DNA of 64,000 nt from Candidatus Multivorans sp. GTDB lineage: Bacteria > Acidobacteriota > Thermoanaerobaculia > Multivoradales > Multivoraceae. Below, one piece after another: positions 1 to 64,000 of the stretch. Position 1 is the stretch's first letter. Every line of letters begins with the position of its first letter. The notes beneath the pieces were generated by a model, which worked only from the letters and a program-made list of their open reading frames with translations, was not told where the DNA came from and did not search any database. The stretch covers positions 2,592,001 to 2,656,000 of the forward strand of contig OZ245033.1 in the NCBI GenBank assembly GCA_965224025.1. Reading direction: 5' to 3'. The position numbers were made by a program, and so were the translations under genes.

Positions 1-295
1 GTGTCGCGACCGGGAAGTCGGCGATCTCGGACATCGGCCGCGCCGCCAGCTCGCTGACCGGCCCGGCGCGGTAGACGTTGACCGAGGGCACGATCTGGTG
101 GAGATTCCGGTTGCGTCAGGCCATCGCCTCGCCGGTCTCGGTCCACCAAACCTCTTCGGCCGGATCGGGCAGAGCGTGGTGCTGGCGCAGGTTCTCTTGG
201 ACTGTCGAGGCGGGCTCGAAGGTCGGGGGAGTGTCCTGCGCGCCGGCGACCGCGGCGACGACGAGCGGGAGCGGCACGAGGAGGCTTCGTTTCAT
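1..295 (-). pseudogene. N-terminus of a secreted protein, probably a serine hydrolase, with an in-frame TGA; runs off the window edge
   Basis: ATG at 295 gives signal peptide MKRSLLVPLPLVVAAVAGAQD. The frame reads ...GEAMA*RNRNLHQIVPSVNVYRAGPVSELA with TGA at 118-116 and stays coding-like after the stop. Family call is by resemblance only. Confidence 0.5.
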
Positions 296-412
296 GGCCG
301 CAAGCTAGCCGAAAGACCGGCAGCGGACAGATGTCGCATCGGGCCGGGGATTGTAGCTGGGGCTTCGGGTGGGGCAGGTATTGGCATTTGGCCGGGCAGC
401 GCCCGCCAAGTG

Positions 413-793
413 TCACGTCGCTTTGAGCATCAAGCCGCCGTGCGCCGCGAAATGGCGGAAGTCCCGATCTCGCGTGACCAGGGGCAGGTCGTGATCCAGG
501 CAGGATTGGCAGATCAGCGTGTCCGCCAGGTTGGCGCGCAACCCCTTTGCGAGGACTTGCGATCGCAGCGTCGCCGCACGTTCCCAGTAGCCGGGCGCCA
601 CCTGCAGGAGCGGAAGCTGCCGGATCAGCGCCTTTGTGTCTTCATCGGCAGTCGGGCTGCTGAGCAGCTCGGTCAGGACGACCGGGGGCAGGACGGCGAT
701 ACTGAGGATCAACGCCTCCTCGACGGCGTTGACGTCGGCGCCTTCGGCGCCCTCCAGGTAGGCGATGAGCGAACTCGTGTCAAGCGCGATCAA
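413..793 (-). CDS. vapC: PIN-domain toxin (VapC family)
   Basis: MIALDTSSL N-terminal motif, ADTLI and LVTRDRDF motifs; 126 aa; downstream of a small ORF. Confidence 0.9.
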   Translation of the reverse strand: MIALDTSSLIAYLEGAEGADVNAVEEALILSIAVLPPVVLTELLSSPTADEDTKALIRQLPLLQVAPGYWERAATLRSQVLAKGLRANLADTLICQSCLDHDLPLVTRDRDFRHFAAHGGLMLKAT

Positions 794-802
794 GGTGCGG
801 CG

Positions 803-1024
803 CTAGTCTTCCCGGAGGCGCTTCAGATCGAGATCGAAACGGACCTTGCCGCGAAGTGCGCGCAGCTTGCCGTACGCATCGCGCGCGGCGACGAGGTGCA
901 GGCCCTGACGGACCGTCTCCGTGATGCCGGAACCGCTCGCCTCCCGTGCGCGCGTGAGGAGCACATTCGGCACGTGGACGGTGATCTTCTGCAGAGGCGT
1001 GTCGCTGCTTCCGCTCTCAGCCAT
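803..1024 (-). CDS. Antitoxin (RHH/VapB-like)
   Basis: 73 aa, KITVHVPNVLL beta-strand plus helices, 9 bp upstream of PIN toxin. Confidence 0.8.
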   Translation of the reverse strand: MAESGSSDTPLQKITVHVPNVLLTRAREASGSGITETVRQGLHLVAARDAYGKLRALRGKVRFDLDLKRLRED

Positions 1025-1110
1025 GGAGCGACCGTACCATACTCGATGCCAGAATCGCTTACGGCATCGTGCAGAGGATGAAGTGGGCGCTCGGTTGACG
1101 CAGACTACTC

Positions 1111-1674
1111 GTGAAGGCTACGTTCACGGGCACCATGAAGAAGACAACACTCTGGATCGCCGCCGCAGTGGCGGGTCTCGTTCTGCTGGGCTTTGGCTAC
1201 GGCATTGGCTGGATCGCGGGCGTCACCGGCGTCGGACGGACCGTCCCGCTCGAAGAACTCTCGGAGCGGGAGCGGGCGTTCGTGGAGCGGATGCAGAGCG
1301 TGGACCTCGTCGGCCACTTCACGATCGACAACCTGGAAGGTCTTGAGGAGGTCGAGGGCGTCCAGCGAGACCGGAACCCCGAGCGCTACGAGATCGCGAG
1401 CGTCTCGAAGCTCGAAGGGGAGGGCGACCGCTGGCGTTTCGACGTCCGCGTGGTCTACATGACGGTCGACGTGACCCTGCCGGTGGTCGTGCCGCTGGTG
1501 TGGGCCGGCGATACGCCGATGGTGAGCATCACCGACTTCGAGATTGCCGGTTTGGGCGGCCAGTTCGGGGCGCGGGTGTTGTTCTACGACGAGCGCTATG
1601 CCGGGACGTGGGACCACGGGCCGTACGGCGGGATGATGTACGGCGTGATCGAGCCGTCGGGCGGCGGCGAGTAG
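1111..1674 (+). CDS. Hypothetical membrane-anchored or secreted protein (start may be ATG 1135)
   Basis: N-terminal hydrophobic helix, coding-like codon usage, ends SGGGE. Confidence 0.75.
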   Translation: MKATFTGTMKKTTLWIAAAVAGLVLLGFGYGIGWIAGVTGVGRTVPLEELSERERAFVERMQSVDLVGHFTIDNLEGLEEVEGVQRDRNPERYEIASVSKLEGEGDRWRFDVRVVYMTVDVTLPVVVPLVWAGDTPMVSITDFEIAGLGGQFGARVLFYDERYAGTWDHGPYGGMMYGVIEPSGGGE

Positions 1675-1680
1675 CGGCGC

Positions 1681-4600
1681 CTACCAGGTGTCGATGTTGC
1701 GGCGTTTCTTGCCGTCCCGGACCGGGGGCGGCGGCACGGAGTCTAGGCTCCGGGCGATCCAGCGGCGCGAGTCGGCAGGGTCGATCACGTCGTCGACGGC
1801 GAAGGCCGCGCCGGCGGTGAGGGCGCTCCCTCGTTCGTATGCCGCGGCGACGAGCTCTTCGTAGCGGGTGCGCCGCTCTTCGGGGTCTTCGATGGCCGCG
1901 AGTTCGTTGCGGAAGCCGAGCTTCACCTGGCCTTCGAGACCCATGCCGCCGAACTCCGCCGTCGGCCAGGCGACGGTGAAGAAGGGCTCCTTCAGGTCTC
2001 CTCCCGCCATCGCCTGGGCGCCGAGCCCGTAGGCCTTGCGCAGCACGATGGTCAGCGTCGGCACGGTGATGTTGGCGCCGACAACAAACAGCCGGCAGCA
2101 GTGGCGGACGAGGGCGGTGCGCTCGATCTCCGGGCCGACCATCATGCCGGGCGTGTCGCAGAGCACGAGGACCGGGATGTCGAAGGCGTCGCAGAGCTGC
2201 AGGAAGCGGGCGCCCTTGTCCGAGCCGTCGCTGTCAATGGCGCCGGAGAGGAACTCGGGGTTGTTGGCGAGAATGCCCACGGGCCGCCCTTCGATCCGGA
2301 CGAGAGCAGTGACCATGCCGAGGCCGAACTCGGGCCGGAGTTCGAGCACGCTTCCAGTGTCGGCCAACGTGCGGATTACTTCGCGGATGTTGTAGACGCG
2401 CAGGCGGTTCTCCGGCACGATGCGGCGCAGCAGTCGCTGGTCCGGGCAGTCCCAGTCCCCGGTCCGGCCCTGGAAGTACGACAGGTACTGCTGCGCGGCC
2501 GCAACCGCCTCGACCTCGTCCTGGACCGCGATGTCGACGACGCCGTTCGGCGCCTGGACATCCATCGGGCCGACTTCTTCCGGCCGGAACACGCCCAGGC
2601 CGCCGCCCTCGATCAGCGCCGGGCCGCCCATGCCGATGCTCGAGTCGGCGGTGGCGATGATCACGTCGCAGCAACCGAGGAGCGCCGCGTTGCCGGCAAA
2701 GCAGAACCGCGACGTGATGCCGACGATCGGCACCAGGCCGCTCAGGCGGGCGAAGGAGGTGAAGGTGGGCGTGTCGAGCGGGCGGTAGGTCTCGTCGCTG
2801 CGGCCCTGGCCTGCCTTGGTGGTCGACGCGCCGCCCTTGCGCTTGCCGCCGGTGCCGGCGCGGCCGCCGCCACCCTCGGCGAACAGGACCACCGGACGCT
2901 TCCAGCGGTGCGCCAGTTCGACCATGCGGTCCGTCTTCGGATGGTTGAGCGCGCCCTGGGTGCCGGCGAGCACGGTGTAGTCGTAGGCCATGACCACGCA
3001 ACGGTTGCGCTCGTCGGGGAAGAGATCGCCGTTGATCGAGCCGACGCCGGTGATCATGCCGTCGGTGGGGAACTTGCGGATGATCTCTTCCTTCGGCAGC
3101 CCGGTGCCTGGGGTCAGCACCAATTGTCCGTGCTCCACGAAGCTCCCTTCGTCGCAGAGCTGGTCGATGTTCTCGCGCGCCGTCCGCTGCTCCGTGTTGC
3201 GCCGTTTCCGGACCGCGTCGGGTCGCGCCTCGTCGAGGGTCACCCGGTGGCGTTCGAGGACTTCGCCGAGATCGGGCCGGATCGCGTCGAGGTCGATCTC
3301 GGCCTCCCGCTCGCCGCCGGAGGTCGCGACATCCCGCTCCTCGATCAGAGCCAGGACGTGGCCCTCCCAGACCGCGTCGCCGACCGCGGCGCGCAGATCG
3401 CGCAGTACGCCGCCGATGTCGGAGCGGATCTCGTGCTCCATCTTCATCGCTTCCATGATGAAGAGGATCTGGCCCGGGGCGATCTCCTGACCGAGTTCCG
3501 CCTCATGACTGAGGACGGTGCCCTGCATGGGGGCGCGGACCGCGGTGAGGCCTTTGGGGACGGGCGTCGAATCGACCGGAGGCGGCTCGGCTGCCCGCAC
3601 GCTGACGGCGGGGCCGCCGGACTTGCCGTGATCGAGCACCGCCAGCGGGTCGACGGCGTCGACCTTGACGCCGGCCAGTCCTCTTCCGCCGCGGCCGCCG
3701 GCGTTGCCGCCGTCACCGACCTTGCCGGCCCGGCAGCCGCGATCCTCGAACCCGGCGGCCGCCTCGACGAGCTCCGCCAGCCGCTCGTCGACGAAGCGCG
3801 TGTGGATGTCCCACGACCCGGCCTCGGCACGCGCAAGAAGCGCGCGCAGGAAGGAGGCGTTCGTTTCGACGCCCTCGATCCGGAAGTCGCCGAGCGCGCG
3901 GGCGGTCCGGGCCAGGGCGGCGCCGTGGTCCGCCTGTGGCACGCGCCCCACGACCTTGGCGAGCAGGGAGTCGAAGCGTGGATTCGTCCGGTAGCCCGCG
4001 TAGCCGAACGTGTCCGTGCGCAGCCCCGGTCCGTTGGGGGGCTCGAAGGCGGTGAGGACGCCGCCGGTCGGCAACACCGCGCCGCCCGCGGTCATCTTCT
4101 CCATGTTGACCCGGGCCTGGACGGCGGCGCCGCGCGGCGCCGCGCCGTTCCGAGAAGTGAAGCCCAGTTCGGCGAGCAGGCGGCCCTGGGCCAGTTCGAG
4201 CTGGAGATGGACGAGGTCGACGCCGAAGACCTCCTCGGTCACCGTGTGCTCGACCTGCAGGCGCGCGTTCGCCTCGATGAAGAAGAAGCGCGGTTCGGCA
4301 TCGGGCGCGGTCGGAGTCTCGACCAGGAACTCGAAGGTGCCGAGGTTGCGGTAGGCCGCCGCGGAAGCGAGAGCGAGCGCGGCGTCCCGGATCGCCTCGC
4401 GCAGCGCCGGCGGCAGGCAGGGCGCGGGCGCGATTTCGATCAGTTTCTGGTGGCGCCGCTGGAAGCTGCAGTCGCGGTCGCCGAAGTGGACGACCGCCCC
4501 GCTCGCGTCGCCGGCAACCTGGACCTCGACGTGGCGGACCGCCGTCAGCAACTCTTCGACGAAGACGCCGTCGTTGTCGAATGCGGCGCCGGCCTCGGAC

Positions 4601-5148
4601 ACCGCCCGGCGGTACGCGTCGTCGAGTTCGTCTTCCGCGGCCACCATCCTCATGCCGCGGCCGCCGCCTCCCCCGACCGCCTTGATCAGCATCGAGGCGC
4701 CCGGGGGCAGGTCGTCCATGAAGGCGCGCGCCTGTTCGAGGGTGACCGGTTCGGAAACCCCGGGGACGACCGGAACGCCATGCTCCTGCGCGAGAGCCCG
4801 GGCCCGCGCCTTGTCGCCGAACAGATCGAGCGACGCAGGTTGCGGACCGACGAACCGGAGGCCGGTATCGATACAGGCGCGGGCGAAGCCGGCGTTCTCG
4901 CTCAGGAAGCCGTAGCCCGGGTGGACCGCGTCGCATCCGTGCTCGCCGGCGGCCCCGAGCAGTTGCTTGGCGTCGAGATACGCGGCGGGGCCGACGCCGC
5001 TCAGCGCCGCCGCTTCGTCCGCCCTCCGGACGTGAAGGGACGCGGCGTCGTCTTCCGAGAACACCGCCACGGTCGGGATGTCGAGTTCCGCCGCGGCGCG
5101 GGCGATACGGACCGCGATCTCGCCGCGGTTGGCGATCAGCAACTTCAT
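1681..5148 (-). CDS. Single-chain biotin-dependent acyl-CoA carboxylase (BC-BCCP-CT fusion)
   Basis: LLIANRGEIA, HPGYGFLSEN, GGGGRGM (biotin carboxylase); EAMKM biotinylation motif; CT motifs DYTVLAGT and LCDTPG. Confidence 0.93.
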   Translation of the reverse strand: MKLLIANRGEIAVRIARAAAELDIPTVAVFSEDDAASLHVRRADEAAALSGVGPAAYLDAKQLLGAAGEHGCDAVHPGYGFLSENAGFARACIDTGLRFVGPQPASLDLFGDKARARALAQEHGVPVVPGVSEPVTLEQARAFMDDLPPGASMLIKAVGGGGGRGMRMVAAEDELDDAYRRAVSEAGAAFDNDGVFVEELLTAVRHVEVQVAGDASGAVVHFGDRDCSFQRRHQKLIEIAPAPCLPPALREAIRDAALALASAAAYRNLGTFEFLVETPTAPDAEPRFFFIEANARLQVEHTVTEEVFGVDLVHLQLELAQGRLLAELGFTSRNGAAPRGAAVQARVNMEKMTAGGAVLPTGGVLTAFEPPNGPGLRTDTFGYAGYRTNPRFDSLLAKVVGRVPQADHGAALARTARALGDFRIEGVETNASFLRALLARAEAGSWDIHTRFVDERLAELVEAAAGFEDRGCRAGKVGDGGNAGGRGGRGLAGVKVDAVDPLAVLDHGKSGGPAVSVRAAEPPPVDSTPVPKGLTAVRAPMQGTVLSHEAELGQEIAPGQILFIMEAMKMEHEIRSDIGGVLRDLRAAVGDAVWEGHVLALIEERDVATSGGEREAEIDLDAIRPDLGEVLERHRVTLDEARPDAVRKRRNTEQRTARENIDQLCDEGSFVEHGQLVLTPGTGLPKEEIIRKFPTDGMITGVGSINGDLFPDERNRCVVMAYDYTVLAGTQGALNHPKTDRMVELAHRWKRPVVLFAEGGGGRAGTGGKRKGGASTTKAGQGRSDETYRPLDTPTFTSFARLSGLVPIVGITSRFCFAGNAALLGCCDVIIATADSSIGMGGPALIEGGGLGVFRPEEVGPMDVQAPNGVVDIAVQDEVEAVAAAQQYLSYFQGRTGDWDCPDQRLLRRIVPENRLRVYNIREVIRTLADTGSVLELRPEFGLGMVTALVRIEGRPVGILANNPEFLSGAIDSDGSDKGARFLQLCDAFDIPVLVLCDTPGMMVGPEIERTALVRHCCRLFVVGANITVPTLTIVLRKAYGLGAQAMAGGDLKEPFFTVAWPTAEFGGMGLEGQVKLGFRNELAAIEDPEERRTRYEELVAAAYERGSALTAGAAFAVDDVIDPADSRRWIARSLDSVPPPPVRDGKKRRNIDTW

Positions 5149-5257
5149 GGGCCTTTGTCCCTCTGGGCCGGAAGGGCCCCCTCAGCTCGGAAGGGCCGCT
5201 ATCCTATGCGGCCGGCGATCCGTCCCCTCGCACGTCAAACCGGAGAAACCCAGAGTC

Positions 5258-6352
5258 ATGAAAGTACTTCGCACGCCCGACGAACGCTTCGCCGACCTGC
5301 CGGACTTCGACTACGAACCGCACTACACGGTGGTGCCCAGGGGCGACGGCGAGGGCGAGGGTCTCCGGATCCACCACGTGGAGGCCGGACCGGAGGACGG
5401 TCCGGTCGTGCTCCTGATGCATGGTCAGCCGACCTGGAGTTTCCTCTACCGGCGGATGATTCCGGTGCTGGCGGAGCGGGGGATGCGGGTGATGGCGCCG
5501 GACCTGGTCGGCTACGGCCGGTCGGACAAGCCGACCGAGCGGGATGACTACACCTACCAGCGCCAGGTGGACTGGCTGAGCGCCTGGCTGCGCAGCAACG
5601 GCGTCGTCCACGCGACCCTGGTCGGCCAGGACTGGGGAGGTCTGATCGGGTTGCGGATGGCGGCTCTCGACCCGGCCCGGTTCGACCGCATCGTGGCCGC
5701 GAACACCGGCCTGCCGCTGCCGCTCGAGATGCCCGAGGAGACGGTGAAGAAGATCGAGACGTTCCGGGCCGAGGCGCCGACGCCGACGATGATGGAGATG
5801 CAGCAGCAGATCTCGCAGATGGGCACGGAGACATCCGACCGCCCGAAGACGGGCGCTCGGACTGTGACGCGGCTGGCGCGGGAACGCGCCAGCCGGGTTC
5901 CGGCGGTGAAGTTCGCGTACTGGCAGAAGTGGACGTGGGAGACCGAGGACATCCCGGTCGGGCTCATGCTCGCGGCCAGCGTCAACGGCGTCTCGCTCAC
6001 CCCCGAGGAGATGGCGGCCTACGACGCGCCGTTCCCGGATCCGTCCTACAAGGCGGGGATCCGCGCCATGCCGAGCCGCGTTCCGATGCTGCCGAACGAC
6101 CCCTCGGCGCCTGCTCAGATGGAAGCCTGGAAGGTGTTCTCGGAATGGACGAAGCCCTTCCTCTGTGCCTTCGCGGACAACGATCCGGTCACGGGCGGCG
6201 CCAAGCGGCCCTTCGAGGTCAGGGTTCCCGGCGCGCGGGGGCAGCCCCACCAGACGATCGAGGGCGGCGGGCACTTCCTGCAGGAGGGCCGGGGCAAGGA
6301 ACTGGCCACGATCGTCGCTGACTTCATCGATTCGACGCCGGTGGGCGGGTAG
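5258..6352 (+). CDS. Haloalkane dehalogenase
   Basis: MKVLRTPDERF start, HGQPTWSFLYR, QDWGG nucleophile, FADND acid, GHFLQE histidine. Confidence 0.9.
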   Translation: MKVLRTPDERFADLPDFDYEPHYTVVPRGDGEGEGLRIHHVEAGPEDGPVVLLMHGQPTWSFLYRRMIPVLAERGMRVMAPDLVGYGRSDKPTERDDYTYQRQVDWLSAWLRSNGVVHATLVGQDWGGLIGLRMAALDPARFDRIVAANTGLPLPLEMPEETVKKIETFRAEAPTPTMMEMQQQISQMGTETSDRPKTGARTVTRLARERASRVPAVKFAYWQKWTWETEDIPVGLMLAASVNGVSLTPEEMAAYDAPFPDPSYKAGIRAMPSRVPMLPNDPSAPAQMEAWKVFSEWTKPFLCAFADNDPVTGGAKRPFEVRVPGARGQPHQTIEGGGHFLQEGRGKELATIVADFIDSTPVGG

Positions 6353-6357
6353 CCGGG

Positions 6358-7020
6358 ATGACCGAGGTACGGCGGAATCGGCTGCGCCACGGGCTGCTGA
6401 TCATTGTCGGACTCGTGGCGCTGGCCGGAGCGGCCGTTGCCGCGGTCAGGAGCTACCTGCGCTTCACCCCGCGGCCGCCGGATACGACGGAAGCGCGCCT
6501 GCTGACCGGCGGAGGCGGCGAGATCGACCACTGCGACCTGCCGGTGCTCGACGGATCGGGGCTGACCGCGGACGAGATACCGATTGCCTACACGCCCGGC
6601 TGCGAAGGTTGGACCGAGTGGCCGCTGCCGGTGCTGGCCGAATGCACGGCGCCGCTTCCCGCCGGAGCGCCAGACCTGCGCGGTCTGTGGCTGGATGACA
6701 ACACGGAACACCTCGAACGGGTCGAACAGTGCGGCGACCGGGTTGTCGTGACCACGGTCGGGCTGATCCACGACATGCGGGCGGACGGCACGCTCCGCCG
6801 CGGGGCCAACGACGTGAACCCGAGCTGCATGAGGATCCGCAACCGGACCCGCTACCGCGACGGAGTGCTCGAGATGGACGGCTACGGTGTTCCCTGGATC
6901 CGCGTGGAGCGCTGGATGGATGGCGACGATCTGCGCTGGACCCATCCCCAGGCCGGCAGTCACGGGATGCGCCGCATCTGCCGCGTGCCGGCGGATCGCG
7001 TGACGCGCGAGCCCTACTGA
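6358..7020 (+). CDS. Hypothetical Cys-containing membrane-anchored protein
   Basis: 5 bp after the dehalogenase stop, N-terminal TM segment, good codon usage. Confidence 0.7.
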   Translation: MTEVRRNRLRHGLLIIVGLVALAGAAVAAVRSYLRFTPRPPDTTEARLLTGGGGEIDHCDLPVLDGSGLTADEIPIAYTPGCEGWTEWPLPVLAECTAPLPAGAPDLRGLWLDDNTEHLERVEQCGDRVVVTTVGLIHDMRADGTLRRGANDVNPSCMRIRNRTRYRDGVLEMDGYGVPWIRVERWMDGDDLRWTHPQAGSHGMRRICRVPADRVTREPY

Positions 7021-7102
7021 AGGAGCCGTCGTCCCGGACAGCGGTCCGCCTGCCTGAACCTGGTCCGGGCGCCTATGTGCGCGAGGCGCGGGCGCCGGCC
7101 GC

Positions 7103-7161
7103 TTGACATCTGGAGACTCGGGTGATGTCATAGCACCATCAATAGGGGGGTCATGACATCA
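7103..7161 (+). promoter_or_regulatory. TA promoter/operator with TGACATC repeats
   Basis: TTGACATC at 7103 (contains -35 TTGACA), inverted TGATGTCAT at 7123 and ATGACATCA at 7153, directly before the antitoxin start. Confidence 0.6.
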
Positions 7162-7424
7162 TGCGTAGTACGGTGCGAATCGACGACGACCTCATGGAGG
7201 CCCTCCGAGCGCGCTCGGAGGGTGAGGGCCTGAGCATGACGCGCATGCTCAACCGGCTGCTGCGGTCCGGCCTCGCCGCGGAATCACGCGCCACCCGGCG
7301 GCCGAGGTTTCGGCAAGCAACCGCGCGCATGGGCCGATCCCGCGTCGATCTGGACAAGGCGCTCTCGCTCGCCGCTGCGCTCGAGGACGAGGAGATTGTT
7401 CGCAAGCTCTCGGTGAGGAAATGA
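7161..7424 (+). CDS. vapB: Antitoxin (VapB, RHH)
   Basis: MRSTVRIDDDL motif; upstream of PIN toxin. Confidence 0.87.
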   Translation: MRSTVRIDDDLMEALRARSEGEGLSMTRMLNRLLRSGLAAESRATRRPRFRQATARMGRSRVDLDKALSLAAALEDEEIVRKLSVRK

Positions 7425-7431
7425 CTGCCCC

Positions 7432-7902
7432 GTGATGATCGTCGACGTCAACGTCCTCCTGTACGCGGTCAACGAGAACGCAGAGAACCACGAGCCGATC
7501 CGCTCCTGGCTGGAGGACGCACTGGACGGGGACGAGACGGTGGGCCTGCCGTGGATCGTCTTGCTGGGCTTCGTTCGGATAGCGACCAATCCGCGCGTGT
7601 TTTCGGCGCCGTTGCCGGTCGACGAGGCGCTTGACAGGGTGGAACAGTGGTTGGACGGCCATGTCGTCACGATCGTCGGGGAGAAGCCCGGCCACTGGCG
7701 CGCGCTGCGGGGCCTGCTCGAAGACACGGGTACGGCGGGGAACCTGACGACCGATGCTCACCTCGCGGCGTGCGCCGTCACGCACGATGCCACCCTGGTG
7801 TCGTGTGACGGCGACTTTGCCCGTTTCGAGGGCCTGCGTTGGAGGAATCCGCTCAAGGCCGCGCGGCCGGTCACGGCCCGCGGCAACGGCCTGTCCCGGT
7901 AG
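7432..7902 (+). CDS. vapC: PIN-domain toxin (VapC)
   Basis: IVDVNVLLYA, TDAHLAA, SCDGDFARF. Confidence 0.9.
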   Translation: MMIVDVNVLLYAVNENAENHEPIRSWLEDALDGDETVGLPWIVLLGFVRIATNPRVFSAPLPVDEALDRVEQWLDGHVVTIVGEKPGHWRALRGLLEDTGTAGNLTTDAHLAACAVTHDATLVSCDGDFARFEGLRWRNPLKAARPVTARGNGLSR

Positions 7903-7920
7903 CCGCGGTACGATGCCGCC

Positions 7921-8526
7921 ATGCTCGGCAGGACCCTCGATGCTCCCGCCTATCTCGACCGGTTGCGGGTCGAGCTGGCCCGTGTCGACGCGGCCGCGGT
8001 CGAGCGTTGGGCCGACTTTGTCTTCGACGTCTGGAGCCGGGGCAGCACGCTGTTCCTGATCGGCAACGGCGGTTCGGCGGCGGCCGCGAGCCACCTCAGC
8101 GTCGACCTGGGCAAGGGCGCCGTCGCTGCCGGCAGCCAGCGGGACGAGTCACACCGCCGGCTGCGGGTGGTCAGCCTCACCGACAACGTGCCGTGGATCA
8201 CCGCGGTCGCGAACGACCTTGACTACGAGCAGGTCTTCGTCCAGCAATTGTTGAGTGCGGCTGTTTCCGGCGACGCTCTGATCGCGTTCAGCGGCTCGGG
8301 CAACAGCCCCAACGTCCTCGCCGCGGTCGACTGGGCCAACCGCCATGGGCTCCGCACGTTCGGCTTGACCGGGTTCGACGGCGGTCGGCTGAAGGAACTC
8401 CAGCAGGACGGTGTTCATGTCGAACTCGACGACATGGGCATGGTCGAGAGCGTGCATGTGAGCCTGTTCCACTGGGTCGTGGACGACGTGTACGCACGCA
8501 CCCAGCAGACGGGGCGGTACGGCTGA
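7921..8526 (+). CDS. gmhA: SIS-domain phosphoheptose isomerase (GmhA family)
   Basis: GNGGSAA, ITAVAND, SGSGNSPNV, LTGFDGG. Confidence 0.82.
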   Translation: MLGRTLDAPAYLDRLRVELARVDAAAVERWADFVFDVWSRGSTLFLIGNGGSAAAASHLSVDLGKGAVAAGSQRDESHRRLRVVSLTDNVPWITAVANDLDYEQVFVQQLLSAAVSGDALIAFSGSGNSPNVLAAVDWANRHGLRTFGLTGFDGGRLKELQQDGVHVELDDMGMVESVHVSLFHWVVDDVYARTQQTGRYG

Positions 8527-8528
8527 GG

Positions 8529-9389
8529 GTGCCCCCGGTGGGGACGGCATCAACTGGCCGCCGCGTGGATCTGCCGGGGCGGGGCGCGACCTGGGTGCAC
8601 GAGGTCGAAGGACCCCCCGGGGCGCCGGTCCTGCTGCTGCTGCATGGGCTGGCGGCCACCGCGCTCCTGAACTGGACCACGAGCTTCGCCGCCCTCGGAC
8701 GCGGGTTCCGGGTCATCGCCCTCGATCACCAGGGGCACGGTCACGGCGTCAGCCGGATCGGCGCCTTCAAACTCGAGGACTGCGCCGACGACGCGGCCGC
8801 CCTGGCCGACCACTTCGGCCTGGAGCGGGTGATCCCGGTGGGCTACTCGATGGGTGGAGCGGTGGCGCAGTTGTTCTGGCGCCGGCATCCGAAGCGGACC
8901 GCGGGTCTCGTGCTCTGCGCTACGGGGTTCCGCTTCGGCGGCGCGCGGGCCCAGCGGGCGGCCACCACGCTCGGGCCGTTGCTGTCGCTCGCGGCGCGCG
9001 CGGCCCCCCAATCGTTGTGGGACAGGATGGGCGTACGGATGCTCGAAAACGTCCAGGATCCCGCCCTGCGGCAGACCTTGAAGCGGGAGACAGGACCGAC
9101 CGATCCCGTCTCGGTGATCGAGGCGGGCGCCGCGCTGGCGCGTTTCGATTCCAGTCCCTGGCTCGGAGAGATCGACGTGCCGACCGCGGTGGTGCTGACC
9201 GAGCAGGACGGGCACATTCCGCCCCAGTACCAGGCGCTCCTGGCGGAGCGGATTCCCGGCGCTTCGGTCCACCGGGTGGATGCCGACCACTACGCCTGCG
9301 TGGCGAGGCCCGCTCTCTTCGTGCCGACCCTGTTCGACGCCTGTCGCTCCGTCGCCCTGCGCGGCGTGGCGGTGCGCAGCGTTTCCTGA
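8529..9389 (+). CDS. Alpha/beta fold hydrolase
   Basis: LLHG, GYSMGG nucleophile elbow, downstream D and H. Confidence 0.88.
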   Translation: MPPVGTASTGRRVDLPGRGATWVHEVEGPPGAPVLLLLHGLAATALLNWTTSFAALGRGFRVIALDHQGHGHGVSRIGAFKLEDCADDAAALADHFGLERVIPVGYSMGGAVAQLFWRRHPKRTAGLVLCATGFRFGGARAQRAATTLGPLLSLAARAAPQSLWDRMGVRMLENVQDPALRQTLKRETGPTDPVSVIEAGAALARFDSSPWLGEIDVPTAVVLTEQDGHIPPQYQALLAERIPGASVHRVDADHYACVARPALFVPTLFDACRSVALRGVAVRSVS

Positions 9390-9443
9390 CATCGCGTCAG
9401 CGGGTGCGCGGGCGCGGCGGAAACTGGGTGCGCGGGCCCTCTG

Positions 9444-9467
9444 GCCCGCATCCGGCGCGAAGCGCCG
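9444..9467. repeat. REP-like GAA-loop hairpin, copy 1
   Basis: gcccgcatccggcgcgaagcgccg; 22/24 identical to 11740-11763. Confidence 0.65.
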
Positions 9468-9473
9468 GTCTCC

Positions 9474-9524
9474 ACCTTGCGTCTCAGAACTCGCTTCGCT
9501 GCGTTCTGCGGCGCAAGCTCCTGG
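9474..9524. repeat. Palindromic intergenic repeat, degenerate copy
   Basis: accttgcg...cagaactc...ttctgcggcgcaagctcctgg, homologous to 9733-9791. Confidence 0.7.
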
Positions 9525-9732
9525 AAGGGTGGTTCGGTGTCGGTGGTCAGGCCCCGGTTGGGTCATGGTCCGACTCCCGCCATGTCGCGCGGAGTCTCTG
9601 CCGTGTCGCGGCGCCCAGGGACGGCGGCGCGTCCACGGCGCTTGACGTTGCCAGATAGCCTTCACGGTCGTACCGGTCGGTACCGCCGCCAAACCCGTCG
9701 CAGACTCCGTGTTTGGCCCCAGCCCCCACTTC

Positions 9733-9791
9733 ACCAGGACCTTGCGGCGCAGAACTCACTCCGTTGCGTTTCTGCGGCGCAAGGTCCTGGT
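9733..9791. repeat. Palindromic intergenic repeat (long hairpin)
   Basis: Arms accaggaccttgcg-g-cgcagaa / ttctgcg-g-cgcaaggtcctggt pair at 21 of 22 positions. Confidence 0.75.
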
Positions 9792-9888
9792 TGGTACTCT
9801 GCGGCCACCGCAAGCCGAATCATACAGCCGATGGCGGATCCGCGAGGGATTCCGCTGCCGTGCGTACCAGTCCGGAGGTCGTTCGAAC

Positions 9889-10728
9889 ATGCACCGCGAT
9901 CCACGAAGAGCATCCGCCCCTGGTCCCCTCGTTCCGACGCTGGCTCTGGCCTTGTTCCTCGTTGTCGCAACGCCGGTGGCCTCGGAGGATTTCGACCACG
10001 TCCACCTGACGGCGCCGGACACGATGGCGGCGGCCCAGTGGTACAACAATCTCTTCGGCGGCAAGCTCGGCAAGAGCGGCCCCTTCGACGCCGTGTTCTA
10101 CGGCAACGACATCCTGAAGGTCCGGGAGGGCGAGCCGACCAGCGGCAGCGGCGGCACCTCGGTCGATCACATCGGTTTCTCGGTCGAAGACGTGGCGGCG
10201 AGTCTCGAGCAGTGCGAGGCCGCGGGCGGCAAGGTCGTGGGCGCCGCCCGGCATGTCGAGGCGGCCGGGTTCACCTTCGGCTTCTGCGAGGACCCCTGGG
10301 GCGCCCGGATCGAGGTAATCGACGACATGGACCACGGCGGCGCGCCGGGGCTGCACCACGTCCACGTGTTCTCGGGCGACGCGGTGGCGACCGCCGCCTG
10401 GTACGCGAAGCAGTTCGGCGGCGAGGTCGTGCCCTTCAAGGGCTTGGCCCCGCTGCACTCGATCCTGTACGAGAACGGCGGCGACGAGACCTGGCTGATC
10501 GTCAACCAGGCGCCGGGCGAACGGACCGGCACCGACGGCACGGTGGTCGATCACATCGGTTGGCACACCACCGAATACGATCCGTGGCTCGAGCGGTTGC
10601 GCGCGGGCGGCGTGAAGTTCGTCGTCGAGCCGCGGGAGCTGGAGGACGGCCACCGGATCGCGTTCATCGAGGGGCCGGACGGCACGAAGATCGAGGTCGT
10701 CGAGTTGCTCGAGGCAGGGCCGCCTTGA
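9889..10728 (+). CDS. Secreted tandem VOC/glyoxalase-domain protein
   Basis: DHVHL, VDHIGF, HHVHV, VDHIGW, GPDGTKIEVVE; signal peptide; RBS ggagg before ATG 9889. Confidence 0.85.
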   Translation: MHRDPRRASAPGPLVPTLALALFLVVATPVASEDFDHVHLTAPDTMAAAQWYNNLFGGKLGKSGPFDAVFYGNDILKVREGEPTSGSGGTSVDHIGFSVEDVAASLEQCEAAGGKVVGAARHVEAAGFTFGFCEDPWGARIEVIDDMDHGGAPGLHHVHVFSGDAVATAAWYAKQFGGEVVPFKGLAPLHSILYENGGDETWLIVNQAPGERTGTDGTVVDHIGWHTTEYDPWLERLRAGGVKFVVEPRELEDGHRIAFIEGPDGTKIEVVELLEAGPP

Positions 10729-11702
10729 CGCGGAAGTCGAGCGTGGACGACCGGCGGCGGCGCGAGTGGCTGCGGCTGGGGCTCCTGGCCGCGGCCGTAG
10801 CTGCGGTCGCGGCCGGACCGCTTGCGGCGCAGGAAGCGGGCGCGGCGGTCGAGCCGGCGCGGTTCCACCACATCCACCTCAACGTCACGGACGTCGAGCG
10901 TTCGACCTCTTTCTATCGCGACACGTTCGGCGCGTTGCCGATCGAGTTCCGCGGCGCGGCGGACGCCGTGTTCACGGAGCGGTCCTTCATCCTCTTCAAC
11001 GACGTGGAGGAGGCGCCGGACGGCAGCCAGGAGAGCGGCATCTGGCACTTCGGTTGGGGCGGCGTCGATCTGCCGAACGAGTACAAGTGGCTGGTGTCCC
11101 GCGGCGTCGACATCCACACGCCGATCTACCGCCTGGGCCGCGGGCACGTCGTCTACGTCAACGGCCCCGACCGCGAGATGATCGAAGTGAACACGATGGG
11201 CCATCACCGCTTCGCCCACGTTCACCTGTTCGGCGTCGACGTCAACGAGACCGCGTCGTGGTACGAGCGGTACTTCGGGCTGCACGCGGGGCGGAGCGCG
11301 GAGGGCAACCCGCGGCCGGTGGGGCCGGACGCCGAGTTCTCGACCTGGCGGGAGTTCCACGAGGAACACCGGGCCTGGTCGAACGGTTTTCGGGCCGACA
11401 ACGTGACCTTCATCGTCTACAACATTCCCGACTACGAGCCGGTGGCGCCGTGGTGGCCGCAGGACGCGGCGCCGCTGCGTGAGCTGGCGCCTCAACGGGG
11501 GCGGGCGATCGACCACTTCGCCTTCTCCTACCGCGACATCGAACCGGTGTTCGAGCGGCTGCAGGAGGCGGGGGTCGAGATACTGGCGCCGATCACCTAC
11601 CGGCCGGAACTCGAGATGCGGAGTTTCTTCGTGATGGGCCCGGACAAGGTGGCGGTCGAGGTCGTCGAAGCGAAGCCGATCCCGGAGGGCGTGTGGGACT
11701 GA
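10725..11702 (+). CDS. Secreted tandem VOC/glyoxalase-domain protein
   Basis: FHHIHL, IWHFGW, FAHVHL, IDHFAF, GPDKVAVEVVE; TTG start overlaps upstream stop; Arg-rich leader. Confidence 0.83.
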   Translation: MTRKSSVDDRRRREWLRLGLLAAAVAAVAAGPLAAQEAGAAVEPARFHHIHLNVTDVERSTSFYRDTFGALPIEFRGAADAVFTERSFILFNDVEEAPDGSQESGIWHFGWGGVDLPNEYKWLVSRGVDIHTPIYRLGRGHVVYVNGPDREMIEVNTMGHHRFAHVHLFGVDVNETASWYERYFGLHAGRSAEGNPRPVGPDAEFSTWREFHEEHRAWSNGFRADNVTFIVYNIPDYEPVAPWWPQDAAPLRELAPQRGRAIDHFAFSYRDIEPVFERLQEAGVEILAPITYRPELEMRSFFVMGPDKVAVEVVEAKPIPEGVWD

Positions 11703-11739
11703 GGCGGGGAGGCGGGCCAGGCCTGGGCACCCGGGTGGC

Positions 11740-11763
11740 GCCCGCATCCGACGCGAAGCGTCG
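11740..11763. repeat. REP-like GAA-loop hairpin, copy 2
   Basis: gcccgcatccgacgcgaagcgtcg; compensatory stem change relative to 9444-9467. Confidence 0.65.
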
Positions 11764-11833
11764 TCCGACCGCTGCCTACCTGCTAAGGTCCGCCTGCCGA
11801 CCGAAACAACTGGTTTAGAAGCTGGAGGCGCGC

Positions 11834-13153
11834 ATGAGCCGCTCGATCGCTGCACTTCTCGTTCTTGGCGCCTTGGGCCTCGCTTCCGTGGCGGTCGCCG
11901 CCGACACGGGCGAGGAAGTCACCTTCCACGAGCATGTGCTGCCGATCTTCCAGCAAAGCTGCCAGACTTGCCATCGGCCGGGCGGCGACAACGTCGCCGG
12001 CATGGTGGCGCCGATGTCGCTGATGACGTACGAGGAATCGAGGCCCTGGGCGCGCTCGATCGCGCGTCTGGTGCAGAGCCGGGAGATGCCGCCGTGGGAC
12101 GCGACGGACCACACGGCCGGGGTCTTCGCCAACGAGCGCACGCTGACCCAGAACGAGATCGACACGGTCGTGGCCTGGGTGGGACGCGGCGCGCCGAAGG
12201 GCGATCCGGCCAAGGGGCCGGCCCCCCGTGTGTTCGAGGACACCGGCGGCTTCCTGATCGGCAAGCCGGACCTGATCGTCTACATGGAGGAGCCCTACTT
12301 CGTGGATGACGACATCGAGGACGAACAGCCCAACTTCTTCATCACGCTGACCGAGGAGATGCTCCCGGAACCGCGCTGGATTCAGGCGATCGAGTACCAG
12401 CCGGATGCCGAGTTCGTCCATCACATCACCGGCCGCGCCTTGACCCCGAACGAGGACGGCGAGGTGAACGTGCTCAGCGAGAACACGTTCTCCCTGGGTT
12501 CCATCGCAGCCGGCGAGGATCCGACGATCTATCCGCCGGGGTTCGGCAACGTGTTGCGAGCCGGCATGGTGGTCCGAATGAACGTGCATTACCACAAGGA
12601 ACCCGGCCCGGGCACCTCGGGCTACGACCGTTCAGCGGTCGCCTTCAGGTTCCATCCGGCGGGCGCCGACGTGAAGCACAAAGTGACCTGGAACACGGTC
12701 GGCGCCGGCGCCTTCGAAATTCCGCCTGGTCACGGGCGCTGGCGTGTCGGGTCGTCCAAGGTGTTCGAGAAGGACACGGTGATCCTGTCGCTGCATCCGC
12801 ACATGCACTTCCGAGGCGAGAGCATGAAGTACACGGCGTTCTACCCCGACGGCGGCGCAGAGGTACTGCTCGACGTCCCGCAGTACGACTACAGTTGGCA
12901 GACGAACTACATCTACCGTGAGCCCAAGGTGCTGCCGGCCGGAACCCGGGTGGAGATCGAAGCGATCTACGACAACTCGGAGACCAAGCTCGATGAATAC
13001 CCGTTCCTGAACATCGAGCGCGCCGTGGACTGGGGCGCGCAGAGCACGGACGAGATGATGGCCCCCTTCCTGGCCTGGACCTACGTGGAGCCGGAAGAGG
13101 CGGCGGCGATCCGAGCCGCCGGCGGGCCAAGTTCGACCGGCGGCGGCGAGTAA
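11834..13153 (+). CDS. Secreted cytochrome c / copper type II monooxygenase-like protein
   Basis: Signal peptide, CQTCH heme motif, FVHH, HPHMH and DEMM copper-ligand motifs. Confidence 0.82.
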   Translation: MSRSIAALLVLGALGLASVAVAADTGEEVTFHEHVLPIFQQSCQTCHRPGGDNVAGMVAPMSLMTYEESRPWARSIARLVQSREMPPWDATDHTAGVFANERTLTQNEIDTVVAWVGRGAPKGDPAKGPAPRVFEDTGGFLIGKPDLIVYMEEPYFVDDDIEDEQPNFFITLTEEMLPEPRWIQAIEYQPDAEFVHHITGRALTPNEDGEVNVLSENTFSLGSIAAGEDPTIYPPGFGNVLRAGMVVRMNVHYHKEPGPGTSGYDRSAVAFRFHPAGADVKHKVTWNTVGAGAFEIPPGHGRWRVGSSKVFEKDTVILSLHPHMHFRGESMKYTAFYPDGGAEVLLDVPQYDYSWQTNYIYREPKVLPAGTRVEIEAIYDNSETKLDEYPFLNIERAVDWGAQSTDEMMAPFLAWTYVEPEEAAAIRAAGGPSSTGGGE

Positions 13154-13167
13154 CGCGGGCTGCACCC

Positions 13168-13197
13168 GCCTGCCGAGGGTCCCGTGTGTGGGGTCCC
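13168..13197. repeat. Left arm of the inverted repeat bracketing the Druantia cassette
   Basis: gcctgccgagggtcccgtgtgtggggtccc; 28/30 match to the reverse complement of 24538-24567. Confidence 0.8.
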
Positions 13198-13244
13198 GCG
13201 GGACGCGCCATCCGTGCGCCCGATGACGGCCGCACGGATTGGTT

Positions 13245-13273
13245 CACGGGTGGCGCGGATCGCGCCACCCGTG
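13245..13273. terminator. Perfect 13-bp hairpin between convergent genes (possible bidirectional terminator)
   Basis: cacgggtggcgcg-gat-cgcgccacccgtg; no U-tract; a second 9-bp stem lies at 13210-13239. Confidence 0.45.
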
Positions 13274-13425
13274 TCACGGCTAGCAGTTGGCTCCCTTGGA
13301 GGGCCGCGCTTCGGTGCGCACCGCCGTGCAAGTCGACCGGTGGGCGCTACGCGTCGGCGGACTCGGGTCCGACGAAGTGTGCGCCGGGCTGCCGTGTTCT
13401 CACCGGACCTTGAACCTGTCGGCGT

Positions 13426-16400
13426 TCATCGAAGGGCAGTCATGATCCGCCGGGTAGCGGCTGGTAGGTTCCCGCGCACTACGAGTTCGTTTTCGACGAT
13501 GACCGGGAGTTCTCGGCTGGAATCAAGAGCGGCGATGGAGGCGTCGGCGGGGCGATGGGGCGTCAGAGGATCTGAGAGGGCGATGACGAACCGTCGGCCG
13601 GTCTTGGTCGTCGCCAGGATGGGTGCGGTGACGGTCGCGCCGGCCGTTTGCAGGGGGGCATCCATGTCGAATCGCGTCCCGCCCACGGATTGGCGCTGGA
13701 GATCATTGCGGAGCAGCGCTGTCGAGGAAGCCAATCGGCTTGGGCTGAACTCGGCAAGCCGTCCGTCGATGAGATAGCTGAGAAGTTGGGCGCCGATGTG
13801 GCGGTCGAGGAGACTGTGCTCGAACTTGTTCTTGAAGCTGCGTAGGCAGCGGTAGCACGACGCGTCGCAGCCTTCCTCGCAACTGATGAGAAGGCCGTGT
13901 GCTGCCTGCAACAACTCGACGGGTGATTCGGGGAGTTGCGTCGAGAATCCGGCACCACCTGGGAGTGTGTCGTACAGGAAGACCTCGGCTTCTAGGCCAG
14001 TTGTGCCGCCGGGCGTGAGTGCAGGGCGGAACTCGGCCATCATTTCTCCCGGCTCTAGTTCGAGCAATCTGCAGGCGGCAGCAGCCAGCGCTTCGCTAAC
14101 AGTCCGCAAGGCAACGACCGTTGATGTGTGGCCGGGTTTGAGGCTCATTGGCCGAGCGACCCGCAAGGAGAAGAGTGCGATGTCCGTTATGAAGTCGGTG
14201 CCCAGGACGAGGTGGCGTACGGGGTTGAGACCGTCGCAATTGCGCTTGTCGTCGTCGTACGGATAGGGCTTCAAGTGCGTGCCGTGCAGTTGGTCGGAAT
14301 GGGCCGCTGTCGCTTCTATGCGACCGCACTTCGTGCAGTACGTGTAGCCGTCCTTTCTCGGACCCGTATTGGACACGAGCAGGTGTCTTCTCGACGCAAG
14401 TACCCGGACGCGTTCGTTGACGATGGTCCAAGCCTCGGAATCGTCCGGCGTGTCCATCGTCAGCTTGGCGCGGGTCGCGTAGCTGGTTTCCGGCATGTCG
14501 TCCGGCGACGTGACCTCTTCGGTGTCGACGGGATGGGCGAACCCGGGGGGCCGCAGCCAGTAGCGCCCAGGACCGAACGTTCGGACGCCGCCACAGGCTT
14601 GGCAGTCCCGAGTTTCGCGCCGCTGGGCCTCGCCGACAGCGTAGGTCCTGGCGAAGCCGCAGATCTCGCACTCCATGTAGATGCGCTTGGACTCCCATGC
14701 GGCGAAACGGTCGTTGGGATGGGCGGAGTAAATTGCACTCGACGTGTAACACTTGCCGGAAATCCACACCTGTTTGCCTGGGGAATACTGGGACAGGGCA
14801 ACCGAAAGTCCTTGCTGGGGCGCGAAACGCATGATCGGGCGGAATCGCGTGGACCGGTCGGTGTCGAACACATGGAAGGTCGCGACGTCGGTCGGGAAGG
14901 CGTAGCGTGGGAGTTTCCCGCGGTAGAGAAGCCGGTCGAGAAGCTTTTGGGTGTTGGCTGTCTGCTTCGAGCTCTCCTCGCCGGCTTCCGGCTGGAGTTC
15001 GGCTTCGGCCGCGTCGGGGGACTCGCCGTAGTCCTCGGCTTCGTCGGGCGCGAGGCCAATAGCGTCGTCGATGGCTTCAAGGCAATCCTGAATGAGACCG
15101 CTCAGGAGCAAGTCGCGGTCCTGCGGGGTGATCTCCCGCGGAATCCAGGACGACACCCGGCACCGTAGGTTGCCTTCGTGCTCTCCGAGCCAGTGAGCGA
15201 AATCGTGGCGGTTCAGGACAGAGGCAGGATCGCGGAACTCGGCGACGGTGCCGAGCACCGAGAAGAGGTCGTGATTCTGGCCGGGATCCACGGCCGGGAT
15301 GCGATCCTGGTGGTAGCACTGCAGTAAGAACGCGCGGATGTGCCGGCGTACGATGTCCGGATTGTCGAGCGTTAGTTTCGGGTCGACGACATCGCCCCGG
15401 ATCATCCCGTCCGGCTTCGTGAAGTAGTGCTCGTCGTGGCTGTCGGCGCTGCCGAAGGCAACGACGGTGGCGACGGCGTTGCCGCGGCGTCCTGCTCGGC
15501 CCGAGCGCTGCTGATAGTTGGCGCGGCTCGGCGGCATGTTGCGCAGGGCGACGCCGGCCAGGGCGCCGATGTCGATGCCGACCTCCATGGTCGTCGTGCT
15601 CGAAAGCACATCGACGGCGGTGGACGAGTTGGCGCGTTCCCCAAGGGCGATGTCCTGAAAAAGGAGTTCGTTCTCCTCGGCCTTGGAGAACACGTCCTCG
15701 GTCTGCGGGGCGTTCAACTGCGCGGTGTGCTCGGCGGCGACGAGAGCAAGTGGTGGATTCGGAGGTTCCGAGAGCGCGTCGGTGACGGGTCTGCGGTAGA
15801 AGCCCTTTCGCGCTAGGAAGATGGGGTCGTGGTCAGGATCAAGTTCCCCGATGTTGAGGCTTCCGCAATCCAGACAGTGCGGGATGCTCGAAACGGGCCG
15901 ATGCACGGATTTGCAACTGCTACATCGGGCCCAACTGCCTTCGAAAGCGAGGGTCAAATCGCTGCCCCGCAGGCGACTGAAGCCGTTGGCGGTGGCCTCG
16001 GTGAAACGGGCCATTAGTTGGGGTGACCAATCGCCGTTGAAGATCTTGCGCGCCGCAGGGACGGCGAGGATGGTGTTCATGGCCCTGAACTTGCCTTTCC
16101 GCGAGCGGACGCTGATGCCTTGGGAACGCGGGCGCTGGCCCCAGACGGGCGGCATGGCACCGAGCCAGAAGCCGTACCCCTGCCAGCAGCGCAGCCACGC
16201 CCGCGCGAGTTCCGCCTTGGTTTCGGGCGTTTCGGCGACGCCGGGAATCGAGGGGAGTTCGTACAGCATATCCGTGAGGTCTTCGCGTTCGGCGAGGGAT
16301 GCCAGGGCCAGAGGCTCGAATCCGAGAAAGCGGTCCTGCACGGTCGTTACTATCTGCTCGAGCAACGCTTCGGGTGGACGTTCTGATCGAATCCGCATGC

Positions 16401-18966
16401 AGAGTCTGACTAGGGTGCCGTCGTTGTCGGTCTGGTTGTTGTCGACCGCGTCTCGCACGATGAGATCCGCCCCGAAGCTCTCGCCGGCCTTCTTTTCGGG
16501 GCGCAGGCGCACATGGAGCGTCCGGGCGGCAAGGAGGACAGCAAGATAGAGGTCGTTGAGGTTGAGGTCTGGCCGCAGGAAGGGGACGGCTTGGAGCCGC
16601 TGAAAGCCCCAGGCGATGAGCGGGCGAAGGGAGTCGCGGACCGAGTACATCTGCAAATTCGGGGCTAGGCGTGCCGCGACCTGTCGCGAGTCCGAGAACG
16701 TCAGTACCTTTCTGCCCCGCAAAGGCGCGAAGGGGGTCGGAGGGTCGAGGGACGGAGGTTGGATCTGCAGTTGCCGGGCCACGAGCGCTTGGAACGGTTG
16801 GTCGCCCTTGGTCTGGTGATCCCGGACGTAGGAGGTACCGAAACGGGCCCACTTGCCGCAGACGGCGCACGGAGCGAACTGGCCTGGTGACATGAGTGAC
16901 GGGTCGCCGCCGCCGTTTGCTTCGTCCAACGCCCCGGACAGGCGATCGTTGCATAGATAGACGCGGCGCATGCGCGGGCCTAGGGATGGCGGGTTGAGGC
17001 GGCCCGTCTCAAGATCGTAGTCCGCGGGCTCGGCGGCTTCGTCGGTGGCGGGAGCTTCAAGCAGAAGATCTAGGGGACCAAGCGGACCCGTTTCGCCCTC
17101 CGCCATGCGTAGGCGCTGTCCGGGTTCAGACCATAAGGACGACGGGCAATCGACATCGTGGGTGTAGGCCCTTGCGTACGCTGTACCGCAGTTGCGGCAC
17201 GTGTACAGTTCGAGCACGCGGGCGCCGCAGTGGCAGGATTCGCGCGGCTGGCTGTACATGGTTCCGCAGATTCCGTCCCTCTCGGATTCGTCGAGGTTGC
17301 TGCATGCCGGGTCCATGCAGACCCAAAGCCCGGGGAGACCGCGGAAGAAGTTGTGGATGCGGCAGGGCAAGAGCCCGGGGGTCTTGGGGTCGAGGCGCGC
17401 GGCACTGCCGAGTGCCATTAGCGCGTTGACCGCGCTGTCGGCGGTCTGCGAATTGGCGCTGGGGAACAGCTGTTGGCCGAGTTCGGTAAGAGGGAGCGCC
17501 CGCTCCATTGTCATGTTAATAAGACGGCCCATTGGTGGGTAGTCGGCGAGCGAGTTGTGGAGGGCTCGCTCGGGATTGGTGTCGTCCTTCGCATGTAGAT
17601 GGTCGACGATCGGCTTGATGATCGCGTGACGTTCCGAATCGGTTTGCGCGTCGTAGTAGCGCTTGAGGTCGATGCCCGCGAGGACCCCGGCGTCCCGGGG
17701 TGCACCTGGGCCGTCGTGCGGTCGGAGATCGAGTGCTCCCGAGATCGGGAGGAACGTGTCTGGCGAAAGGCCCGATAGCTGTGCGCCGAACTGCGGAGCG
17801 TACGGGCGGCAGCTGAAGCTAGCGGTTGAGCAGATGACGCGGAACCGGTCTGCTGGAACACCGAGGCGATCGCGCAATCGGCGCAGCAGAAGGCTCACCT
17901 CCGCTCCGGCGGTCCCCCTGTAGAGATGCGCCTCGTCGAGAACAACCAAAAAGTCCTCGTCCGTATTGAGTTCGAGGAACGCGCGTGTCCTATCGAATAC
18001 GGCGCGCTCGATCGGACGCATCATCATGTACTCAAGCATCGAGTAGTTGGTGACGAGGAGATCAGGGGGGGTGCACTGCACTTCGTGTCGCGTGAGTAGT
18101 TCGCTGTCGTCCGGCAGCGTCACGGCCCTGACGAATGCACCTGTCTTCGGATCCTGCCAGCGGCTCCTCTTCGCGCCGAGCCAGGCACTCAGGTCTGGCT
18201 TGGCCGGCCACTTTCCGCGCTCCTTGAGTGCATGCCGCAGGCGACGCGCCTCGGCATGGCCTTCGGCGTTCGTATCGCGCGCGGCACGCTCGATGTCGAC
18301 GAAGAAGTCATCGAATGCCCTGAACTTGGCGGAGTCCTTCTCGCGCGTCCGAACGCCCGCGTAGGGCGTGCGGCTCGTGTAGCGGGCGAACCGTGGAGGC
18401 CGCCCGGCCCAGGTGTTGAAGAGTGAAACCAAGCGGGGGTCGCCGAAGAGCCCGCGCAGGCGCCCCAATTGGTCGTTGACTAGGGCGTTCATGGGATACA
18501 GGACGAGAGCGCGCATCCCAGGTTGGTTTGCAAAGGAGTCGCTCCCCGAACTGGCTTCCCGTGCCAGCTTTCCGAGGATGGGAAGGAGGAAGGCCTCGGT
18601 CTTTCCCGACCCGGTGCCTGTCATCACGACGAGATTGCGTCTGTCGATCAGGCTACCCCGGACCGCTTCCGACTGGTGTTTGTAGGGAGGATCGTAGATC
18701 AGCTTTGGCAGACCGCCTTGCGCGTGTGATACGGCGCTGAAGGCTTCGAGTGCTGCGGCAGGGAGTCCCGCCATTTCGGAGAAGCGCATACCGGTTTCGT
18801 AACGCGGCGTGGACTCCAGGTAGGGGACCTGGTGGATGACACCGGGAGTGTTCAGCAGTGCTTTACGCCGATTTATGAGCGACTTGGCGCTGATGTGGTA
18901 AGTGGCTTCAATGTAGTCGCGCAGTGCTCCGTGGAGTTGCTCTATCGACTGTTGGATGGTCTGCAT
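13426..18966 (-). CDS. druE: Druantia DruE-type large DEAH-box helicase with DUF1998
   Basis: 1846 aa; PYKHQ, TGTGSGKT, LYPMNALVNDQ, DEAH, TTTMEVGIDIG, QRSGRAGR, YDTLPGGAG and CxxxCxxxCxxC zinc motif; in operon with a DUF4338 gene. Confidence 0.9.
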   Translation of the reverse strand: MQTIQQSIEQLHGALRDYIEATYHISAKSLINRRKALLNTPGVIHQVPYLESTPRYETGMRFSEMAGLPAAALEAFSAVSHAQGGLPKLIYDPPYKHQSEAVRGSLIDRRNLVVMTGTGSGKTEAFLLPILGKLAREASSGSDSFANQPGMRALVLYPMNALVNDQLGRLRGLFGDPRLVSLFNTWAGRPPRFARYTSRTPYAGVRTREKDSAKFRAFDDFFVDIERAARDTNAEGHAEARRLRHALKERGKWPAKPDLSAWLGAKRSRWQDPKTGAFVRAVTLPDDSELLTRHEVQCTPPDLLVTNYSMLEYMMMRPIERAVFDRTRAFLELNTDEDFLVVLDEAHLYRGTAGAEVSLLLRRLRDRLGVPADRFRVICSTASFSCRPYAPQFGAQLSGLSPDTFLPISGALDLRPHDGPGAPRDAGVLAGIDLKRYYDAQTDSERHAIIKPIVDHLHAKDDTNPERALHNSLADYPPMGRLINMTMERALPLTELGQQLFPSANSQTADSAVNALMALGSAARLDPKTPGLLPCRIHNFFRGLPGLWVCMDPACSNLDESERDGICGTMYSQPRESCHCGARVLELYTCRNCGTAYARAYTHDVDCPSSLWSEPGQRLRMAEGETGPLGPLDLLLEAPATDEAAEPADYDLETGRLNPPSLGPRMRRVYLCNDRLSGALDEANGGGDPSLMSPGQFAPCAVCGKWARFGTSYVRDHQTKGDQPFQALVARQLQIQPPSLDPPTPFAPLRGRKVLTFSDSRQVAARLAPNLQMYSVRDSLRPLIAWGFQRLQAVPFLRPDLNLNDLYLAVLLAARTLHVRLRPEKKAGESFGADLIVRDAVDNNQTDNDGTLVRLCMRIRSERPPEALLEQIVTTVQDRFLGFEPLALASLAEREDLTDMLYELPSIPGVAETPETKAELARAWLRCWQGYGFWLGAMPPVWGQRPRSQGISVRSRKGKFRAMNTILAVPAARKIFNGDWSPQLMARFTEATANGFSRLRGSDLTLAFEGSWARCSSCKSVHRPVSSIPHCLDCGSLNIGELDPDHDPIFLARKGFYRRPVTDALSEPPNPPLALVAAEHTAQLNAPQTEDVFSKAEENELLFQDIALGERANSSTAVDVLSSTTTMEVGIDIGALAGVALRNMPPSRANYQQRSGRAGRRGNAVATVVAFGSADSHDEHYFTKPDGMIRGDVVDPKLTLDNPDIVRRHIRAFLLQCYHQDRIPAVDPGQNHDLFSVLGTVAEFRDPASVLNRHDFAHWLGEHEGNLRCRVSSWIPREITPQDRDLLLSGLIQDCLEAIDDAIGLAPDEAEDYGESPDAAEAELQPEAGEESSKQTANTQKLLDRLLYRGKLPRYAFPTDVATFHVFDTDRSTRFRPIMRFAPQQGLSVALSQYSPGKQVWISGKCYTSSAIYSAHPNDRFAAWESKRIYMECEICGFARTYAVGEAQRRETRDCQACGGVRTFGPGRYWLRPPGFAHPVDTEEVTSPDDMPETSYATRAKLTMDTPDDSEAWTIVNERVRVLASRRHLLVSNTGPRKDGYTYCTKCGRIEATAAHSDQLHGTHLKPYPYDDDKRNCDGLNPVRHLVLGTDFITDIALFSLRVARPMSLKPGHTSTVVALRTVSEALAAAACRLLELEPGEMMAEFRPALTPGGTTGLEAEVFLYDTLPGGAGFSTQLPESPVELLQAAHGLLISCEEGCDASCYRCLRSFKNKFEHSLLDRHIGAQLLSYLIDGRLAEFSPSRLASSTALLRNDLQRQSVGGTRFDMDAPLQTAGATVTAPILATTKTGRRFVIALSDPLTPHRPADASIAALDSSRELPVIVENELVVRGNLPAATRRIMTALR

Positions 18967-18979
18967 GGGGCTGCTTTTT

Positions 18980-20062
18980 CTAGTGATGGTTGTTCACGCG
19001 CGACAACCACAGATTCTGTTGCAGAAACGTCTCCTCTGTATCGGCTTCATTCGCCGGAAGCACGTATGAGAGGAGGGACCTGTCGCGGGGTACGGGCCTA
19101 CCGAGGATCATAAGGCGGCGCTGCGACCATTGCGGCAGAGGGGAAAAGAAGTCGAAGCGAACACCGCCGTTGTCCGCCCGACGCCGGTAGCACTGTGGCC
19201 TGTCATTGCAGTGATCGATGGCCATTTGAAGGTGCCACGCGGCGTCGCAGGCGCGCCAGCGCGTCTGCTTGAGTGGTAGGTCGAGCAGCCGGACCGGAGC
19301 GCCGCTGCGCAAGTCAACCAGACACCAGGCCGGAGCACCGAACTCCTGAGGCCGCCGAGCGACGAACATGCCGTCCTGGTTCGTGGGTTTGCCCCATCGG
19401 CCGCGGTAGTAGGCGACCGGTCGCGCGGAGTCGAGGATCTGAAGGTCGGGGACCTCGGTGACGGGGTTTTCGCGGGCCAGAAGCTGCTGATGGCGAGCGA
19501 CCAAGCTTGCTGGATCTTCGGGCCGCGGACTCTTGAGCCAAGCGCCGTCGGATAGTTGCTGCAGCCCCAGTTCGCTCAGTTCATGCGGGAGATCTTCACC
19601 GGGTCGCGGTTCAAGGAGGCGTGTCGCGCCACGGTAGATAACGCGGCCGGAAAGCGTAGACGGGAGGAACGAGTCCTGATCCGGCACGACGCCGAAGAGA
19701 AACACGGAGCCACTTGGCCGTACGACGAAGCCGGGGGGCGCCGCGAAAACCCAAGTCTGTCTAACGTTCGAATCTTCGGTGACGACATCGTTGAGTTCGA
19801 GGAGGTCGCCGCCGACGATCAGAGCTTCGATGGCTTCGTCGGCGGCTTCGGGAGGGGAATCGTAGGCGGCCGGTAGGCCGCGCGTGCATTCGAGCAGCGA
19901 GGCCCGTAGGGTGGCTCGGGAGCACGGGCAGTGGACGCCGGCACTGCGCCTGCCGAGGGCTGCCAGCGTGGCGTCGTCCAGTGCGACCTTTTCGCCAACG
20001 GGCATGCCGAGCTTTCGACGGCAGTCGGCGAGAACCTTAGTCGCGGAGACGCGCTCAATCAT
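18980..20062 (-). CDS. druD: Druantia accessory protein (DruD-like), ~360 aa
   Basis: ATG at 20062 (MIERVSATK); directly upstream of druE; assigned from position and size. Confidence 0.65.
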   Translation of the reverse strand: MIERVSATKVLADCRRKLGMPVGEKVALDDATLAALGRRSAGVHCPCSRATLRASLLECTRGLPAAYDSPPEAADEAIEALIVGGDLLELNDVVTEDSNVRQTWVFAAPPGFVVRPSGSVFLFGVVPDQDSFLPSTLSGRVIYRGATRLLEPRPGEDLPHELSELGLQQLSDGAWLKSPRPEDPASLVARHQQLLARENPVTEVPDLQILDSARPVAYYRGRWGKPTNQDGMFVARRPQEFGAPAWCLVDLRSGAPVRLLDLPLKQTRWRACDAAWHLQMAIDHCNDRPQCYRRRADNGGVRFDFFSPLPQWSQRRLMILGRPVPRDRSLLSYVLPANEADTEETFLQQNLWLSRVNNHH

Positions 20063-20094
20063 GTCCGTACCCACGTCCGCTGGCGGTTGGTAGG

Positions 20095-22920
20095 TTAGCC
20101 ACGATGGTGCTCCCGGAGAAGTGCTACGAGACGGGCACCTCGGACCAAAGCCGGACTGTTGACGAGCTTTTGGACTCGGTCGTCCAGGAGCGGGTCGGCG
20201 AGGACATCGGTTGGCCGGATGGCTAGACGCAGCGCGAACCGGCATAGGTCGCGGTCGAACGACACGCGATGGAGTTCGACCACGTCGGCGAAACGGTTGG
20301 CTGCGGCGTCTTCGCTTTCGCCAGGGTCCGAGTGTCGAGCCAGGGGCCGGCCGAACTGTGTGGATTTGTCCACGAGCTTCTTGAGAACCGAGAGAGCATG
20401 TCGAGACATCGGTCGTTCGACGAAGGATCGCTCCGCTCTTGCCCAGTTCTCGCCGCACATGGTCCCGAAGATCGCGCTGATGATGCTGCGGATGACTTGG
20501 CGCTGCCTTGTGCTAGCAAGGAAGCCCGCTTGTCTCGCGCCGTGCCAGTAACGGAGCATGCGGAACGCTTCCCGGAGCGGTGGACCCGCGGGAACGTCAA
20601 CCTCCGGCTTCACGCCGAGATCCTGCAGGCCCGCGCTTGGCGGCGACGAACTCACCACAGCCGCGTCGAAGAACCGCGTATGGCGCGCGAGAAAGAGTCC
20701 ACCCGGCGGCGGGACGGGTCGCCCCGCTCTGGCGCTCTGGGCTTGCAGAGGGATGCGTTTGAGCGGTCGCTCCATACTGTAGAACCAGATGTCCGAGGCG
20801 GTGTCGTGATGGCCGCTGTCGTCGACGAGGCGGACCAAGGTCTTGTGCTTCCGGGAGCTCAAGACCCAGCGCAGGGGTGAGGGATCGTGCTCGAACCTGA
20901 GGGTGCAGGTGCCTAGGGATTCGCCTTTGACTTCGAGCGTGCAACACGCGGCCTCCAGGTACTTCCAGGCGCGGGATCTATCGCCGACAAATCGAGCGAA
21001 CGTGTTACGCCAGGCTTCCGGCGTGATGGGGAGGTTCATTGGAGGTTCCAAGGGACCGGAGAGGATTTCCCGGCCGTCCGCGGTGTGCAGGCGCACATCG
21101 AGGCGGACGGCGAAGCCCTCGGGACCATTGACGGAGAGGTTCAGTTCGTTGCGCCAGAAGAGGTCGAGGCTGGCGTCGTAGGGATCTGTGGTGACGAATA
21201 GACCTGGGTGCGAGGCGATGCCTGGGGTCCAGGGCTCCGGTTCGCGGACCGCGAGTCGTACGAACCCCTTTGCCGCGGGCGTGGACACAGTGCGGTCCAG
21301 TTCCGGAGTGCGGTGTGCTTCGACGGTCAGCATGTGGATACCGGCTCGTAGGGGCGGCAGTCGCACGAACGTGTGGCCGCCTTGAGGGTCGGTCGCGAGA
21401 ACCTGCGGGGCATCCTCGTTCAGGCGGAAGGAAAGCGCATCGAGCGGATGGTCCGGGGCGATTCCGAAGCAAGGGGACTCAGTGGTCAGCCACTCCGTGC
21501 TGCCTTCGCCGTCCCACCCGCGTCCGGGCAAACCGGCTGGCCAGACGCGGATGGTGCGCGCTACATCGAATCCCAACTCGCTAAGGCGGGCGACCTCGTC
21601 CGACGAAACGTGATCCGGCACGGCGAGGCGGAAAGCCTGGACGTCTTCGCACTCTAGGATGCACGAAGAGGCTTTCGGTAGTTCGCGAGGCACGCTCCCG
21701 GCAGTCACGACGATGTAGTTGTGGTCTGGTCTGACGGTTCGCGAGGCGAGGTGGCGGGCGATGCCGTCGGTGCCGATGCGAAAGAGCCAGAGCGGCCCGG
21801 GCGGGAGTCGGCACTCGGACTCAAGAAGATGATCCATAAGGGGGTTTGGCCGTTCAAAGTGGATGAGCGGCACCCCGGCGTCCGGCCAGCGTCGAAGGGC
21901 ACCCTTTCGATCGCCGGACAATAGCCATCCTGTCGGCTTCCAGTCGTCGGCGCCGTTCAGGCGGCATCGGGTGCCGTCGAGGAAGGCGCGCAGGTCGGCG
22001 CTTTCGGCAGCCACGGGACGAAAAGACCTTAGCTGCAGGACGGGGGACCAGCGATCGGCGCCGACATGGCGGAGGAAGAGCGCTGGGCGGATGATGAACC
22101 GCGACGTGTCGGGTGGAACGGGCTCGTCGGGGCCGGTGGGGCTGGGCGAGACACGATACGTGCCGCTGCCGATGCCCTTGAAACGATCCGAGACGACGCG
22201 CCTTGTCTCCTTGAGCCACTCGCGAGAACTGCGCACGTGGTCCAGATCCGCGACGATTCGTTGGAGGGTCGGTGGGTGGATCAAGTCCTCGGTGTTGACG
22301 GACTCGCCGCGAAGGAGCGCGGCGACGATCTGTCCGCTCAGGTCTTCTTGTTGGAGGAACGCCTGAAAGCGCGTCGAGGAATGGGACGCATGGGCGGCGA
22401 GGAGCCTGCCGATCGAACGTGTGTCGAGCGAAGAGGTAGCGGCCAAACGGAACCGTAGGTCGTAAAGGAGCCTGGCGAACTGGTATTGGAGATACCGTGG
22501 AAGAAGCGCATGGGTGATCGGCCAAGCGATGATGCTGAACTGCTCGGCCCATGGGCCGGATGGCACCACGCCGTTGAAGGACCTTTGGAATCTCTGGAAC
22601 CAGGACTTCACCTTGGTTCGGTCGTGAAACTGCCAGTTGGGCGTTCGCTCTTCAAACGAAGGCCAGTACTCGTCGCCTTTGTACTTGTAGCCGGCCTCGC
22701 TCGCGTAGACGACCCATGGCAGCCAATGGGGCGCTAAGCGCCGCCGAGTTCGAACCCGGTCGCGAAGCAAGGCACTGGCGCGCTTGAGTTCGTAAGGGCT
22801 GACGCCGTGTTCCAGGGCAAAGATCGGGAAGCCGGATCGTTCGCGGGCGCTCGCGAGCGAACTGAAGTGTGCGAGAAGGCGCTCCTGTAGAGCGTTCAGT
22901 GCGGCGGCGTCACGGTCCAT
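20095..22920 (-). CDS. Druantia accessory protein, 941 aa (DruC-like or DruB/C fusion)
   Basis: Between druA and druD in a tight operon; no recognisable catalytic motif. Confidence 0.65.
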   Translation of the reverse strand: MDRDAAALNALQERLLAHFSSLASARERSGFPIFALEHGVSPYELKRASALLRDRVRTRRRLAPHWLPWVVYASEAGYKYKGDEYWPSFEERTPNWQFHDRTKVKSWFQRFQRSFNGVVPSGPWAEQFSIIAWPITHALLPRYLQYQFARLLYDLRFRLAATSSLDTRSIGRLLAAHASHSSTRFQAFLQQEDLSGQIVAALLRGESVNTEDLIHPPTLQRIVADLDHVRSSREWLKETRRVVSDRFKGIGSGTYRVSPSPTGPDEPVPPDTSRFIIRPALFLRHVGADRWSPVLQLRSFRPVAAESADLRAFLDGTRCRLNGADDWKPTGWLLSGDRKGALRRWPDAGVPLIHFERPNPLMDHLLESECRLPPGPLWLFRIGTDGIARHLASRTVRPDHNYIVVTAGSVPRELPKASSCILECEDVQAFRLAVPDHVSSDEVARLSELGFDVARTIRVWPAGLPGRGWDGEGSTEWLTTESPCFGIAPDHPLDALSFRLNEDAPQVLATDPQGGHTFVRLPPLRAGIHMLTVEAHRTPELDRTVSTPAAKGFVRLAVREPEPWTPGIASHPGLFVTTDPYDASLDLFWRNELNLSVNGPEGFAVRLDVRLHTADGREILSGPLEPPMNLPITPEAWRNTFARFVGDRSRAWKYLEAACCTLEVKGESLGTCTLRFEHDPSPLRWVLSSRKHKTLVRLVDDSGHHDTASDIWFYSMERPLKRIPLQAQSARAGRPVPPPGGLFLARHTRFFDAAVVSSSPPSAGLQDLGVKPEVDVPAGPPLREAFRMLRYWHGARQAGFLASTRQRQVIRSIISAIFGTMCGENWARAERSFVERPMSRHALSVLKKLVDKSTQFGRPLARHSDPGESEDAAANRFADVVELHRVSFDRDLCRFALRLAIRPTDVLADPLLDDRVQKLVNSPALVRGARLVALLREHHRG

Positions 22921-22948
22921 CGTTTAGGTCGCTGACGAGCGACTGGTT

Positions 22949-24169
22949 TCAGTTGGACGCCGCCTGGTGCGGCTGGGTACCGACGTGGCTGTCGAGCAGG
23001 TGGAGGACGTCAGACCTGTCCCAGACGCGGTAGTCGGGGCGTCGCCGAGCACGCGGAAGAATCCACCGTTCTAGAGCGAGGTCGGCGACTTGCTCGGCTG
23101 AGAGAAGCGTAGAAATGTCTGGTGGTCCCTTGCCGGTGCACAGGATCGTAGCGGCATTGGATGCGAGCTTGCAAACGAAGACTTCGCGCTGGATACCGTG
23201 GCGCAGCAGGTCCTCTCTGAACCCAAGAGCCTTGAGGGCGGCGCGTGTGGTGCGAAGACGCCAGTTCGGGCCTTGTCCGAACCGATGCTGATCCGCATAC
23301 CCGTGGCCAGTGCTTCGCAGGTAGTCGCGCAACTCGAGAAACAGGTTGTCCGAGATGTGGAAGTGACCCCAGCCGCGCGTGTACCCGATGGGCTCAAAGT
23401 ACCGTACACCGCCCAGCTTCAAGCGGTTGTACACCGAGGACCGCCCCATCGACGACGAGGTGGTGACGGCCAGCAAGCGCGGCTTCTTCGCCTTGCCGGA
23501 GATGATGCCTGTGCTGTTGCCGTAGGTGCGCGTGAACTCGTTGTAGACCTGTCGTGAGCGGAGGAGACAGGCGACCATCTTCCCGGCCAATAGCGAGTTG
23601 TACGGGGGCAGTGCGCCCAGCACGTACGCGTCCATGACATTGACCAAGCGCTCACGGCGGTCGTTGGCATCCCATCCGATAAAGGCGTCGCGAACCGAGA
23701 GATTGAAGACCGGATCGCCAATTGCGAGCACGCCCAGCAGCTTGTCGTTGTGGGTATCCCAGATGACATAGCGGAGACGCCGCCCGAATCCGTTGGAGAC
23801 CGGTACGGACCATGTGAGCGTGGCTAGGCGAAACAAGTCCGCCTGCCAGGTTCCCGCGTACACCCGCTCAAGTTTGGGTCTGATTTCAGCGGGTTCCAGA
23901 TCCCGACCGGAGGCGAAGTAGGGAAGGAGCTTCGGGGCACGGCGCGAAACGAAGTCCGAGTTGACCGAGAGACGGTCGGTTCGCTGGGGCCCGTGCAATC
24001 TCCGAACGAGGTCTTTGTCGTGGCCGCCGATGTTGAGGGTGCCGTCCGCTGACTTGTGGAAGCCAAGGGAACGCAGCTGGCGTCTGACCTTGCGTCGGAG
24101 CGAGGCCTCCCGTGTCGAGATGGGGATTACCGGGCTGCTCTTCTTGTTCGAGTTCCCCACGACTGACAT
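22949..24169 (-). CDS. druA: Druantia DruA (DUF4338 family)
   Basis: 406 aa; WSVPVSNGFGRRLRY, GALPPYNSLLAGK, TTSSSMGRSSVYNRL, GYTRGWGHFH. Confidence 0.85.
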   Translation of the reverse strand: MSVVGNSNKKSSPVIPISTREASLRRKVRRQLRSLGFHKSADGTLNIGGHDKDLVRRLHGPQRTDRLSVNSDFVSRRAPKLLPYFASGRDLEPAEIRPKLERVYAGTWQADLFRLATLTWSVPVSNGFGRRLRYVIWDTHNDKLLGVLAIGDPVFNLSVRDAFIGWDANDRRERLVNVMDAYVLGALPPYNSLLAGKMVACLLRSRQVYNEFTRTYGNSTGIISGKAKKPRLLAVTTSSSMGRSSVYNRLKLGGVRYFEPIGYTRGWGHFHISDNLFLELRDYLRSTGHGYADQHRFGQGPNWRLRTTRAALKALGFREDLLRHGIQREVFVCKLASNAATILCTGKGPPDISTLLSAEQVADLALERWILPRARRRPDYRVWDRSDVLHLLDSHVGTQPHQAASN

Positions 24170-24537
24170 TTCCGCTTTCTGGCCGGGTTGGTCTTCCCTC
24201 GGTGGCGGGCCAACTGGAAGGTGCTCGCCGCGTCACTCGCAGGATGACGACTCCGGATTCGAGTGGGATTCTCGCCTACATCGACCCAGGGGACAAGCCG
24301 GACGCCCACTGGGAGGAACTCGGCGACGATCTTCCGACTGGTGGTCGTGAAGGACGGCTGCGGGCGGCACGGGCCAGGATCTGTCGCGAGAGGCACATCG
24401 CTGGCAGACAGCCGGTCGGACGAGTACACGTGCACCGGTCGCAGGAATCCCTTCGTAGGTTCCTCAACCCGGATGCTCGCTCCGGTCGGTCGTTGCCTGA
24501 CTTTGGGTCGGTGGGCGTCGCTCGCTCCGAGCCCCTT

Positions 24538-24567
24538 GGGATCCCACCCACGGGACCCTCGGCAGGC
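24538..24567. repeat. Right arm of the inverted repeat bracketing the Druantia cassette
   Basis: gggatcccacccacgggaccctcggcaggc; 28/30 complementary to 13168-13197. Confidence 0.8.
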
Positions 24568-24635
24568 TGGCGGAGGTCGGGCTGAGTGATGCCGGTCCGT
24601 TGCGATCCCTGGGTGGGTCGAAACGGCTGGCGTGC

Positions 24636-25172
24636 TTACGCGGGCGGTCGGGGGCCGTAACGATGTCCGTCGACCTCGAGTTCCCAGTCCAGCATGCGGT
24701 CGCCATCGAAGATGTAGCGGCCTTGGGGCGTCAGGCCGTTTAGCGAGTGGGGAAGCCAGAGCCGGTCGTCCTCCCACATCTCGTCGTAGGGGATGGCGTC
24801 GACTTCGGTCCAGAGGGGGGCCGCCTCGTCGGTTTCACGGATGTCGCCCTGGTAGCCCGAGGCGACGAAAGCGTAGACGTGGATGGAGTAGCCGTCGACG
24901 AACTGAAACAGGTTCTCTCCCCGATACTCGAGTCCCTGGGGCGTGACGCCGAGTTCCTCCTCGACTTCGCGGGTGGCGCAGTCGATCGGCTCCTCGCCGG
25001 GCTCGAGCCGGCCACCGGGGCCGTTGACCTTGCCGGCGCCCAGGCCGCGTTTCTTGCGGATCAGGAGCACCCGGCGGTCTTCGAGGACGAAGGTCAGGGT
25101 GGCCCGATCGACGGCGCGCCAGGAGGCCCAGTCGATGTCGCCGAGCTTCGTCTTGCCTGCGGCAGCCTGCAC
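24636..25172 (-). CDS. NUDIX hydrolase, 8-oxo-dGTP diphosphatase (MTH1-like)
   Basis: KKRGLGAGKVNGPGGRLEPGE...REVEEELG Nudix box; MWEDDRLWL. Confidence 0.9.
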   Translation of the reverse strand: MQAAAGKTKLGDIDWASWRAVDRATLTFVLEDRRVLLIRKKRGLGAGKVNGPGGRLEPGEEPIDCATREVEEELGVTPQGLEYRGENLFQFVDGYSIHVYAFVASGYQGDIRETDEAAPLWTEVDAIPYDEMWEDDRLWLPHSLNGLTPQGRYIFDGDRMLDWELEVDGHRYGPRPPA

Positions 25173-25321
25173 GGCGGCATCGTAGCGAAGGAAAGGCCGG
25201 TCCGCGCCTACCGAGGTACCGGTACCGCCCCAAGACTCCTCGCCTGCGGCTCGGTGTCTTGGCCCATCCCCCCGTGTCTAGCGGTCCGGCCTTCGGCGCG
25301 TACCGGTACACTGCGCGGCCT

Positions 25322-26194
25322 ATGAGATTCGGACTTCGGTACTGCAACACGGGCCGCTACGTCGATCCGGGCCTGGCGGTGGAACTGGCCCAGGCCGCCG
25401 ACGAGGCGGGCTTCGAGTCGATCTGGACCGTCGAGCACGCGGTCGTTCCGGGCGGCTATGAGTCGGCGTATCCCTATTCGCCGGACGGCAAGATGGCCGG
25501 CGGCCGAGACGACTTTCCGTTGCCCGACCCGTTGATCTGGATGGCGTTCGTCGCGTCGCAGACCCGGCGGATCCGGTTCGCGACCGGGATCCTGATCGTG
25601 CCACAGCACAACCCGGTGGTCGCCGCCAAGCAGATCGCCACCCTGGACCACATGACGGGCGGGCGTCTCCTTCTGGGCATCGGCGTCGGCTGGTTGAAGG
25701 AGGAGTTCGACGCGATCGGCGCTTCCTTTGCCGACCGGGGACGACGCACGGACGAGTACATCGAAGCGATGCGGGAGCTCTGGGGCGCCGAGAGGCCGAC
25801 CTACCAGGGCGAGTTCGTCCGGTTCGAGGCCGCCTACTGCCGCCCGCAACCGGTCACCGGCAGCGTCCCGATCATCGTTGGCGGCCATTCCAAGGTCGCA
25901 GCCCGGCGCGCCGGCCGCCTGGGTGACGGTTTCTTCCCGGCCCGCGGCGCCTCGGCCGAGCTGATCGCGCTGGCGCGTGACGTGGCCGTGGAGCACGGCC
26001 GCGACCCGGGTGCAGTCGAGATCACGACCGGCATCGGTGAGGATCTGTCGAGCCTGCGCTCGCTGGCGGACCTGGGGGTTGAACGCGTGCTGGTTCCGGT
26101 GGCGCCGATGCCGGGGATGGGGCTGCACCTCGGTCGGCCGGAGAACGCACAGGCGCTGATGGACCAGATCCTCGAGGCGGCGCCGCCGGAGTAG
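25322..26194 (+). CDS. LLM-class (probably F420-dependent) oxidoreductase
   Basis: GFESIWTVEH, ATLDHMTGGR, GIGVGWLKEEF. Confidence 0.9.
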   Translation: MRFGLRYCNTGRYVDPGLAVELAQAADEAGFESIWTVEHAVVPGGYESAYPYSPDGKMAGGRDDFPLPDPLIWMAFVASQTRRIRFATGILIVPQHNPVVAAKQIATLDHMTGGRLLLGIGVGWLKEEFDAIGASFADRGRRTDEYIEAMRELWGAERPTYQGEFVRFEAAYCRPQPVTGSVPIIVGGHSKVAARRAGRLGDGFFPARGASAELIALARDVAVEHGRDPGAVEITTGIGEDLSSLRSLADLGVERVLVPVAPMPGMGLHLGRPENAQALMDQILEAAPPE

Positions 26195-26204
26195 TCAACA
26201 GAGC

Positions 26205-27527
26205 TTGCGGTTTCGAGCACTATCGTCCTTCGCGCTCTCGGCGCTCCTCTTCGGGGGATGCTCCGGCCCCGGGCCGCCGCCGTGGCACGCGGTCCACCTG
26301 ACGTGGCAGGGCGACACGTCGACGACGATGACAGTCAACCTGGTGGTCGAAGCGGACGGCATCGGGGAGAGGCTGCCGCGGTCGGCCGGCGTCGAATGGC
26401 GCGATTCCGGCTCGGACGGAGAGCCGTATTCGATCCCAGGGGAACCGGTCGAGATCCCAGGCGTACCGGACGTTCGGGTCTACCGGTTCGAGCTGCGAGA
26501 GCTGGACGCCGGCTCCAGCTACGACTTCGAGATGCTTCTCGACGGACGGCCAGCAGGTCGGGCGCGGAGCTTCCGCACGGTACCGCGGGAGGGCCCGGTG
26601 CGCCTGGCGGCGGGGGGCGACGTGGGCGCCGAGCCGCTGTCGCTCGCCCTGCTGGCCCAGGCGGCGCGGCAGTCGCCGCACCTGCTCGCCATCGGCGGCG
26701 ACCTCGCGTACGCCAACGGCCTGACCTCGAACTGGCCGCGCTGGCGGGCCTGGTTGGAGCATGTGACCGAGGCGTTGGTTACGCCCGACGGCCACACGGT
26801 TCCCCTGGTGCTCGCGATCGGCAACCACGAGGTGAACGTCGGCCGAGACGGCGGCGTTCCGGCGTCGGCGCCGGCCGAGCAGAAGGCGCCCTTCTTTCTT
26901 TCGCTGTTCGCGCGGAATCAGGCCGGCCGAGGCTCGCGGAAGGACGGTGGGGCAACCTACTTCCGGCGCGGCCTGGGCTCGGTGGGAGCCCTCTACGTGC
27001 TGGACAGCGACCACCTCGTGCCCTACGAGGATCAGGCAGCCTGGCTGGCGGAGCGGATGGCGGAGGACGAAGGCCTGCCTACCCGGCTGGCCCTCTACCA
27101 CGTTCCGCTCTACCCGGCTCACCGGTCCTACGAGGGGTCGGCCGATGGGCGTGCCGCGTGGGAGGAGCTCTTCCACCGAGGCAGGCTGACAGCGGCGTTC
27201 GAGAACCACGACCATGTGTTCAAGCGCAGCCACCCGATCAGGCTCGGCGAGGTCGTCGAGGAGGGCGAGGGCGTGCTCTACCTCGGCGACGGCTGCATGG
27301 GCCAGGATGCCCGCACCGTCGATCCCGAAGAACGCTGGTACCTTGCCAAGTCGGCCAGCGAGCCGCATTTCTGGATGGCCGAGCTGTCCGACGAGGGAGC
27401 GATCTTCCGCGCCTTCGACGAAGAGGGCCGGTTGCTCGACCTCGTCTCCACCGGCGATGTGGCGACGCCACCCGACGCAGGGGATGTCCTGCCGGAACTC
27501 GACCGAACCGTTGAGATGCCCGGCTGA
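26205..27527 (+). CDS. Purple acid phosphatase-like metallophosphoesterase (lipoprotein)
   Basis: Lipobox-like FGGC; GDVG, GDLAY, GNHE, YH, NHDH motifs. Confidence 0.87.
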   Translation: MRFRALSSFALSALLFGGCSGPGPPPWHAVHLTWQGDTSTTMTVNLVVEADGIGERLPRSAGVEWRDSGSDGEPYSIPGEPVEIPGVPDVRVYRFELRELDAGSSYDFEMLLDGRPAGRARSFRTVPREGPVRLAAGGDVGAEPLSLALLAQAARQSPHLLAIGGDLAYANGLTSNWPRWRAWLEHVTEALVTPDGHTVPLVLAIGNHEVNVGRDGGVPASAPAEQKAPFFLSLFARNQAGRGSRKDGGATYFRRGLGSVGALYVLDSDHLVPYEDQAAWLAERMAEDEGLPTRLALYHVPLYPAHRSYEGSADGRAAWEELFHRGRLTAAFENHDHVFKRSHPIRLGEVVEEGEGVLYLGDGCMGQDARTVDPEERWYLAKSASEPHFWMAELSDEGAIFRAFDEEGRLLDLVSTGDVATPPDAGDVLPELDRTVEMPG

Positions 27528-27598
27528 GCGGTCGAGGTCGAGCCCACTTTCGCCTCGAAGTCGGCTCGGTTGGGGCACACCCGCCTGCGGGCACACCC

Positions 27599-27778
27599 GT
27601 CAGCGCCGCGATCCGGAGGGGAGGGTCCCAGCGGATGCTCGCGCTTGTCGGATGAATGGAAGGTCGGCGCTCGCTGCGGTCGGCTGCGCTCCGGTTGGTT
27701 GTCGGTTTCTGGAGGGATATGGGCAGTCGCTTGCCGACAGCCTCGCTGGGCCCCTCCCCTCCGGCTCGCGGCGCTGAC
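27599..27778. mobile_element. MITE/REP-like ~180-bp element with 35-bp inverted arms
   Basis: 27599-27633 and 27744-27778 are complementary at 33/35; non-coding interior; mobility is not demonstrated. Confidence 0.6.
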
Positions 27779-27876
27779 TGGAGGTCGTCGGCGAGGCGTC
27801 GGATGTCTCGATGCCGGGCTGTCGAAGTTGGAGGGGCTGCTGTTATCGTCCGAGTTCGCCCATGGAGAGAGTCAGG

Positions 27877-29164
27877 ATGCAGGACGCCATACGGAATCTG
27901 CTCGACGATAAGGCCTTCAAGGACTACGCGGCCCTGACGAAGAAGCGGAACTTCAACGCGTTCGACGTACTCCGCTACAGCGACTACGAGATTCGGCACA
28001 GCAACGTGCTTGCCTGGCTGCTGACGCCGGGCGCGACGCATGGCGTGCGCGACGCATTCGTCAAGAAGTTCGTCAAGTGCCTACCGTCGAAGGAGCACTG
28101 CGGCAAGTTGGCAGACCTGAAGCGCAAGTCCTCCTTCGCCCACGACGATGTCCGGGTCGAACGCGAAGTCGACTACGTCGACATCAAGGTGTTCTTCGAG
28201 AAGGAGCCCCGGCTCCTTCTGGTCGTCGAGAACAAGCCCTGTCCCTTCTTGCCTGAGTATGCGGAGCAACTTCGACGGTACGTAGGAGCAGCGCGAGAAG
28301 CACGGCGCCAGGTACTGCGTTCAAGGCGTTCTGCTGACCGCTTCACGCGAGGGAGACCCGCAGCACGAGGACTACCTTCATCTGAGCTGGCACGAGATCC
28401 AGAGCCGCGTGGAGTCGCTTCTCAACGGATGTGAGTCCCTTTCCACGGAGGTGAACGCCTTTCTCCAGCAGTACGTCGACATCGTCGACCGGAACATCCT
28501 TGGCCGCGGGCCCTCCTCGGACTGCTTCAGAGGACTGTTGAAGGACCATGGGGCGACGCTCGAGAAGATGCTGCGCGAGTGGAAGCCTGGCAAGATGCCT
28601 AAGAAATGGCCGGTCCCTCGGGCCGACGTCGACGCTCTCGACAGTCTGCTGCGGGACTTCCGCCAGCGGCCCGCGGACCTGAGAGACGCCGTCCGGCAGG
28701 TTCTGCGGAGCAGAGGCTTCGAGACTCAGGCCGTGACCGCTACTGGAGGGACGGTGTACTGGCTCTCCTTCTGGGATCGCCGATGGCTCAAGACCGCAAA
28801 GAAGCTCGGTATCAAGGACCAGAGGTGGTGGTTCGAGTTCACGCATCGGAACGTGGTCGTGAAACTGGGCGGCGTCGCAGTAGCCGGCGAGAAGCGGCGA
28901 GCCGTGAGGAGGATTCTCGACTTCATGGAGAAAGCTCCGGTCGAGGGGATCGTTGCCGGTGAGTTCCCGCTTGAAGTAGAGGAAGGTAAGTGGCCCCGGT
29001 TCTACCGTCAGGATCTCCTGACCGAGACCGAACTTGCGAACGCCTCGGCCGAGGAGAGTCGCGAGCGCACCCTGCGCAGAGTCAGGCGGTTCCTCAACTC
29101 CCCCGACTACAGGCGAATCAACCGCTACTTCGAGGTCCTCGCCTTCCGCCCCTCGCCCAAGTAG
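27877..29164 (+). pseudogene. PD-(D/E)XK nuclease family protein, frameshifted near 28284
   Basis: FNAFDVL..EIRHSNVLAWLLTP, VDI, LVVENK, QLRRY; continues in another frame as ...GVLLTASREG...YLHLSWHEI into ORF 28409-29164. Confidence 0.75.
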
Positions 29165-31575
29165 GCGTTGCACCAGCGGACCATCTCCGCGACCACGTGC
29201 AACACGGACTCCCGCGCCGCGTAGCCGTGGGATTCATGGGGCAGGGTGACGTAGCGCACCGCGGCGCCGTGGCCCTTCAGGGCCTGGTAGAAGCGCTCGG
29301 ACTGCATCGGGAAGGTCCCCGAGTTGTTGTCGATCTCGCCGTGGAGTAGGAGGATCGGCTCGTTCACCTTCTCGGCGTGGAAGAAGGGCGACATGGCCGC
29401 GTAGATGTGCTGGGCCTCCCAGAAGGTCCGGCGTTCGTTCTGGAAGCCAAAGGGTGTTAGCGAGCGGTTGTAGGCGCCGCTGCGGGCGATGCCGGCGGCG
29501 AAGAGGTCGGAGTGGGCGAGCAGGTTGGCGGTCATGAAGGCGCCGTAGCTGTGGCCTCCGACGGCGATCCGGTTGCGGTCGGCGACGCCGAGTTCGACGG
29601 CCTTGTCGATGGCCGCCGCCGCGCTGGCGACGAGCTGTTCGACGTAGGTGTCGTTGGCCGTCTCTCCCTCGCCGACGATCGGCATCGTTGGCCCGTCCAG
29701 GATCGCGTAGCCCTGGGTGAGGAGAAGCAGGTGCGTCGCGCCCCGCGGCCGGGTGAATCGGTGGGGCGAACCGCTGACCTGGCTGGCGGCGTCGGGATTC
29801 GTGTACTCGCGGGGATAGGCCCAGAGCAGCATCGGCGGCCTGTCGCCCTCGCGGTGGCCAGGCGGCAGGTAGAGAGTGGCGGAGAGGCCGGTGCCATCGG
29901 CGCGCTTGTAGGTGATGAGGCGCTTCTCGATCTGACGCAGGATGGGCGCCGGGTCGGTGAAGTCGGTCAGCGCCTTCCTGGCGCCGTTGGCCGTGTTGCG
30001 CACGAAGTAGTTCGGAGGCTCCGTTTTGCTCTCGCGGCGGGTGAGCAGTGTCCTGCCGTCGTCCGCGAGAACCGCGACCACGGTCTCGTAGGTCTCGGGT
30101 TCGGTGTGGAAGAGCCGCTTTGTCTCCAACGTCCGCAAGTCGAGCCGGTCGATGAACGGCCGGTCGCCTTCGGGCGATGCGCCGGCGCCGCTCAGGTAGA
30201 TCGAGTGCCCGTCCTGCAGAAGAGTGGCGCCGGCGGTTCCGCCGCCGGGGCGGCGGACCGGGAAGCCCGGATCGCCGTAGCGGTCCTCGGCGCTGCGATC
30301 GAACAGCGGCCGCGGCTCGTCGCCGCCGACGTCGAGCAGGGCGGTGCGGGTCCAGCGGGTCGGGCGGTCGTACTCGTTGACCAGCGCGGTGCCGTCGGCG
30401 GTCCAGGAGATGCCGCGGAACCGGTACTCGGTGCGGGTCAGTTCGCGCGGCTCGCCGTCGAAGGGCGCGGCGAGGGAGTAGACGTAGTCGCGATGCGGGA
30501 CATCGGCCTTCGGATCGCCGCCGTCCTGCGCTTCGCTCCAGACCAGGGTTGCCGGTTCGGTGGGATTCCATCGGTGGCCCCGGGGTCCTGTGGGAACACC
30601 GCCGATCGGTACGGCGTCCGCGAGAGGCAGCGTCGCGATGGTGGTCGCGCCGCCGTCGCGCGTCCAGACCTCCACCGAGCGGGCGAAGCGGTTGGCCGGG
30701 TGCAACCACGAGAACGGACGCTGCAGGCGCTCGACCAGCACGTGCCGACTGTCCGGCGCGGCCGAGACGCGGGCGTAGAGGCCCGGTTCGCCGATCGCCG
30801 TTCGGGCCCCCGTGGCCAGATCGACAGTCTTGAGCTGACTCGTGAAGTGGTACTCGAACAGGGCTTCGTCGTAGGGGTTGCTCAGCAGGTCCTGGTAGGT
30901 GCGCACCGGCGCGGCGCGTCCGTCCGCGTGTTCCTGGATGTTCGGGCCGTTCGGTTGGCGCGGCGGCGCTTCCGGCGTTCCGCGGGCGGCTCGCCGGAAG
31001 CGGCAGAGCACGCCGGTCGAGTCGAAGAGCCATTGGCAGGGGTTGCCCCAGGTGGCGTTGAGCGACGCGACGGTCAGCGGCCGCGGGCGGCCAGTCGCCA
31101 GGTCAACTGCCCAGAGTTCGATCCCGGTGTCTCGGAGGACCGCGTAGGAGAGGTGCGAGCCATCCGGAGAGAATTCCGGCCAGCCGAGGGTCGTGCCTCG
31201 CGGCGCGTCGATACGCACGCCATCGTCGCCGGCGCCCGCTTCGTTGACGACAGCGTCGAGGCGGCGGATCGTCAGCGCCGCAATCTCCGGCGCCCGCCAG
31301 GGGCCGCTGTTCCGCGGATCGATCCGGTAGCCGGCCAACCGTTCCAGCGGCCGCGCCAGCCACCCGATCGGCGGCATGCTCCGCTGCTCGATCAGCATGA
31401 TCACGTCGCGCGTCGGTCCGACGAGAACGCCTGGCGTCGGCGGTGCGTCGAGAATGTCGACGATCTCCCGCGGGGGTGTGAGATAGCCGTTTTCAGCGAC
31501 GCCGGCCTGGGCGGCAGCCGAAGCGCTGGCCGCAAACAGGATGGCCGGCAAGGTGACGACGGTAGTGAGCTTCAT
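29125..31575 (-). CDS. S9 family (prolyl oligopeptidase-like) peptidase
   Basis: Signal peptide; GGHSYGA serine, DNNSGT, ESHGY. Confidence 0.92.
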   Translation of the reverse strand: MKLTTVVTLPAILFAASASAAAQAGVAENGYLTPPREIVDILDAPPTPGVLVGPTRDVIMLIEQRSMPPIGWLARPLERLAGYRIDPRNSGPWRAPEIAALTIRRLDAVVNEAGAGDDGVRIDAPRGTTLGWPEFSPDGSHLSYAVLRDTGIELWAVDLATGRPRPLTVASLNATWGNPCQWLFDSTGVLCRFRRAARGTPEAPPRQPNGPNIQEHADGRAAPVRTYQDLLSNPYDEALFEYHFTSQLKTVDLATGARTAIGEPGLYARVSAAPDSRHVLVERLQRPFSWLHPANRFARSVEVWTRDGGATTIATLPLADAVPIGGVPTGPRGHRWNPTEPATLVWSEAQDGGDPKADVPHRDYVYSLAAPFDGEPRELTRTEYRFRGISWTADGTALVNEYDRPTRWTRTALLDVGGDEPRPLFDRSAEDRYGDPGFPVRRPGGGTAGATLLQDGHSIYLSGAGASPEGDRPFIDRLDLRTLETKRLFHTEPETYETVVAVLADDGRTLLTRRESKTEPPNYFVRNTANGARKALTDFTDPAPILRQIEKRLITYKRADGTGLSATLYLPPGHREGDRPPMLLWAYPREYTNPDAASQVSGSPHRFTRPRGATHLLLLTQGYAILDGPTMPIVGEGETANDTYVEQLVASAAAAIDKAVELGVADRNRIAVGGHSYGAFMTANLLAHSDLFAAGIARSGAYNRSLTPFGFQNERRTFWEAQHIYAAMSPFFHAEKVNEPILLLHGEIDNNSGTFPMQSERFYQALKGHGAAVRYVTLPHESHGYAARESVLHVVAEMVRWCNAYLGEGRKARTSK

Positions 31576-31638
31576 GACGGGTTCCTCATCGGTAGTCGCG
31601 GAGCATTATCGTCCATCGCCTGTTGCCGGATCCGTCCC

Positions 31639-31674
31639 TTGACCCAACTGGAGAAACTGGTCTAAGGTGGACCA
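31639..31674 (+). promoter_or_regulatory. Putative sigma70 promoter and operator of the TA pair
   Basis: TTGACC-N18-TAAGGT, with tggtc/gacca inverted repeat flanking the -10. Confidence 0.45.
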
Positions 31675-31705
31675 CATTGGTGAGGAACCCCTGAGGAGAG
31701 TCCCC

Positions 31706-32005
31706 ATGGCCATTGGCCCCGATTCTGAACGAGCTTGGACCATCGCTGAGGCCAAGGCGCGACTGTCGGAGATTCTTCGCCTCGCGGAGGAGGAAGGGCC
31801 CCAACAGATCGGCAAGCGCAACACGTTCGTCGTCGTTCCGAAGCGCGAGTGGGAGCGCCGCTCGACGCCGCAGAAGCCGCTGGGCCAGTGGTTGGTGGAG
31901 AACATGCCTCGTGGCATCGAACTAGAGCTTCCCGACCGGAAGAACGAGCCGGAGCGGGAGATTCCCTTCCAGACCGACGACTGGGATTGGGAGAACTGGG
32001 AGTGA
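31706..32005 (+). CDS. Phd/YefM family antitoxin
   Basis: WTIAEAKARLSEILRLA..EGPQQI. Confidence 0.87.
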   Translation: MAIGPDSERAWTIAEAKARLSEILRLAEEEGPQQIGKRNTFVVVPKREWERRSTPQKPLGQWLVENMPRGIELELPDRKNEPEREIPFQTDDWDWENWE

Positions 32006-32421
32006 GGGGGTTCCTTCTCGACACGAATGTCGTCTCCGAGATGGCCAAGCCGGCGCCCGACCTGCAAGTCGTGGCGTTCCTGAACTCCGGAGGTGATCTC
32101 TGGCTTTCGACCATGGTCGTTCATGAACTGGATTTCGGTTTGCGCCTGCTTCCCGCGGGACGGCGTCGACGCCAGCTCGGCCACGCGCTGGCGGCGATCC
32201 AGGCGCAGTATGAGAACTGCCTGATCGCTATCGGTCGCCGAGAGGCCAGACTGGCGGCGAGGCTGCGCGCACAAGCCAGGAGGTCCGGCCGGACGCCGGG
32301 CGTCGCGGATGCGCTGATCGCCGGGACGGCGGCCGTGCACGACCTCGCCGTTGCGACCAGAAACATCTCCGACTTCGACAGCCTGGACATCGACGTCGTC
32401 AGTCCGTGGGAGCCCTTGTGA
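32002..32421 (+). CDS. vapC: PIN-domain toxin (VapC)
   Basis: FLLDTNVVSE, ADALIAGTA, ATRNISDF; GTGA overlap with the antitoxin. Confidence 0.9.
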   Translation: MRGFLLDTNVVSEMAKPAPDLQVVAFLNSGGDLWLSTMVVHELDFGLRLLPAGRRRRQLGHALAAIQAQYENCLIAIGRREARLAARLRAQARRSGRTPGVADALIAGTAAVHDLAVATRNISDFDSLDIDVVSPWEPL

Positions 32422-35400
32422 ACTCCCACCTCCAGGAAGCGATCCAGGCCCTTGCGGCCATGGACATCGAGGACGCCGAAGATCCGCGTCAGACCCTGGC
32501 GCTGGCCCAGCGCGACATCCTGCGCGAGTTTGCGCCGGCGTACATGCGGTGGCTCGACGCACACGCGGAGGCGGAGGAGGGTCTGTTCCCGGTCGAGGAG
32601 GAATCGGCCGACGAGCAGCGCGCACGGATGTGGGTACTCCGGCCGAAGCCGGACGAGGACATGCGCCGCTGGCTGCGCTTCCTGCGTTACCGGGAGCTGA
32701 TCCGGGTCGCCGTCTCGGACTTCAGCGGCCTCGACGACTTCGACACGACGACGGCGAAGATCTCCCAGGTCGCGGATGTCTGCGTGCAGCGCGCGCTCGA
32801 GGCGACGGGACTCGATCGGGAGCCGTTCGCGGTCATCGCGATGGGCAAGTGGGGCGGTCTGGAGGTCAACTACAGCTCGGACATCGACGCGATCTTCGTG
32901 GCCTCGGACGATGTCGACCAGGAGGCCCTGCACCGTCTTCAGCGGCTGGCGCCGAAACTGATCCGGCTGATCTCCGACAACACGGCGGACGGGTTCGTGT
33001 TCCGCGTCGACATGCGTCTGCGTCCCGAGGGGAAGATGGGCCCCCTGGTGCGCACGGTGGGGCAGTACCTCCGCTTCTACGAGCGCTACGGGATGACCTG
33101 GACCTTCCAGGCGCTGATCAAGGCGCGGTTCGCCGGCGGCGACGCGGCGGCGGCCAAGAGCCTGATCGACGGAACGCGGCGCTTCGTCTTCAATCCGGAG
33201 AGGCCGCCCGAGACACTGTTGCGCGAAGTCTTCGAGATGAAGCAGATGATCGAGAAGTCGCTCCGTTCCCGCGGCACGGACATCGGCAACGTGAAGCTCG
33301 GCGCCGGCAGCATCCGCGACATCGAGTTCATCGTCCAGTTGCTTCAGCTTTACCAAGGCGCCGCCAACCGCGGTCTCCGCTCAGCCAACACGCTGCGGGC
33401 GATGGCGCGGCTCCGGTCGCACCGCGTCATCACGGATGACGAGCACGACGAGTTGCACGAGGCATACGTCTTCTTGCGGGTGGTGGAACACGTGCTCCAG
33501 TTGGAGCGGGATCTCCCCGTGCGCCAACTGCCGCAGGATCCGAAACAGTGGGCGACGTTCCAGTGGCGCGTGGCCTTCGCCCTGCGCCAGCCGCTGGACA
33601 CGCTCGATCTCGGCCCTCGCTACGAGGAGACGGCGGCCACGGTGCGCCGCATCTTCGGCGAGTTCTTCGAGGAGACGATCGAACTCCTCGAGCGCAAGCA
33701 GCAGGTCCGCGAGCTGTGCCCGGACCTGCCTGCCGAGGTCGTCGACGAGCACTTCAGGCGGCTGGAGAGAGGCTACTTCCTGAGCTTCGCGGTCGAGGAC
33801 GTGGCGCGCCACCTGGAGATGATCCAGGAACTCGATGCCGATCGGCTGTGCCGGGTCGATGTGCGCTGCGTCGGCTCGACCCGGCGGGTGACCGTGGTCG
33901 CAAACGACTACCAGGGTGAGTTCGCCAAGATCTGCGGACTGCTCGCGGCCTACGGCCAGTCGATCCTGAGCGGCAGTTCCTACACCTACCAGGATGTCGG
34001 CGACGTCGGACTCTACCGGCGGCCCCGGCGAACTCGGCGGCGCCTGCCCGAGCGGTCCCAGGACCGGCGCCGGCGGCGCAGGACTCCGCCGCCGCCGCGA
34101 AGAAAGCAAGGCCCGACGCGGATCGTGTACTCGGCCGATGTGCAACCGGCGCCGGAACGGTCGACTGAGGTGTTTTCCTGGACCGAGTTCGAGCGGGACC
34201 TGAACCGGTTGCTGGCGCTCCTGGAGAAGGGCGATGCGCGCCGCGCCAACGAGGAACTGACCCTGCGGGTCATGGAGGCGGCGCGGCGGATGGACCTCGG
34301 CGCCGAGGCGGACCGGGTCCTGCCGCCGATTGCCATCTCGGTCGACAACGAGTCGGACGAGAACTGCACGATTCTCGAGATTCGAAGCCCGGACAGCTTC
34401 ATGTTCCTGTTCGAGTTCGCCACCGTCCTCTCGACCCGGGACTACTGGATCGACAAGGTCGAGTTCGACACGGTGGACGGCGAGGTGCGCGACCGCCTGT
34501 TCGTGACCACCCGGCGCGGCGGGAAGATCGAAGATCGGGTCGCCGTCGACAATCTGCGTCTCACGGTGACCCTGATGAAGCAGTTCGCGCACCGGCTGGC
34601 GGTGGCGCCGAACCCGCACCTGGCTCTGCGCCAGTTCGGGGCGCTGATCGACGCCGCGTGCGAACAGGTTGCCGATCCGACCCAGGCGCTGGCGTCGTCG
34701 CTGGACGAACTGGCGCGGGTCCTTGGGGCCGGCACCTACCTCTGGGAGGAGTTCCTGCGCCGGCAACACGAGAACCTGATGCCGCTGCTCGCCAACATGG
34801 CCGACCTCGACTTCGGCGCCGACAGAGGAGAGCTGGAGCGCCGGCTGGACGCGGCGCTCGAAGGCCAGGACAAGCCGGACGACGTTCTCAACCGATTCAA
34901 GGACGACGAGATCGGACGCATCGACATGCGCCACCTGACGCGCAGGATCGAGCGCTTCAGCGACTTCGGCGCCGAACTCTCGACCCTCTCCGACGTGGTG
35001 CTCACGCGGGGCGCCGAGGAGGCGGTGGCCGAGGTCGCGGCCGGCGGACCGGCGCCCGGAGCGTGGTCTCTGTGCGCGCTCGGCAAGTGGGGCGGACGCG
35101 ATCTCGGCTACGCCTCGGACATCGAGCTCATGTTCGTCTGGGATGCCGAAGGGTCGGAGCAGGGCCGGGCCGGGGAACTCTACGAGCGCGCGGCGATGCG
35201 CTTGGCGCGCCTGATCCGCGCCAAACGGGACGGGATCTTCGAGCTGGACTGGCGTCTGCGCCCCGGCGGTTCGTCCTCGCCGCTATCGGCGTCGTTCCAG
35301 CGGTTCTCCTCGTACTACAGCTTTGACGGTGACGCCGACCCCTACGAACGTCAGGCGCTGGTTCGGCTCCGCGCGGTTGCGGGCGATCCGGCGCTGTGCG

Positions 35401-35906
35401 CCCGCATCGAGGCGCACCGGCGGGACTACGTATTCGATCCGCGGCCGCACGACGTGGCGCGCATCCTGCACCTGCGGAACCGTCAACGATCCGAACTCAC
35501 GGCGCCCGGCACGACGAACGCGAAGTTCAGCGCCGGCGGCCTGCTTGACGCCGAGTACTTGGTGCAGGTGCGGCAGATCGCGGCCGGCGCGGACGACCCC
35601 GGAGTGCGTCAGACGAACACGCTGGAGGCGGTCAGGGCGCTCTACGAGGGTGGCCACGTTTCGGGCGACGAACTCGAGCAGGTCGAGGCGGGATACCGGT
35701 TGCTGAGAGCGGTGATCAACTGCCTGCGCATCGTCCGCGGCCACAGCAAGGATCTGGTCATACCCGCCCGGCGGACCAGCGAGTTCCAGTTCCTGGCTCG
35801 GCGCCTGCACAGCCTGGGTCAGTTGCCGGACGAAGAGGGCGCCTGGGACCTGATCGCCGGGCGGATGGGCAGCCTGCAGCGTCTCTTCGACGGCCTTTCG
35901 GGCTGA
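32418..35906 (+). CDS. glnE: Glutamine synthetase adenylyltransferase/removase with internal GlnD-like ACT domains
   Basis: Two nucleotidyltransferase motifs (MGKWGGLEVNYSSDID; LGKWGGRDLGYASDIE), DMRLRPEG and DWRLRPGG, NVKLGAGSIRDIEF; central ACT-like pair. Confidence 0.9.
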   Translation: MNSHLQEAIQALAAMDIEDAEDPRQTLALAQRDILREFAPAYMRWLDAHAEAEEGLFPVEEESADEQRARMWVLRPKPDEDMRRWLRFLRYRELIRVAVSDFSGLDDFDTTTAKISQVADVCVQRALEATGLDREPFAVIAMGKWGGLEVNYSSDIDAIFVASDDVDQEALHRLQRLAPKLIRLISDNTADGFVFRVDMRLRPEGKMGPLVRTVGQYLRFYERYGMTWTFQALIKARFAGGDAAAAKSLIDGTRRFVFNPERPPETLLREVFEMKQMIEKSLRSRGTDIGNVKLGAGSIRDIEFIVQLLQLYQGAANRGLRSANTLRAMARLRSHRVITDDEHDELHEAYVFLRVVEHVLQLERDLPVRQLPQDPKQWATFQWRVAFALRQPLDTLDLGPRYEETAATVRRIFGEFFEETIELLERKQQVRELCPDLPAEVVDEHFRRLERGYFLSFAVEDVARHLEMIQELDADRLCRVDVRCVGSTRRVTVVANDYQGEFAKICGLLAAYGQSILSGSSYTYQDVGDVGLYRRPRRTRRRLPERSQDRRRRRRTPPPPRRKQGPTRIVYSADVQPAPERSTEVFSWTEFERDLNRLLALLEKGDARRANEELTLRVMEAARRMDLGAEADRVLPPIAISVDNESDENCTILEIRSPDSFMFLFEFATVLSTRDYWIDKVEFDTVDGEVRDRLFVTTRRGGKIEDRVAVDNLRLTVTLMKQFAHRLAVAPNPHLALRQFGALIDAACEQVADPTQALASSLDELARVLGAGTYLWEEFLRRQHENLMPLLANMADLDFGADRGELERRLDAALEGQDKPDDVLNRFKDDEIGRIDMRHLTRRIERFSDFGAELSTLSDVVLTRGAEEAVAEVAAGGPAPGAWSLCALGKWGGRDLGYASDIELMFVWDAEGSEQGRAGELYERAAMRLARLIRAKRDGIFELDWRLRPGGSSSPLSASFQRFSSYYSFDGDADPYERQALVRLRAVAGDPALCARIEAHRRDYVFDPRPHDVARILHLRNRQRSELTAPGTTNAKFSAGGLLDAEYLVQVRQIAAGADDPGVRQTNTLEAVRALYEGGHVSGDELEQVEAGYRLLRAVINCLRIVRGHSKDLVIPARRTSEFQFLARRLHSLGQLPDEEGAWDLIAGRMGSLQRLFDGLSG

Positions 35907-35951
35907 GCGTCCGGCGCCCATGGAGAGAAGCGCGCCGGGGAGCGCGCCAGG

Positions 35952-36293
35952 TCAGCCGATCGCGACGTTTCCGGTTTCGCCCGTGCGAATGCGGATGGTC
36001 TCTTCGAGCGGCAGGACGAAGATCTTGCCGTCACCGACATTGCCGGTCTTGGCGCCCCGTGTGATCGCATCGATCACCAGGTCGACATAGTCCTCGTTGA
36101 CCGCAATCTCGATCTTGAGCTTGCGCAGCAGAGCGCCGGCCTCCTTGTGGCCGCGGTAGACCTCGGAAACCCCCCGCTGGCGACCGCGCCCCATGACGTT
36201 GGAGACGGTCAACAGGTGGATCTCCCGCTCTTGCAGGAGATCGAGAACCTCCTGCATCCGGTCGGGCTGAACGATGGCCACGATGTACTTCAT
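35952..36293 (-). CDS. glnK: P-II nitrogen regulator
   Basis: GRGRQ, YRG, TGNVGDGKIFV, IRIRTGETG; directly downstream of amtB. Confidence 0.93.
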   Translation of the reverse strand: MKYIVAIVQPDRMQEVLDLLQEREIHLLTVSNVMGRGRQRGVSEVYRGHKEAGALLRKLKIEIAVNEDYVDLVIDAITRGAKTGNVGDGKIFVLPLEETIRIRTGETGNVAIG

Positions 36294-36303
36294 GTCATTC
36301 CTC

Positions 36304-37644
36304 CTAGTCCACCAGGGTGTAAGCGTTTTCGCGGTGGTCGGTGAGGTCGAGACCGATCCGCTCTTCGTCGTCGCTGACACGGAGTCCGATGATCAGGTCG
36401 ATGACCTTGAGCAGAATGAAGGACACGACCGCCGCCCAGACGATGGTGTAGGCGATTGCCTTGAGTTGGATCGCGACCTGACCGGCGTTGCCGTAGAACA
36501 GCCCGTTCGCGTCGTTGCCGGGCACCACGTCCGTGGCCCAGAGGCCGGCCGCAATCGCGCCCCACATGCCGGCGATGCCGTGGACACCGAAGACGTCCAG
36601 CGAGTCGTCGTAGCCGAGCTTCGCCTTGAGCCAGGTGACCGCGAGGTACGCGAACAACGAGGCGCCGGCGCCGACGCCGATCGCGCCGATCGCGCTGACC
36701 GAACCGGAGGCCGGAGTGATCGCCACGAGTCCGGCGATGGCGCCGGTGATGGTGCCCAGGAGCGTCGGCTTGGAGTCGCGGATCCAGTCGATCAGGCCCC
36801 AGGCGGCCGCCGCTGCCGCGGTCGCCACCTGGGTGACGACGAAGGCGTTGGCTGCCGAGCCGTTGGCCGCCACGGCGCTGCCGGCGTTGAAGCCGAACCA
36901 GCCGAACCAGAGCAGGCCGGTGCCGAGGACGGCGAAGGGCAGGTTGTGCGGAGGCGAGGCGTGGTCCGGATAGCCCTTGCGGCGGCCGAGAACGAGCGCC
37001 GCGACGAGGGCCGAGACGCCGGCGTTGATGTGAACGACGGTGCCGCCGGCAAAGTCGAGGGCGCCGTCGCCGCCGAGGCCGAAGAAGCCCTCGGCGCCGC
37101 CCCAGACCCAGTGGCAGATCGGGGCGTAGACCACCAGCAGCCAGGCACTCATGAACAGGCAGATGGCGCTGAACTTCATCCGTTCCGCGAAGGCGCCGAT
37201 CATGAGAGCGGGCGTGATGATCGCGAACATGCCCTGGAAGATCATGAACAGCGGCGCCGGAATGCCGGTGCCGTCCCAGGCGTCGTAGCCCAGGTTGGCG
37301 AGCAGGAAGTAGTCGCCGCCGCCGATCACGCCGCCGAGGGCGTCTGAGCCGAACGCGAGACTGAAGCCGACGACGACCCAGAGCACGGTCATCAGGCCCA
37401 TGCACAGGAAGCACTGCATGAGGATCGAGAGGACGTTCTTTCGCCGGACCAGCCCGCCGTAGAAGAACGCCAGTCCCGGCGTCATCAGCAGCACCAGGGC
37501 GCTGGCGGTCAGCATCCATGCCGTGTCGCCGCTGTCCACGCCTTCCTGTGCCGCGGCCGGCGCGGCGCCGAACAGAGCCAGCACCAGGGTGAGTCCCAGG
37601 GCCGAACCCAGACCGATGGTTCGACCGCGAATTCTGAAGCTCAT
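36304..37644 (-). CDS. amtB: Ammonium transporter
   Basis: LMTPGLAFFYGG, DFAGGTVVHINAG, LWFGWFGFNAGS, DDSLDVFGVHG. Confidence 0.97.
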   Translation of the reverse strand: MSFRIRGRTIGLGSALGLTLVLALFGAAPAAAQEGVDSGDTAWMLTASALVLLMTPGLAFFYGGLVRRKNVLSILMQCFLCMGLMTVLWVVVGFSLAFGSDALGGVIGGGDYFLLANLGYDAWDGTGIPAPLFMIFQGMFAIITPALMIGAFAERMKFSAICLFMSAWLLVVYAPICHWVWGGAEGFFGLGGDGALDFAGGTVVHINAGVSALVAALVLGRRKGYPDHASPPHNLPFAVLGTGLLWFGWFGFNAGSAVAANGSAANAFVVTQVATAAAAAAWGLIDWIRDSKPTLLGTITGAIAGLVAITPASGSVSAIGAIGVGAGASLFAYLAVTWLKAKLGYDDSLDVFGVHGIAGMWGAIAAGLWATDVVPGNDANGLFYGNAGQVAIQLKAIAYTIVWAAVVSFILLKVIDLIIGLRVSDDEERIGLDLTDHRENAYTLVD

Positions 37645-37760
37645 GCGAGTCCCTCCTCTTCGTTTGATCCGCCCGGCTGATCATCTCGGCCCGCGCTTCT
37701 TCTGCGGCGTGGGAGAGGTCAGGTTTCCGGAACTGACGTCCAGGCTTGCCGCGCTCCTGT

Positions 37761-37777
37761 ATCCAGAACCGTGCCAA
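37761..37777 (-). promoter_or_regulatory. Possible sigma54 promoter for amtB-glnK
   Basis: TTGGCACGGTTCTGGAT: perfect -24 TGGCACG, non-canonical GA at -12. Confidence 0.35.
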
Positions 37778-38003
37778 GCGGGCGGAGGCGCTTGGGCCGC
37801 GCCGGGAAGTGCGGACGCGAGACCGCGGCAATGCCCGCAAACCCGCGCGCAGCCGCGAGTTGGCGGCGGATCGAGGAAGTGGCGATGGGGCTCGATGGGG
37901 GCGCCGGTTCCGGGTCAGGCTGCCGGCGCGCCGCCCCGGACGAACATTCCTGTTCGGCTCGGGGAGGGCGTGCGACAGAACTGTAACGCCGGCAGGATCG
38001 GGC

Positions 38004-40001
38004 TCAGGGCAGATCGAGCGCCGGGTTGCGGTCGAAGAAGTCGAACGGGCGCAGTTTGAAGCCGTGCCACATGACCGGCATCACCGGCCAGTCCTCGGCC
38101 CGCGGCAAGTGGTGCATGCCGACCGTGTGCCAGAGCACGATGTCCCTGTCCTTGATCGGCCGGTCCGCCTCCGTCCATTCGGGCAGACCCATGCCCGGCT
38201 CGCTCAGGGTCGGGTGGTCGCCGGCCGCGTAGAGTTCGTCCGGGTCGTAGGGGGTCACCCACAGGTGGTGGTCGATGAAACCGGCGCGCCGCCGCGGATA
38301 GTCGTCCGCCGAGAGCAGCGTATTCGCGTTCCTGCCCGGCATCACCTGGAAACTCGTCGGATAGCCGACGGCGTTCGTCCGGCTGGTGCTGAGCACCCGC
38401 CAGAGCGTTGGTCGCTCCAGGTCGATGTTCAGCCGGGCGTCATGCTCGCTGGCCGCGACCTCCTGTTCCTGGACCCACAGGCTGCGTCTGGGGTGGTCGG
38501 CCGGCAGCCGTTTGGTGACCAGGCGATCGGCGACGAAGCGATTGTCTGCGCCATCGACGTCGATGTCGAGCCGGTAGCTGAAGTAGTGGTCATGATTGAC
38601 GGCGACGATGTTGCGGTCAACGAAACGGCCGTAGGCATCGGCGCGACCGGGTGTCCGCAGCGCGTCGGCCGCGGCTGTGTTGACCGGCCCCGCCGATGGC
38701 GCCGGTGGGATCGCGGAGGCTGCGTTCGTTGCCTTGACTTCCAGGATGCCGGTGGCGCCGACCCGGGCTTCGATGGAGCCGTCCTGCCGGAAGATCCAGT
38801 CAAGCAGGTAGTCGTAGTTGCCGACCACGGCCCCCGTCCGCAAGACCAGATCGCGGCTCCGCCGGCTGTCGGGCTGTTCGGAGGCGTAGTGCCTCCAGGC
38901 AGGATCGCCGGTCTCGCGTTCGTACATGCAGATCGTGTCGGGCACGGTGCGGGGGCGGCCGTTGCCGCCGCTGACCAGGGTGTCGATGTAGACCGCGTGA
39001 CCGGGGCAGTCCCGGCCGCGCAGCATCGGCTTGGCCAATCCCCCGGCAACGAACTCGCCGGCGTCGATGAAGTTGCGCCGATACCAGGCGAACGACGGGT
39101 CCATGTACGGAACGAAGATCTCCGACAGATGGCCCTGGTACATCACGGAGCGGGAACTCGCGTCCGATCCCGGTTGGTAGCGAACCAGGGACAGAACCAG
39201 GCCGATCCGCTGATCGGGCCTCAGGTGGAAGCTCCAGTTCTGCCAGCGCACCTGGTAACCGTCGATCTCGAAGCCGGGTCCGAGCGGCTGGCGCGTATCG
39301 ATCGGTCCGGGCACTTCGCGCGGATGGTCGAGGGTGGTGCGGTCGAAGTCCGCGGTCGTCGTGGTGGCGGGCACCGGACCGTCGTCAACCACCCGCAAGA
39401 CTTCGCCGGCGCCGAGGTCGACGACGGCGCTCAGGCCCTCGACCTGCCGGGTCCAGGCATTGCGGACGCCGCGCGGCTCGGAACACCTGACATTGCCGAT
39501 CCGCCGTCCGCGCTCTTCCTCGGTCCCGAAGTAACCGGGTGGTCCCGTGCCGCAGTCGAGAAAGGTGTGGTCGGTGATGCCGCGCGCCTCAAGGCCGGCG
39601 ATGAAGTCCGGATGTTCGAGCACCTTGTCGACGACTGCCTCGAACTCTTCGCCAAGCCAGGCGGGTTGCGCTCCGGCAAGGGGCGTCCATGACGTGACTC
39701 GCTCGGCGGCAAGGTCGACGGTGGCCTCATAGGTCTTGTCGGCCTGGCGAACCAGGGCATAGACCGTCCGGCCCATTTCGAGGCCGGGGCGCCAGGCGAG
39801 CACGTCGCGTTTGGCCGGCTCCTTGAGTCTCAGCTCCGAGAAGCGGGTCTCCTTGTTCATGTGCCCGGCATCGCGGAGCACCTCCAGCGCACGCCACATC
39901 TCCTGGTAGCTCAGGGGGTCGAGCGGATGTTCCGCGGCCGGTACGGGTGCGGCCATGGCGAAAACCATCGAGAGAGCGAGAAGGAAGGTCGACGAGCGCA
40001 T
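38004..40001 (-). CDS. tynA: Copper-containing primary amine oxidase
   Basis: Signal peptide then HPLDPLS; GNYDY (TPQ), NHDH and HHLPRAEDWPVMP. Confidence 0.93.
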   Translation of the reverse strand: MRSSTFLLALSMVFAMAAPVPAAEHPLDPLSYQEMWRALEVLRDAGHMNKETRFSELRLKEPAKRDVLAWRPGLEMGRTVYALVRQADKTYEATVDLAAERVTSWTPLAGAQPAWLGEEFEAVVDKVLEHPDFIAGLEARGITDHTFLDCGTGPPGYFGTEEERGRRIGNVRCSEPRGVRNAWTRQVEGLSAVVDLGAGEVLRVVDDGPVPATTTTADFDRTTLDHPREVPGPIDTRQPLGPGFEIDGYQVRWQNWSFHLRPDQRIGLVLSLVRYQPGSDASSRSVMYQGHLSEIFVPYMDPSFAWYRRNFIDAGEFVAGGLAKPMLRGRDCPGHAVYIDTLVSGGNGRPRTVPDTICMYERETGDPAWRHYASEQPDSRRSRDLVLRTGAVVGNYDYLLDWIFRQDGSIEARVGATGILEVKATNAASAIPPAPSAGPVNTAAADALRTPGRADAYGRFVDRNIVAVNHDHYFSYRLDIDVDGADNRFVADRLVTKRLPADHPRRSLWVQEQEVAASEHDARLNIDLERPTLWRVLSTSRTNAVGYPTSFQVMPGRNANTLLSADDYPRRRAGFIDHHLWVTPYDPDELYAAGDHPTLSEPGMGLPEWTEADRPIKDRDIVLWHTVGMHHLPRAEDWPVMPVMWHGFKLRPFDFFDRNPALDLP

Positions 40002-40124
40002 GGGTTCTCCTTGGGACGCGGTGGTCGGATCCGCTTGATGGGGCCTTGGCCTGTTGGCCGTGTACTGTCGGCACTGCCACCTGAACCTATCGCGGCTGCG
40101 CTTCCGCTGTAGACTAGCCAACCA

Positions 40125-41072
40125 GTGAGTCTGCGCATCGTGCCACCGTCGCCGCGCGCGAGCGCGACTCCTGACGCCGTTTCGGCGCCAACGTCCGGCC
40201 GCCTCTGGCCGTCCGCGCCGCAGGGGAGGCGGTTGTTTCGTCAGGCGACGGACGGCAGCAGCCCGCGTCAGGTGAAGACGAGCGTCGCGCTCCAGTTCCT
40301 GCACCGGATCGTGGGGCTCGAATACCTGAACTTCGGCATGTGGAGCGCCGAGGATCCGTTCGACTTGGCTGGTCTGCGCCGAGCCCAGGAGCGGCTCGTG
40401 GGGCGTCTGATCGAGCTGCTGCCGCCGGGCGTCTCCTCGGTGCTCGACGTCGGTTGCGGGACCGGCGTGATCGCGGAACGGCTGGCCGCTCTCGGCTACG
40501 ACGTCGAAGGACTGTCTCCCGATCCGTACCATGGCGAGTTGTTCAGGTCGCGGCTGCCGGATCGACGCTTCCACCTTGGCCGTTTCCAGGAGTTCGAGCC
40601 GGATCGGCGTTACGACCTCCTGTTCCTCTGCGAGTCGGCGCAGTACGTGTGGCTGGAGGAGCTGTTCGAGGCTGTGCAGCGATCGCTGAGGCCGGGTGGG
40701 CACGTGCTTCTGTGCGACTACTTCGTCACCTGCCCGGACGGCAGCGAGGGCTCGCGGAGCGGCCACCCGCTGGACGAGTTCCTGGCTCGGTCCGAGGCCA
40801 GCGGGCTCGTTCTCGAGATCGACGAGGACGTGACCGAATCCGTCCTTCCAATGCTGCGGCTTGCGCGGGCGATGCTCGACCGCTTCGGCCGCGGCACCGT
40901 GAGCTTGCTGCGTGAGGCCTCCACGCGGCGGTTCCCGCGGTTGGCCGGCGCCGGCTGGCGATTGGCGCGGCCTCTGACCGGCCGGCTGGACCGGCTCGAC
41001 CGGCTGATCGACCCGGAGCACTTCGCCCGCATCAAGCAGTACAGGGTCATGCGTTTCCGGGGGGCGGTGTGA
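40125..41072 (+). CDS. Class I SAM-dependent methyltransferase (start uncertain)
   Basis: YLNFGMW, VLDVGCGTG, LRPGG. Confidence 0.85.
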   Translation: MSLRIVPPSPRASATPDAVSAPTSGRLWPSAPQGRRLFRQATDGSSPRQVKTSVALQFLHRIVGLEYLNFGMWSAEDPFDLAGLRRAQERLVGRLIELLPPGVSSVLDVGCGTGVIAERLAALGYDVEGLSPDPYHGELFRSRLPDRRFHLGRFQEFEPDRRYDLLFLCESAQYVWLEELFEAVQRSLRPGGHVLLCDYFVTCPDGSEGSRSGHPLDEFLARSEASGLVLEIDEDVTESVLPMLRLARAMLDRFGRGTVSLLREASTRRFPRLAGAGWRLARPLTGRLDRLDRLIDPEHFARIKQYRVMRFRGAV

Positions 41073-41611
41073 GGCGGCTGGGCGCCGCTGCCCTCTTGTT
41101 CGGCGCGTCGCTGGCCGCAGTTCCGACTGCGGTGCCTGGCGACGACGCTCCGGCGGGAGCGGCCGGCAAACCTCGGGCGGTCACCTTGGATGGGCGGGAG
41201 GTGGCAGCACCGGAAGGGCTCGCTCCACGCACCCTGCTGGTGATGAGCTTTCACCGCGCGGCGAACGGCCGTGCGCGAGGCTGGCGCAGTGCGCTGGACG
41301 AAGAGGCGCGAGCCGCGGAATGGTCCGTCTACACCGTCGTGGTGCTTGAAGGTGCGCCGCAGATGATCCGCCGCTTCGTGGTTCGCGGGCTGCGCGGCGA
41401 CGTGCCGGCTGAACGCCAAGGCACCTTCCTGGTCGTCGAGGAAGGCGCCGACGCGTGGCGGGCCCTCGCCGGCTCAGACGGCGACGCCGAAGATCGGGAT
41501 GATGCGGTCTTCGTTGCACGCCTGGAAGGCGGCAAGGTCCGCGCGCGCGTTCGTGGGGTCGTGTCGGCGGAAGCGTTGAATCGGCTGTTCAGCGCGGCTT
41601 GCGGTCCCTAG
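41069..41611 (+). CDS. Hypothetical secreted protein (thioredoxin-like fold possible)
   Basis: GTGA overlap with upstream gene, signal peptide. Confidence 0.6.
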   Translation: MRRLGAAALLFGASLAAVPTAVPGDDAPAGAAGKPRAVTLDGREVAAPEGLAPRTLLVMSFHRAANGRARGWRSALDEEARAAEWSVYTVVVLEGAPQMIRRFVVRGLRGDVPAERQGTFLVVEEGADAWRALAGSDGDAEDRDDAVFVARLEGGKVRARVRGVVSAEALNRLFSAACGP

Positions 41612-41620
41612 CGCCATCCG

Positions 41621-42697
41621 TCAACACTCCAGACAGAAGCCGACGCCGGCCGTCACGGCCCGCGACTTGTTGCCGAACCACGGCGGAATGACGGCCGCGA
41701 AGCCGCCCGCGGGGCCGCCGGCGGCGACGATCAGGAGGTCGTCGGGCGACTGGAGCGCTCCGTACTCCTGGTCCTGGTTCGCGTCGGTGACCACGGCCGC
41801 CTTGCCGACCCGTTCCCAGTCGCCTCGCCGCACCCGCGCCGCGCGGTGCAGATAGCTCCGAATGTCCGCCCTGGTCCAGCCGGCGTCGGCCAGGAGTTCG
41901 CGCAACTGTGGCGGCGGGATGAGACAGTGGTTGCCGGCCCAGATCGAGTAGTGGAGGAGGTTGGCCCGCATCTCGGCCGCGATCGTGTCGAGGATCGATT
42001 CCGGCTCGGTCGTCCACTCGTTCATCACTTGCCGGGGAGCGCCGGCGGCGAAGACGGTGACGCTCGAGCTGCCCGCGGGCGCTCCGCGCTCGGCCGCCAG
42101 CGAGGGCCAGGGTGAGCCCTCCTCGTCTTCGGCCAGGCAGTAGCTGAACTTCCCCGGATGCCCCAGCGTGGAGCGGTCGAGCTCGCCGGGCCGCACGCCG
42201 ACCAGGTTGCGGAGGATCAGGCGAAGTGCCCGCCCGATCGCGAGCGACGCCCGGTCGGCGCCGCCCAGCACGTTGAACGCCCCGGTCATGCCGAGTTCCC
42301 GGCGGATCGGGCCGTTGACGATGACGAGCACGGCGCAGCCGCCCGTGCTCGAGGTGGCGCCGTGCAGCAGGAAGGCCGGGTCGCACATCGCCTCGACCGC
42401 CGCGGCGACAGCGGCGAAGTCGCGAGGCCGGCACCCCGCCATCACGGCGTTGGTCGCCGCCTTTTCGGCCGTGATCGCCCGACCGCGGACCGTCTCGACC
42501 CCCAGCACCTGCGAGGGCTCAATGACCGCCGCCTCGACGGCTGCCGCCACCCGTTCCGGTGTCGGGGGCACGATCGGCAGACCGTCGGTCCAGCCGCGAA
42601 GTTCGAACAGGGCGCGGGCCGCGTCGTCGCCGTCGACCGGGTGGACGGATGCCGGCCCTGGAAGTGTAGTTTCGGTCGAGAGGCTCTTTTCGGTCAT
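41621..42697 (-). CDS. Conserved hypothetical protein (WTDGLPIVPPT family) with C-terminal CxxC
   Basis: WTDGLPIVPPT, NAVMAGC, LGHPGKFSYC; ends CLEC. Confidence 0.8.
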   Translation of the reverse strand: MTEKSLSTETTLPGPASVHPVDGDDAARALFELRGWTDGLPIVPPTPERVAAAVEAAVIEPSQVLGVETVRGRAITAEKAATNAVMAGCRPRDFAAVAAAVEAMCDPAFLLHGATSSTGGCAVLVIVNGPIRRELGMTGAFNVLGGADRASLAIGRALRLILRNLVGVRPGELDRSTLGHPGKFSYCLAEDEEGSPWPSLAAERGAPAGSSSVTVFAAGAPRQVMNEWTTEPESILDTIAAEMRANLLHYSIWAGNHCLIPPPQLRELLADAGWTRADIRSYLHRAARVRRGDWERVGKAAVVTDANQDQEYGALQSPDDLLIVAAGGPAGGFAAVIPPWFGNKSRAVTAGVGFCLEC

Positions 42698-42777
42698 TGG
42701 AACGCGGCCTCGGCAGCCTACCGCGCAGCAGTCGAGGCGCTACGATCGGTGAGTTCCGAATCAGAAGGGGGAATGGA

Positions 42778-44019
42778 ATGGCGCGAAGAAGAGAGGTCCC
42801 GTTCTTGAGTGCACATGTGTCGATTGGCTGGCGGGCCGGCGGTGCGGCCGCCGCCCTGGCGCTGGCGTTCGCCGCCTGCGCCGGTCCTGCCGCGGAGAGC
42901 GATTCCGCCGCGGCCGCCGAACCGGTCAATCCGGACGCGGAGAACTTCGGCCCGGCGGGCGAGGTCCTGTTCTGGACCCCCGAACAGCAGGTCGCTGGCT
43001 ACCGGAACATCGACCAGATCAGCAACGTGCGGTGGTTCAAGGCCTCCGACGACCCCTATCCGTTGACCCCCGCGCCGCGGGATCTGTCGTCGGTCACCTA
43101 TGAAGTGGAAGGCGAGACGCTTACCGTCGAGGACTACATCGGAGACCGTCGGATTGCAGGCCTCCTGGTGGTCAGGGACGACGAGATCGTGTTCGAGCGG
43201 TACGGCCTCGGCAACGACGAGAACAGCCGCTGGATCTCGTTCTCCATCGCCAAGTCCGTCGTTTCGATGCTGTACGGCGCCGCGATCGCCGACGGCTACA
43301 TCGGCGGCGTCGACGATCCGGTCACCAAATACCTGCCCTTGCTGGCGGGCGGCGGCTACGACGGCGTGTCGATTCGCAACGTGCTGCGGATGGCCTCCGG
43401 CGTCAAGTGGAACGAGGACTACGCCGACGCGGAGTCCGATGTCGCGACGTTGCCGTCCCCCCTGGTGGAGCAGGCCCGGTACATGGCGGCACTGGAGCGG
43501 GAGCATGCCGCCGGTGAGGTGTTCCACTACAACACCGGCGAAACGAACATGGCCGGCGCCGTCCTGCGGGCGGCGATCGGCAACAACCTCTCGACCTACC
43601 TCGAGCACAAGCTCTGGGGACCGTTCGGCATGGAGGCGGACGCGAACTGGGTGCTCCACGAGCCCGGCGGCGGCGAGCTCGGCGGCTGCTGCATCAGCGC
43701 CACGCTGCGCGACTACGCCCGGATCGGCATCTTCGCGATGAACGGCGGCGTGCTGCGCGACGGCACGCGGGTGCTTCCCGAGGGCTGGATGGCGGACTCC
43801 ACGAGCCCCAGTCCCGGCTACGACGGCTACGGCTATCTGTGGTGGCTGCGCGGAGACGGCGCTTTCGCCGGCATCGGCATCTTCGGCCAGTACCTTTGGA
43901 TGGACCCGGGGTCCAACATCGTCATCGTCGCCCACGGCGCTTGGCCCGACGCGACCAACCGGGAGTACGGCCGCCACCGTTCGGCGGTCGTGTCGGCGCT
44001 CGCTGAAGCGGTGCGGTAG
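42778..44019 (+). CDS. Serine hydrolase, beta-lactamase class C-like lipoprotein
   Basis: Lipobox FAAC; SIAK (SxxK), FHYN (YxN), GYGYLWW. Confidence 0.88.
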   Translation: MARRREVPFLSAHVSIGWRAGGAAAALALAFAACAGPAAESDSAAAAEPVNPDAENFGPAGEVLFWTPEQQVAGYRNIDQISNVRWFKASDDPYPLTPAPRDLSSVTYEVEGETLTVEDYIGDRRIAGLLVVRDDEIVFERYGLGNDENSRWISFSIAKSVVSMLYGAAIADGYIGGVDDPVTKYLPLLAGGGYDGVSIRNVLRMASGVKWNEDYADAESDVATLPSPLVEQARYMAALEREHAAGEVFHYNTGETNMAGAVLRAAIGNNLSTYLEHKLWGPFGMEADANWVLHEPGGGELGGCCISATLRDYARIGIFAMNGGVLRDGTRVLPEGWMADSTSPSPGYDGYGYLWWLRGDGAFAGIGIFGQYLWMDPGSNIVIVAHGAWPDATNREYGRHRSAVVSALAEAVR

Positions 44020-44111
44020 CCACCAACGCCTGCAACGGGAGTGGGAATAGGCAAGGCGACAGTGATTGCTCTTTCCGCGTCAGGCGCGACCGGCGAGCTG
44101 TTGCCGCCAGA

Positions 44112-44579
44112 TCAGTGGACGGGAAAGAAGATGTCCGTGCGCCACCTCGACTGATCGGGCTCGGCGCCGGGGTCGGTGACGTAGACCTCCCATGGTGCTG
44201 CCGCGCCGTCGAGGCCCTTCGACTTCATCCACTCCGTCAGCGCCGCCCACGTATGCCCAAGGTCGGTGTACGGTCCCATGTGGGTGACGGTCGCCGCAGT
44301 TCCTGCGGAGAGCTCTCCTGCCTTGATGCGGCCCGCGCCCGGCATCGGCGCAGCGACCGGTATCGCGCATTCGAGGTCGACGGTGTCGCCGGGGCCGGGC
44401 ATGGAGTGGTAAATCGCGAGGGGCATTCCCGCCGCCGCCTTGCCGTTTTGCTGGATGTACCCATGCACCTCGCCGAACAGAGGCCCCATGGCCTGCCCGA
44501 TCTCGGCAACCGCAACTGTCGTTCGGATGCCCAGGATGGGCTGCGCTTCAAGCTGCGTCGTCCCGAATTCCGGCTTCAT
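44112..44579 (-). CDS. GyrI-like effector-binding domain protein
   Basis: HMGPYTDL, WEVYVTDP, TDIFFPV. Confidence 0.88.
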   Translation of the reverse strand: MKPEFGTTQLEAQPILGIRTTVAVAEIGQAMGPLFGEVHGYIQQNGKAAAGMPLAIYHSMPGPGDTVDLECAIPVAAPMPGAGRIKAGELSAGTAATVTHMGPYTDLGHTWAALTEWMKSKGLDGAAAPWEVYVTDPGAEPDQSRWRTDIFFPVH

Positions 44580-45025
44580 CGGCCTTGTCTCCCCGTGTCT
44601 CTCCGTCTCGCCGCCACCGGCCGATCACCGCGCGCCGCAACGCTCAAACCCTCCGGGAGCCAGCCAAGCATCGATGTGGTGGAGCTGCGAGCGTGGCCCG
44701 AGTGGACTGACGACGAGGACGCTACCACAACAGACGGAAGTGGGGCTCTCCGGGACCGTGCCGCGGCAACAGCCGCTCGACCGACCGTGCCGCGATGTCG
44801 GGCGCGATGCCTCGCGGCTCGAATGCAGCGCGACTCTCATCATGGACTGCCTAGCGGGAGCGTCGTCGCCGGACATGTAGCCGGCCAGAGCCGGGACGAG
44901 GACCTCGAGCGACACGGATCAACTCGGTGGTCCCGAAGGGCTCGAACAACTTCGAGACGAACTCATCGACGGGGCCCAGCGGTTCGCCGCTCTGAACCGG
45001 GAGCCGTCACTTCGGCCTCGAGCGC

Positions 45026-46913
45026 CTACCCGTTTGGGGTCGACTCTACAGGCGCGTCAATCGCCGAGCCGGAACCGGCCGCGCGGAACAGACCGTTCCG
45101 CACATCGGCCTCCAACTGGCGCAGCGCTTCGGCGCGGTCGACGAGGTGGGGAATCCGGTCGACCAACTGCTTTCGGCCGGACTCGGCTCTCCGTGCGACC
45201 TCCTCCTCGACGCTCCCCATGTCTTTCTCGACGAGTTCTTCCACTCTTTCCGGGACGCCGCCTTCGAACTTGGCCCGGTATTCGCCCTGAAGCGCCGCTT
45301 GGAAGGCGGTGTCGAAGTGGCGGCGACGTTCCCGGTGCTCGGCAATGTCGAGGGCGATGTCCCCGCCAGCGGCCAACGTCTCGCCGGCAGTTTTCGCCAG
45401 GAAGTCAGCGGGCATGGCGGCGTTCAGTTCGGCTGTGAGAGTGGATGTCAGCAAGTAGAGGTCCAGGTCGATTGCGCCGACGCGTCGCGACCGCGCCGCC
45501 CGGGTGGCGACCGCGTGTCTGGCAAGAGCGGCCTCGAGCGTGGCCATGTTCCTGCGCCGTTCCCGCTTCTTGGGCGGGAGGCTCTGGAAGACGGTCAGGG
45601 CGGAGTCAAGAGTCTTGTCGGCTCTTTCCAGGGCCGGTTCGTAGTCGGCTTGGGCCCGGATGACGGCCGCCTCGTAGTCCCCGATCTTCGTCCGGGTCTC
45701 GCCGAGGACTTGGGACTGGTAACGGTCCTTCAAGCGGGCGCGAGCGAGTTCGATCGCCCTTGGACCCTCCGCCTCGATGGCGGCCCGCCCGGCTTCGAGC
45801 GCTGCCGGGCGGAGGTCGCCGTACCGGCCCAGCGCGGAGCGGAGCGCCTCCTGGGCGCCGGCGGCGGTGATCATCTCCAGGGCTTCGGTCTCGATTTCGC
45901 CGATGACGGCCGTCGCCGTCTTCCTCAGCGCCGCCTCCACCGCCTCGAACTCAGTTGGGTCGAGCACCGTCGAGACCATAGCCGCATCGAGTTTGGCGGC
46001 TTCGCGCGCTTCAAGCGCCACGGCGCGCTCGCTCGAGGCGGCCTGGGTGGACCGGGCCGCGGATTCGCGTCGCGCGCTTGCCTGCGCTGCCCGGCCAGCG
46101 GCAGCGTTGAGCGTTTCCCGTGCCGCCTCAACCTGGGCTCGCGCCTCGGCGAACTCGGCCTCCCAGGCCTGATCCGCAGCGAGGTAGGAAGACATGCCCC
46201 GCTCCCGTGCTTCTCCATCCTGCTGTTGCGCCGCCAGCCTGCGCGACAACGGCGGTGAGACCGCCCAACACGCTGGAGGCCAGGCTTGGCGCGTAGGAAT
46301 CGGTATCCGGCCGGTTGCGAGATACCCGGTCACGCCTGGCGACGGCGGCCTCCAGGGCTCTCTGCGCTTCGTCCCGGGCGGCGACCGCCATGCCGTAGTC
46401 GGACTCGCTGGCCCGCGCTTCCCGAGCTGAGCCGCTGGCAACGCTCTGCCGCGAATCCAGCGCTTCGGCCGCCACGGCCATGACAGCGTCATAGACTTCC
46501 AACTCGGTACGGACGGAGGCGACGGCATCGTCCACCGCGGCGAGAATTGCCTCGGCCGCCGGCGAGTAGTCCCGAGCAGCGGCTGCGAGGGCGCGGGCGT
46601 AGGTCGCGTCGGCGTTTACCAAGGCCGCGTCGCGCGTCGTGCCCGCGGCCACCAGCGGGCCGCTCGTCTCGAGGCGACGGCGGGCGTCTTCGGTGAGGGA
46701 CGCGCTCGCCGAGCGGACGGCTCCGGCTACGCGTTCGTAGTCCGCTGCGGCATCTTGCGCCCCAGCTTCGCGGGCAGCCCGTGCGGCAGCCATTGCCGCG
46801 GCGTAGACCGCTCGGGGAGAGCGTTCCTCGGCGGGCTCCTCGCTCTCGGGAGGCTGCTGCCCGTGCAGGAGCACAGCTTGAGCGAGGAGAGCAATTGCGA
46901 TGATCCGGACCAT
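45026..46913 (-). pseudogene. Ala-rich helical secreted protein, probably one gene split by a frameshift near 46240
   Basis: ORF 46913-46128 has a signal peptide and loses protein-like character after GGLTAVVAQ, where the overlapping frame (LAAQQQDGEARERGMSSY... to 45026) takes over. Confidence 0.55.
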
Positions 46914-46996
46914 GACGACCTCCGCGGGTTCGACGCCTTGTCTTTCGTGTTGGTCCGCTATTGTAACGTGGACTCACAGGGGACTGGAGGTCCGCC

Positions 46997-48028
46997 ATGG
47001 GGAAGACTGCTCGGTTGCTCGTGTCGGCCGCGGCCGCGGTGCTGCTCTGCTTGGCGCCGGCGGCCGGCCGCCAGGAGGAGGGCGTACTGTCGAACGGGGA
47101 CATCCTGTCCTTCGTGGAGGCGGAGTTGCCGGCGGAGAAGATCCTGGCCACGATCGAGTCGCGGAGTACGGACTTCGACACCTCGCTGCCGGCGTTGGCG
47201 CGTCTCTCGCGAGCCGGTGTGGATGCGGAGGTTCTGGAGGGGATGACACGAGCGAATGCACTGGCCGGGCGGGGAGTGAAGTGGGAGATGAAGTTCCGGG
47301 ACACGCTGCGTTCGGGCGGTACGGGTCCGGAGATGGTGGTGATTCCGGCGGGCAGTTTTCGGATGGGCTGCGTGTCGGGCGTGGACTGCCAAGAGGATGA
47401 ACAGCCTGTGCACCAGGTGACGATTCCGGAGTGGTTGGCGGTGGGTAAGTACGAGGTGACGTTCGCGGAGTGGGACGCCTGCGTGTCGGCGGGCGGTTGC
47501 GGTCATCGTCCGGGTGATGAAGGCTGGGGTCGCGGCCGGCATCCGGTGATGAAAGTATCGTGGGACGACGTTCAGGAGTACGTTCGTTGGTTGTCGCAGC
47601 AGACGGGGGCTTCGTACCGTCTGTTGAGCGAGTCGGAGTGGGAGTACGCGGCTCGTGCGGGGTCGAGGACTGCCTACAGTTGGGGCAACGAGATCGGTTC
47701 GGGCCGTGCGAACTGCGACGGTTGCGGGAGTCAGTGGGACGACTCTGGGACGGCGCCGGTGGGTTCGTTTTCGCCGAACGCGTTCGGTCTGTACGACATG
47801 CACGGGAACGTGTGGGAATGGGTGCAGGATTGCTGGAACGGGAGCTACAACGGCGCGCCATCGGACGGCAGTGCGTGGCAGGTGGGCGATTGCTCCGGTC
47901 GCGTTTTGCGCGGCGGTTCCTGGATCAATATTCCGAGGTCCCTCCGCTCCGCGTTCCGCAGCTGGGACACCACCGGCAACCGCAACAACAACTTCGGTTT
48001 TCGTGTAGCCCGGACGCTCACTCCATGA
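46997..48028 (+). CDS. Secreted FGE-sulfatase (SUMF1, C-type lectin fold) protein; candidate DGR target
   Basis: PEMVVIPAGSFRMG, RLLSESEWEYAARAG, GLYDMHGNVWEW, RVLRGGSW, GFRVARTL. Confidence 0.92.
   Translation: MGKTARLLVSAAAAVLLCLAPAAGRQEEGVLSNGDILSFVEAELPAEKILATIESRSTDFDTSLPALARLSRAGVDAEVLEGMTRANALAGRGVKWEMKFRDTLRSGGTGPEMVVIPAGSFRMGCVSGVDCQEDEQPVHQVTIPEWLAVGKYEVTFAEWDACVSAGGCGHRPGDEGWGRGRHPVMKVSWDDVQEYVRWLSQQTGASYRLLSESEWEYAARAGSRTAYSWGNEIGSGRANCDGCGSQWDDSGTAPVGSFSPNAFGLYDMHGNVWEWVQDCWNGSYNGAPSDGSAWQVGDCSGRVLRGGSWINIPRSLRSAFRSWDTTGNRNNNFGFRVARTLTP
47905..48020 (+). other. Putative DGR variable repeat (VR)
   Basis: NNY codons at the variable positions (atc aat att..tcc..ttc..agc..gac..aac cgc aac aac aac ttc); abrupt shift from G/T-rich to C/A-rich composition. 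Confidence 0.7.
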
Positions 48029-48058
48029 ATCGTTATTTCTTTACATCCTTGGGGGGTT

Positions 48059-48082
48059 CCAAGGGGGGCTTGCCCCCCTTGG
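48059..48082. other. GC-rich hairpin/cruciform downstream of the putative VR
   Basis: ccaagggggg-cttg-ccccccttgg, 10-bp stem, 4-nt loop, 30 bp after the stop, preceded by a pyrimidine-rich tract. Confidence 0.7.
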
Positions 48083-48293
48083 TCGAGTTGAGATCCGGTG
48101 GGTAGGGAGCTTGCGCCGAGTCAGGCGGTAGTTGCCGCCACGGCCTTCGGGCAGGTCGGGATGCTCTCGCATCTGCTCGAAGCGAGGTTGCCGCAGGTCC
48201 AGTAGAGAGTAGCGGCCCGGCACGCCGTGACTCTGGGTGGGCGGGTCCGTAGCCGGGGGCTTCTGACCACCGTCGACACGCGCCGGAAGCGGC

Positions 48294-49670
48294 CTAAGGA
48301 ACGAACTGGCCGCCGGCCGGCTTCGTCTTCGGTCGGGAGCGTCGTCGCCGCAGCCACTGGCCGGTAGGCCCTGCGGCCGCAGCCAGCACGAGAACCCAGG
48401 GCAGAACGGCCTCGGGGACCGCATCCAACAGTGGCGCCAAGGGCCGGTACTGCATCAATTCGGAACCCCGCTCGCCGGTCCAGTGCCAGGCAGTGTGGAC
48501 GATCAGGGCAGAGATGAGGATGATCCCCAGCCGCTCGTTGGGAAGGCGACGGAAGACGAGGTCGAGCAGCGGAACGAGCAGCAGCAGGACCAGGATCTGA
48601 CCGAGTTCGACGCCGACGTTGAAGGCTAGCAGCGAGGTCACGAGATGCGAACCGGCGAACTGGAGCGATTCGCTGAGGGCGAAGGAGAAGCCGAAGCCGT
48701 GGACGAGTCCGAAGCCGAAGGCGGCGGCCCAGCGACGGTCGCTCCCCACGCCCAGGATGTTCTCGAAGGCCATGTAGACGATCGAGAGGGCGATCAGCAC
48801 TTCCACCAGGGTGGGAAACCAGAGGGCTCTGGGCGCCAGACCCGCGGCGGAGGCGATCAGGGTGATCGAGTGGGCGACCGTGAACGAGGTGACGACGAGG
48901 ACGAGTTGCCGCAGGCGGCGGAGCGGGGCCACCAGGCAGACCAGGAACAGCAGGTGATCGAGCCCGCCGAGGATGTGCTCGAAGCCCATGGCCACGAAGT
49001 GGAGGCCGGCCTGGCCCCAGTGCGGGTCGAGCCGGACGCGACCAAGCTCGGCGGCGAGTTGGAGGACTCTCGAATCGCCGTCGGGCGACTCGTAGCGAAT
49101 CACGGTCAGGACGCGCAGGCCGAGCCGACCGAAGCGCGGGTCGATCGAGAATCGGGTCCTCCTGGCGTCGGACGAGCCCGCGGCGGACGTCTCCAAGTGG
49201 ACATCGAGCAGTGCCTGGCGCCAGGCGAGCTGCGATGTCGCCGGCAGCGGCAATCCGTGGATGTGTTTCAGGGCGCGGTCGAAACCGCTGAAGGATCGGT
49301 CGGACGGGATCGATATGCGGGCGGCCTGAACGGTCGTCGTCGGCAGCTTGTCGCGACCAGCGTAGAGGTCGAGGTTGGGCGTGATCCAGCGGTTGGCGGC
49401 TTCCACGAGCAGGCCGCCGGCGCGTAGCGCCTCGAGGTCCAGAATGCCCCGGTAGTCGACCGGGAATTGCATCTCCTGCATCGCTTCGAGCGGCGTTCGC
49501 ACAAGCACCTGGAGCCGATCGTCCTGCTGCCGGACCAGCACCTGGACCGTCACGCTGCCGGGCACCTCGTGGGCGGCCGCGGGCTCGCCGGCGAGGAAGA
49601 GCGACGCTGCGGCGAGAAGGGCGCCTAGAAGCGCAGGTGGGAAGCGAGCGTTGGAGCGGAGGTGGCTCAG
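48294..49670 (-). CDS. HupE/UreJ family membrane protein with N-terminal extracytoplasmic domain
   Basis: GFEHILGGLDHLLF, FTVAHSITL, FGLVHGFGF, FNVGVELGQ; signal peptide ending AAAHEVP lies upstream of GTG 49565, so the start is uncertain. Confidence 0.85.
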   Translation of the reverse strand: MSHLRSNARFPPALLGALLAAASLFLAGEPAAAHEVPGSVTVQVLVRQQDDRLQVLVRTPLEAMQEMQFPVDYRGILDLEALRAGGLLVEAANRWITPNLDLYAGRDKLPTTTVQAARISIPSDRSFSGFDRALKHIHGLPLPATSQLAWRQALLDVHLETSAAGSSDARRTRFSIDPRFGRLGLRVLTVIRYESPDGDSRVLQLAAELGRVRLDPHWGQAGLHFVAMGFEHILGGLDHLLFLVCLVAPLRRLRQLVLVVTSFTVAHSITLIASAAGLAPRALWFPTLVEVLIALSIVYMAFENILGVGSDRRWAAAFGFGLVHGFGFSFALSESLQFAGSHLVTSLLAFNVGVELGQILVLLLLVPLLDLVFRRLPNERLGIILISALIVHTAWHWTGERGSELMQYRPLAPLLDAVPEAVLPWVLVLAAAAGPTGQWLRRRRSRPKTKPAGGQFVP

Positions 49671-49696
49671 TCGGTCGGCACGTCTTTCAGCTTTCT

Positions 49697-49975
49697 TCAG
49701 CCGAGCAGCCGGAGCAGAGCGAACACCGCTGCCAGTTGGCCGGCCAGGAGGGCTGCGGCAACGCCGTAGAGCGTCCGGGTCATCCGCGTTTCCAGGGCTG
49801 CCAGGTCAGCGCGGAGCGCCGCCATCGCAGCGTCCAGGTCGGCCCGTGTCACCGTATCGGCGCTGCTGACCGCGCCGCCGATCGCTTCCGTCACCGCCTC
49901 CGCATGAGCCGGGTCCATTCCGGCTTGTTCCAGGGCACGGGCAGTGGCCAGCGAGTCGAAGATCGTCCTGCTCAT
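49697..49975 (-). CDS. Small coiled-coil protein with C-terminal TM (DUF1640/CCDC90-like)
   Basis: FDSLATARALEQAGM..AEAV, VTRADL, LETRM, hydrophobic tail. Confidence 0.75.
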   Translation of the reverse strand: MSRTIFDSLATARALEQAGMDPAHAEAVTEAIGGAVSSADTVTRADLDAAMAALRADLAALETRMTRTLYGVAAALLAGQLAAVFALLRLLG

Positions 49976-50159
49976 TGTTTGAAGCTTAGCGCAGGTCGGC
50001 ACGCCTCGGGGCGGCCCACGGCGCTTCCTGGCTGCTCGACGGGCCCGCAGACTTGGGGGCAGGCGGCTCCGTTGTACACTCGCGGCACCGTCCCGGAAGC
50101 AGCAGGGGAGAGTAGCAAACGCGCAGGATGAGGGACTCGAACCCCTCGGAGGGCCGACG

Positions 50160-51401
50160 ATGACATCGAACCGTTCACACTGTGCTCTTGGCTGCGTTGC
50201 GGCCCTTGGACTGGTCCTCGCCGCTTGTGGCGACGTTGGCCGTTACGGCGGAGACGATGCCGCCGGCGACGGGCCGATGGCGCCGCGTTTCGAAGTCGAC
50301 CCGTTCTGGCCCAAGCCGCTGCCGAACCACTGGATTCTGGGTCCGGCGATCGGCGTCGCGGTCGATTCCCGCGATCACGTCTGGATCGTCCATCGGAACA
50401 CCCCGAACGCCTTCGGCGCGATCAACGAGATCGGCGCGGCCCAGGATCCGCCCCTCTCCGAGTGCTGCATCCCGGCGCCGCCGGTGCTCGAGTTCGACCC
50501 CGACGGCAACCTGATCGGGCACTGGGGCGGACCCAGCGAAACCGGTGAGTACGAGTGGCCGGCCTCAAACCACGGCATCCTCGTCGACCACATGGACAAC
50601 GTGTGGATCGGCGGCAACGGGGGCGGCGACTCCCACGCGCTGAAGTTCACCCGCGACGGCCAGTTCCTGATGCAGGTCGGGAAGGCGAACGCCCGCGTCA
50701 ACGAGGGCGCCGGCGAAGATGCGCCGGCCTTCGTGCGCGACAGCCACGACATGGAGAACTTCGGCCGCGTGGCGAAGCTCTCGGTCGATCCCGAGGCGAA
50801 CGAGATCTACGTCGCCGACGGCTACTTCAACCGCCGCGTCGTCGTGATCGACGCCGACACGGGCGAGTTCAAGCGCTACTGGGGCGCCTACGGCGAGGCC
50901 CCCGACGACGAGCTGGACCTCGGCCGGTACGCGCCGGGCGATCCGCCCGCGACCCAGTTTCGAGGCCCGGTCCACTGCGCCGACATCTCCGCCGACGGGC
51001 TTCTCTACGTCTGCGACCGCGCCGCCGACCGCATTCAGGTCTTCCAGGCCGACGGCGCCTACGTCGACGAGGTGTTCATCGCTCCCGAGACCCTTTCCCA
51101 GGGGTCGACCTGGGACGTTGCCTTCTCGCCCGACGAGGAACAGAAGTTCCTCTACCTCGCGGATGGCCAGAACATGAAGGTCTACGTGATCGAGCGCGAG
51201 AGCATGGAGGTCCTCTACGCCTTCGGCGACGGCGGCCGCCAGCCCGGCCAGTTCTTTGCCGTCCACAGCATCGCCACGGACTCGAAGGGCAACATCTACA
51301 CGACCGAGACCTACGAGGGGAAGCGGCTCCAGAAGTTTGTCAACCTGGGGATGCGGCCGGCGCCGGAGGAGGATCTGGGGACTCCCTGGCCGGCTGAGTA
51401 G
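50160..51401 (+). CDS. NHL-repeat beta-propeller lipoprotein (PAL-like)
   Basis: Lipobox LAAC; VDPFWPKPLP, IYVADGYFNRRV, LYVCDRAADRIQVF. Confidence 0.85.
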   Translation: MTSNRSHCALGCVAALGLVLAACGDVGRYGGDDAAGDGPMAPRFEVDPFWPKPLPNHWILGPAIGVAVDSRDHVWIVHRNTPNAFGAINEIGAAQDPPLSECCIPAPPVLEFDPDGNLIGHWGGPSETGEYEWPASNHGILVDHMDNVWIGGNGGGDSHALKFTRDGQFLMQVGKANARVNEGAGEDAPAFVRDSHDMENFGRVAKLSVDPEANEIYVADGYFNRRVVVIDADTGEFKRYWGAYGEAPDDELDLGRYAPGDPPATQFRGPVHCADISADGLLYVCDRAADRIQVFQADGAYVDEVFIAPETLSQGSTWDVAFSPDEEQKFLYLADGQNMKVYVIERESMEVLYAFGDGGRQPGQFFAVHSIATDSKGNIYTTETYEGKRLQKFVNLGMRPAPEEDLGTPWPAE

Positions 51402-51419
51402 GAAGCGGACTTGGGCCGC

Positions 51420-51864
51420 TTGGCCGAACGAGTTCAGGAATTCGACAACCCGCTCCCGCCCGCGAAACGTGCCGCGGACCTCGTCGCCGTTCGTGTGCCG
51501 GACGTTCAGTTCGTAGCGGACGAAGTCGGAGGTCCGCGTCCGGCGTGCTTTCCTCGGAGGACACGTCCACCCCTTCGGTCGCGAAAGCCTGGATGACGGG
51601 ATTGTAGGGGCAGTAGGCCAGATGGAAACGGTGAGATCGCAGTTGGGCGAGCGATCCTCCTGTGAACTCTCCCGCGAGAACGGTGCCCAGGAACGGCTGC
51701 CGGCGAGCGTAGGTCTCCGCGAGGGGAGCGGTCGCGCTTTGAATCTCCTGGACCTTGTTCCGCGAGTGTTTGGTGTATCTCCGCCAAGCTGTTTCGATGA
51801 AAGCGACTGGCTCGCCGCGCGTTTCCTCGGAACCTCCCTCTTCCAGAACATAGTCGAGATCGTT
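51420..51864 (-). pseudogene. Internal remnant of a putative restriction endonuclease-like gene
   Basis: Start-less frame DLDYVLEEGGSEETRGEPVAFIETAWRRYTKHSRNKVQEIQSA...; second break near 51525; more A/T-rich by eye. Confidence 0.55.
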
Positions 51865-52046
51865 GCGGCGGCGATGGTGAACGCCTCGTGGGCCGTGAGG
51901 TGCTCCTCTTCCTTGAGCCCCGGCGGCGGCAGGTAGTGATCGGCGTACCAGATGCTGTCCCAGGGACCCTGGTCGAGCAGCTCGGCCACTTCGCGGATGC
52001 TGTCCCAGGTGTTTCGGTAAACGGTGACCTGCGCGCCGAACCTCAC
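51865..52046 (-). pseudogene. 5' fragment of an LLM-class flavin oxidoreductase
   Basis: MRFGAQ...WDSIWYADHY...EAFTIAAA; similarity ends after ~60 aa. Confidence 0.75.
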
Positions 52047-52065
52047 GTCTTGATCCTCCCGGTCA

Positions 52066-53043
52066 TCAACCCGCGTTCTCCATGACCGTCTTGCCGATGA
52101 CCTTGCGGTCCATCATGTCTCGCAACGCTTGCGGAATCTGCTCCAGGGGGTAGCGCCGCGAGATGTAGGGCTTGATCTTGCCCGCGGCGGCGAGAGCCTC
52201 CGTCTCGAGCCGGGCCGCTTCGAAGATCTCCGGCTCGCGCATCCTGGAGGCGCCCCAGAACACGCCGACGATGTCGCAGCCCTTGAGCAGAGTGAGGTTG
52301 AGCGGCATTCGCGGAATGCCGGCGGTGAAGCCGATGACCAGAAACCGGCCGCGCCAGGCCGTAGACCGCAGCGCTGCTTCGGCATACTCGCCGCCGACCG
52401 CGTCGTAGACGACGTCGACGCCCTTGCCCCCGGTCAACTCCTTGGCGCGGACCTTCAAGTCCTCCTCGGTGTAGTTGATCGTCTCGTCGGCGCCGCGCTG
52501 GCGGCATAGCGCCAGCTTCTCCTCGGTCGAGGCGGCGGCGATCACCCGTGCGCCCATCACCTTGCCCAGCTCGAGTGCGGCGAGGCCGACGGCGCCGGCG
52601 GCGCCGAGCACGAGGAGCGTCTCCCCCGGCTTCAGATCGCCCCGGTACTTCAAAGCGTAGTGGCCGGTGCCGTAGGCGTAGCCGTAGCCGGTGGCGTCGG
52701 CGCAACCGAGACCCTGGGGCAGTTTGCGAACCTGGGACGCGGACAGCAGCACCTGCTCCGCGAAGCCGCCGGTGCCGCCGCCGCCGACCACGTCGTCACC
52801 GACCGCCAAGCCGTCGACATCCGGGCCGACAGCGGCGACCGTGCCGCCCACCTCGCCGCCGACGACGAAGGGCGATTCCCCGCGGAACTGGTACCGGTTC
52901 TCGATCATCAGCGTGTCGGGGAACGTGATCGCCGCCGCCCGGATGTCGACGACGACTTCGCCCGGACCGGGGACCGGATCCGCCAGCTCCTCGATCGTCA
53001 GGTTCTCCGGGGGACCGAACTCACTGCATACGACTGCCTTCAT
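52066..53043 (-). CDS. NADPH:quinone oxidoreductase (MDR family)
   Basis: GETLLVLGAAGAVG, GVDVVYDAVGG, GRFLVIGF. Confidence 0.92.
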   Translation of the reverse strand: MKAVVCSEFGPPENLTIEELADPVPGPGEVVVDIRAAAITFPDTLMIENRYQFRGESPFVVGGEVGGTVAAVGPDVDGLAVGDDVVGGGGTGGFAEQVLLSASQVRKLPQGLGCADATGYGYAYGTGHYALKYRGDLKPGETLLVLGAAGAVGLAALELGKVMGARVIAAASTEEKLALCRQRGADETINYTEEDLKVRAKELTGGKGVDVVYDAVGGEYAEAALRSTAWRGRFLVIGFTAGIPRMPLNLTLLKGCDIVGVFWGASRMREPEIFEAARLETEALAAAGKIKPYISRRYPLEQIPQALRDMMDRKVIGKTVMENAG

Positions 53044-53077
53044 TGCTTGCCTCTTCCGTGTGTCGTGAATCGTCTGC

Positions 53078-54658
53078 CTAGATCGCGCGGTCGCGTCCCT
53101 TCCAGTACGGTGCGCGCACCAGGCCGCGCTGGATCTTGCCCGTGGGCATGCGGGGCAGGTCGGTTGCGAAGTCGATGGAACGGGGGCGCTTGAAGTCGGG
53201 CAGGTTCTCGCGGCACCAGGTCAGGAGCTCCTCGGCGAGTTCCTCGCCCGCTTCGTAGCCAACGCCTACTTCGACCACGGACTTGACGCTCTCGCCCCTC
53301 TCCTCGTGGGGCACGCCGACGGTGCACACCTCGTACACCGCGGGGTGCTGTTGCAGCACGTCGTCGATTTCCTGGGGGTAGATGTTCACGCCGCCGGCGA
53401 TGATCGTTTCCGCGGAGCGGCCGGTGAGGAACAGGTAGCCGTCCTCGTCGACGTAGCCCATGTCGCCCATCGTGAAGAAGTCGCCGCGATATGCCGAGGC
53501 GGTCTTGTCGGGGGCCTTGAAGTACTCGAACCGGTTCTCGGACGCCTGGAAGTACACGGTGCCGGTGGTTCCAGTCGGCACGTCCTCGCCGTCGTCGTCG
53601 AGGACCTTGTACTTCGTTCCCTCGACCGTGCGGCCGACGCTGCCGGGCTTCCTGAGCCACTCCTCCGAGTCGACGAAGAACGTGCCGCCCTCGGTGGCGG
53701 CGTAGTACTCCCAGACTACCGGGCCGAACCACTCGATGATCTGGTGCTTGATGTGGACCGGAGTCGGCGCCGCGCCGTGGACCAGCCAACGCATCGAGGA
53801 GACATCGTAACGATCGCGGATCACCCGCGGCAGCGCCAGCACGCGGTGGAACATCGTCGCCACCATGTGCGTGTGGGTCGCCCGGTGCCTGTCGATCAGG
53901 GCGAGCGTCTCCTCGGCGTCCCACTTGTCCATCAGCACCGAGCCGACGCCGGCGCCCATCGGTATCGCCAGGTTCAGGCCGAGCGGCGCGGCGTGGTAGA
54001 GCGGTCCGGTGACCAGGGAGCAGTCCGTGTCGGGTTCGAAGTCGCCCGACTCGCGGACTGCCAGCAGGAACGGCGTCGGCGTCGCGTCGGCCTTGCGGTA
54101 GACGCCCTTGGGATGGCCGGTCGTACCCGAGGTGTAGAGCATCGGCGCGCCGAGGATCGGGTTCTCGATGTTCGAGCCGTCTTCCGCCGCGAGCGCGTCG
54201 TCGTAGGACTCCGCGCCCTCGATCTCGCCGCCGACGACGAGCGTCAGGCGCAGGTGGCTCGACTCTGCTTGCGCCAAGGCAACGGCCGGTGCGAAGGCCA
54301 CGTCCGCGATCAGCACCCGCGCTTCGCAGTTCGCGACGATGTAGGCGACCTCGGGTGGTGAGATGTGCCAGTTGATCGGCGTCATGCGTCCGCCGGAGCG
54401 CTGGCAGGCGGCGACCGTTTCGACGAACTCGGGCCGGTTCCGGCACAGCAGGGCGACGCCTACGTCAGGACCGACGCCGTGCGCCCGCAGCACGCGGACA
54501 AGACGGTTCGCATTGGCGTTCAGATCGCCGAGCGTCCGGCTGCCGAACTTCGACAGAACGACCATCCGCTCGGGCGCCGCCTCCGCGTGCACCGCGACGC
54601 CCATGCCGTAGGGCGCGGCGGCCATGAGTCGTTCCTGCAGTTGGGGATCGATCGCCAT
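53078..54658 (-). CDS. Acyl-CoA synthetase (AMP-binding)
   Basis: YTSGTTGHPKG, YYAATEG, TMGDMG, PTGKI. Confidence 0.93.
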   Translation of the reverse strand: MAIDPQLQERLMAAAPYGMGVAVHAEAAPERMVVLSKFGSRTLGDLNANANRLVRVLRAHGVGPDVGVALLCRNRPEFVETVAACQRSGGRMTPINWHISPPEVAYIVANCEARVLIADVAFAPAVALAQAESSHLRLTLVVGGEIEGAESYDDALAAEDGSNIENPILGAPMLYTSGTTGHPKGVYRKADATPTPFLLAVRESGDFEPDTDCSLVTGPLYHAAPLGLNLAIPMGAGVGSVLMDKWDAEETLALIDRHRATHTHMVATMFHRVLALPRVIRDRYDVSSMRWLVHGAAPTPVHIKHQIIEWFGPVVWEYYAATEGGTFFVDSEEWLRKPGSVGRTVEGTKYKVLDDDGEDVPTGTTGTVYFQASENRFEYFKAPDKTASAYRGDFFTMGDMGYVDEDGYLFLTGRSAETIIAGGVNIYPQEIDDVLQQHPAVYEVCTVGVPHEERGESVKSVVEVGVGYEAGEELAEELLTWCRENLPDFKRPRSIDFATDLPRMPTGKIQRGLVRAPYWKGRDRAI

Positions 54659-54770
54659 GCGGGCGTTTCCGCGGGCGCCGAACGAAGCCGGCACCCTGGT
54701 TTCCGGGTTGTTGCGTTGCTCGCGATTCCTGAAAGAGCCGCGAGTGTACCGATAGCTACACTGACCGCCC

Positions 54771-56084
54771 ATGGCCGCCACGAATACACCCGGGTCCGTC
54801 GAACTGACCGGCCTCGACCGCGCCATGCTCGCGGGCGAACACGGAGAAGCGGCCGCGACCGCGATGCGCATCCTGGTGACGATGGCGGGGGTCTACGGCG
54901 CCCGCCGGTTGCTGGACATCGAAGGCGCCCACATCGACGGCTGCCTCTACCACGGCGACTCGGGCGTCGACTTCGCCGAGATGCTGGTGGCGGGCGGCGC
55001 CCGGGTGAGCGTGCCGACGACGCTCAACGTCGGCGGTCTGGACCTGCTGCACCCGGAAGAGTTTGCGGGCTCGCCGGAGCGCCGTGCCAAGGCCCTGCGG
55101 TTGATGGAGTGCTACGAGGAGATGGGCTGCCGGACGATCTGGACCTGCGCGCCCTACCAGGCGACGCCGCGGCCGGAGTTCGGCCAGCAGGTCGCCTGGG
55201 CCGAGAGCAACGCGATCGTGTTTGCGAACTCGGTGCTTGGGGCTCGCACCCACCGCTACGGCGATTTCATCGACATCTGCGCCGCGGTGACCGGCCGCGC
55301 GCCGGCGGTGGGACTGCACCTGGAGGAGAACCGGCGGGGTCAGGTCGTGTTCGATCTGCGTTCGCTACGGCGGTCGCTGACGGCTGCATCGTGGCTTCTG
55401 CCGGTGATCGGCTACCTGGTGGGAGAGCGCTGCGCCAACCGGGTGCCGGTGCTGCTCGGCCTGGAACGGGCCGACGAGGACGGTCTGAAAGCGCTGGGCG
55501 CGGCGGCGGCGTCTTCTGGCGCGGTGGCGCTCTTTCACGCCGTCGGCATCACGCCCGAAGCGCCGACGCTCGAGGCCGCGCTCGGCGGCCGGGAGGCCGA
55601 CGAATGGATCGAGGTCACCGTCTCCGATCTGCGGGCCGGGCTGCGGCGCCTGTCGACGGCGGCGGGCGCCGCGGAACCGGATGGCGGCGCGAACGACCTC
55701 CGGATCGACGTCGTGGCGTTGGGCAGTCCGCACTTCTCGCCGCGCGAGTTCGCGGAGCTGGTGCCGATGATCGAGCGCCACCCGCCGGCCGTGACAGTCG
55801 AGTTCGTGGTCTGCACGAACCGCATATCGCTCGACTTCCTGGAGCGCAGAGGCGCTCTGGATCGCCTGCGCGAACTCGGCGTGCGCGTGGTCGTCGACAC
55901 CTGCGTGGTCGTCGCGCCCATCCTGCGGACGCCGGCGGGGGGAATCCTGATGACGAACTCCGGCAAGTTCGCGCACTACGCGCCGGGCAACGTCGGCTTC
56001 GATGTCGTCTTCGGCAGCCTGTCCGAGTGCGTGCGGTCGGCTCATGCGGGCCGGCTGCGGCGCGACCCGGAGTTGTGGCCGTGA
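54771..56084 (+). CDS. Aconitase X catalytic subunit (DUF521)
   Basis: AHIDGCLY, TCAPY, WAESNAIVFANSVLGART, LGSPH, DTC, TNSGK. Confidence 0.9.
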   Translation: MAATNTPGSVELTGLDRAMLAGEHGEAAATAMRILVTMAGVYGARRLLDIEGAHIDGCLYHGDSGVDFAEMLVAGGARVSVPTTLNVGGLDLLHPEEFAGSPERRAKALRLMECYEEMGCRTIWTCAPYQATPRPEFGQQVAWAESNAIVFANSVLGARTHRYGDFIDICAAVTGRAPAVGLHLEENRRGQVVFDLRSLRRSLTAASWLLPVIGYLVGERCANRVPVLLGLERADEDGLKALGAAAASSGAVALFHAVGITPEAPTLEAALGGREADEWIEVTVSDLRAGLRRLSTAAGAAEPDGGANDLRIDVVALGSPHFSPREFAELVPMIERHPPAVTVEFVVCTNRISLDFLERRGALDRLRELGVRVVVDTCVVVAPILRTPAGGILMTNSGKFAHYAPGNVGFDVVFGSLSECVRSAHAGRLRRDPELWP

Positions 56085-56503
56085 GCGGCGTCGAGCTGCG
56101 CAGCCAGGTCCTGGTCGCCGGCGCCGGCGCCGGGCCGGTGCTGCGCCTGGAAGAGCCACTCTCCTTCTGGGGCGGAGTGGACCCCATGACCGGGCGGATC
56201 ATCGACCGGCGCCATCGCCGGTGCGGTGAGAGCGTCTCGGTCCGCGTCCTGGTCATGCCCTACGGCCGGGGATCGAGCAGTTCGAGTTCGGTGCTGCTCG
56301 AGGGCGTGCGCCTCGGCACGGCGCCGGCCGCCATCGTGCTGCGCGAACTCGACGGCATCCTGGCCCTGGGCGCGGCGGTGGCGCGGGAGCTCTATGAGCG
56401 GTCGCCGCCGGTCGTCGTGCTGCCGGCGAGGGACTGGGAGGCCCTGAGCGAAGGGGCCGAGGCTGCGGTCGACGTCAGCGGCCGTCTGCGGATCGCAGGC
56501 TGA
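56081..56503 (+). CDS. Aconitase X swivel subunit (DUF126)
   Basis: LSFWGGVDPMTG, GRGSSSSS; GTGA overlap with the catalytic subunit. Confidence 0.87.
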   Translation: MSGVELRSQVLVAGAGAGPVLRLEEPLSFWGGVDPMTGRIIDRRHRRCGESVSVRVLVMPYGRGSSSSSSVLLEGVRLGTAPAAIVLRELDGILALGAAVARELYERSPPVVVLPARDWEALSEGAEAAVDVSGRLRIAG

Positions 56504-57725
56504 CGTTCCAGGACGTCCACAGCCAGACCTTGAAGGTGTCGGTGCTCCAGTCGTCGGCGTCGTACCGCGCCAGCTTGATGCCGAAGTCCTGCTTCCATCG
56601 CGTGTTCCACACCGCCATGGCGTCGATCTCGGACCCGTAGTCCATGCTGCCGACCGCGGAGCGGAACTGGTGCCAGCGCACGGTCCAGTTCCAGGTGTCC
56701 AGGTTGTGGTCCAGACGCAGGTAGAGGTCGACGAGGCCGTTGGCCGGCGTGCCGAGGAACTTGTCGGTCCAGCCGTTGAAGCCGTGCAGGGTGGCCAGCG
56801 GCGTGCGGAACCCGTAGGCGCCGTCGCCGTCCAGGGCCTCGCGCACCGCGCGCACGCTGACGTCGCCGCGCGAGAAACCGATCCCGGCCTTCTGGTAGTC
56901 GACGTCGACGCTGCCGGGGTTGTCCGCCCAGTCCTGCTGGACCGCGTACTGGAGTTCCCACAGAACGGCGGCCGCGCCGGCGTCGTGCGAGCCGTTGTAG
57001 CTGGCGCCCCAGTTGGACGTCGAGTTGGCCGCGGCGCCCGGCCGTTCGTAATCCAGCAGGTAGCCGAAGAGCGCCAGGTTGCCCGGGCCCGCCGGCCCCG
57101 AGGCGTGGATCACGTGGGATCCCATCGGCTCCTCGGCGCCGGTGATCCGGTGGGCGCGGTCGAGGAAGGCGTAGCGAAGAGTCCAGTCCGCGCCCACCTG
57201 TGCGTCGAGGGCGGCGGCGTCGAATGCCTGGTGGTGCTGCCGCCAGCCGACCGCGCCGACGAAGCGCTGATCGCCGATCAACAGTTCGGTGCGACCGAGC
57301 GTGAACGCGACCGGCCCGCGTTCGAGCTTCGCCGCTGCCTGGTTGATCGCCGTGAGCGCCGGGTCGGCGATGACCGGACGGTCGCGGACGCCATTGTCGA
57401 GTCCGCCGTAGCCGAGGTTGCGATAGGTGCTGTCGTCGCCGACCGGGGTCACGTCCTCCGCCTCGAGCAGGAAGGAGAAGCCGCGAAAGGCCTTCGTCTG
57501 AAGTTTGAGCGTCGTGCGCAGGGTCGAAGCGAGCGCCGCGCTGTCGAACGCGTCGTCGTCCGACTGCTCGATCCGGTAGCGGAGGCCGACCGAGACGTCC
57601 GCGTCGCGAATGGCCTGTCCGAGCGTTGCCGGCTCCTGGGGAACGTCCTCCTCGTCGCCTTGCGCAAGACCGGGCGAAATGCCGACGGTCGCGCTCAGCG
57701 CGAGCGGAATCAGACACTTGCGCAT
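56475..57725 (-). CDS. Outer-membrane beta-barrel, alginate export family
   Basis: Signal peptide, LRYRIE, QRFVGAVGWRQ, PLATLHGFNGWTDKF. Confidence 0.82.
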   Translation of the reverse strand: MRKCLIPLALSATVGISPGLAQGDEEDVPQEPATLGQAIRDADVSVGLRYRIEQSDDDAFDSAALASTLRTTLKLQTKAFRGFSFLLEAEDVTPVGDDSTYRNLGYGGLDNGVRDRPVIADPALTAINQAAAKLERGPVAFTLGRTELLIGDQRFVGAVGWRQHHQAFDAAALDAQVGADWTLRYAFLDRAHRITGAEEPMGSHVIHASGPAGPGNLALFGYLLDYERPGAAANSTSNWGASYNGSHDAGAAAVLWELQYAVQQDWADNPGSVDVDYQKAGIGFSRGDVSVRAVREALDGDGAYGFRTPLATLHGFNGWTDKFLGTPANGLVDLYLRLDHNLDTWNWTVRWHQFRSAVGSMDYGSEIDAMAVWNTRWKQDFGIKLARYDADDWSTDTFKVWLWTSWNVSLRSADGR

Positions 57726-58024
57726 GATGGGGTTGGGTACTCGGAGAGGAGAAGTTCGGGATGACGGAGACGGGGCGCACTATACAGCCCGGCCTTGGCG
57801 AACTCGTAGGCGTCGTCGGGCGTGCTGCGAGTGCCGAAGATGAAGGCGTCGAACGAGTCGCGGGTGTGGACGTGGAGGTCGCCGAACAGAGCCCGTCTGG
57901 CCGCTTCCTGAGCGGTGGCGGTAGTGGCACCGCAGAGGATGAGGACACTCAGGATTCCGGCTGCGCTGGGGAGGGACTCTCGAATGTCGGCGCCTGCTGG
58001 CGTGGCGGTTGTTGTCGACGGCAT
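57710..58024 (-). pseudogene. Truncated DUF3604 family gene (N-terminus only)
   Basis: ALFGDLHVHTRDSFDAFIFG..TPDDAYEFAKA, then unrelated sequence. Confidence 0.75.
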
Positions 58025-58034
58025 CGTGGCCGGC

Positions 58035-58841
58035 CTAGTAGCGCCGAGGGAAGTTGACCGTCAGAAGCCAGTACACGGCGACCGGCTCCCCGTGAAGAGT
58101 CGCGGGCTTGAACTTGTGGCGCTCCGCGTACTTCAGTGCTTCCCTTGCGAACCCGTAACCGGGATCCTGCAGCACGCTCGTGTGAGCGACCCTTCCGTGC
58201 TCATCGATGACCATTCCGAAGACCACGGCACCCCTGACGCCGGCGCTGCGCGCCTCTGGCGGGTGCCTCGGTGCCGCCGGCCTGTTCTTCCGCACCGGCC
58301 GCTCCATGCCTTTCACCGGTTCGCCATCTACCGATAGGGTGTGGATCTGCCGGTCCCCAAACTTCTTGCGAACGGCCTCGAGATCGGCCTCGATGACGAT
58401 TTGGATGGCCACTCCGTAGTGCTCGGCGCCGTTGCCCCGTTGGTTCACATAGCGGCGCGCCGACCTGACCGCCACATCGTTCAGTCCCTCTTCCTTCGCT
58501 GCGGCGGCGTGCACGAACCAGAAGAGAGTCGGGAGTTCCAGGTCTTCGTGCAGCGTCTTGAGTTCGACGATGTTGTTCAAGGTCGTGAGAGCTTGAGATG
58601 AAAGCCCCTGTTCGACGAGGTCTACGGAGTACAACCACCAGCGTTCGACCTCGGCCGCTGGCGTCGTCCGGGCTTGCGCGAACCCGGGTCCGACGGCAAG
58701 CAGTGGAAGAAGAACGGCGGCGCAATGAGCTCGCCGAGCGAGCACCTGCTTACACTGCACGAATCCTGAGGGCATGCGGAAGAACCTCCGAGGACGGACA
58801 CACGGCGACCTTAGGATAGCGCCCGTCTGGTTCAGGTACAC
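58035..58841 (-). CDS. TonB C-terminal domain protein with helical N-terminal module (start uncertain)
   Basis: ARSAGVRGAVVFGMVIDEHGRV, KFKPATLHGEPV. Confidence 0.78.
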   Translation of the reverse strand: MYLNQTGAILRSPCVRPRRFFRMPSGFVQCKQVLARRAHCAAVLLPLLAVGPGFAQARTTPAAEVERWWLYSVDLVEQGLSSQALTTLNNIVELKTLHEDLELPTLFWFVHAAAAKEEGLNDVAVRSARRYVNQRGNGAEHYGVAIQIVIEADLEAVRKKFGDRQIHTLSVDGEPVKGMERPVRKNRPAAPRHPPEARSAGVRGAVVFGMVIDEHGRVAHTSVLQDPGYGFAREALKYAERHKFKPATLHGEPVAVYWLLTVNFPRRY

Positions 58842-58931
58842 TTACTGGGCACTGACCAAGGATCCGAGCAAGCGATTCCTTGGCCGTCGACAGCGGACGT
58901 AGCGGTCCGCACCAACGGGAGCACCCGAAGA

Positions 58932-60263
58932 ATGAAGACCCAGACCTCTCGTCCCATCCTGCTCATGCTCACCGCCGCCGTTGCCCTCCCGGGCATCGCC
59001 TTGACCGCCGACGCGGAGACGCCGACCTTCTACGCCGACGTGTTGCCGGTCCTGCAGGAGAACTGCCAGACCTGCCACCGGCCCGACGGCCAGGGCGAGA
59101 ACATCGGCGGCATGATCGCGCCGATGCCGCTGATGACCTACCAGCAGACCCGCCCCTGGGCGCATTCCATCGCGCGTGCGGTCGAGAACCGCTCGATGCC
59201 GCCCTGGTTCGCGACCGAGGCGACCCGCGGGCAGTTCCACCATGAGCGGGTGATGTCCGACGACGAGATCGAGACGGTTCTGGCCTGGGTCTCGGGCGGC
59301 GCGCCGGCCGGCGACGCCGCGGACGCTCCACCGCCGAAGAAGTTCGTCGAGGAAGGCTCGGGCGGCTGGTCGCTCGGGCGCCCCGACCTGGTTGTGCCGA
59401 TGCCCGAGGAGCATTGGGTGGCCGACGACATTGCCGACATCAATATCAACTTCGAGACCGAACTGACGGAAGAGATCCTGCCGGAGCCGGTCTGGGTGCG
59501 CGGCGTCGAGTTCAAGGTCGGGAGCAACGATGTCCATCACATGTGCGCGAGCATCCGGCCGCCCGGCGGCGCGACCGCGCTCGGCAAGTTCAGCGACAGT
59601 TCGCTTGGCTGCATCGCGCTGGGGGCCGAGAGCCACCTGATGGAGCCCGGCTACGCGATGAAGCTCGAGCCCGGATCGACGATCGAGTTCTCCATGCACT
59701 ACAACAAGGAGGCGGGCGAGGGCAGCGGTTTCTCCGATCGCTCCGAGATCGGCTTCGTGTTCGCCGATGTGCCGGAGAGCGAGCTGCGCGAGGTCAAGTT
59801 CGACTCGATCGGCAACCTCACGTTCGAGATTCCGCCCGGCCACGAGCGCTGGAAGGTCGGCGCCGCGAGGGTCTTCCCGGTGGAGACGGACATCCTGGCC
59901 CTGTGGCCGCACGCCCACCTGCGGTCGGTCGCGGTCCGCTACGACGCCTTCTACACCGACGGTACGACCGAGGTCCTGCTCGACGTGCCGAACTACGACC
60001 AGGAGTGGCAGACGACCTACCAGTACAAGAAGCCGAAGACGATCCCCGCCGGCACCCGGGTCGAGGTCTCGATGTGGTTCGAGAACACGCCCGAGCGCGG
60101 CGAGATTCGTGGATTCGATCCGGCGGACAACGTGGTCAACGGCACCGCCACGACCGATGAGATGATGCTGGGCTTCGTCGCCTGGGCGCCCGTCGAGCCG
60201 GTCGATCCGATCGCGCTTCGGCTCGGTCTCACCTCGATTCAGAGCACCGGCGGCGGGGAGTAG
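58932..60263 (+). CDS. Secreted cytochrome c / copper type II monooxygenase-like protein (paralog of 11834-13153)
   Basis: CQTCH, DVHH, PHAH, DEMM. Confidence 0.82.
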   Translation: MKTQTSRPILLMLTAAVALPGIALTADAETPTFYADVLPVLQENCQTCHRPDGQGENIGGMIAPMPLMTYQQTRPWAHSIARAVENRSMPPWFATEATRGQFHHERVMSDDEIETVLAWVSGGAPAGDAADAPPPKKFVEEGSGGWSLGRPDLVVPMPEEHWVADDIADININFETELTEEILPEPVWVRGVEFKVGSNDVHHMCASIRPPGGATALGKFSDSSLGCIALGAESHLMEPGYAMKLEPGSTIEFSMHYNKEAGEGSGFSDRSEIGFVFADVPESELREVKFDSIGNLTFEIPPGHERWKVGAARVFPVETDILALWPHAHLRSVAVRYDAFYTDGTTEVLLDVPNYDQEWQTTYQYKKPKTIPAGTRVEVSMWFENTPERGEIRGFDPADNVVNGTATTDEMMLGFVAWAPVEPVDPIALRLGLTSIQSTGGGE

Positions 60264-60273
60264 GTAAACGGAA

Positions 60274-60942
60274 ATGACCGGTTTGCGCGGGTGGCGGCTG
60301 CCTTCGGTCGCCGCCCTCCTGCTGCTCTCGGCAGCGGCGTTTGCGGCACCGGCGACGGGCCAGTTCTCCGAGACCGATGAAGTCATCGAGAAGCCCTCGA
60401 AGGAGGGTGAGGGTCGCAAGCTCGACGCCTCGGGGCTGACCAACGCCTTCGCGCTGCTGGTCAACGCGACCCGTTCGATCGACAGTGCCGAGATCGGCGG
60501 CGGCACCGTCGAGGTCAATGCCGGAAGGCTGCCGCTCCTCGGCGTGGATTGGGAGGCGTTGCAGGAACACGAACAGGGCTTGTTCGAGTTTCAGACCGCG
60601 GCGGCGATCAAGCTGCGCGCGGAAGCCGACATCGTGGTCGGTAACCTCGAGGTGCCGTCCGGCAACGTCTCACCCGGTTTCGCGGGTCTCTACAGCTTGT
60701 GGATCCGCCTGGACGACGATGGCCAGTGGATGCTGATCGTGAACCACGAACCGGATGTCTGGGGCACGATGCACGATCCGTCCAAGGACCTGGGCGAGAC
60801 GCCGCTTGACCACTCGATCGTGGAAGGGGGCAAGTCAAGCCTGACGATCGAGATCGATCCGCCCGAAGGTGGCGCGCCGGGCACGCTCAAGCTCTCCTGG
60901 GGCGAGCACCGCTGGCAGACTCAGGTCGCCGCTGCCGGCTAG
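60274..60942 (+). CDS. DUF2911-like secreted protein
   Basis: GLYSLW, WMLIVN, WGTMHDPSKD, LSWGEHRW. Confidence 0.7.
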   Translation: MTGLRGWRLPSVAALLLLSAAAFAAPATGQFSETDEVIEKPSKEGEGRKLDASGLTNAFALLVNATRSIDSAEIGGGTVEVNAGRLPLLGVDWEALQEHEQGLFEFQTAAAIKLRAEADIVVGNLEVPSGNVSPGFAGLYSLWIRLDDDGQWMLIVNHEPDVWGTMHDPSKDLGETPLDHSIVEGGKSSLTIEIDPPEGGAPGTLKLSWGEHRWQTQVAAAG

Positions 60943-60981
60943 GAGGGGCAACGCAGGCGCGTTGCACTTCCGCACGGCGAT

Positions 60982-62262
60982 CTAGCCGCCCAGGGAACTC
61001 GTGGCTACGGGCGCGATGGGCCGTGCCCCGAGCACGGGCGCGCGCAAGCCGAAGGCGACGAAGGCGCCGACGAGGCAGAGCCCGGTCAGGACGGACAGGG
61101 TCAGAACGTGGGAGCCCGACCAGTCCGAGAGAACGCCGGCAATGAGCGGTGCGGCGGGGGAGATGACGCCGGTGATCGCGAAGCGGATGCCCACGGTCGT
61201 GGCGAAGGCGCGGCGGCCGTAGAAGGCCGAATAGACGACGGGGATGCAGACGTAGGCGGCGCCGAAACCGAGTCCGATCAGGACCATGGACAGGTAAGCC
61301 ACGAACTCGGTGTTCGCGACGATGAACAGCGCGCAGCCGATGCCCTCCAGGATGAGGACGACGCCGAGCAGACGCTGGGGGGTCATGAAGTCGCCGAGGA
61401 AGGCGCTGAGACGGCCGAAGAGGCTGACCAGCACGCGGGCGCCGAGGATCGACCCCGCCATGGCCGTGGTGAAGCCGAGGGCAGCCAGGTGGAGGCGGCC
61501 GAAGACCGCGATGACGCCCCAGGGCACCCCGTAGGCGACCGACAGGCCAACCAGGACGTAGAACTGTGACGTACGCAGAGCGAGCGGCGCCGTCCATTCG
61601 CCGCGTACGGCTGGTCTGGACGAGGTTGCGACCTCAGGTTCCGTGCCGCCCGTGCCTCCGTCGGGCTCCTGACCGATCTTCTCCGGCTCGCCGCGCATGA
61701 ACAGCGCTGCCAGGACGGCAACGATGGCGGAGATTCCGGCGATGATGAGCCAGCCCGTGCGCCAATCGGCGACCTCGAGGATTCCCGGGGCAAAGTACTT
61801 CAGCGTCAAGTAGCCGACGACCGCCCCGCCGGCGAGAATCAGGGCCATCGCTCGTGAGCGGAAGCGTATGAACCAGTTCGAGGCCAGGGCCTGGGCCGCG
61901 AGAATGGTGCCGATGCCGATCGCGATTCCGCCCAGCACGGCGTACGCGAACATGGCGTCGGCGAACGAGTCGACCCGGCTCATGAGCCAGAAGGCGAGGA
62001 TCCCGACCACGGCGCCGAGGCTCATCATGGAACGGATGCCCCAGCGTCCGATCGCGAAGCCGGCCAAGGGCCCGAGCCCATGGTAGATCCAACTGAAGAC
62101 GCTGAAGATCAGACCGCCCTGGGTGTCGTTCATGCCGAGGTCCTGCTGCATCTCGGGCAGGAAGAAGCCCCAGCAGTAGTACATCGGCGAGATGGCCAAG
62201 CCATAGCAGACCGAGCCGAGCCCGATCATCTTCCAGCCGAGGAATCCGCGCTCGCTGGTCAG
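60982..62262 (-). CDS. MFS transporter (start CTG 62262 or ATG 62229)
   Basis: About 12 hydrophobic segments; GRWGIR and GRLSAFLGD loop motifs. Confidence 0.88.
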   Translation of the reverse strand: MTSERGFLGWKMIGLGSVCYGLAISPMYYCWGFFLPEMQQDLGMNDTQGGLIFSVFSWIYHGLGPLAGFAIGRWGIRSMMSLGAVVGILAFWLMSRVDSFADAMFAYAVLGGIAIGIGTILAAQALASNWFIRFRSRAMALILAGGAVVGYLTLKYFAPGILEVADWRTGWLIIAGISAIVAVLAALFMRGEPEKIGQEPDGGTGGTEPEVATSSRPAVRGEWTAPLALRTSQFYVLVGLSVAYGVPWGVIAVFGRLHLAALGFTTAMAGSILGARVLVSLFGRLSAFLGDFMTPQRLLGVVLILEGIGCALFIVANTEFVAYLSMVLIGLGFGAAYVCIPVVYSAFYGRRAFATTVGIRFAITGVISPAAPLIAGVLSDWSGSHVLTLSVLTGLCLVGAFVAFGLRAPVLGARPIAPVATSSLGG

Positions 62263-62299
62263 GGGCGCTTCCTTTGTCTCGGCTTGACTTGACTACTGA

Positions 62300-63904
62300 C
62301 TACTGCCCGCGGATCGCTTCGAGCCGGTCGTTGATCTCGCGTTCCAGGGCGGTGCCCGTCCTCACCTCGTCGCCGAACTCGAGGTACGCCTGCTTCTTTC
62401 CATCGAACTCCGGCCACGCCGGCCGGCCGCCGCCGTTGGGATCGCCGGTGCGGGCGAACTGGACCCAGTAGTCGATCATCAGCGCCGCGAGAGCGTCATC
62501 CGTGTCGTCGTAGTTCTCGCCCAGGAGCGTGTTGAAGACGTATCCGAGTTCGGCCGCATGGTGCGCGCCCCAGGCCGGGTTCTCCGGGTTCACGCGGGTG
62601 AAGAAGTACTGGAACGCGGGCGAGGAGACGTTGTCCATGCCGAGCAGCATCTTGCGGGTGCCGCGGAGGAACCAGGTGTCGGTGAGGAAGCGGTCGTGCT
62701 GCACCTTGAGCTCGTCGGCGTTGGACGACGGGTAGAGCGCGGCGACCTTGTGGGCTGCGTCGCCGTACACCCCTTCAAGCAGCTCGAGGAATTGCGCCCG
62801 TTCAGTGAGCGGCTGGAAGGCCATGAACATCGTGCCCTCGTTGCGGTTCGTGCCCGCGATCAGGGGTACGTCGTTCTGCTTGCCGCCGGCGTACCGGTCC
62901 TCGCTCGACTCGGGCATGAAGGCCGTGTCGTAGGTGACGTGAGGTTCGTAGCTTCCGAGTGCGCCGCCCTGGGCGGTCCGGGTGATGATCGTGCCGGCGT
63001 CGAGGGCCCGCAGTGCATCCGCGGTCTGCTCTGCGCCGTCGCCGAGCATCGCCTTGGCCCAGGCGACGCCGACATCCTCCGCGCTGGCGAGCGAACCGGC
63101 CGCTTCCTGGAGGGGACGGATGTTCGTGTCCGTGACCCACGGGCTCTCCGCGATCGCCCGGTGGATGAGGCTGGCCGCCCGCGGGCTCGCCAACAGGGCG
63201 TGAACGCTGGTGCCGCCGGCGGACTCGCCGAAGATCGTCACGTTGCCTTGGTCGCCTCCGAACCGGGCGATGTTCCGGTTGACCCACTCGAGTGCCGCGA
63301 TCTGGTCGAGGAAACCGTAGTTGCCGGATGCGCCGCCGGCCTCCTTGGACAGCGCGGGGTGGGCGAGGTAGCCGAGCGGCCCGAGCCGGTAGTTGATCGA
63401 CACGAGGACCACGCCCCTGGCGGCGAAGGCGGAGCCGTCATAGGGGACCTGGTTGCTCCAGCCGAGGCTCAGGCCTCCCCCGTGGATCCAGACCATCACC
63501 GGCCGCGGGTCGTCGCCTTCCCCGGCCGCCGTCCATACGTTCAGGAACAGGCAGTCCTCGGAATTCTCCGGCAGGGACTCGCCGGTCATCATGGCCAGAG
63601 CCGGGCTCTGAGGACAGATGGCGCCGAACTCGGTGGCTTCTCTGACGCCGCTCCACTTCGCCGGCGGTAGCGGCGCCTTCCAGCGCAGCTCGCCCTCGGG
63701 GGCCGCCGCGTAGGGAATCCCGCGATAGACGGTCAAGCCGCTCGCCTCGTCGAGGACTTCGCCGCGCAGCGAACCCGTGTCGATGTCGACGACGGCTGCG
63801 GCGCTGCCGGCGCCGTTCGCACTCGATGTCGGCAGGAAGGTGGCGGTGAGTACGGTCGCGGCGGCGACGAGCGAAGCGGCGGCGCGGAAACGGCGGATAG
63901 TCAT
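62300..63904 (-). CDS. Type B carboxylesterase/lipase
   Basis: GIPYAA, EDCLFLNVW, WIHGGG, FGESAGG, GAHHAAEL. Confidence 0.93.
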   Translation of the reverse strand: MTIRRFRAAASLVAAATVLTATFLPTSSANGAGSAAAVVDIDTGSLRGEVLDEASGLTVYRGIPYAAAPEGELRWKAPLPPAKWSGVREATEFGAICPQSPALAMMTGESLPENSEDCLFLNVWTAAGEGDDPRPVMVWIHGGGLSLGWSNQVPYDGSAFAARGVVLVSINYRLGPLGYLAHPALSKEAGGASGNYGFLDQIAALEWVNRNIARFGGDQGNVTIFGESAGGTSVHALLASPRAASLIHRAIAESPWVTDTNIRPLQEAAGSLASAEDVGVAWAKAMLGDGAEQTADALRALDAGTIITRTAQGGALGSYEPHVTYDTAFMPESSEDRYAGGKQNDVPLIAGTNRNEGTMFMAFQPLTERAQFLELLEGVYGDAAHKVAALYPSSNADELKVQHDRFLTDTWFLRGTRKMLLGMDNVSSPAFQYFFTRVNPENPAWGAHHAAELGYVFNTLLGENYDDTDDALAALMIDYWVQFARTGDPNGGGRPAWPEFDGKKQAYLEFGDEVRTGTALEREINDRLEAIRGQ

Positions 63905-64000
63905 GAACTCTCCTTCTCGATGCTTGGGCTCGACTGGGGAGTCGAGGTCCGATGGCGGTCATCGCGGTTGGCCTGTAGCCGAAGGCGGCATCCTAGCCGA

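What the first reader, a model, noticed from the sequence alone, without database searches (positions are those of the whole stretch)
13164..24579. Anti-phage cassette nested inside a small inverted-repeat element, with an empty relative 3 kb away
Seen: the Druantia operon is bracketed by one left arm (13168-13197) and one right arm (24538-24567) that are 28/30 complementary. The ~180-bp element at 27599-27778 has arms 33/35 complementary, and by eye it is homologous to both flanks. Left-side shared words are cacccg..gcc..gggtccc..ggaYgc; right-side shared words are cgctccggtYggtYgt, tgggc(a)gtcgctYgc and ggaggtcg. Each pair of arms matches its own partner better than the other element's arms, which suggests the two Druantia arms belong to one element now separated by ~11.3 kb of cargo. 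No transposase, integrase or clear target-site duplication is present. Inference: a MITE/REP-like family that either mobilises defence cargo in trans or serves as a landing pad for defence cassettes. I do not recognise this as a described carrier.
Basis: partly seen in the sequence, partly recalled or inferred. Interest (0 to 1): 0.75.

Follow-up and report, generated by a model that had tools for sequence, protein, structure and literature searches.

The report
Druantia inside an IS110-targeted genomic repeat
The anti-phage Druantia operon splits one copy of a roughly 205-base structured repeat found throughout this bacterial genus, and the break lies at the core site that an RNA-guided IS110 insertion sequence is programmed to hit, which would make the repeat a docking site for foreign genes.

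Summary
The two arms (13168-13197 and 24538-24567) are 28/30 complementary, and they are the only two matches to that sequence in the 5.14-Mb genome. They are the halves of one copy of a ~205-nt structured repeat. This genome has 57 hits in three subfamilies, and the repeat occurs in 40 of 42 genomes of the genus. The copy at 27586-27793 is an intact member of another subfamily.

The repeat is not shown to carry the cargo. The same left arm stands at this locus in 8 of 17 relatives read, 7 of them without Druantia. Druantia also sits at a second locus without arms.

The repeat does act as a landing pad, and the mechanism is a known kind. In two relatives a 1.36-kb IS110-family element sits in the same core site, and its non-coding end carries guide-like words that match that core. 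The right Druantia junction (24474|24475) keeps the IS110 right-end motif. The 19-nt junction pattern occurs four times in 42 genomes: two IS110 junctions and two Druantia junctions.

No IS110 gene or left end survives beside Druantia, so how the operon entered is inferred. Cargo elsewhere is mostly insertion sequences, so defence enrichment is not supported. I rate it a new variant of a known kind.

The parts
11834..13153 (+). Left flanking gene, a 439-aa cytochrome c-domain protein. Its stop codon lies about 10 nt before the element's left end.
   Evidence: PF00034, 3.1e-6. Orthologues at 84-93% identity in same-genus genomes.
13160..13206 (+). Left end and left stem of the split subfamily-B element: conserved CACCCGCC end, lineage-specific stem and GGGTCCC box.
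   Evidence: The same stem lineage stands at the same site in 8 of 17 relatives read.
13207..13273 (+). Nested copy of a separate, very abundant ~65-nt double-hairpin repeat.
   Evidence: More than 100 blastn hits of 60 nt or longer at 84-97% identity in the genome. The same nesting occurs in other family copies, such as C1:134829-135124 and C1:1824 kb.
13274..13322 (+). Degenerate remainder of the left half, the first internal hairpin up to the core. The boundary is approximate.
   Evidence: By-eye alignment only in this genome. In G016 the orthologous stretch matches HMM 66-115 at E=4.9e-8.
13426..18966 (-). druE, 1846 aa.
   Evidence: PADLOC DruE1 E=0; DEAD, Helicase_C and MZB domains.
18980..20062 (-). 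druD. The ORF extends to 20458, but the match starts at residue 133.
   Evidence: PADLOC DruD1, 1.5e-124, residues 133-490.
20095..22920 (-). 941-aa ORF in the position of druB/druC, with no family match.
   Evidence: No Pfam or PADLOC hit, even at E up to 10. Conserved at 91% in G016 and 85% in G012.
22949..24169 (-). druA, 406 aa.
   Evidence: PF14236, 4.6e-81; PADLOC DruA1, 1.9e-197.
24460..24474 (+). Last 15 nt of the cargo, an IS110 right-end (left-donor) motif ending in CGGAT. It stands directly before the element's core.
   Evidence: 10/12 anchored identity to the right ends of the IS110 copies in G055 and G015. Only 8.9e-5 of sampled genome 12-mers score as well. The junction pattern is found only at 2 IS110 and 2 Druantia junctions in 42 genomes.
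24475..24582 (+). Right half of the split element. It starts with GCTCGCTCCGG (core plus right target) and includes the right stem at 24528-24575.
   Evidence: nhmmer HMM 105-210, E=6e-7; HMM 111-225, E=2.9e-16.
24636..25172 (-). Right flanking gene, NUDIX hydrolase.
   Evidence: PF00293, 9.7e-17. It lies 15-290 nt from the cytochrome c gene in G018, G005, G003 and G024.
27586..27793 (+).
   Evidence: nhmmer 3.9e-51; CM R1 173.6 bits. It lacks the IS110 target word.

Best explanation
The arms are the two halves of one copy of a genus-specific, ~205-nt, highly structured intergenic repeat. Copies usually sit in sense orientation just after a gene's stop codon. The central core of subfamily B (…CACTCCG-CT-CGCTCC…) is the programmed target of an IS110-family, bridge-RNA-type insertion sequence.

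I infer that such an IS inserted into the intact core of the copy between the cytochrome c gene and the NUDIX gene, in an ancestor of G000 and G016. The Druantia operon then either entered with it, as an expanded IS110 locus, or entered into it. The recombinase gene, the guide-RNA region and the left end were later lost. What remains is the right-end/target hybrid junction at 24474|24475.

Shown: the family, the split, the intact and empty orthologous states, the IS110 copies in the same site with matching guide-like words, and the shared junction sequence. Inferred: the order of events and the way Druantia entered.
For: (1) Family. 57 nhmmer hits in G000, 32 of them full length, in three subfamilies. 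18 of 36 consensus pairs show compensatory changes. The CM matches 40 of 42 genus genomes but only 2 of 36 genomes outside the genus in the order, both weakly.

(2) Same break elsewhere. Copies at C1:3062/3056 kb (5.95 kb cargo) and C1:1315/1304 kb (10.9 kb cargo) are subfamily B, and their left halves end at HMM 114 and 102.

(3) At the orthologous site of the 3062 copy, 30 loci were examined. 25 have no element. G016 has an intact copy. G000, G055, G056 and G049 have split copies whose left halves end at HMM 113-116, with cargos of 5.95, 1.36, 8.0 and 14.9 kb.

(4) The G055 cargo is one IS110-family element, a 322-aa protein with PF01548 and PF02371.

(5) Its non-coding left end holds a 9-nt word identical to the left target, a 9-nt word that is the reverse complement of the right target, and an 8-nt word equal to its own right end plus core. 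This is the LTG/RTG/LDG layout defined in PMC11208160 (passages read). These words change with the target across 4 IS copies: G055 and G015 target the element core, while G045 and G024 target another site.

(6) The exact target word occurs in 5 of 32 intact copies, all subfamily B.

(7) The Druantia right junction reads …AAC(C/T)CGGAT|GCTCGCTCCG in G000 and G016. This is 10/12 identical to the IS right ends, against a background of 8.9e-5. The 19-nt junction pattern with up to 1 mismatch occurs 4 times in 42 genomes, at the G055 and G015 IS junctions and the G000 and G016 Druantia junctions. The reversed control gives 0.

(8) A preprint (10.64898/2026.08.14.744561, passages read) reports IS110 loci that expand with cargo and keep only one recognisable donor boundary.
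Against: The 11.3-kb cargo holds no IS110 gene.

Unanchored local alignments were not significant. The cargo's left 96-166 nt against IS left ends, and its right 305 nt against the last 350 nt of the IS, gave p = 0.17-0.96. The terminal 70 nt gave p = 0.04-0.39. The IS110 link for Druantia therefore rests on about 12-15 anchored bases plus the junction position.

The left junction shows no IS110 left-end match.

G000 has no intact IS110 of this guide type. It has only a fossil copy, aimed at the other target. G016 has none at E<=1e-60.

The right junctions of the other two split copies in G000 lack the motif, and they carry 7- and 16-nt duplications of the core. Not every split is explained by this IS.

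The intact orthologue in G016 has a subfamily-C-like core without the target word, so it is not a clean picture of the site before insertion.
Confidence: 0.55

Rival explanations
1. Fragile palindrome. The long hairpin or cruciform is cut near its centre, and unrelated DNA, Druantia included, is captured by end-joining. IS110 plays no part at this locus.
For: The breaks lie near the centre of a long, about 35-bp, stem structure. The cargos are unrelated and share no significant termini. The split copies at 3056/3062 and 1304/1315 lack the IS110 end motif.
Against: This does not explain why the last 12-15 nt of the Druantia cargo equal an IS110 right end at exactly the site programmed by that IS. 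It also does not explain why only subfamily B is split, since subfamilies A and C fold the same way. Of the 32 intact copies, the 5 carrying the target word are all B.
Confidence: 0.15
2. Cassette exchange by homologous recombination. The conserved left and right halves serve as portable homology arms, so cargo sitting in one copy, in another genome, can replace the interior of another copy.
For: In G010 the copy at this locus carries the stem lineage of a different G000 copy (C1:2077 kb), and a relic of the older right end lies 70 nt downstream. This suggests copy-to-copy replacement. The window copy at 27.6 kb has a duplicated left end.
Against: Druantia was found in only one element copy, at one locus shared by G000 and G016. 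The stems flanking it are the resident lineage, which leaves under about 50 nt of homology per side. The IS110 end motif is left unexplained.
Confidence: 0.1
3. Cargo-carrying MITE, like a mobile insertion cassette. The element's ends are recognised by a transposase in trans, and the whole unit of left half, Druantia and right half transposed into this site.
For: Inverted ends bracket the cargo. The family shows presence/absence polymorphism between species.
Against: The same left arm is already at this locus in 7 relatives without Druantia. Druantia at the second locus has no arms. No transposase with matching ends was found, and the genome has no Y1/RAYT gene. Cargos in other split copies differ at one and the same locus.
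Confidence: 0.04

Closest known systems
IS110-family elements that insert into repeated extragenic palindromes or structured intergenic repeats: IS621 in REP (PMC11208160), ISPpu9 in REP (PMC12288879, abstract read) and ISPpu10 in a conserved intergenic stem-loop sequence (10.64898/2026.03.19.712850, abstract read).
   Same: A DEDD recombinase with a long non-coding left end. The guide-like words match the left target in sense and the right target in antisense. The target is a multi-copy structured intergenic repeat. The core is duplicated at both junctions.
   Different: The target here is the central core of a ~205-nt three-subfamily repeat in an acidobacterial genus. At the Druantia locus only the right-end junction survives and no recombinase is present.
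Expanded, cargo-bearing IS110 loci (preprint 10.64898/2026.08.14.744561, passages read).
   Same: Cargo of several kb lies inside an IS110-made insertion. Only one donor boundary is recognisable. Defence genes are reported there among the cargo, at about 2-fold enrichment.
   Different: Those loci are defined by containing an IS110 recombinase gene, and this one has none. It would be a decayed or non-autonomous form. A complete Druantia operon as the sole cargo does not appear in the passages I read.
Mobile insertion cassettes and cargo-bearing MITEs such as MIC231 of Bacillus cereus
   Same: Short inverted ends bracket passenger genes, with no transposase inside.
   Different: Here the ends predate the cargo at the locus. 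Nothing shows that the composite moved as a unit.
Co-transcribed structured intergenic repeats: REP/BIME, ERIC, and the Correia elements of Neisseria (recalled).
   Same: Small, multi-copy and strongly folded, and placed just downstream of genes.
   Different: No RAYT gene in the genome. There is a strong sense-orientation bias (25 of 32). The family is confined to one genus among the genomes searched.

Membership tests
MITE-like repeat | Short, non-coding and multi-copy | tested here: met
   57 hits in G000, 32 full length at about 205 nt. 40 of 42 genus genomes have matches.
MITE-like repeat | Terminal inverted repeats | tested here: met
   A long closing stem. 18 of 36 consensus pairs show compensatory change.
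MITE-like repeat | Presence/absence at orthologous sites | tested here: met
   At the cytochrome c-NUDIX locus there is no element in 7 of 17 relatives read. At the 569-aa gene locus there is no element in 25 of 30.
MITE-like repeat | Target-site duplication | tested here: inconclusive
   CGTCGG-like words stand on both sides of many copies. They cannot be told apart from conserved element ends. Filled sites also carry extra flanking DNA.
MITE-like repeat | A parent IS with the same ends | tested here: not met
   No copy encloses a transposase bounded by intact arms other than nested unrelated ISs. This was not an exhaustive search.
REP/BIME with RAYT | A Y1 (RAYT) transposase in the genome | tested here: not met
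   PF01797 has 0 matches in G000. The control search rang in 6 of 14 reference genomes.
IS110-family insertion (G055 and G015 copies) | DEDD recombinase (PF01548 plus PF02371) | tested here: met
   322-aa ORF, 3.5e-20 and 1.1e-16. G015 orthologue at 84% identity.
IS110-family insertion (G055 and G015 copies) | Guide words in the non-coding end that match the target and donor and covary with them | tested here: met
   9-nt, 9-nt and 8-nt words in G055. The words change with the target in G045 and G024. The fold is compatible with a stem, internal loop and hairpin, but the MFE structure partly pairs the guides with each other.
IS110-made insertion (Druantia locus) | Right-end (left-donor) sequence abutting the right target at the programmed site | tested here: met
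   10/12 anchored identity. The junction pattern is unique to 2 IS and 2 Druantia junctions in 42 genomes.
IS110-made insertion (Druantia locus) | Left-end (right-donor) sequence at the left junction | tested here: not met
   No significant similarity of the cargo's left 96-166 nt to IS left ends (p = 0.17-0.96).
IS110-made insertion (Druantia locus) | Recombinase gene inside | tested here: not met
   The four cargo ORFs are DruA, a 941-aa unknown, DruD and DruE.
Druantia type I | DruA, DruD and DruE | tested here: met
   PADLOC 1.9e-197, 1.5e-124 and 0.
Druantia type I | DruB and DruC | tested here: not met
   A single 941-aa ORF stands in their place, with no PADLOC or Pfam hit at E up to 10.
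Mobile insertion cassette | The composite of ends plus cargo moves as a unit | tested here: not met
   The left arm is at the locus without Druantia in 7 relatives. Druantia at a second locus has no arms.

The most novel reading that the evidence does not exclude
The Druantia operon is a recombinase-less passenger cassette of a bridge-RNA system. It keeps a functional left-donor half-site, so an IS110 recombinase supplied in trans could still excise it or move it. The dispersed subfamily-B repeats, sitting in the 3' untranslated regions of many genes across the genus, would then be a set of addressable docking sites for exchanging adaptive genes, defence systems included.
Probability: 0.15. 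Interest if true: 0.75.

Novelty: new variant of a known kind. Interest (0 to 1): 0.55.

Why it matters
This links three things usually studied apart: a structured intergenic repeat family, RNA-guided IS110 recombination, and the placement of a defence system. If the reading holds, a host repeat can become a genus-wide address for gene insertion simply because an IS guide RNA is programmed to it. It would also mean that a defence operon can remain at such an address after the recombinase has decayed. That offers a concrete, testable route for how some defence loci arise without an integrase, and it supplies a natural target/guide pair for bridge-recombinase work. The closest prior report I found is a 2026 preprint on cargo-bearing IS110 loci, so the principle is not new.

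Tried and rejected
Rfam. No family matched the element or its flanks at E<=1 over 12000-29000; the only hit was a chance snoRNA match. The IS110 left end gave only a sub-threshold sX15 hit.

Shared cargo termini. All-against-all blastn-short of junction-proximal cargo found only the orthologous G000/G016 Druantia pairs and one weak 26-nt match between the cargo starts at 1052 and 1966 (88%, E=0.004). A local-alignment test found a real ~23-nt shared start between the cargos at 3062 and 1052 (p=0 of 300 shuffles). Druantia showed only weak similarity (p=0.007 and 0.03 among 45 pairs), which I do not rely on.

The idea that the short elements are deletion derivatives of one long parent was dropped. 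There are no shared cargo ends, an intact orthologue exists, and cargos differ at one locus.

Target specificity of the rve-type 1.6-kb IS. It abuts a right half at C1:884755 and a fragment lies near C1:4226 kb, but none of its other roughly 10 copies lies near a family hit.

The two large IS110 groups of G000, 13 and 15 copies examined, target other small repeats and not this element.

Defence enrichment of cargo is not supported.

Sequencing runs. No RNA holder was listed, so expression could not be examined. The two DNA holders come from one sample and are contigs, which cannot show rare excision products. The one joined contig (13152 to 24667, with 39 other letters between) differs at 4 of 136 and 16 of 123 positions. 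It is a co-occurring relative without the element or Druantia, not an excision junction.

Literature. Searches for the genus name and for Druantia with MITE or inverted repeat returned nothing on this repeat family. bioRxiv supplements are closed, so the locus lists of the 2026 IS110 preprints could not be checked for this genus.


Full report
**1. The observation**

The repeat finder reports arms 13160-13207 and 24528-24575 (48 nt, 81% complementary, 11,320 nt apart). It also reports 27596-27633 and 27744-27781 (38 nt, 92%). The 30-nt core of the left arm has exactly two matches with up to 3 mismatches, itself and its partner with 2 mismatches. This holds in the window, where none of 100 shuffles gave a match. 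It also holds in the whole 5.14-Mb genome, where the reversed control gave none.

Between the arms lie four ORFs on the minus strand. They are DruE (PADLOC E=0), DruD (1.5e-124), a 941-aa ORF without any family match, and DruA (PF14236, 4.6e-81). The flanking genes are a cytochrome c-domain protein on the left and a NUDIX hydrolase on the right.

**2. What the arms belong to**

A profile built from 11 copies finds 57 stretches in the genome at E<=0.01, and 32 are full length. They fall into three subfamilies, distinguished by their central core and a right-hand motif.
- Subfamily A has 11 copies, among them the window's copy at 27586-27793.
- Subfamily B has 7 intact copies.
- Subfamily C has about 14 copies with almost identical stems.

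The element has a conserved left end (CACCCGCC) and a stem of about 35 bp whose sequence differs between lineages while pairing is kept. It also has internal hairpins and a conserved right end (GGCTGGA…CGTCGG).

RNAalifold on 20 copies finds compensatory changes in 18 of 36 pairs. In my own count over 32 copies, G:T/T:G cells outnumber A:C/C:A cells 125 to 42 on the forward strand. A few columns carry much of that excess.

In 25 of 32 full copies a same-strand ORF ends within 100 nt upstream of the left end. A convergent ORF ends within 100 nt of the right end in only 4 of 32 (a crude GC3-filtered ORF test applied equally to both sides). So the repeat sits mostly in sense orientation in the 3' region of genes. 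This is also the arrangement at both window copies.

A covariance model matches 40 of 42 genomes of the genus, with 0 to 57 matches each; at most 57 candidates per genome were scored. In the order, only 2 of 36 genomes outside the genus match, both weakly. Titles of public records that hold a 19-nt core word name MAGs of Candidatus Multivorans, Thermoanaerobaculia and Acidobacteriota, along with scattered single chance hits in other phyla. Rfam has no matching family, and the genome has no Y1/RAYT gene.

**3. The Druantia copy is a split subfamily-B member that predates the cargo**

The right flank 24475-24582 matches the right half of the family (E=6e-7; 2.9e-16) and carries the B motif.

The left flank holds the left end and stem, then a nested copy of a different, very abundant ~65-nt double-hairpin repeat (13207-13273), and then a degenerate stretch. 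In the closest relative, G016, the same structure is better preserved, with HMM 12-65, the nested repeat, then HMM 66-115. G016 encloses the same operon, with DruE at 93% and DruA at 97% identity.

I fetched 19 relatives' loci downstream of the cytochrome c gene and read 17 of them.
- 8 carry the same lineage of left arm at the same place: G016, G007, G004, G009, G017, G014, G019 and G008.
- G024 keeps a footprint in which the outer ends of both arms are joined.
- G010 has an intact element of a different stem lineage, plus a relic of the older right end.
- 7 have no element.

Where examined (G009 and G014), the genes between the left arm and the NUDIX gene are metal-uptake genes, and no right half was detected there.

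DruA occurs in 5 of 42 genus genomes. In G012 and G045 the operon, or a DruA-DruE fusion remnant, lies at another locus without element halves. Its similarity to this window stops at the DruA start and the DruE stop. The element therefore did not bring Druantia with it.

**4. The same break recurs**

Two more subfamily-B copies in this genome are split.
- C1:3062690-3062780 and 3056604-3056709 are split by 5.95 kb. The cargo holds a TonB_C protein, a 1145-bp IS and unknown ORFs.
- C1:1315647-1315742 and 1304585-1304693 are split by 10.9 kb. The cargo holds nested ISs, a methyltransferase-Mrr fusion, and a paralogue of a gene at 2.76 Mb.

Left halves end at HMM position 114-115 in three independent copies: Druantia in G016, the 3062 copy and the 1052 copy.

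I then examined 30 loci at the orthologous site of the 3062 copy. 25 have no element. G016 has an intact copy with a C-like core. G000, G055, G056 and G049 have split copies with both halves present and cargos of 5.95, 1.36, 8.0 and 14.9 kb, which share almost nothing beyond the first ~65 nt. This is a true insertion hotspot inside the element.

**5. The agent**

The 1.36-kb cargo of G055 is a single IS110-family element, a 322-aa protein with PF01548 and PF02371. Its junctions read …CACTCCGCT|TGTATTT… on the left and …AACACGGAT|GCTCGCTCCG… on the right, with GCT present on both sides.

Its non-coding left end contains three guide-like words.
- TTCACTCCG is identical to the left target.
- GGAGCGAGC is the reverse complement of the right target including the core.
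- ACGGATGC equals its own right end plus the first two bases (GC) of the duplicated GCT.

The first two flank a small hairpin. This is the left-target-guide, right-target-guide and left-donor-guide arrangement described for bridge RNAs (PMC11208160, passages read). The fold of this stretch is compatible with that architecture but does not prove it.

Related IS copies in G045 and G024, and a fossil in G000, sit in a different target. Their two target words differ accordingly, while the donor word stays the same. A second copy in G015 also sits in front of an element right half. The exact target word occurs in 5 of 32 intact copies, all subfamily B. This explains why only B copies are split.

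**6. The link to Druantia**

The cargo's last bases are …CTCAACCCGGAT in G000 and …CTCAACTCGGAT in G016. They are followed directly by GCTCGCTCCGG. That is 10 of 12 identical to the IS right ends, anchored at the identical junction, and only 8.9e-5 of sampled genome 12-mers score as well.

The 19-nt pattern spanning the junction occurs four times in the 42 genomes with up to one mismatch. Two are IS110 right junctions and two are Druantia right junctions. The reversed control gives none.

A canonical IS110 insertion needs the left and right target to be contiguous. The simplest order of events is therefore that the IS inserted into the intact core first, and Druantia came with it or into it afterwards.

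**7. What is not shown**

There is no recombinase gene and no recognisable left end or guide region beside Druantia. Unanchored alignments of the cargo's ends to the IS were not significant.

G000 and G016 have no intact IS of this guide type. The other two split copies in G000 lack the end motif and carry 7- and 16-nt duplications of the core. Other agents, or later rearrangements, must therefore be involved there.

Defence enrichment is not seen. In the cargos of c3056, G055, G056 and G049, 0 of 21 ORFs hit PADLOC. In c1304, 1 of 3 hit, a methyltransferase. 7 of the 17 ORFs in the three relatives' cargos are transposases (1 of 2 in G055, 4 of 6 in G056, 2 of 9 in G049).

Reads gave no excision evidence. 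The only joined contig is a diverged co-occurring relative that lacks both the element and the cassette.

**8. Comparison with what is known**

IS110-family elements that target REP or structured intergenic repeats are established: IS621 (PMC11208160), ISPpu9 (PMC12288879, abstract) and ISPpu10 (10.64898/2026.03.19.712850, abstract). A 2026 preprint reports IS110 loci that grow by adding cargo, keep only one recognisable donor boundary, and are about two-fold enriched in defence genes (10.64898/2026.08.14.744561, passages read).

The present locus works like such an expanded locus but fails one defining feature, because it holds no recombinase. The repeat family itself, its three subfamilies, its 3'-of-gene orientation and its role as the IS target did not turn up in my searches.

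**9. Verdict**

The landing-pad reading is supported, with a mechanism of a known kind. The carrier reading and the defence-enrichment reading are not supported. My confidence that the arms are one split element is about 0.95. My confidence that an IS110 event made the split and underlies the Druantia insertion is about 0.55.

Noticed in passing
window 13207-13273, and more than 100 other places in the genome: A ~65-nt repeat made of two hairpins is very abundant, with more than 100 blastn hits of 60 nt or longer at 84-97% identity. It is nested inside several copies of the 205-nt element at the same position. One copy of a different IS110 group abuts it at C1:2680751.
   Followed up: partly
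window 27811-29164: A PD-(D/E)XK gene related to PADLOC candidate PDC-S26 is split into two overlapping ORFs (207 and 251 aa). It lies directly beside the intact subfamily-A element. G016 lacks the whole 26258-29164 segment, and G014, G007, G004 and G015 have no room for it between the p418 homologue and the S9 peptidase gene.
   Followed up: partly
window 20095-22920 (minus strand): A 941-aa ORF stands where DruB and DruC would be in a type I Druantia operon. It matches nothing in Pfam or PADLOC but is conserved in G016, G012 and, at 37% identity, G009. It may be a divergent or fused DruB/C.
   Followed up: partly
L012 (G024), downstream of the cytochrome c gene: A footprint in which the element's left end (CACCC) is joined directly to the outer part of the right arm of the Druantia-lineage copy. 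It looks as if the whole interior was deleted between short ACCC repeats.
   Followed up: no
L026 (G010) 2817-3100; window 27570-27600: Signs of copy-to-copy replacement. G010 has an element with the stems of another G000 copy, plus a relic right end 70 nt further on. The window's subfamily-A copy is preceded by a second, orphan left end.
   Followed up: no
L043 (G045:C1:2268370-2271981): A Druantia remnant at a second locus, in which DruA residues 9-215 run into DruE residues 1707-1846. The rest of the operon is deleted.
   Followed up: no
G000 whole genome: 32 matches to the IS110 recombinase domain. Two near-identical groups (13 and 15 copies examined) each stand in their own short repeated target, so RNA-guided ISs are very active in this genome.
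   Followed up: partly
window 24636-25172: The NUDIX gene beside the element matches PADLOC candidate PDC-S07 (1.6e-11), although it is conserved at this position across the genus.
   Followed up: no
window 13152/24667 in runs X1 and X2: The sample holding this genome also holds a related strain, at equal or higher contig depth, in which the cytochrome c gene and the NUDIX gene are 39 nt apart, with neither the element nor Druantia.
   Followed up: partly
C1:3062 kb and C1:1052 kb in G000; G049 and G056 orthologues: The cargos in two different split copies begin with the same ~23-nt word (TTMCCGCTC…GTCTGGCGAAG). This may be the end of a second, unidentified mobile element aimed at the same core.
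   Followed up: partly
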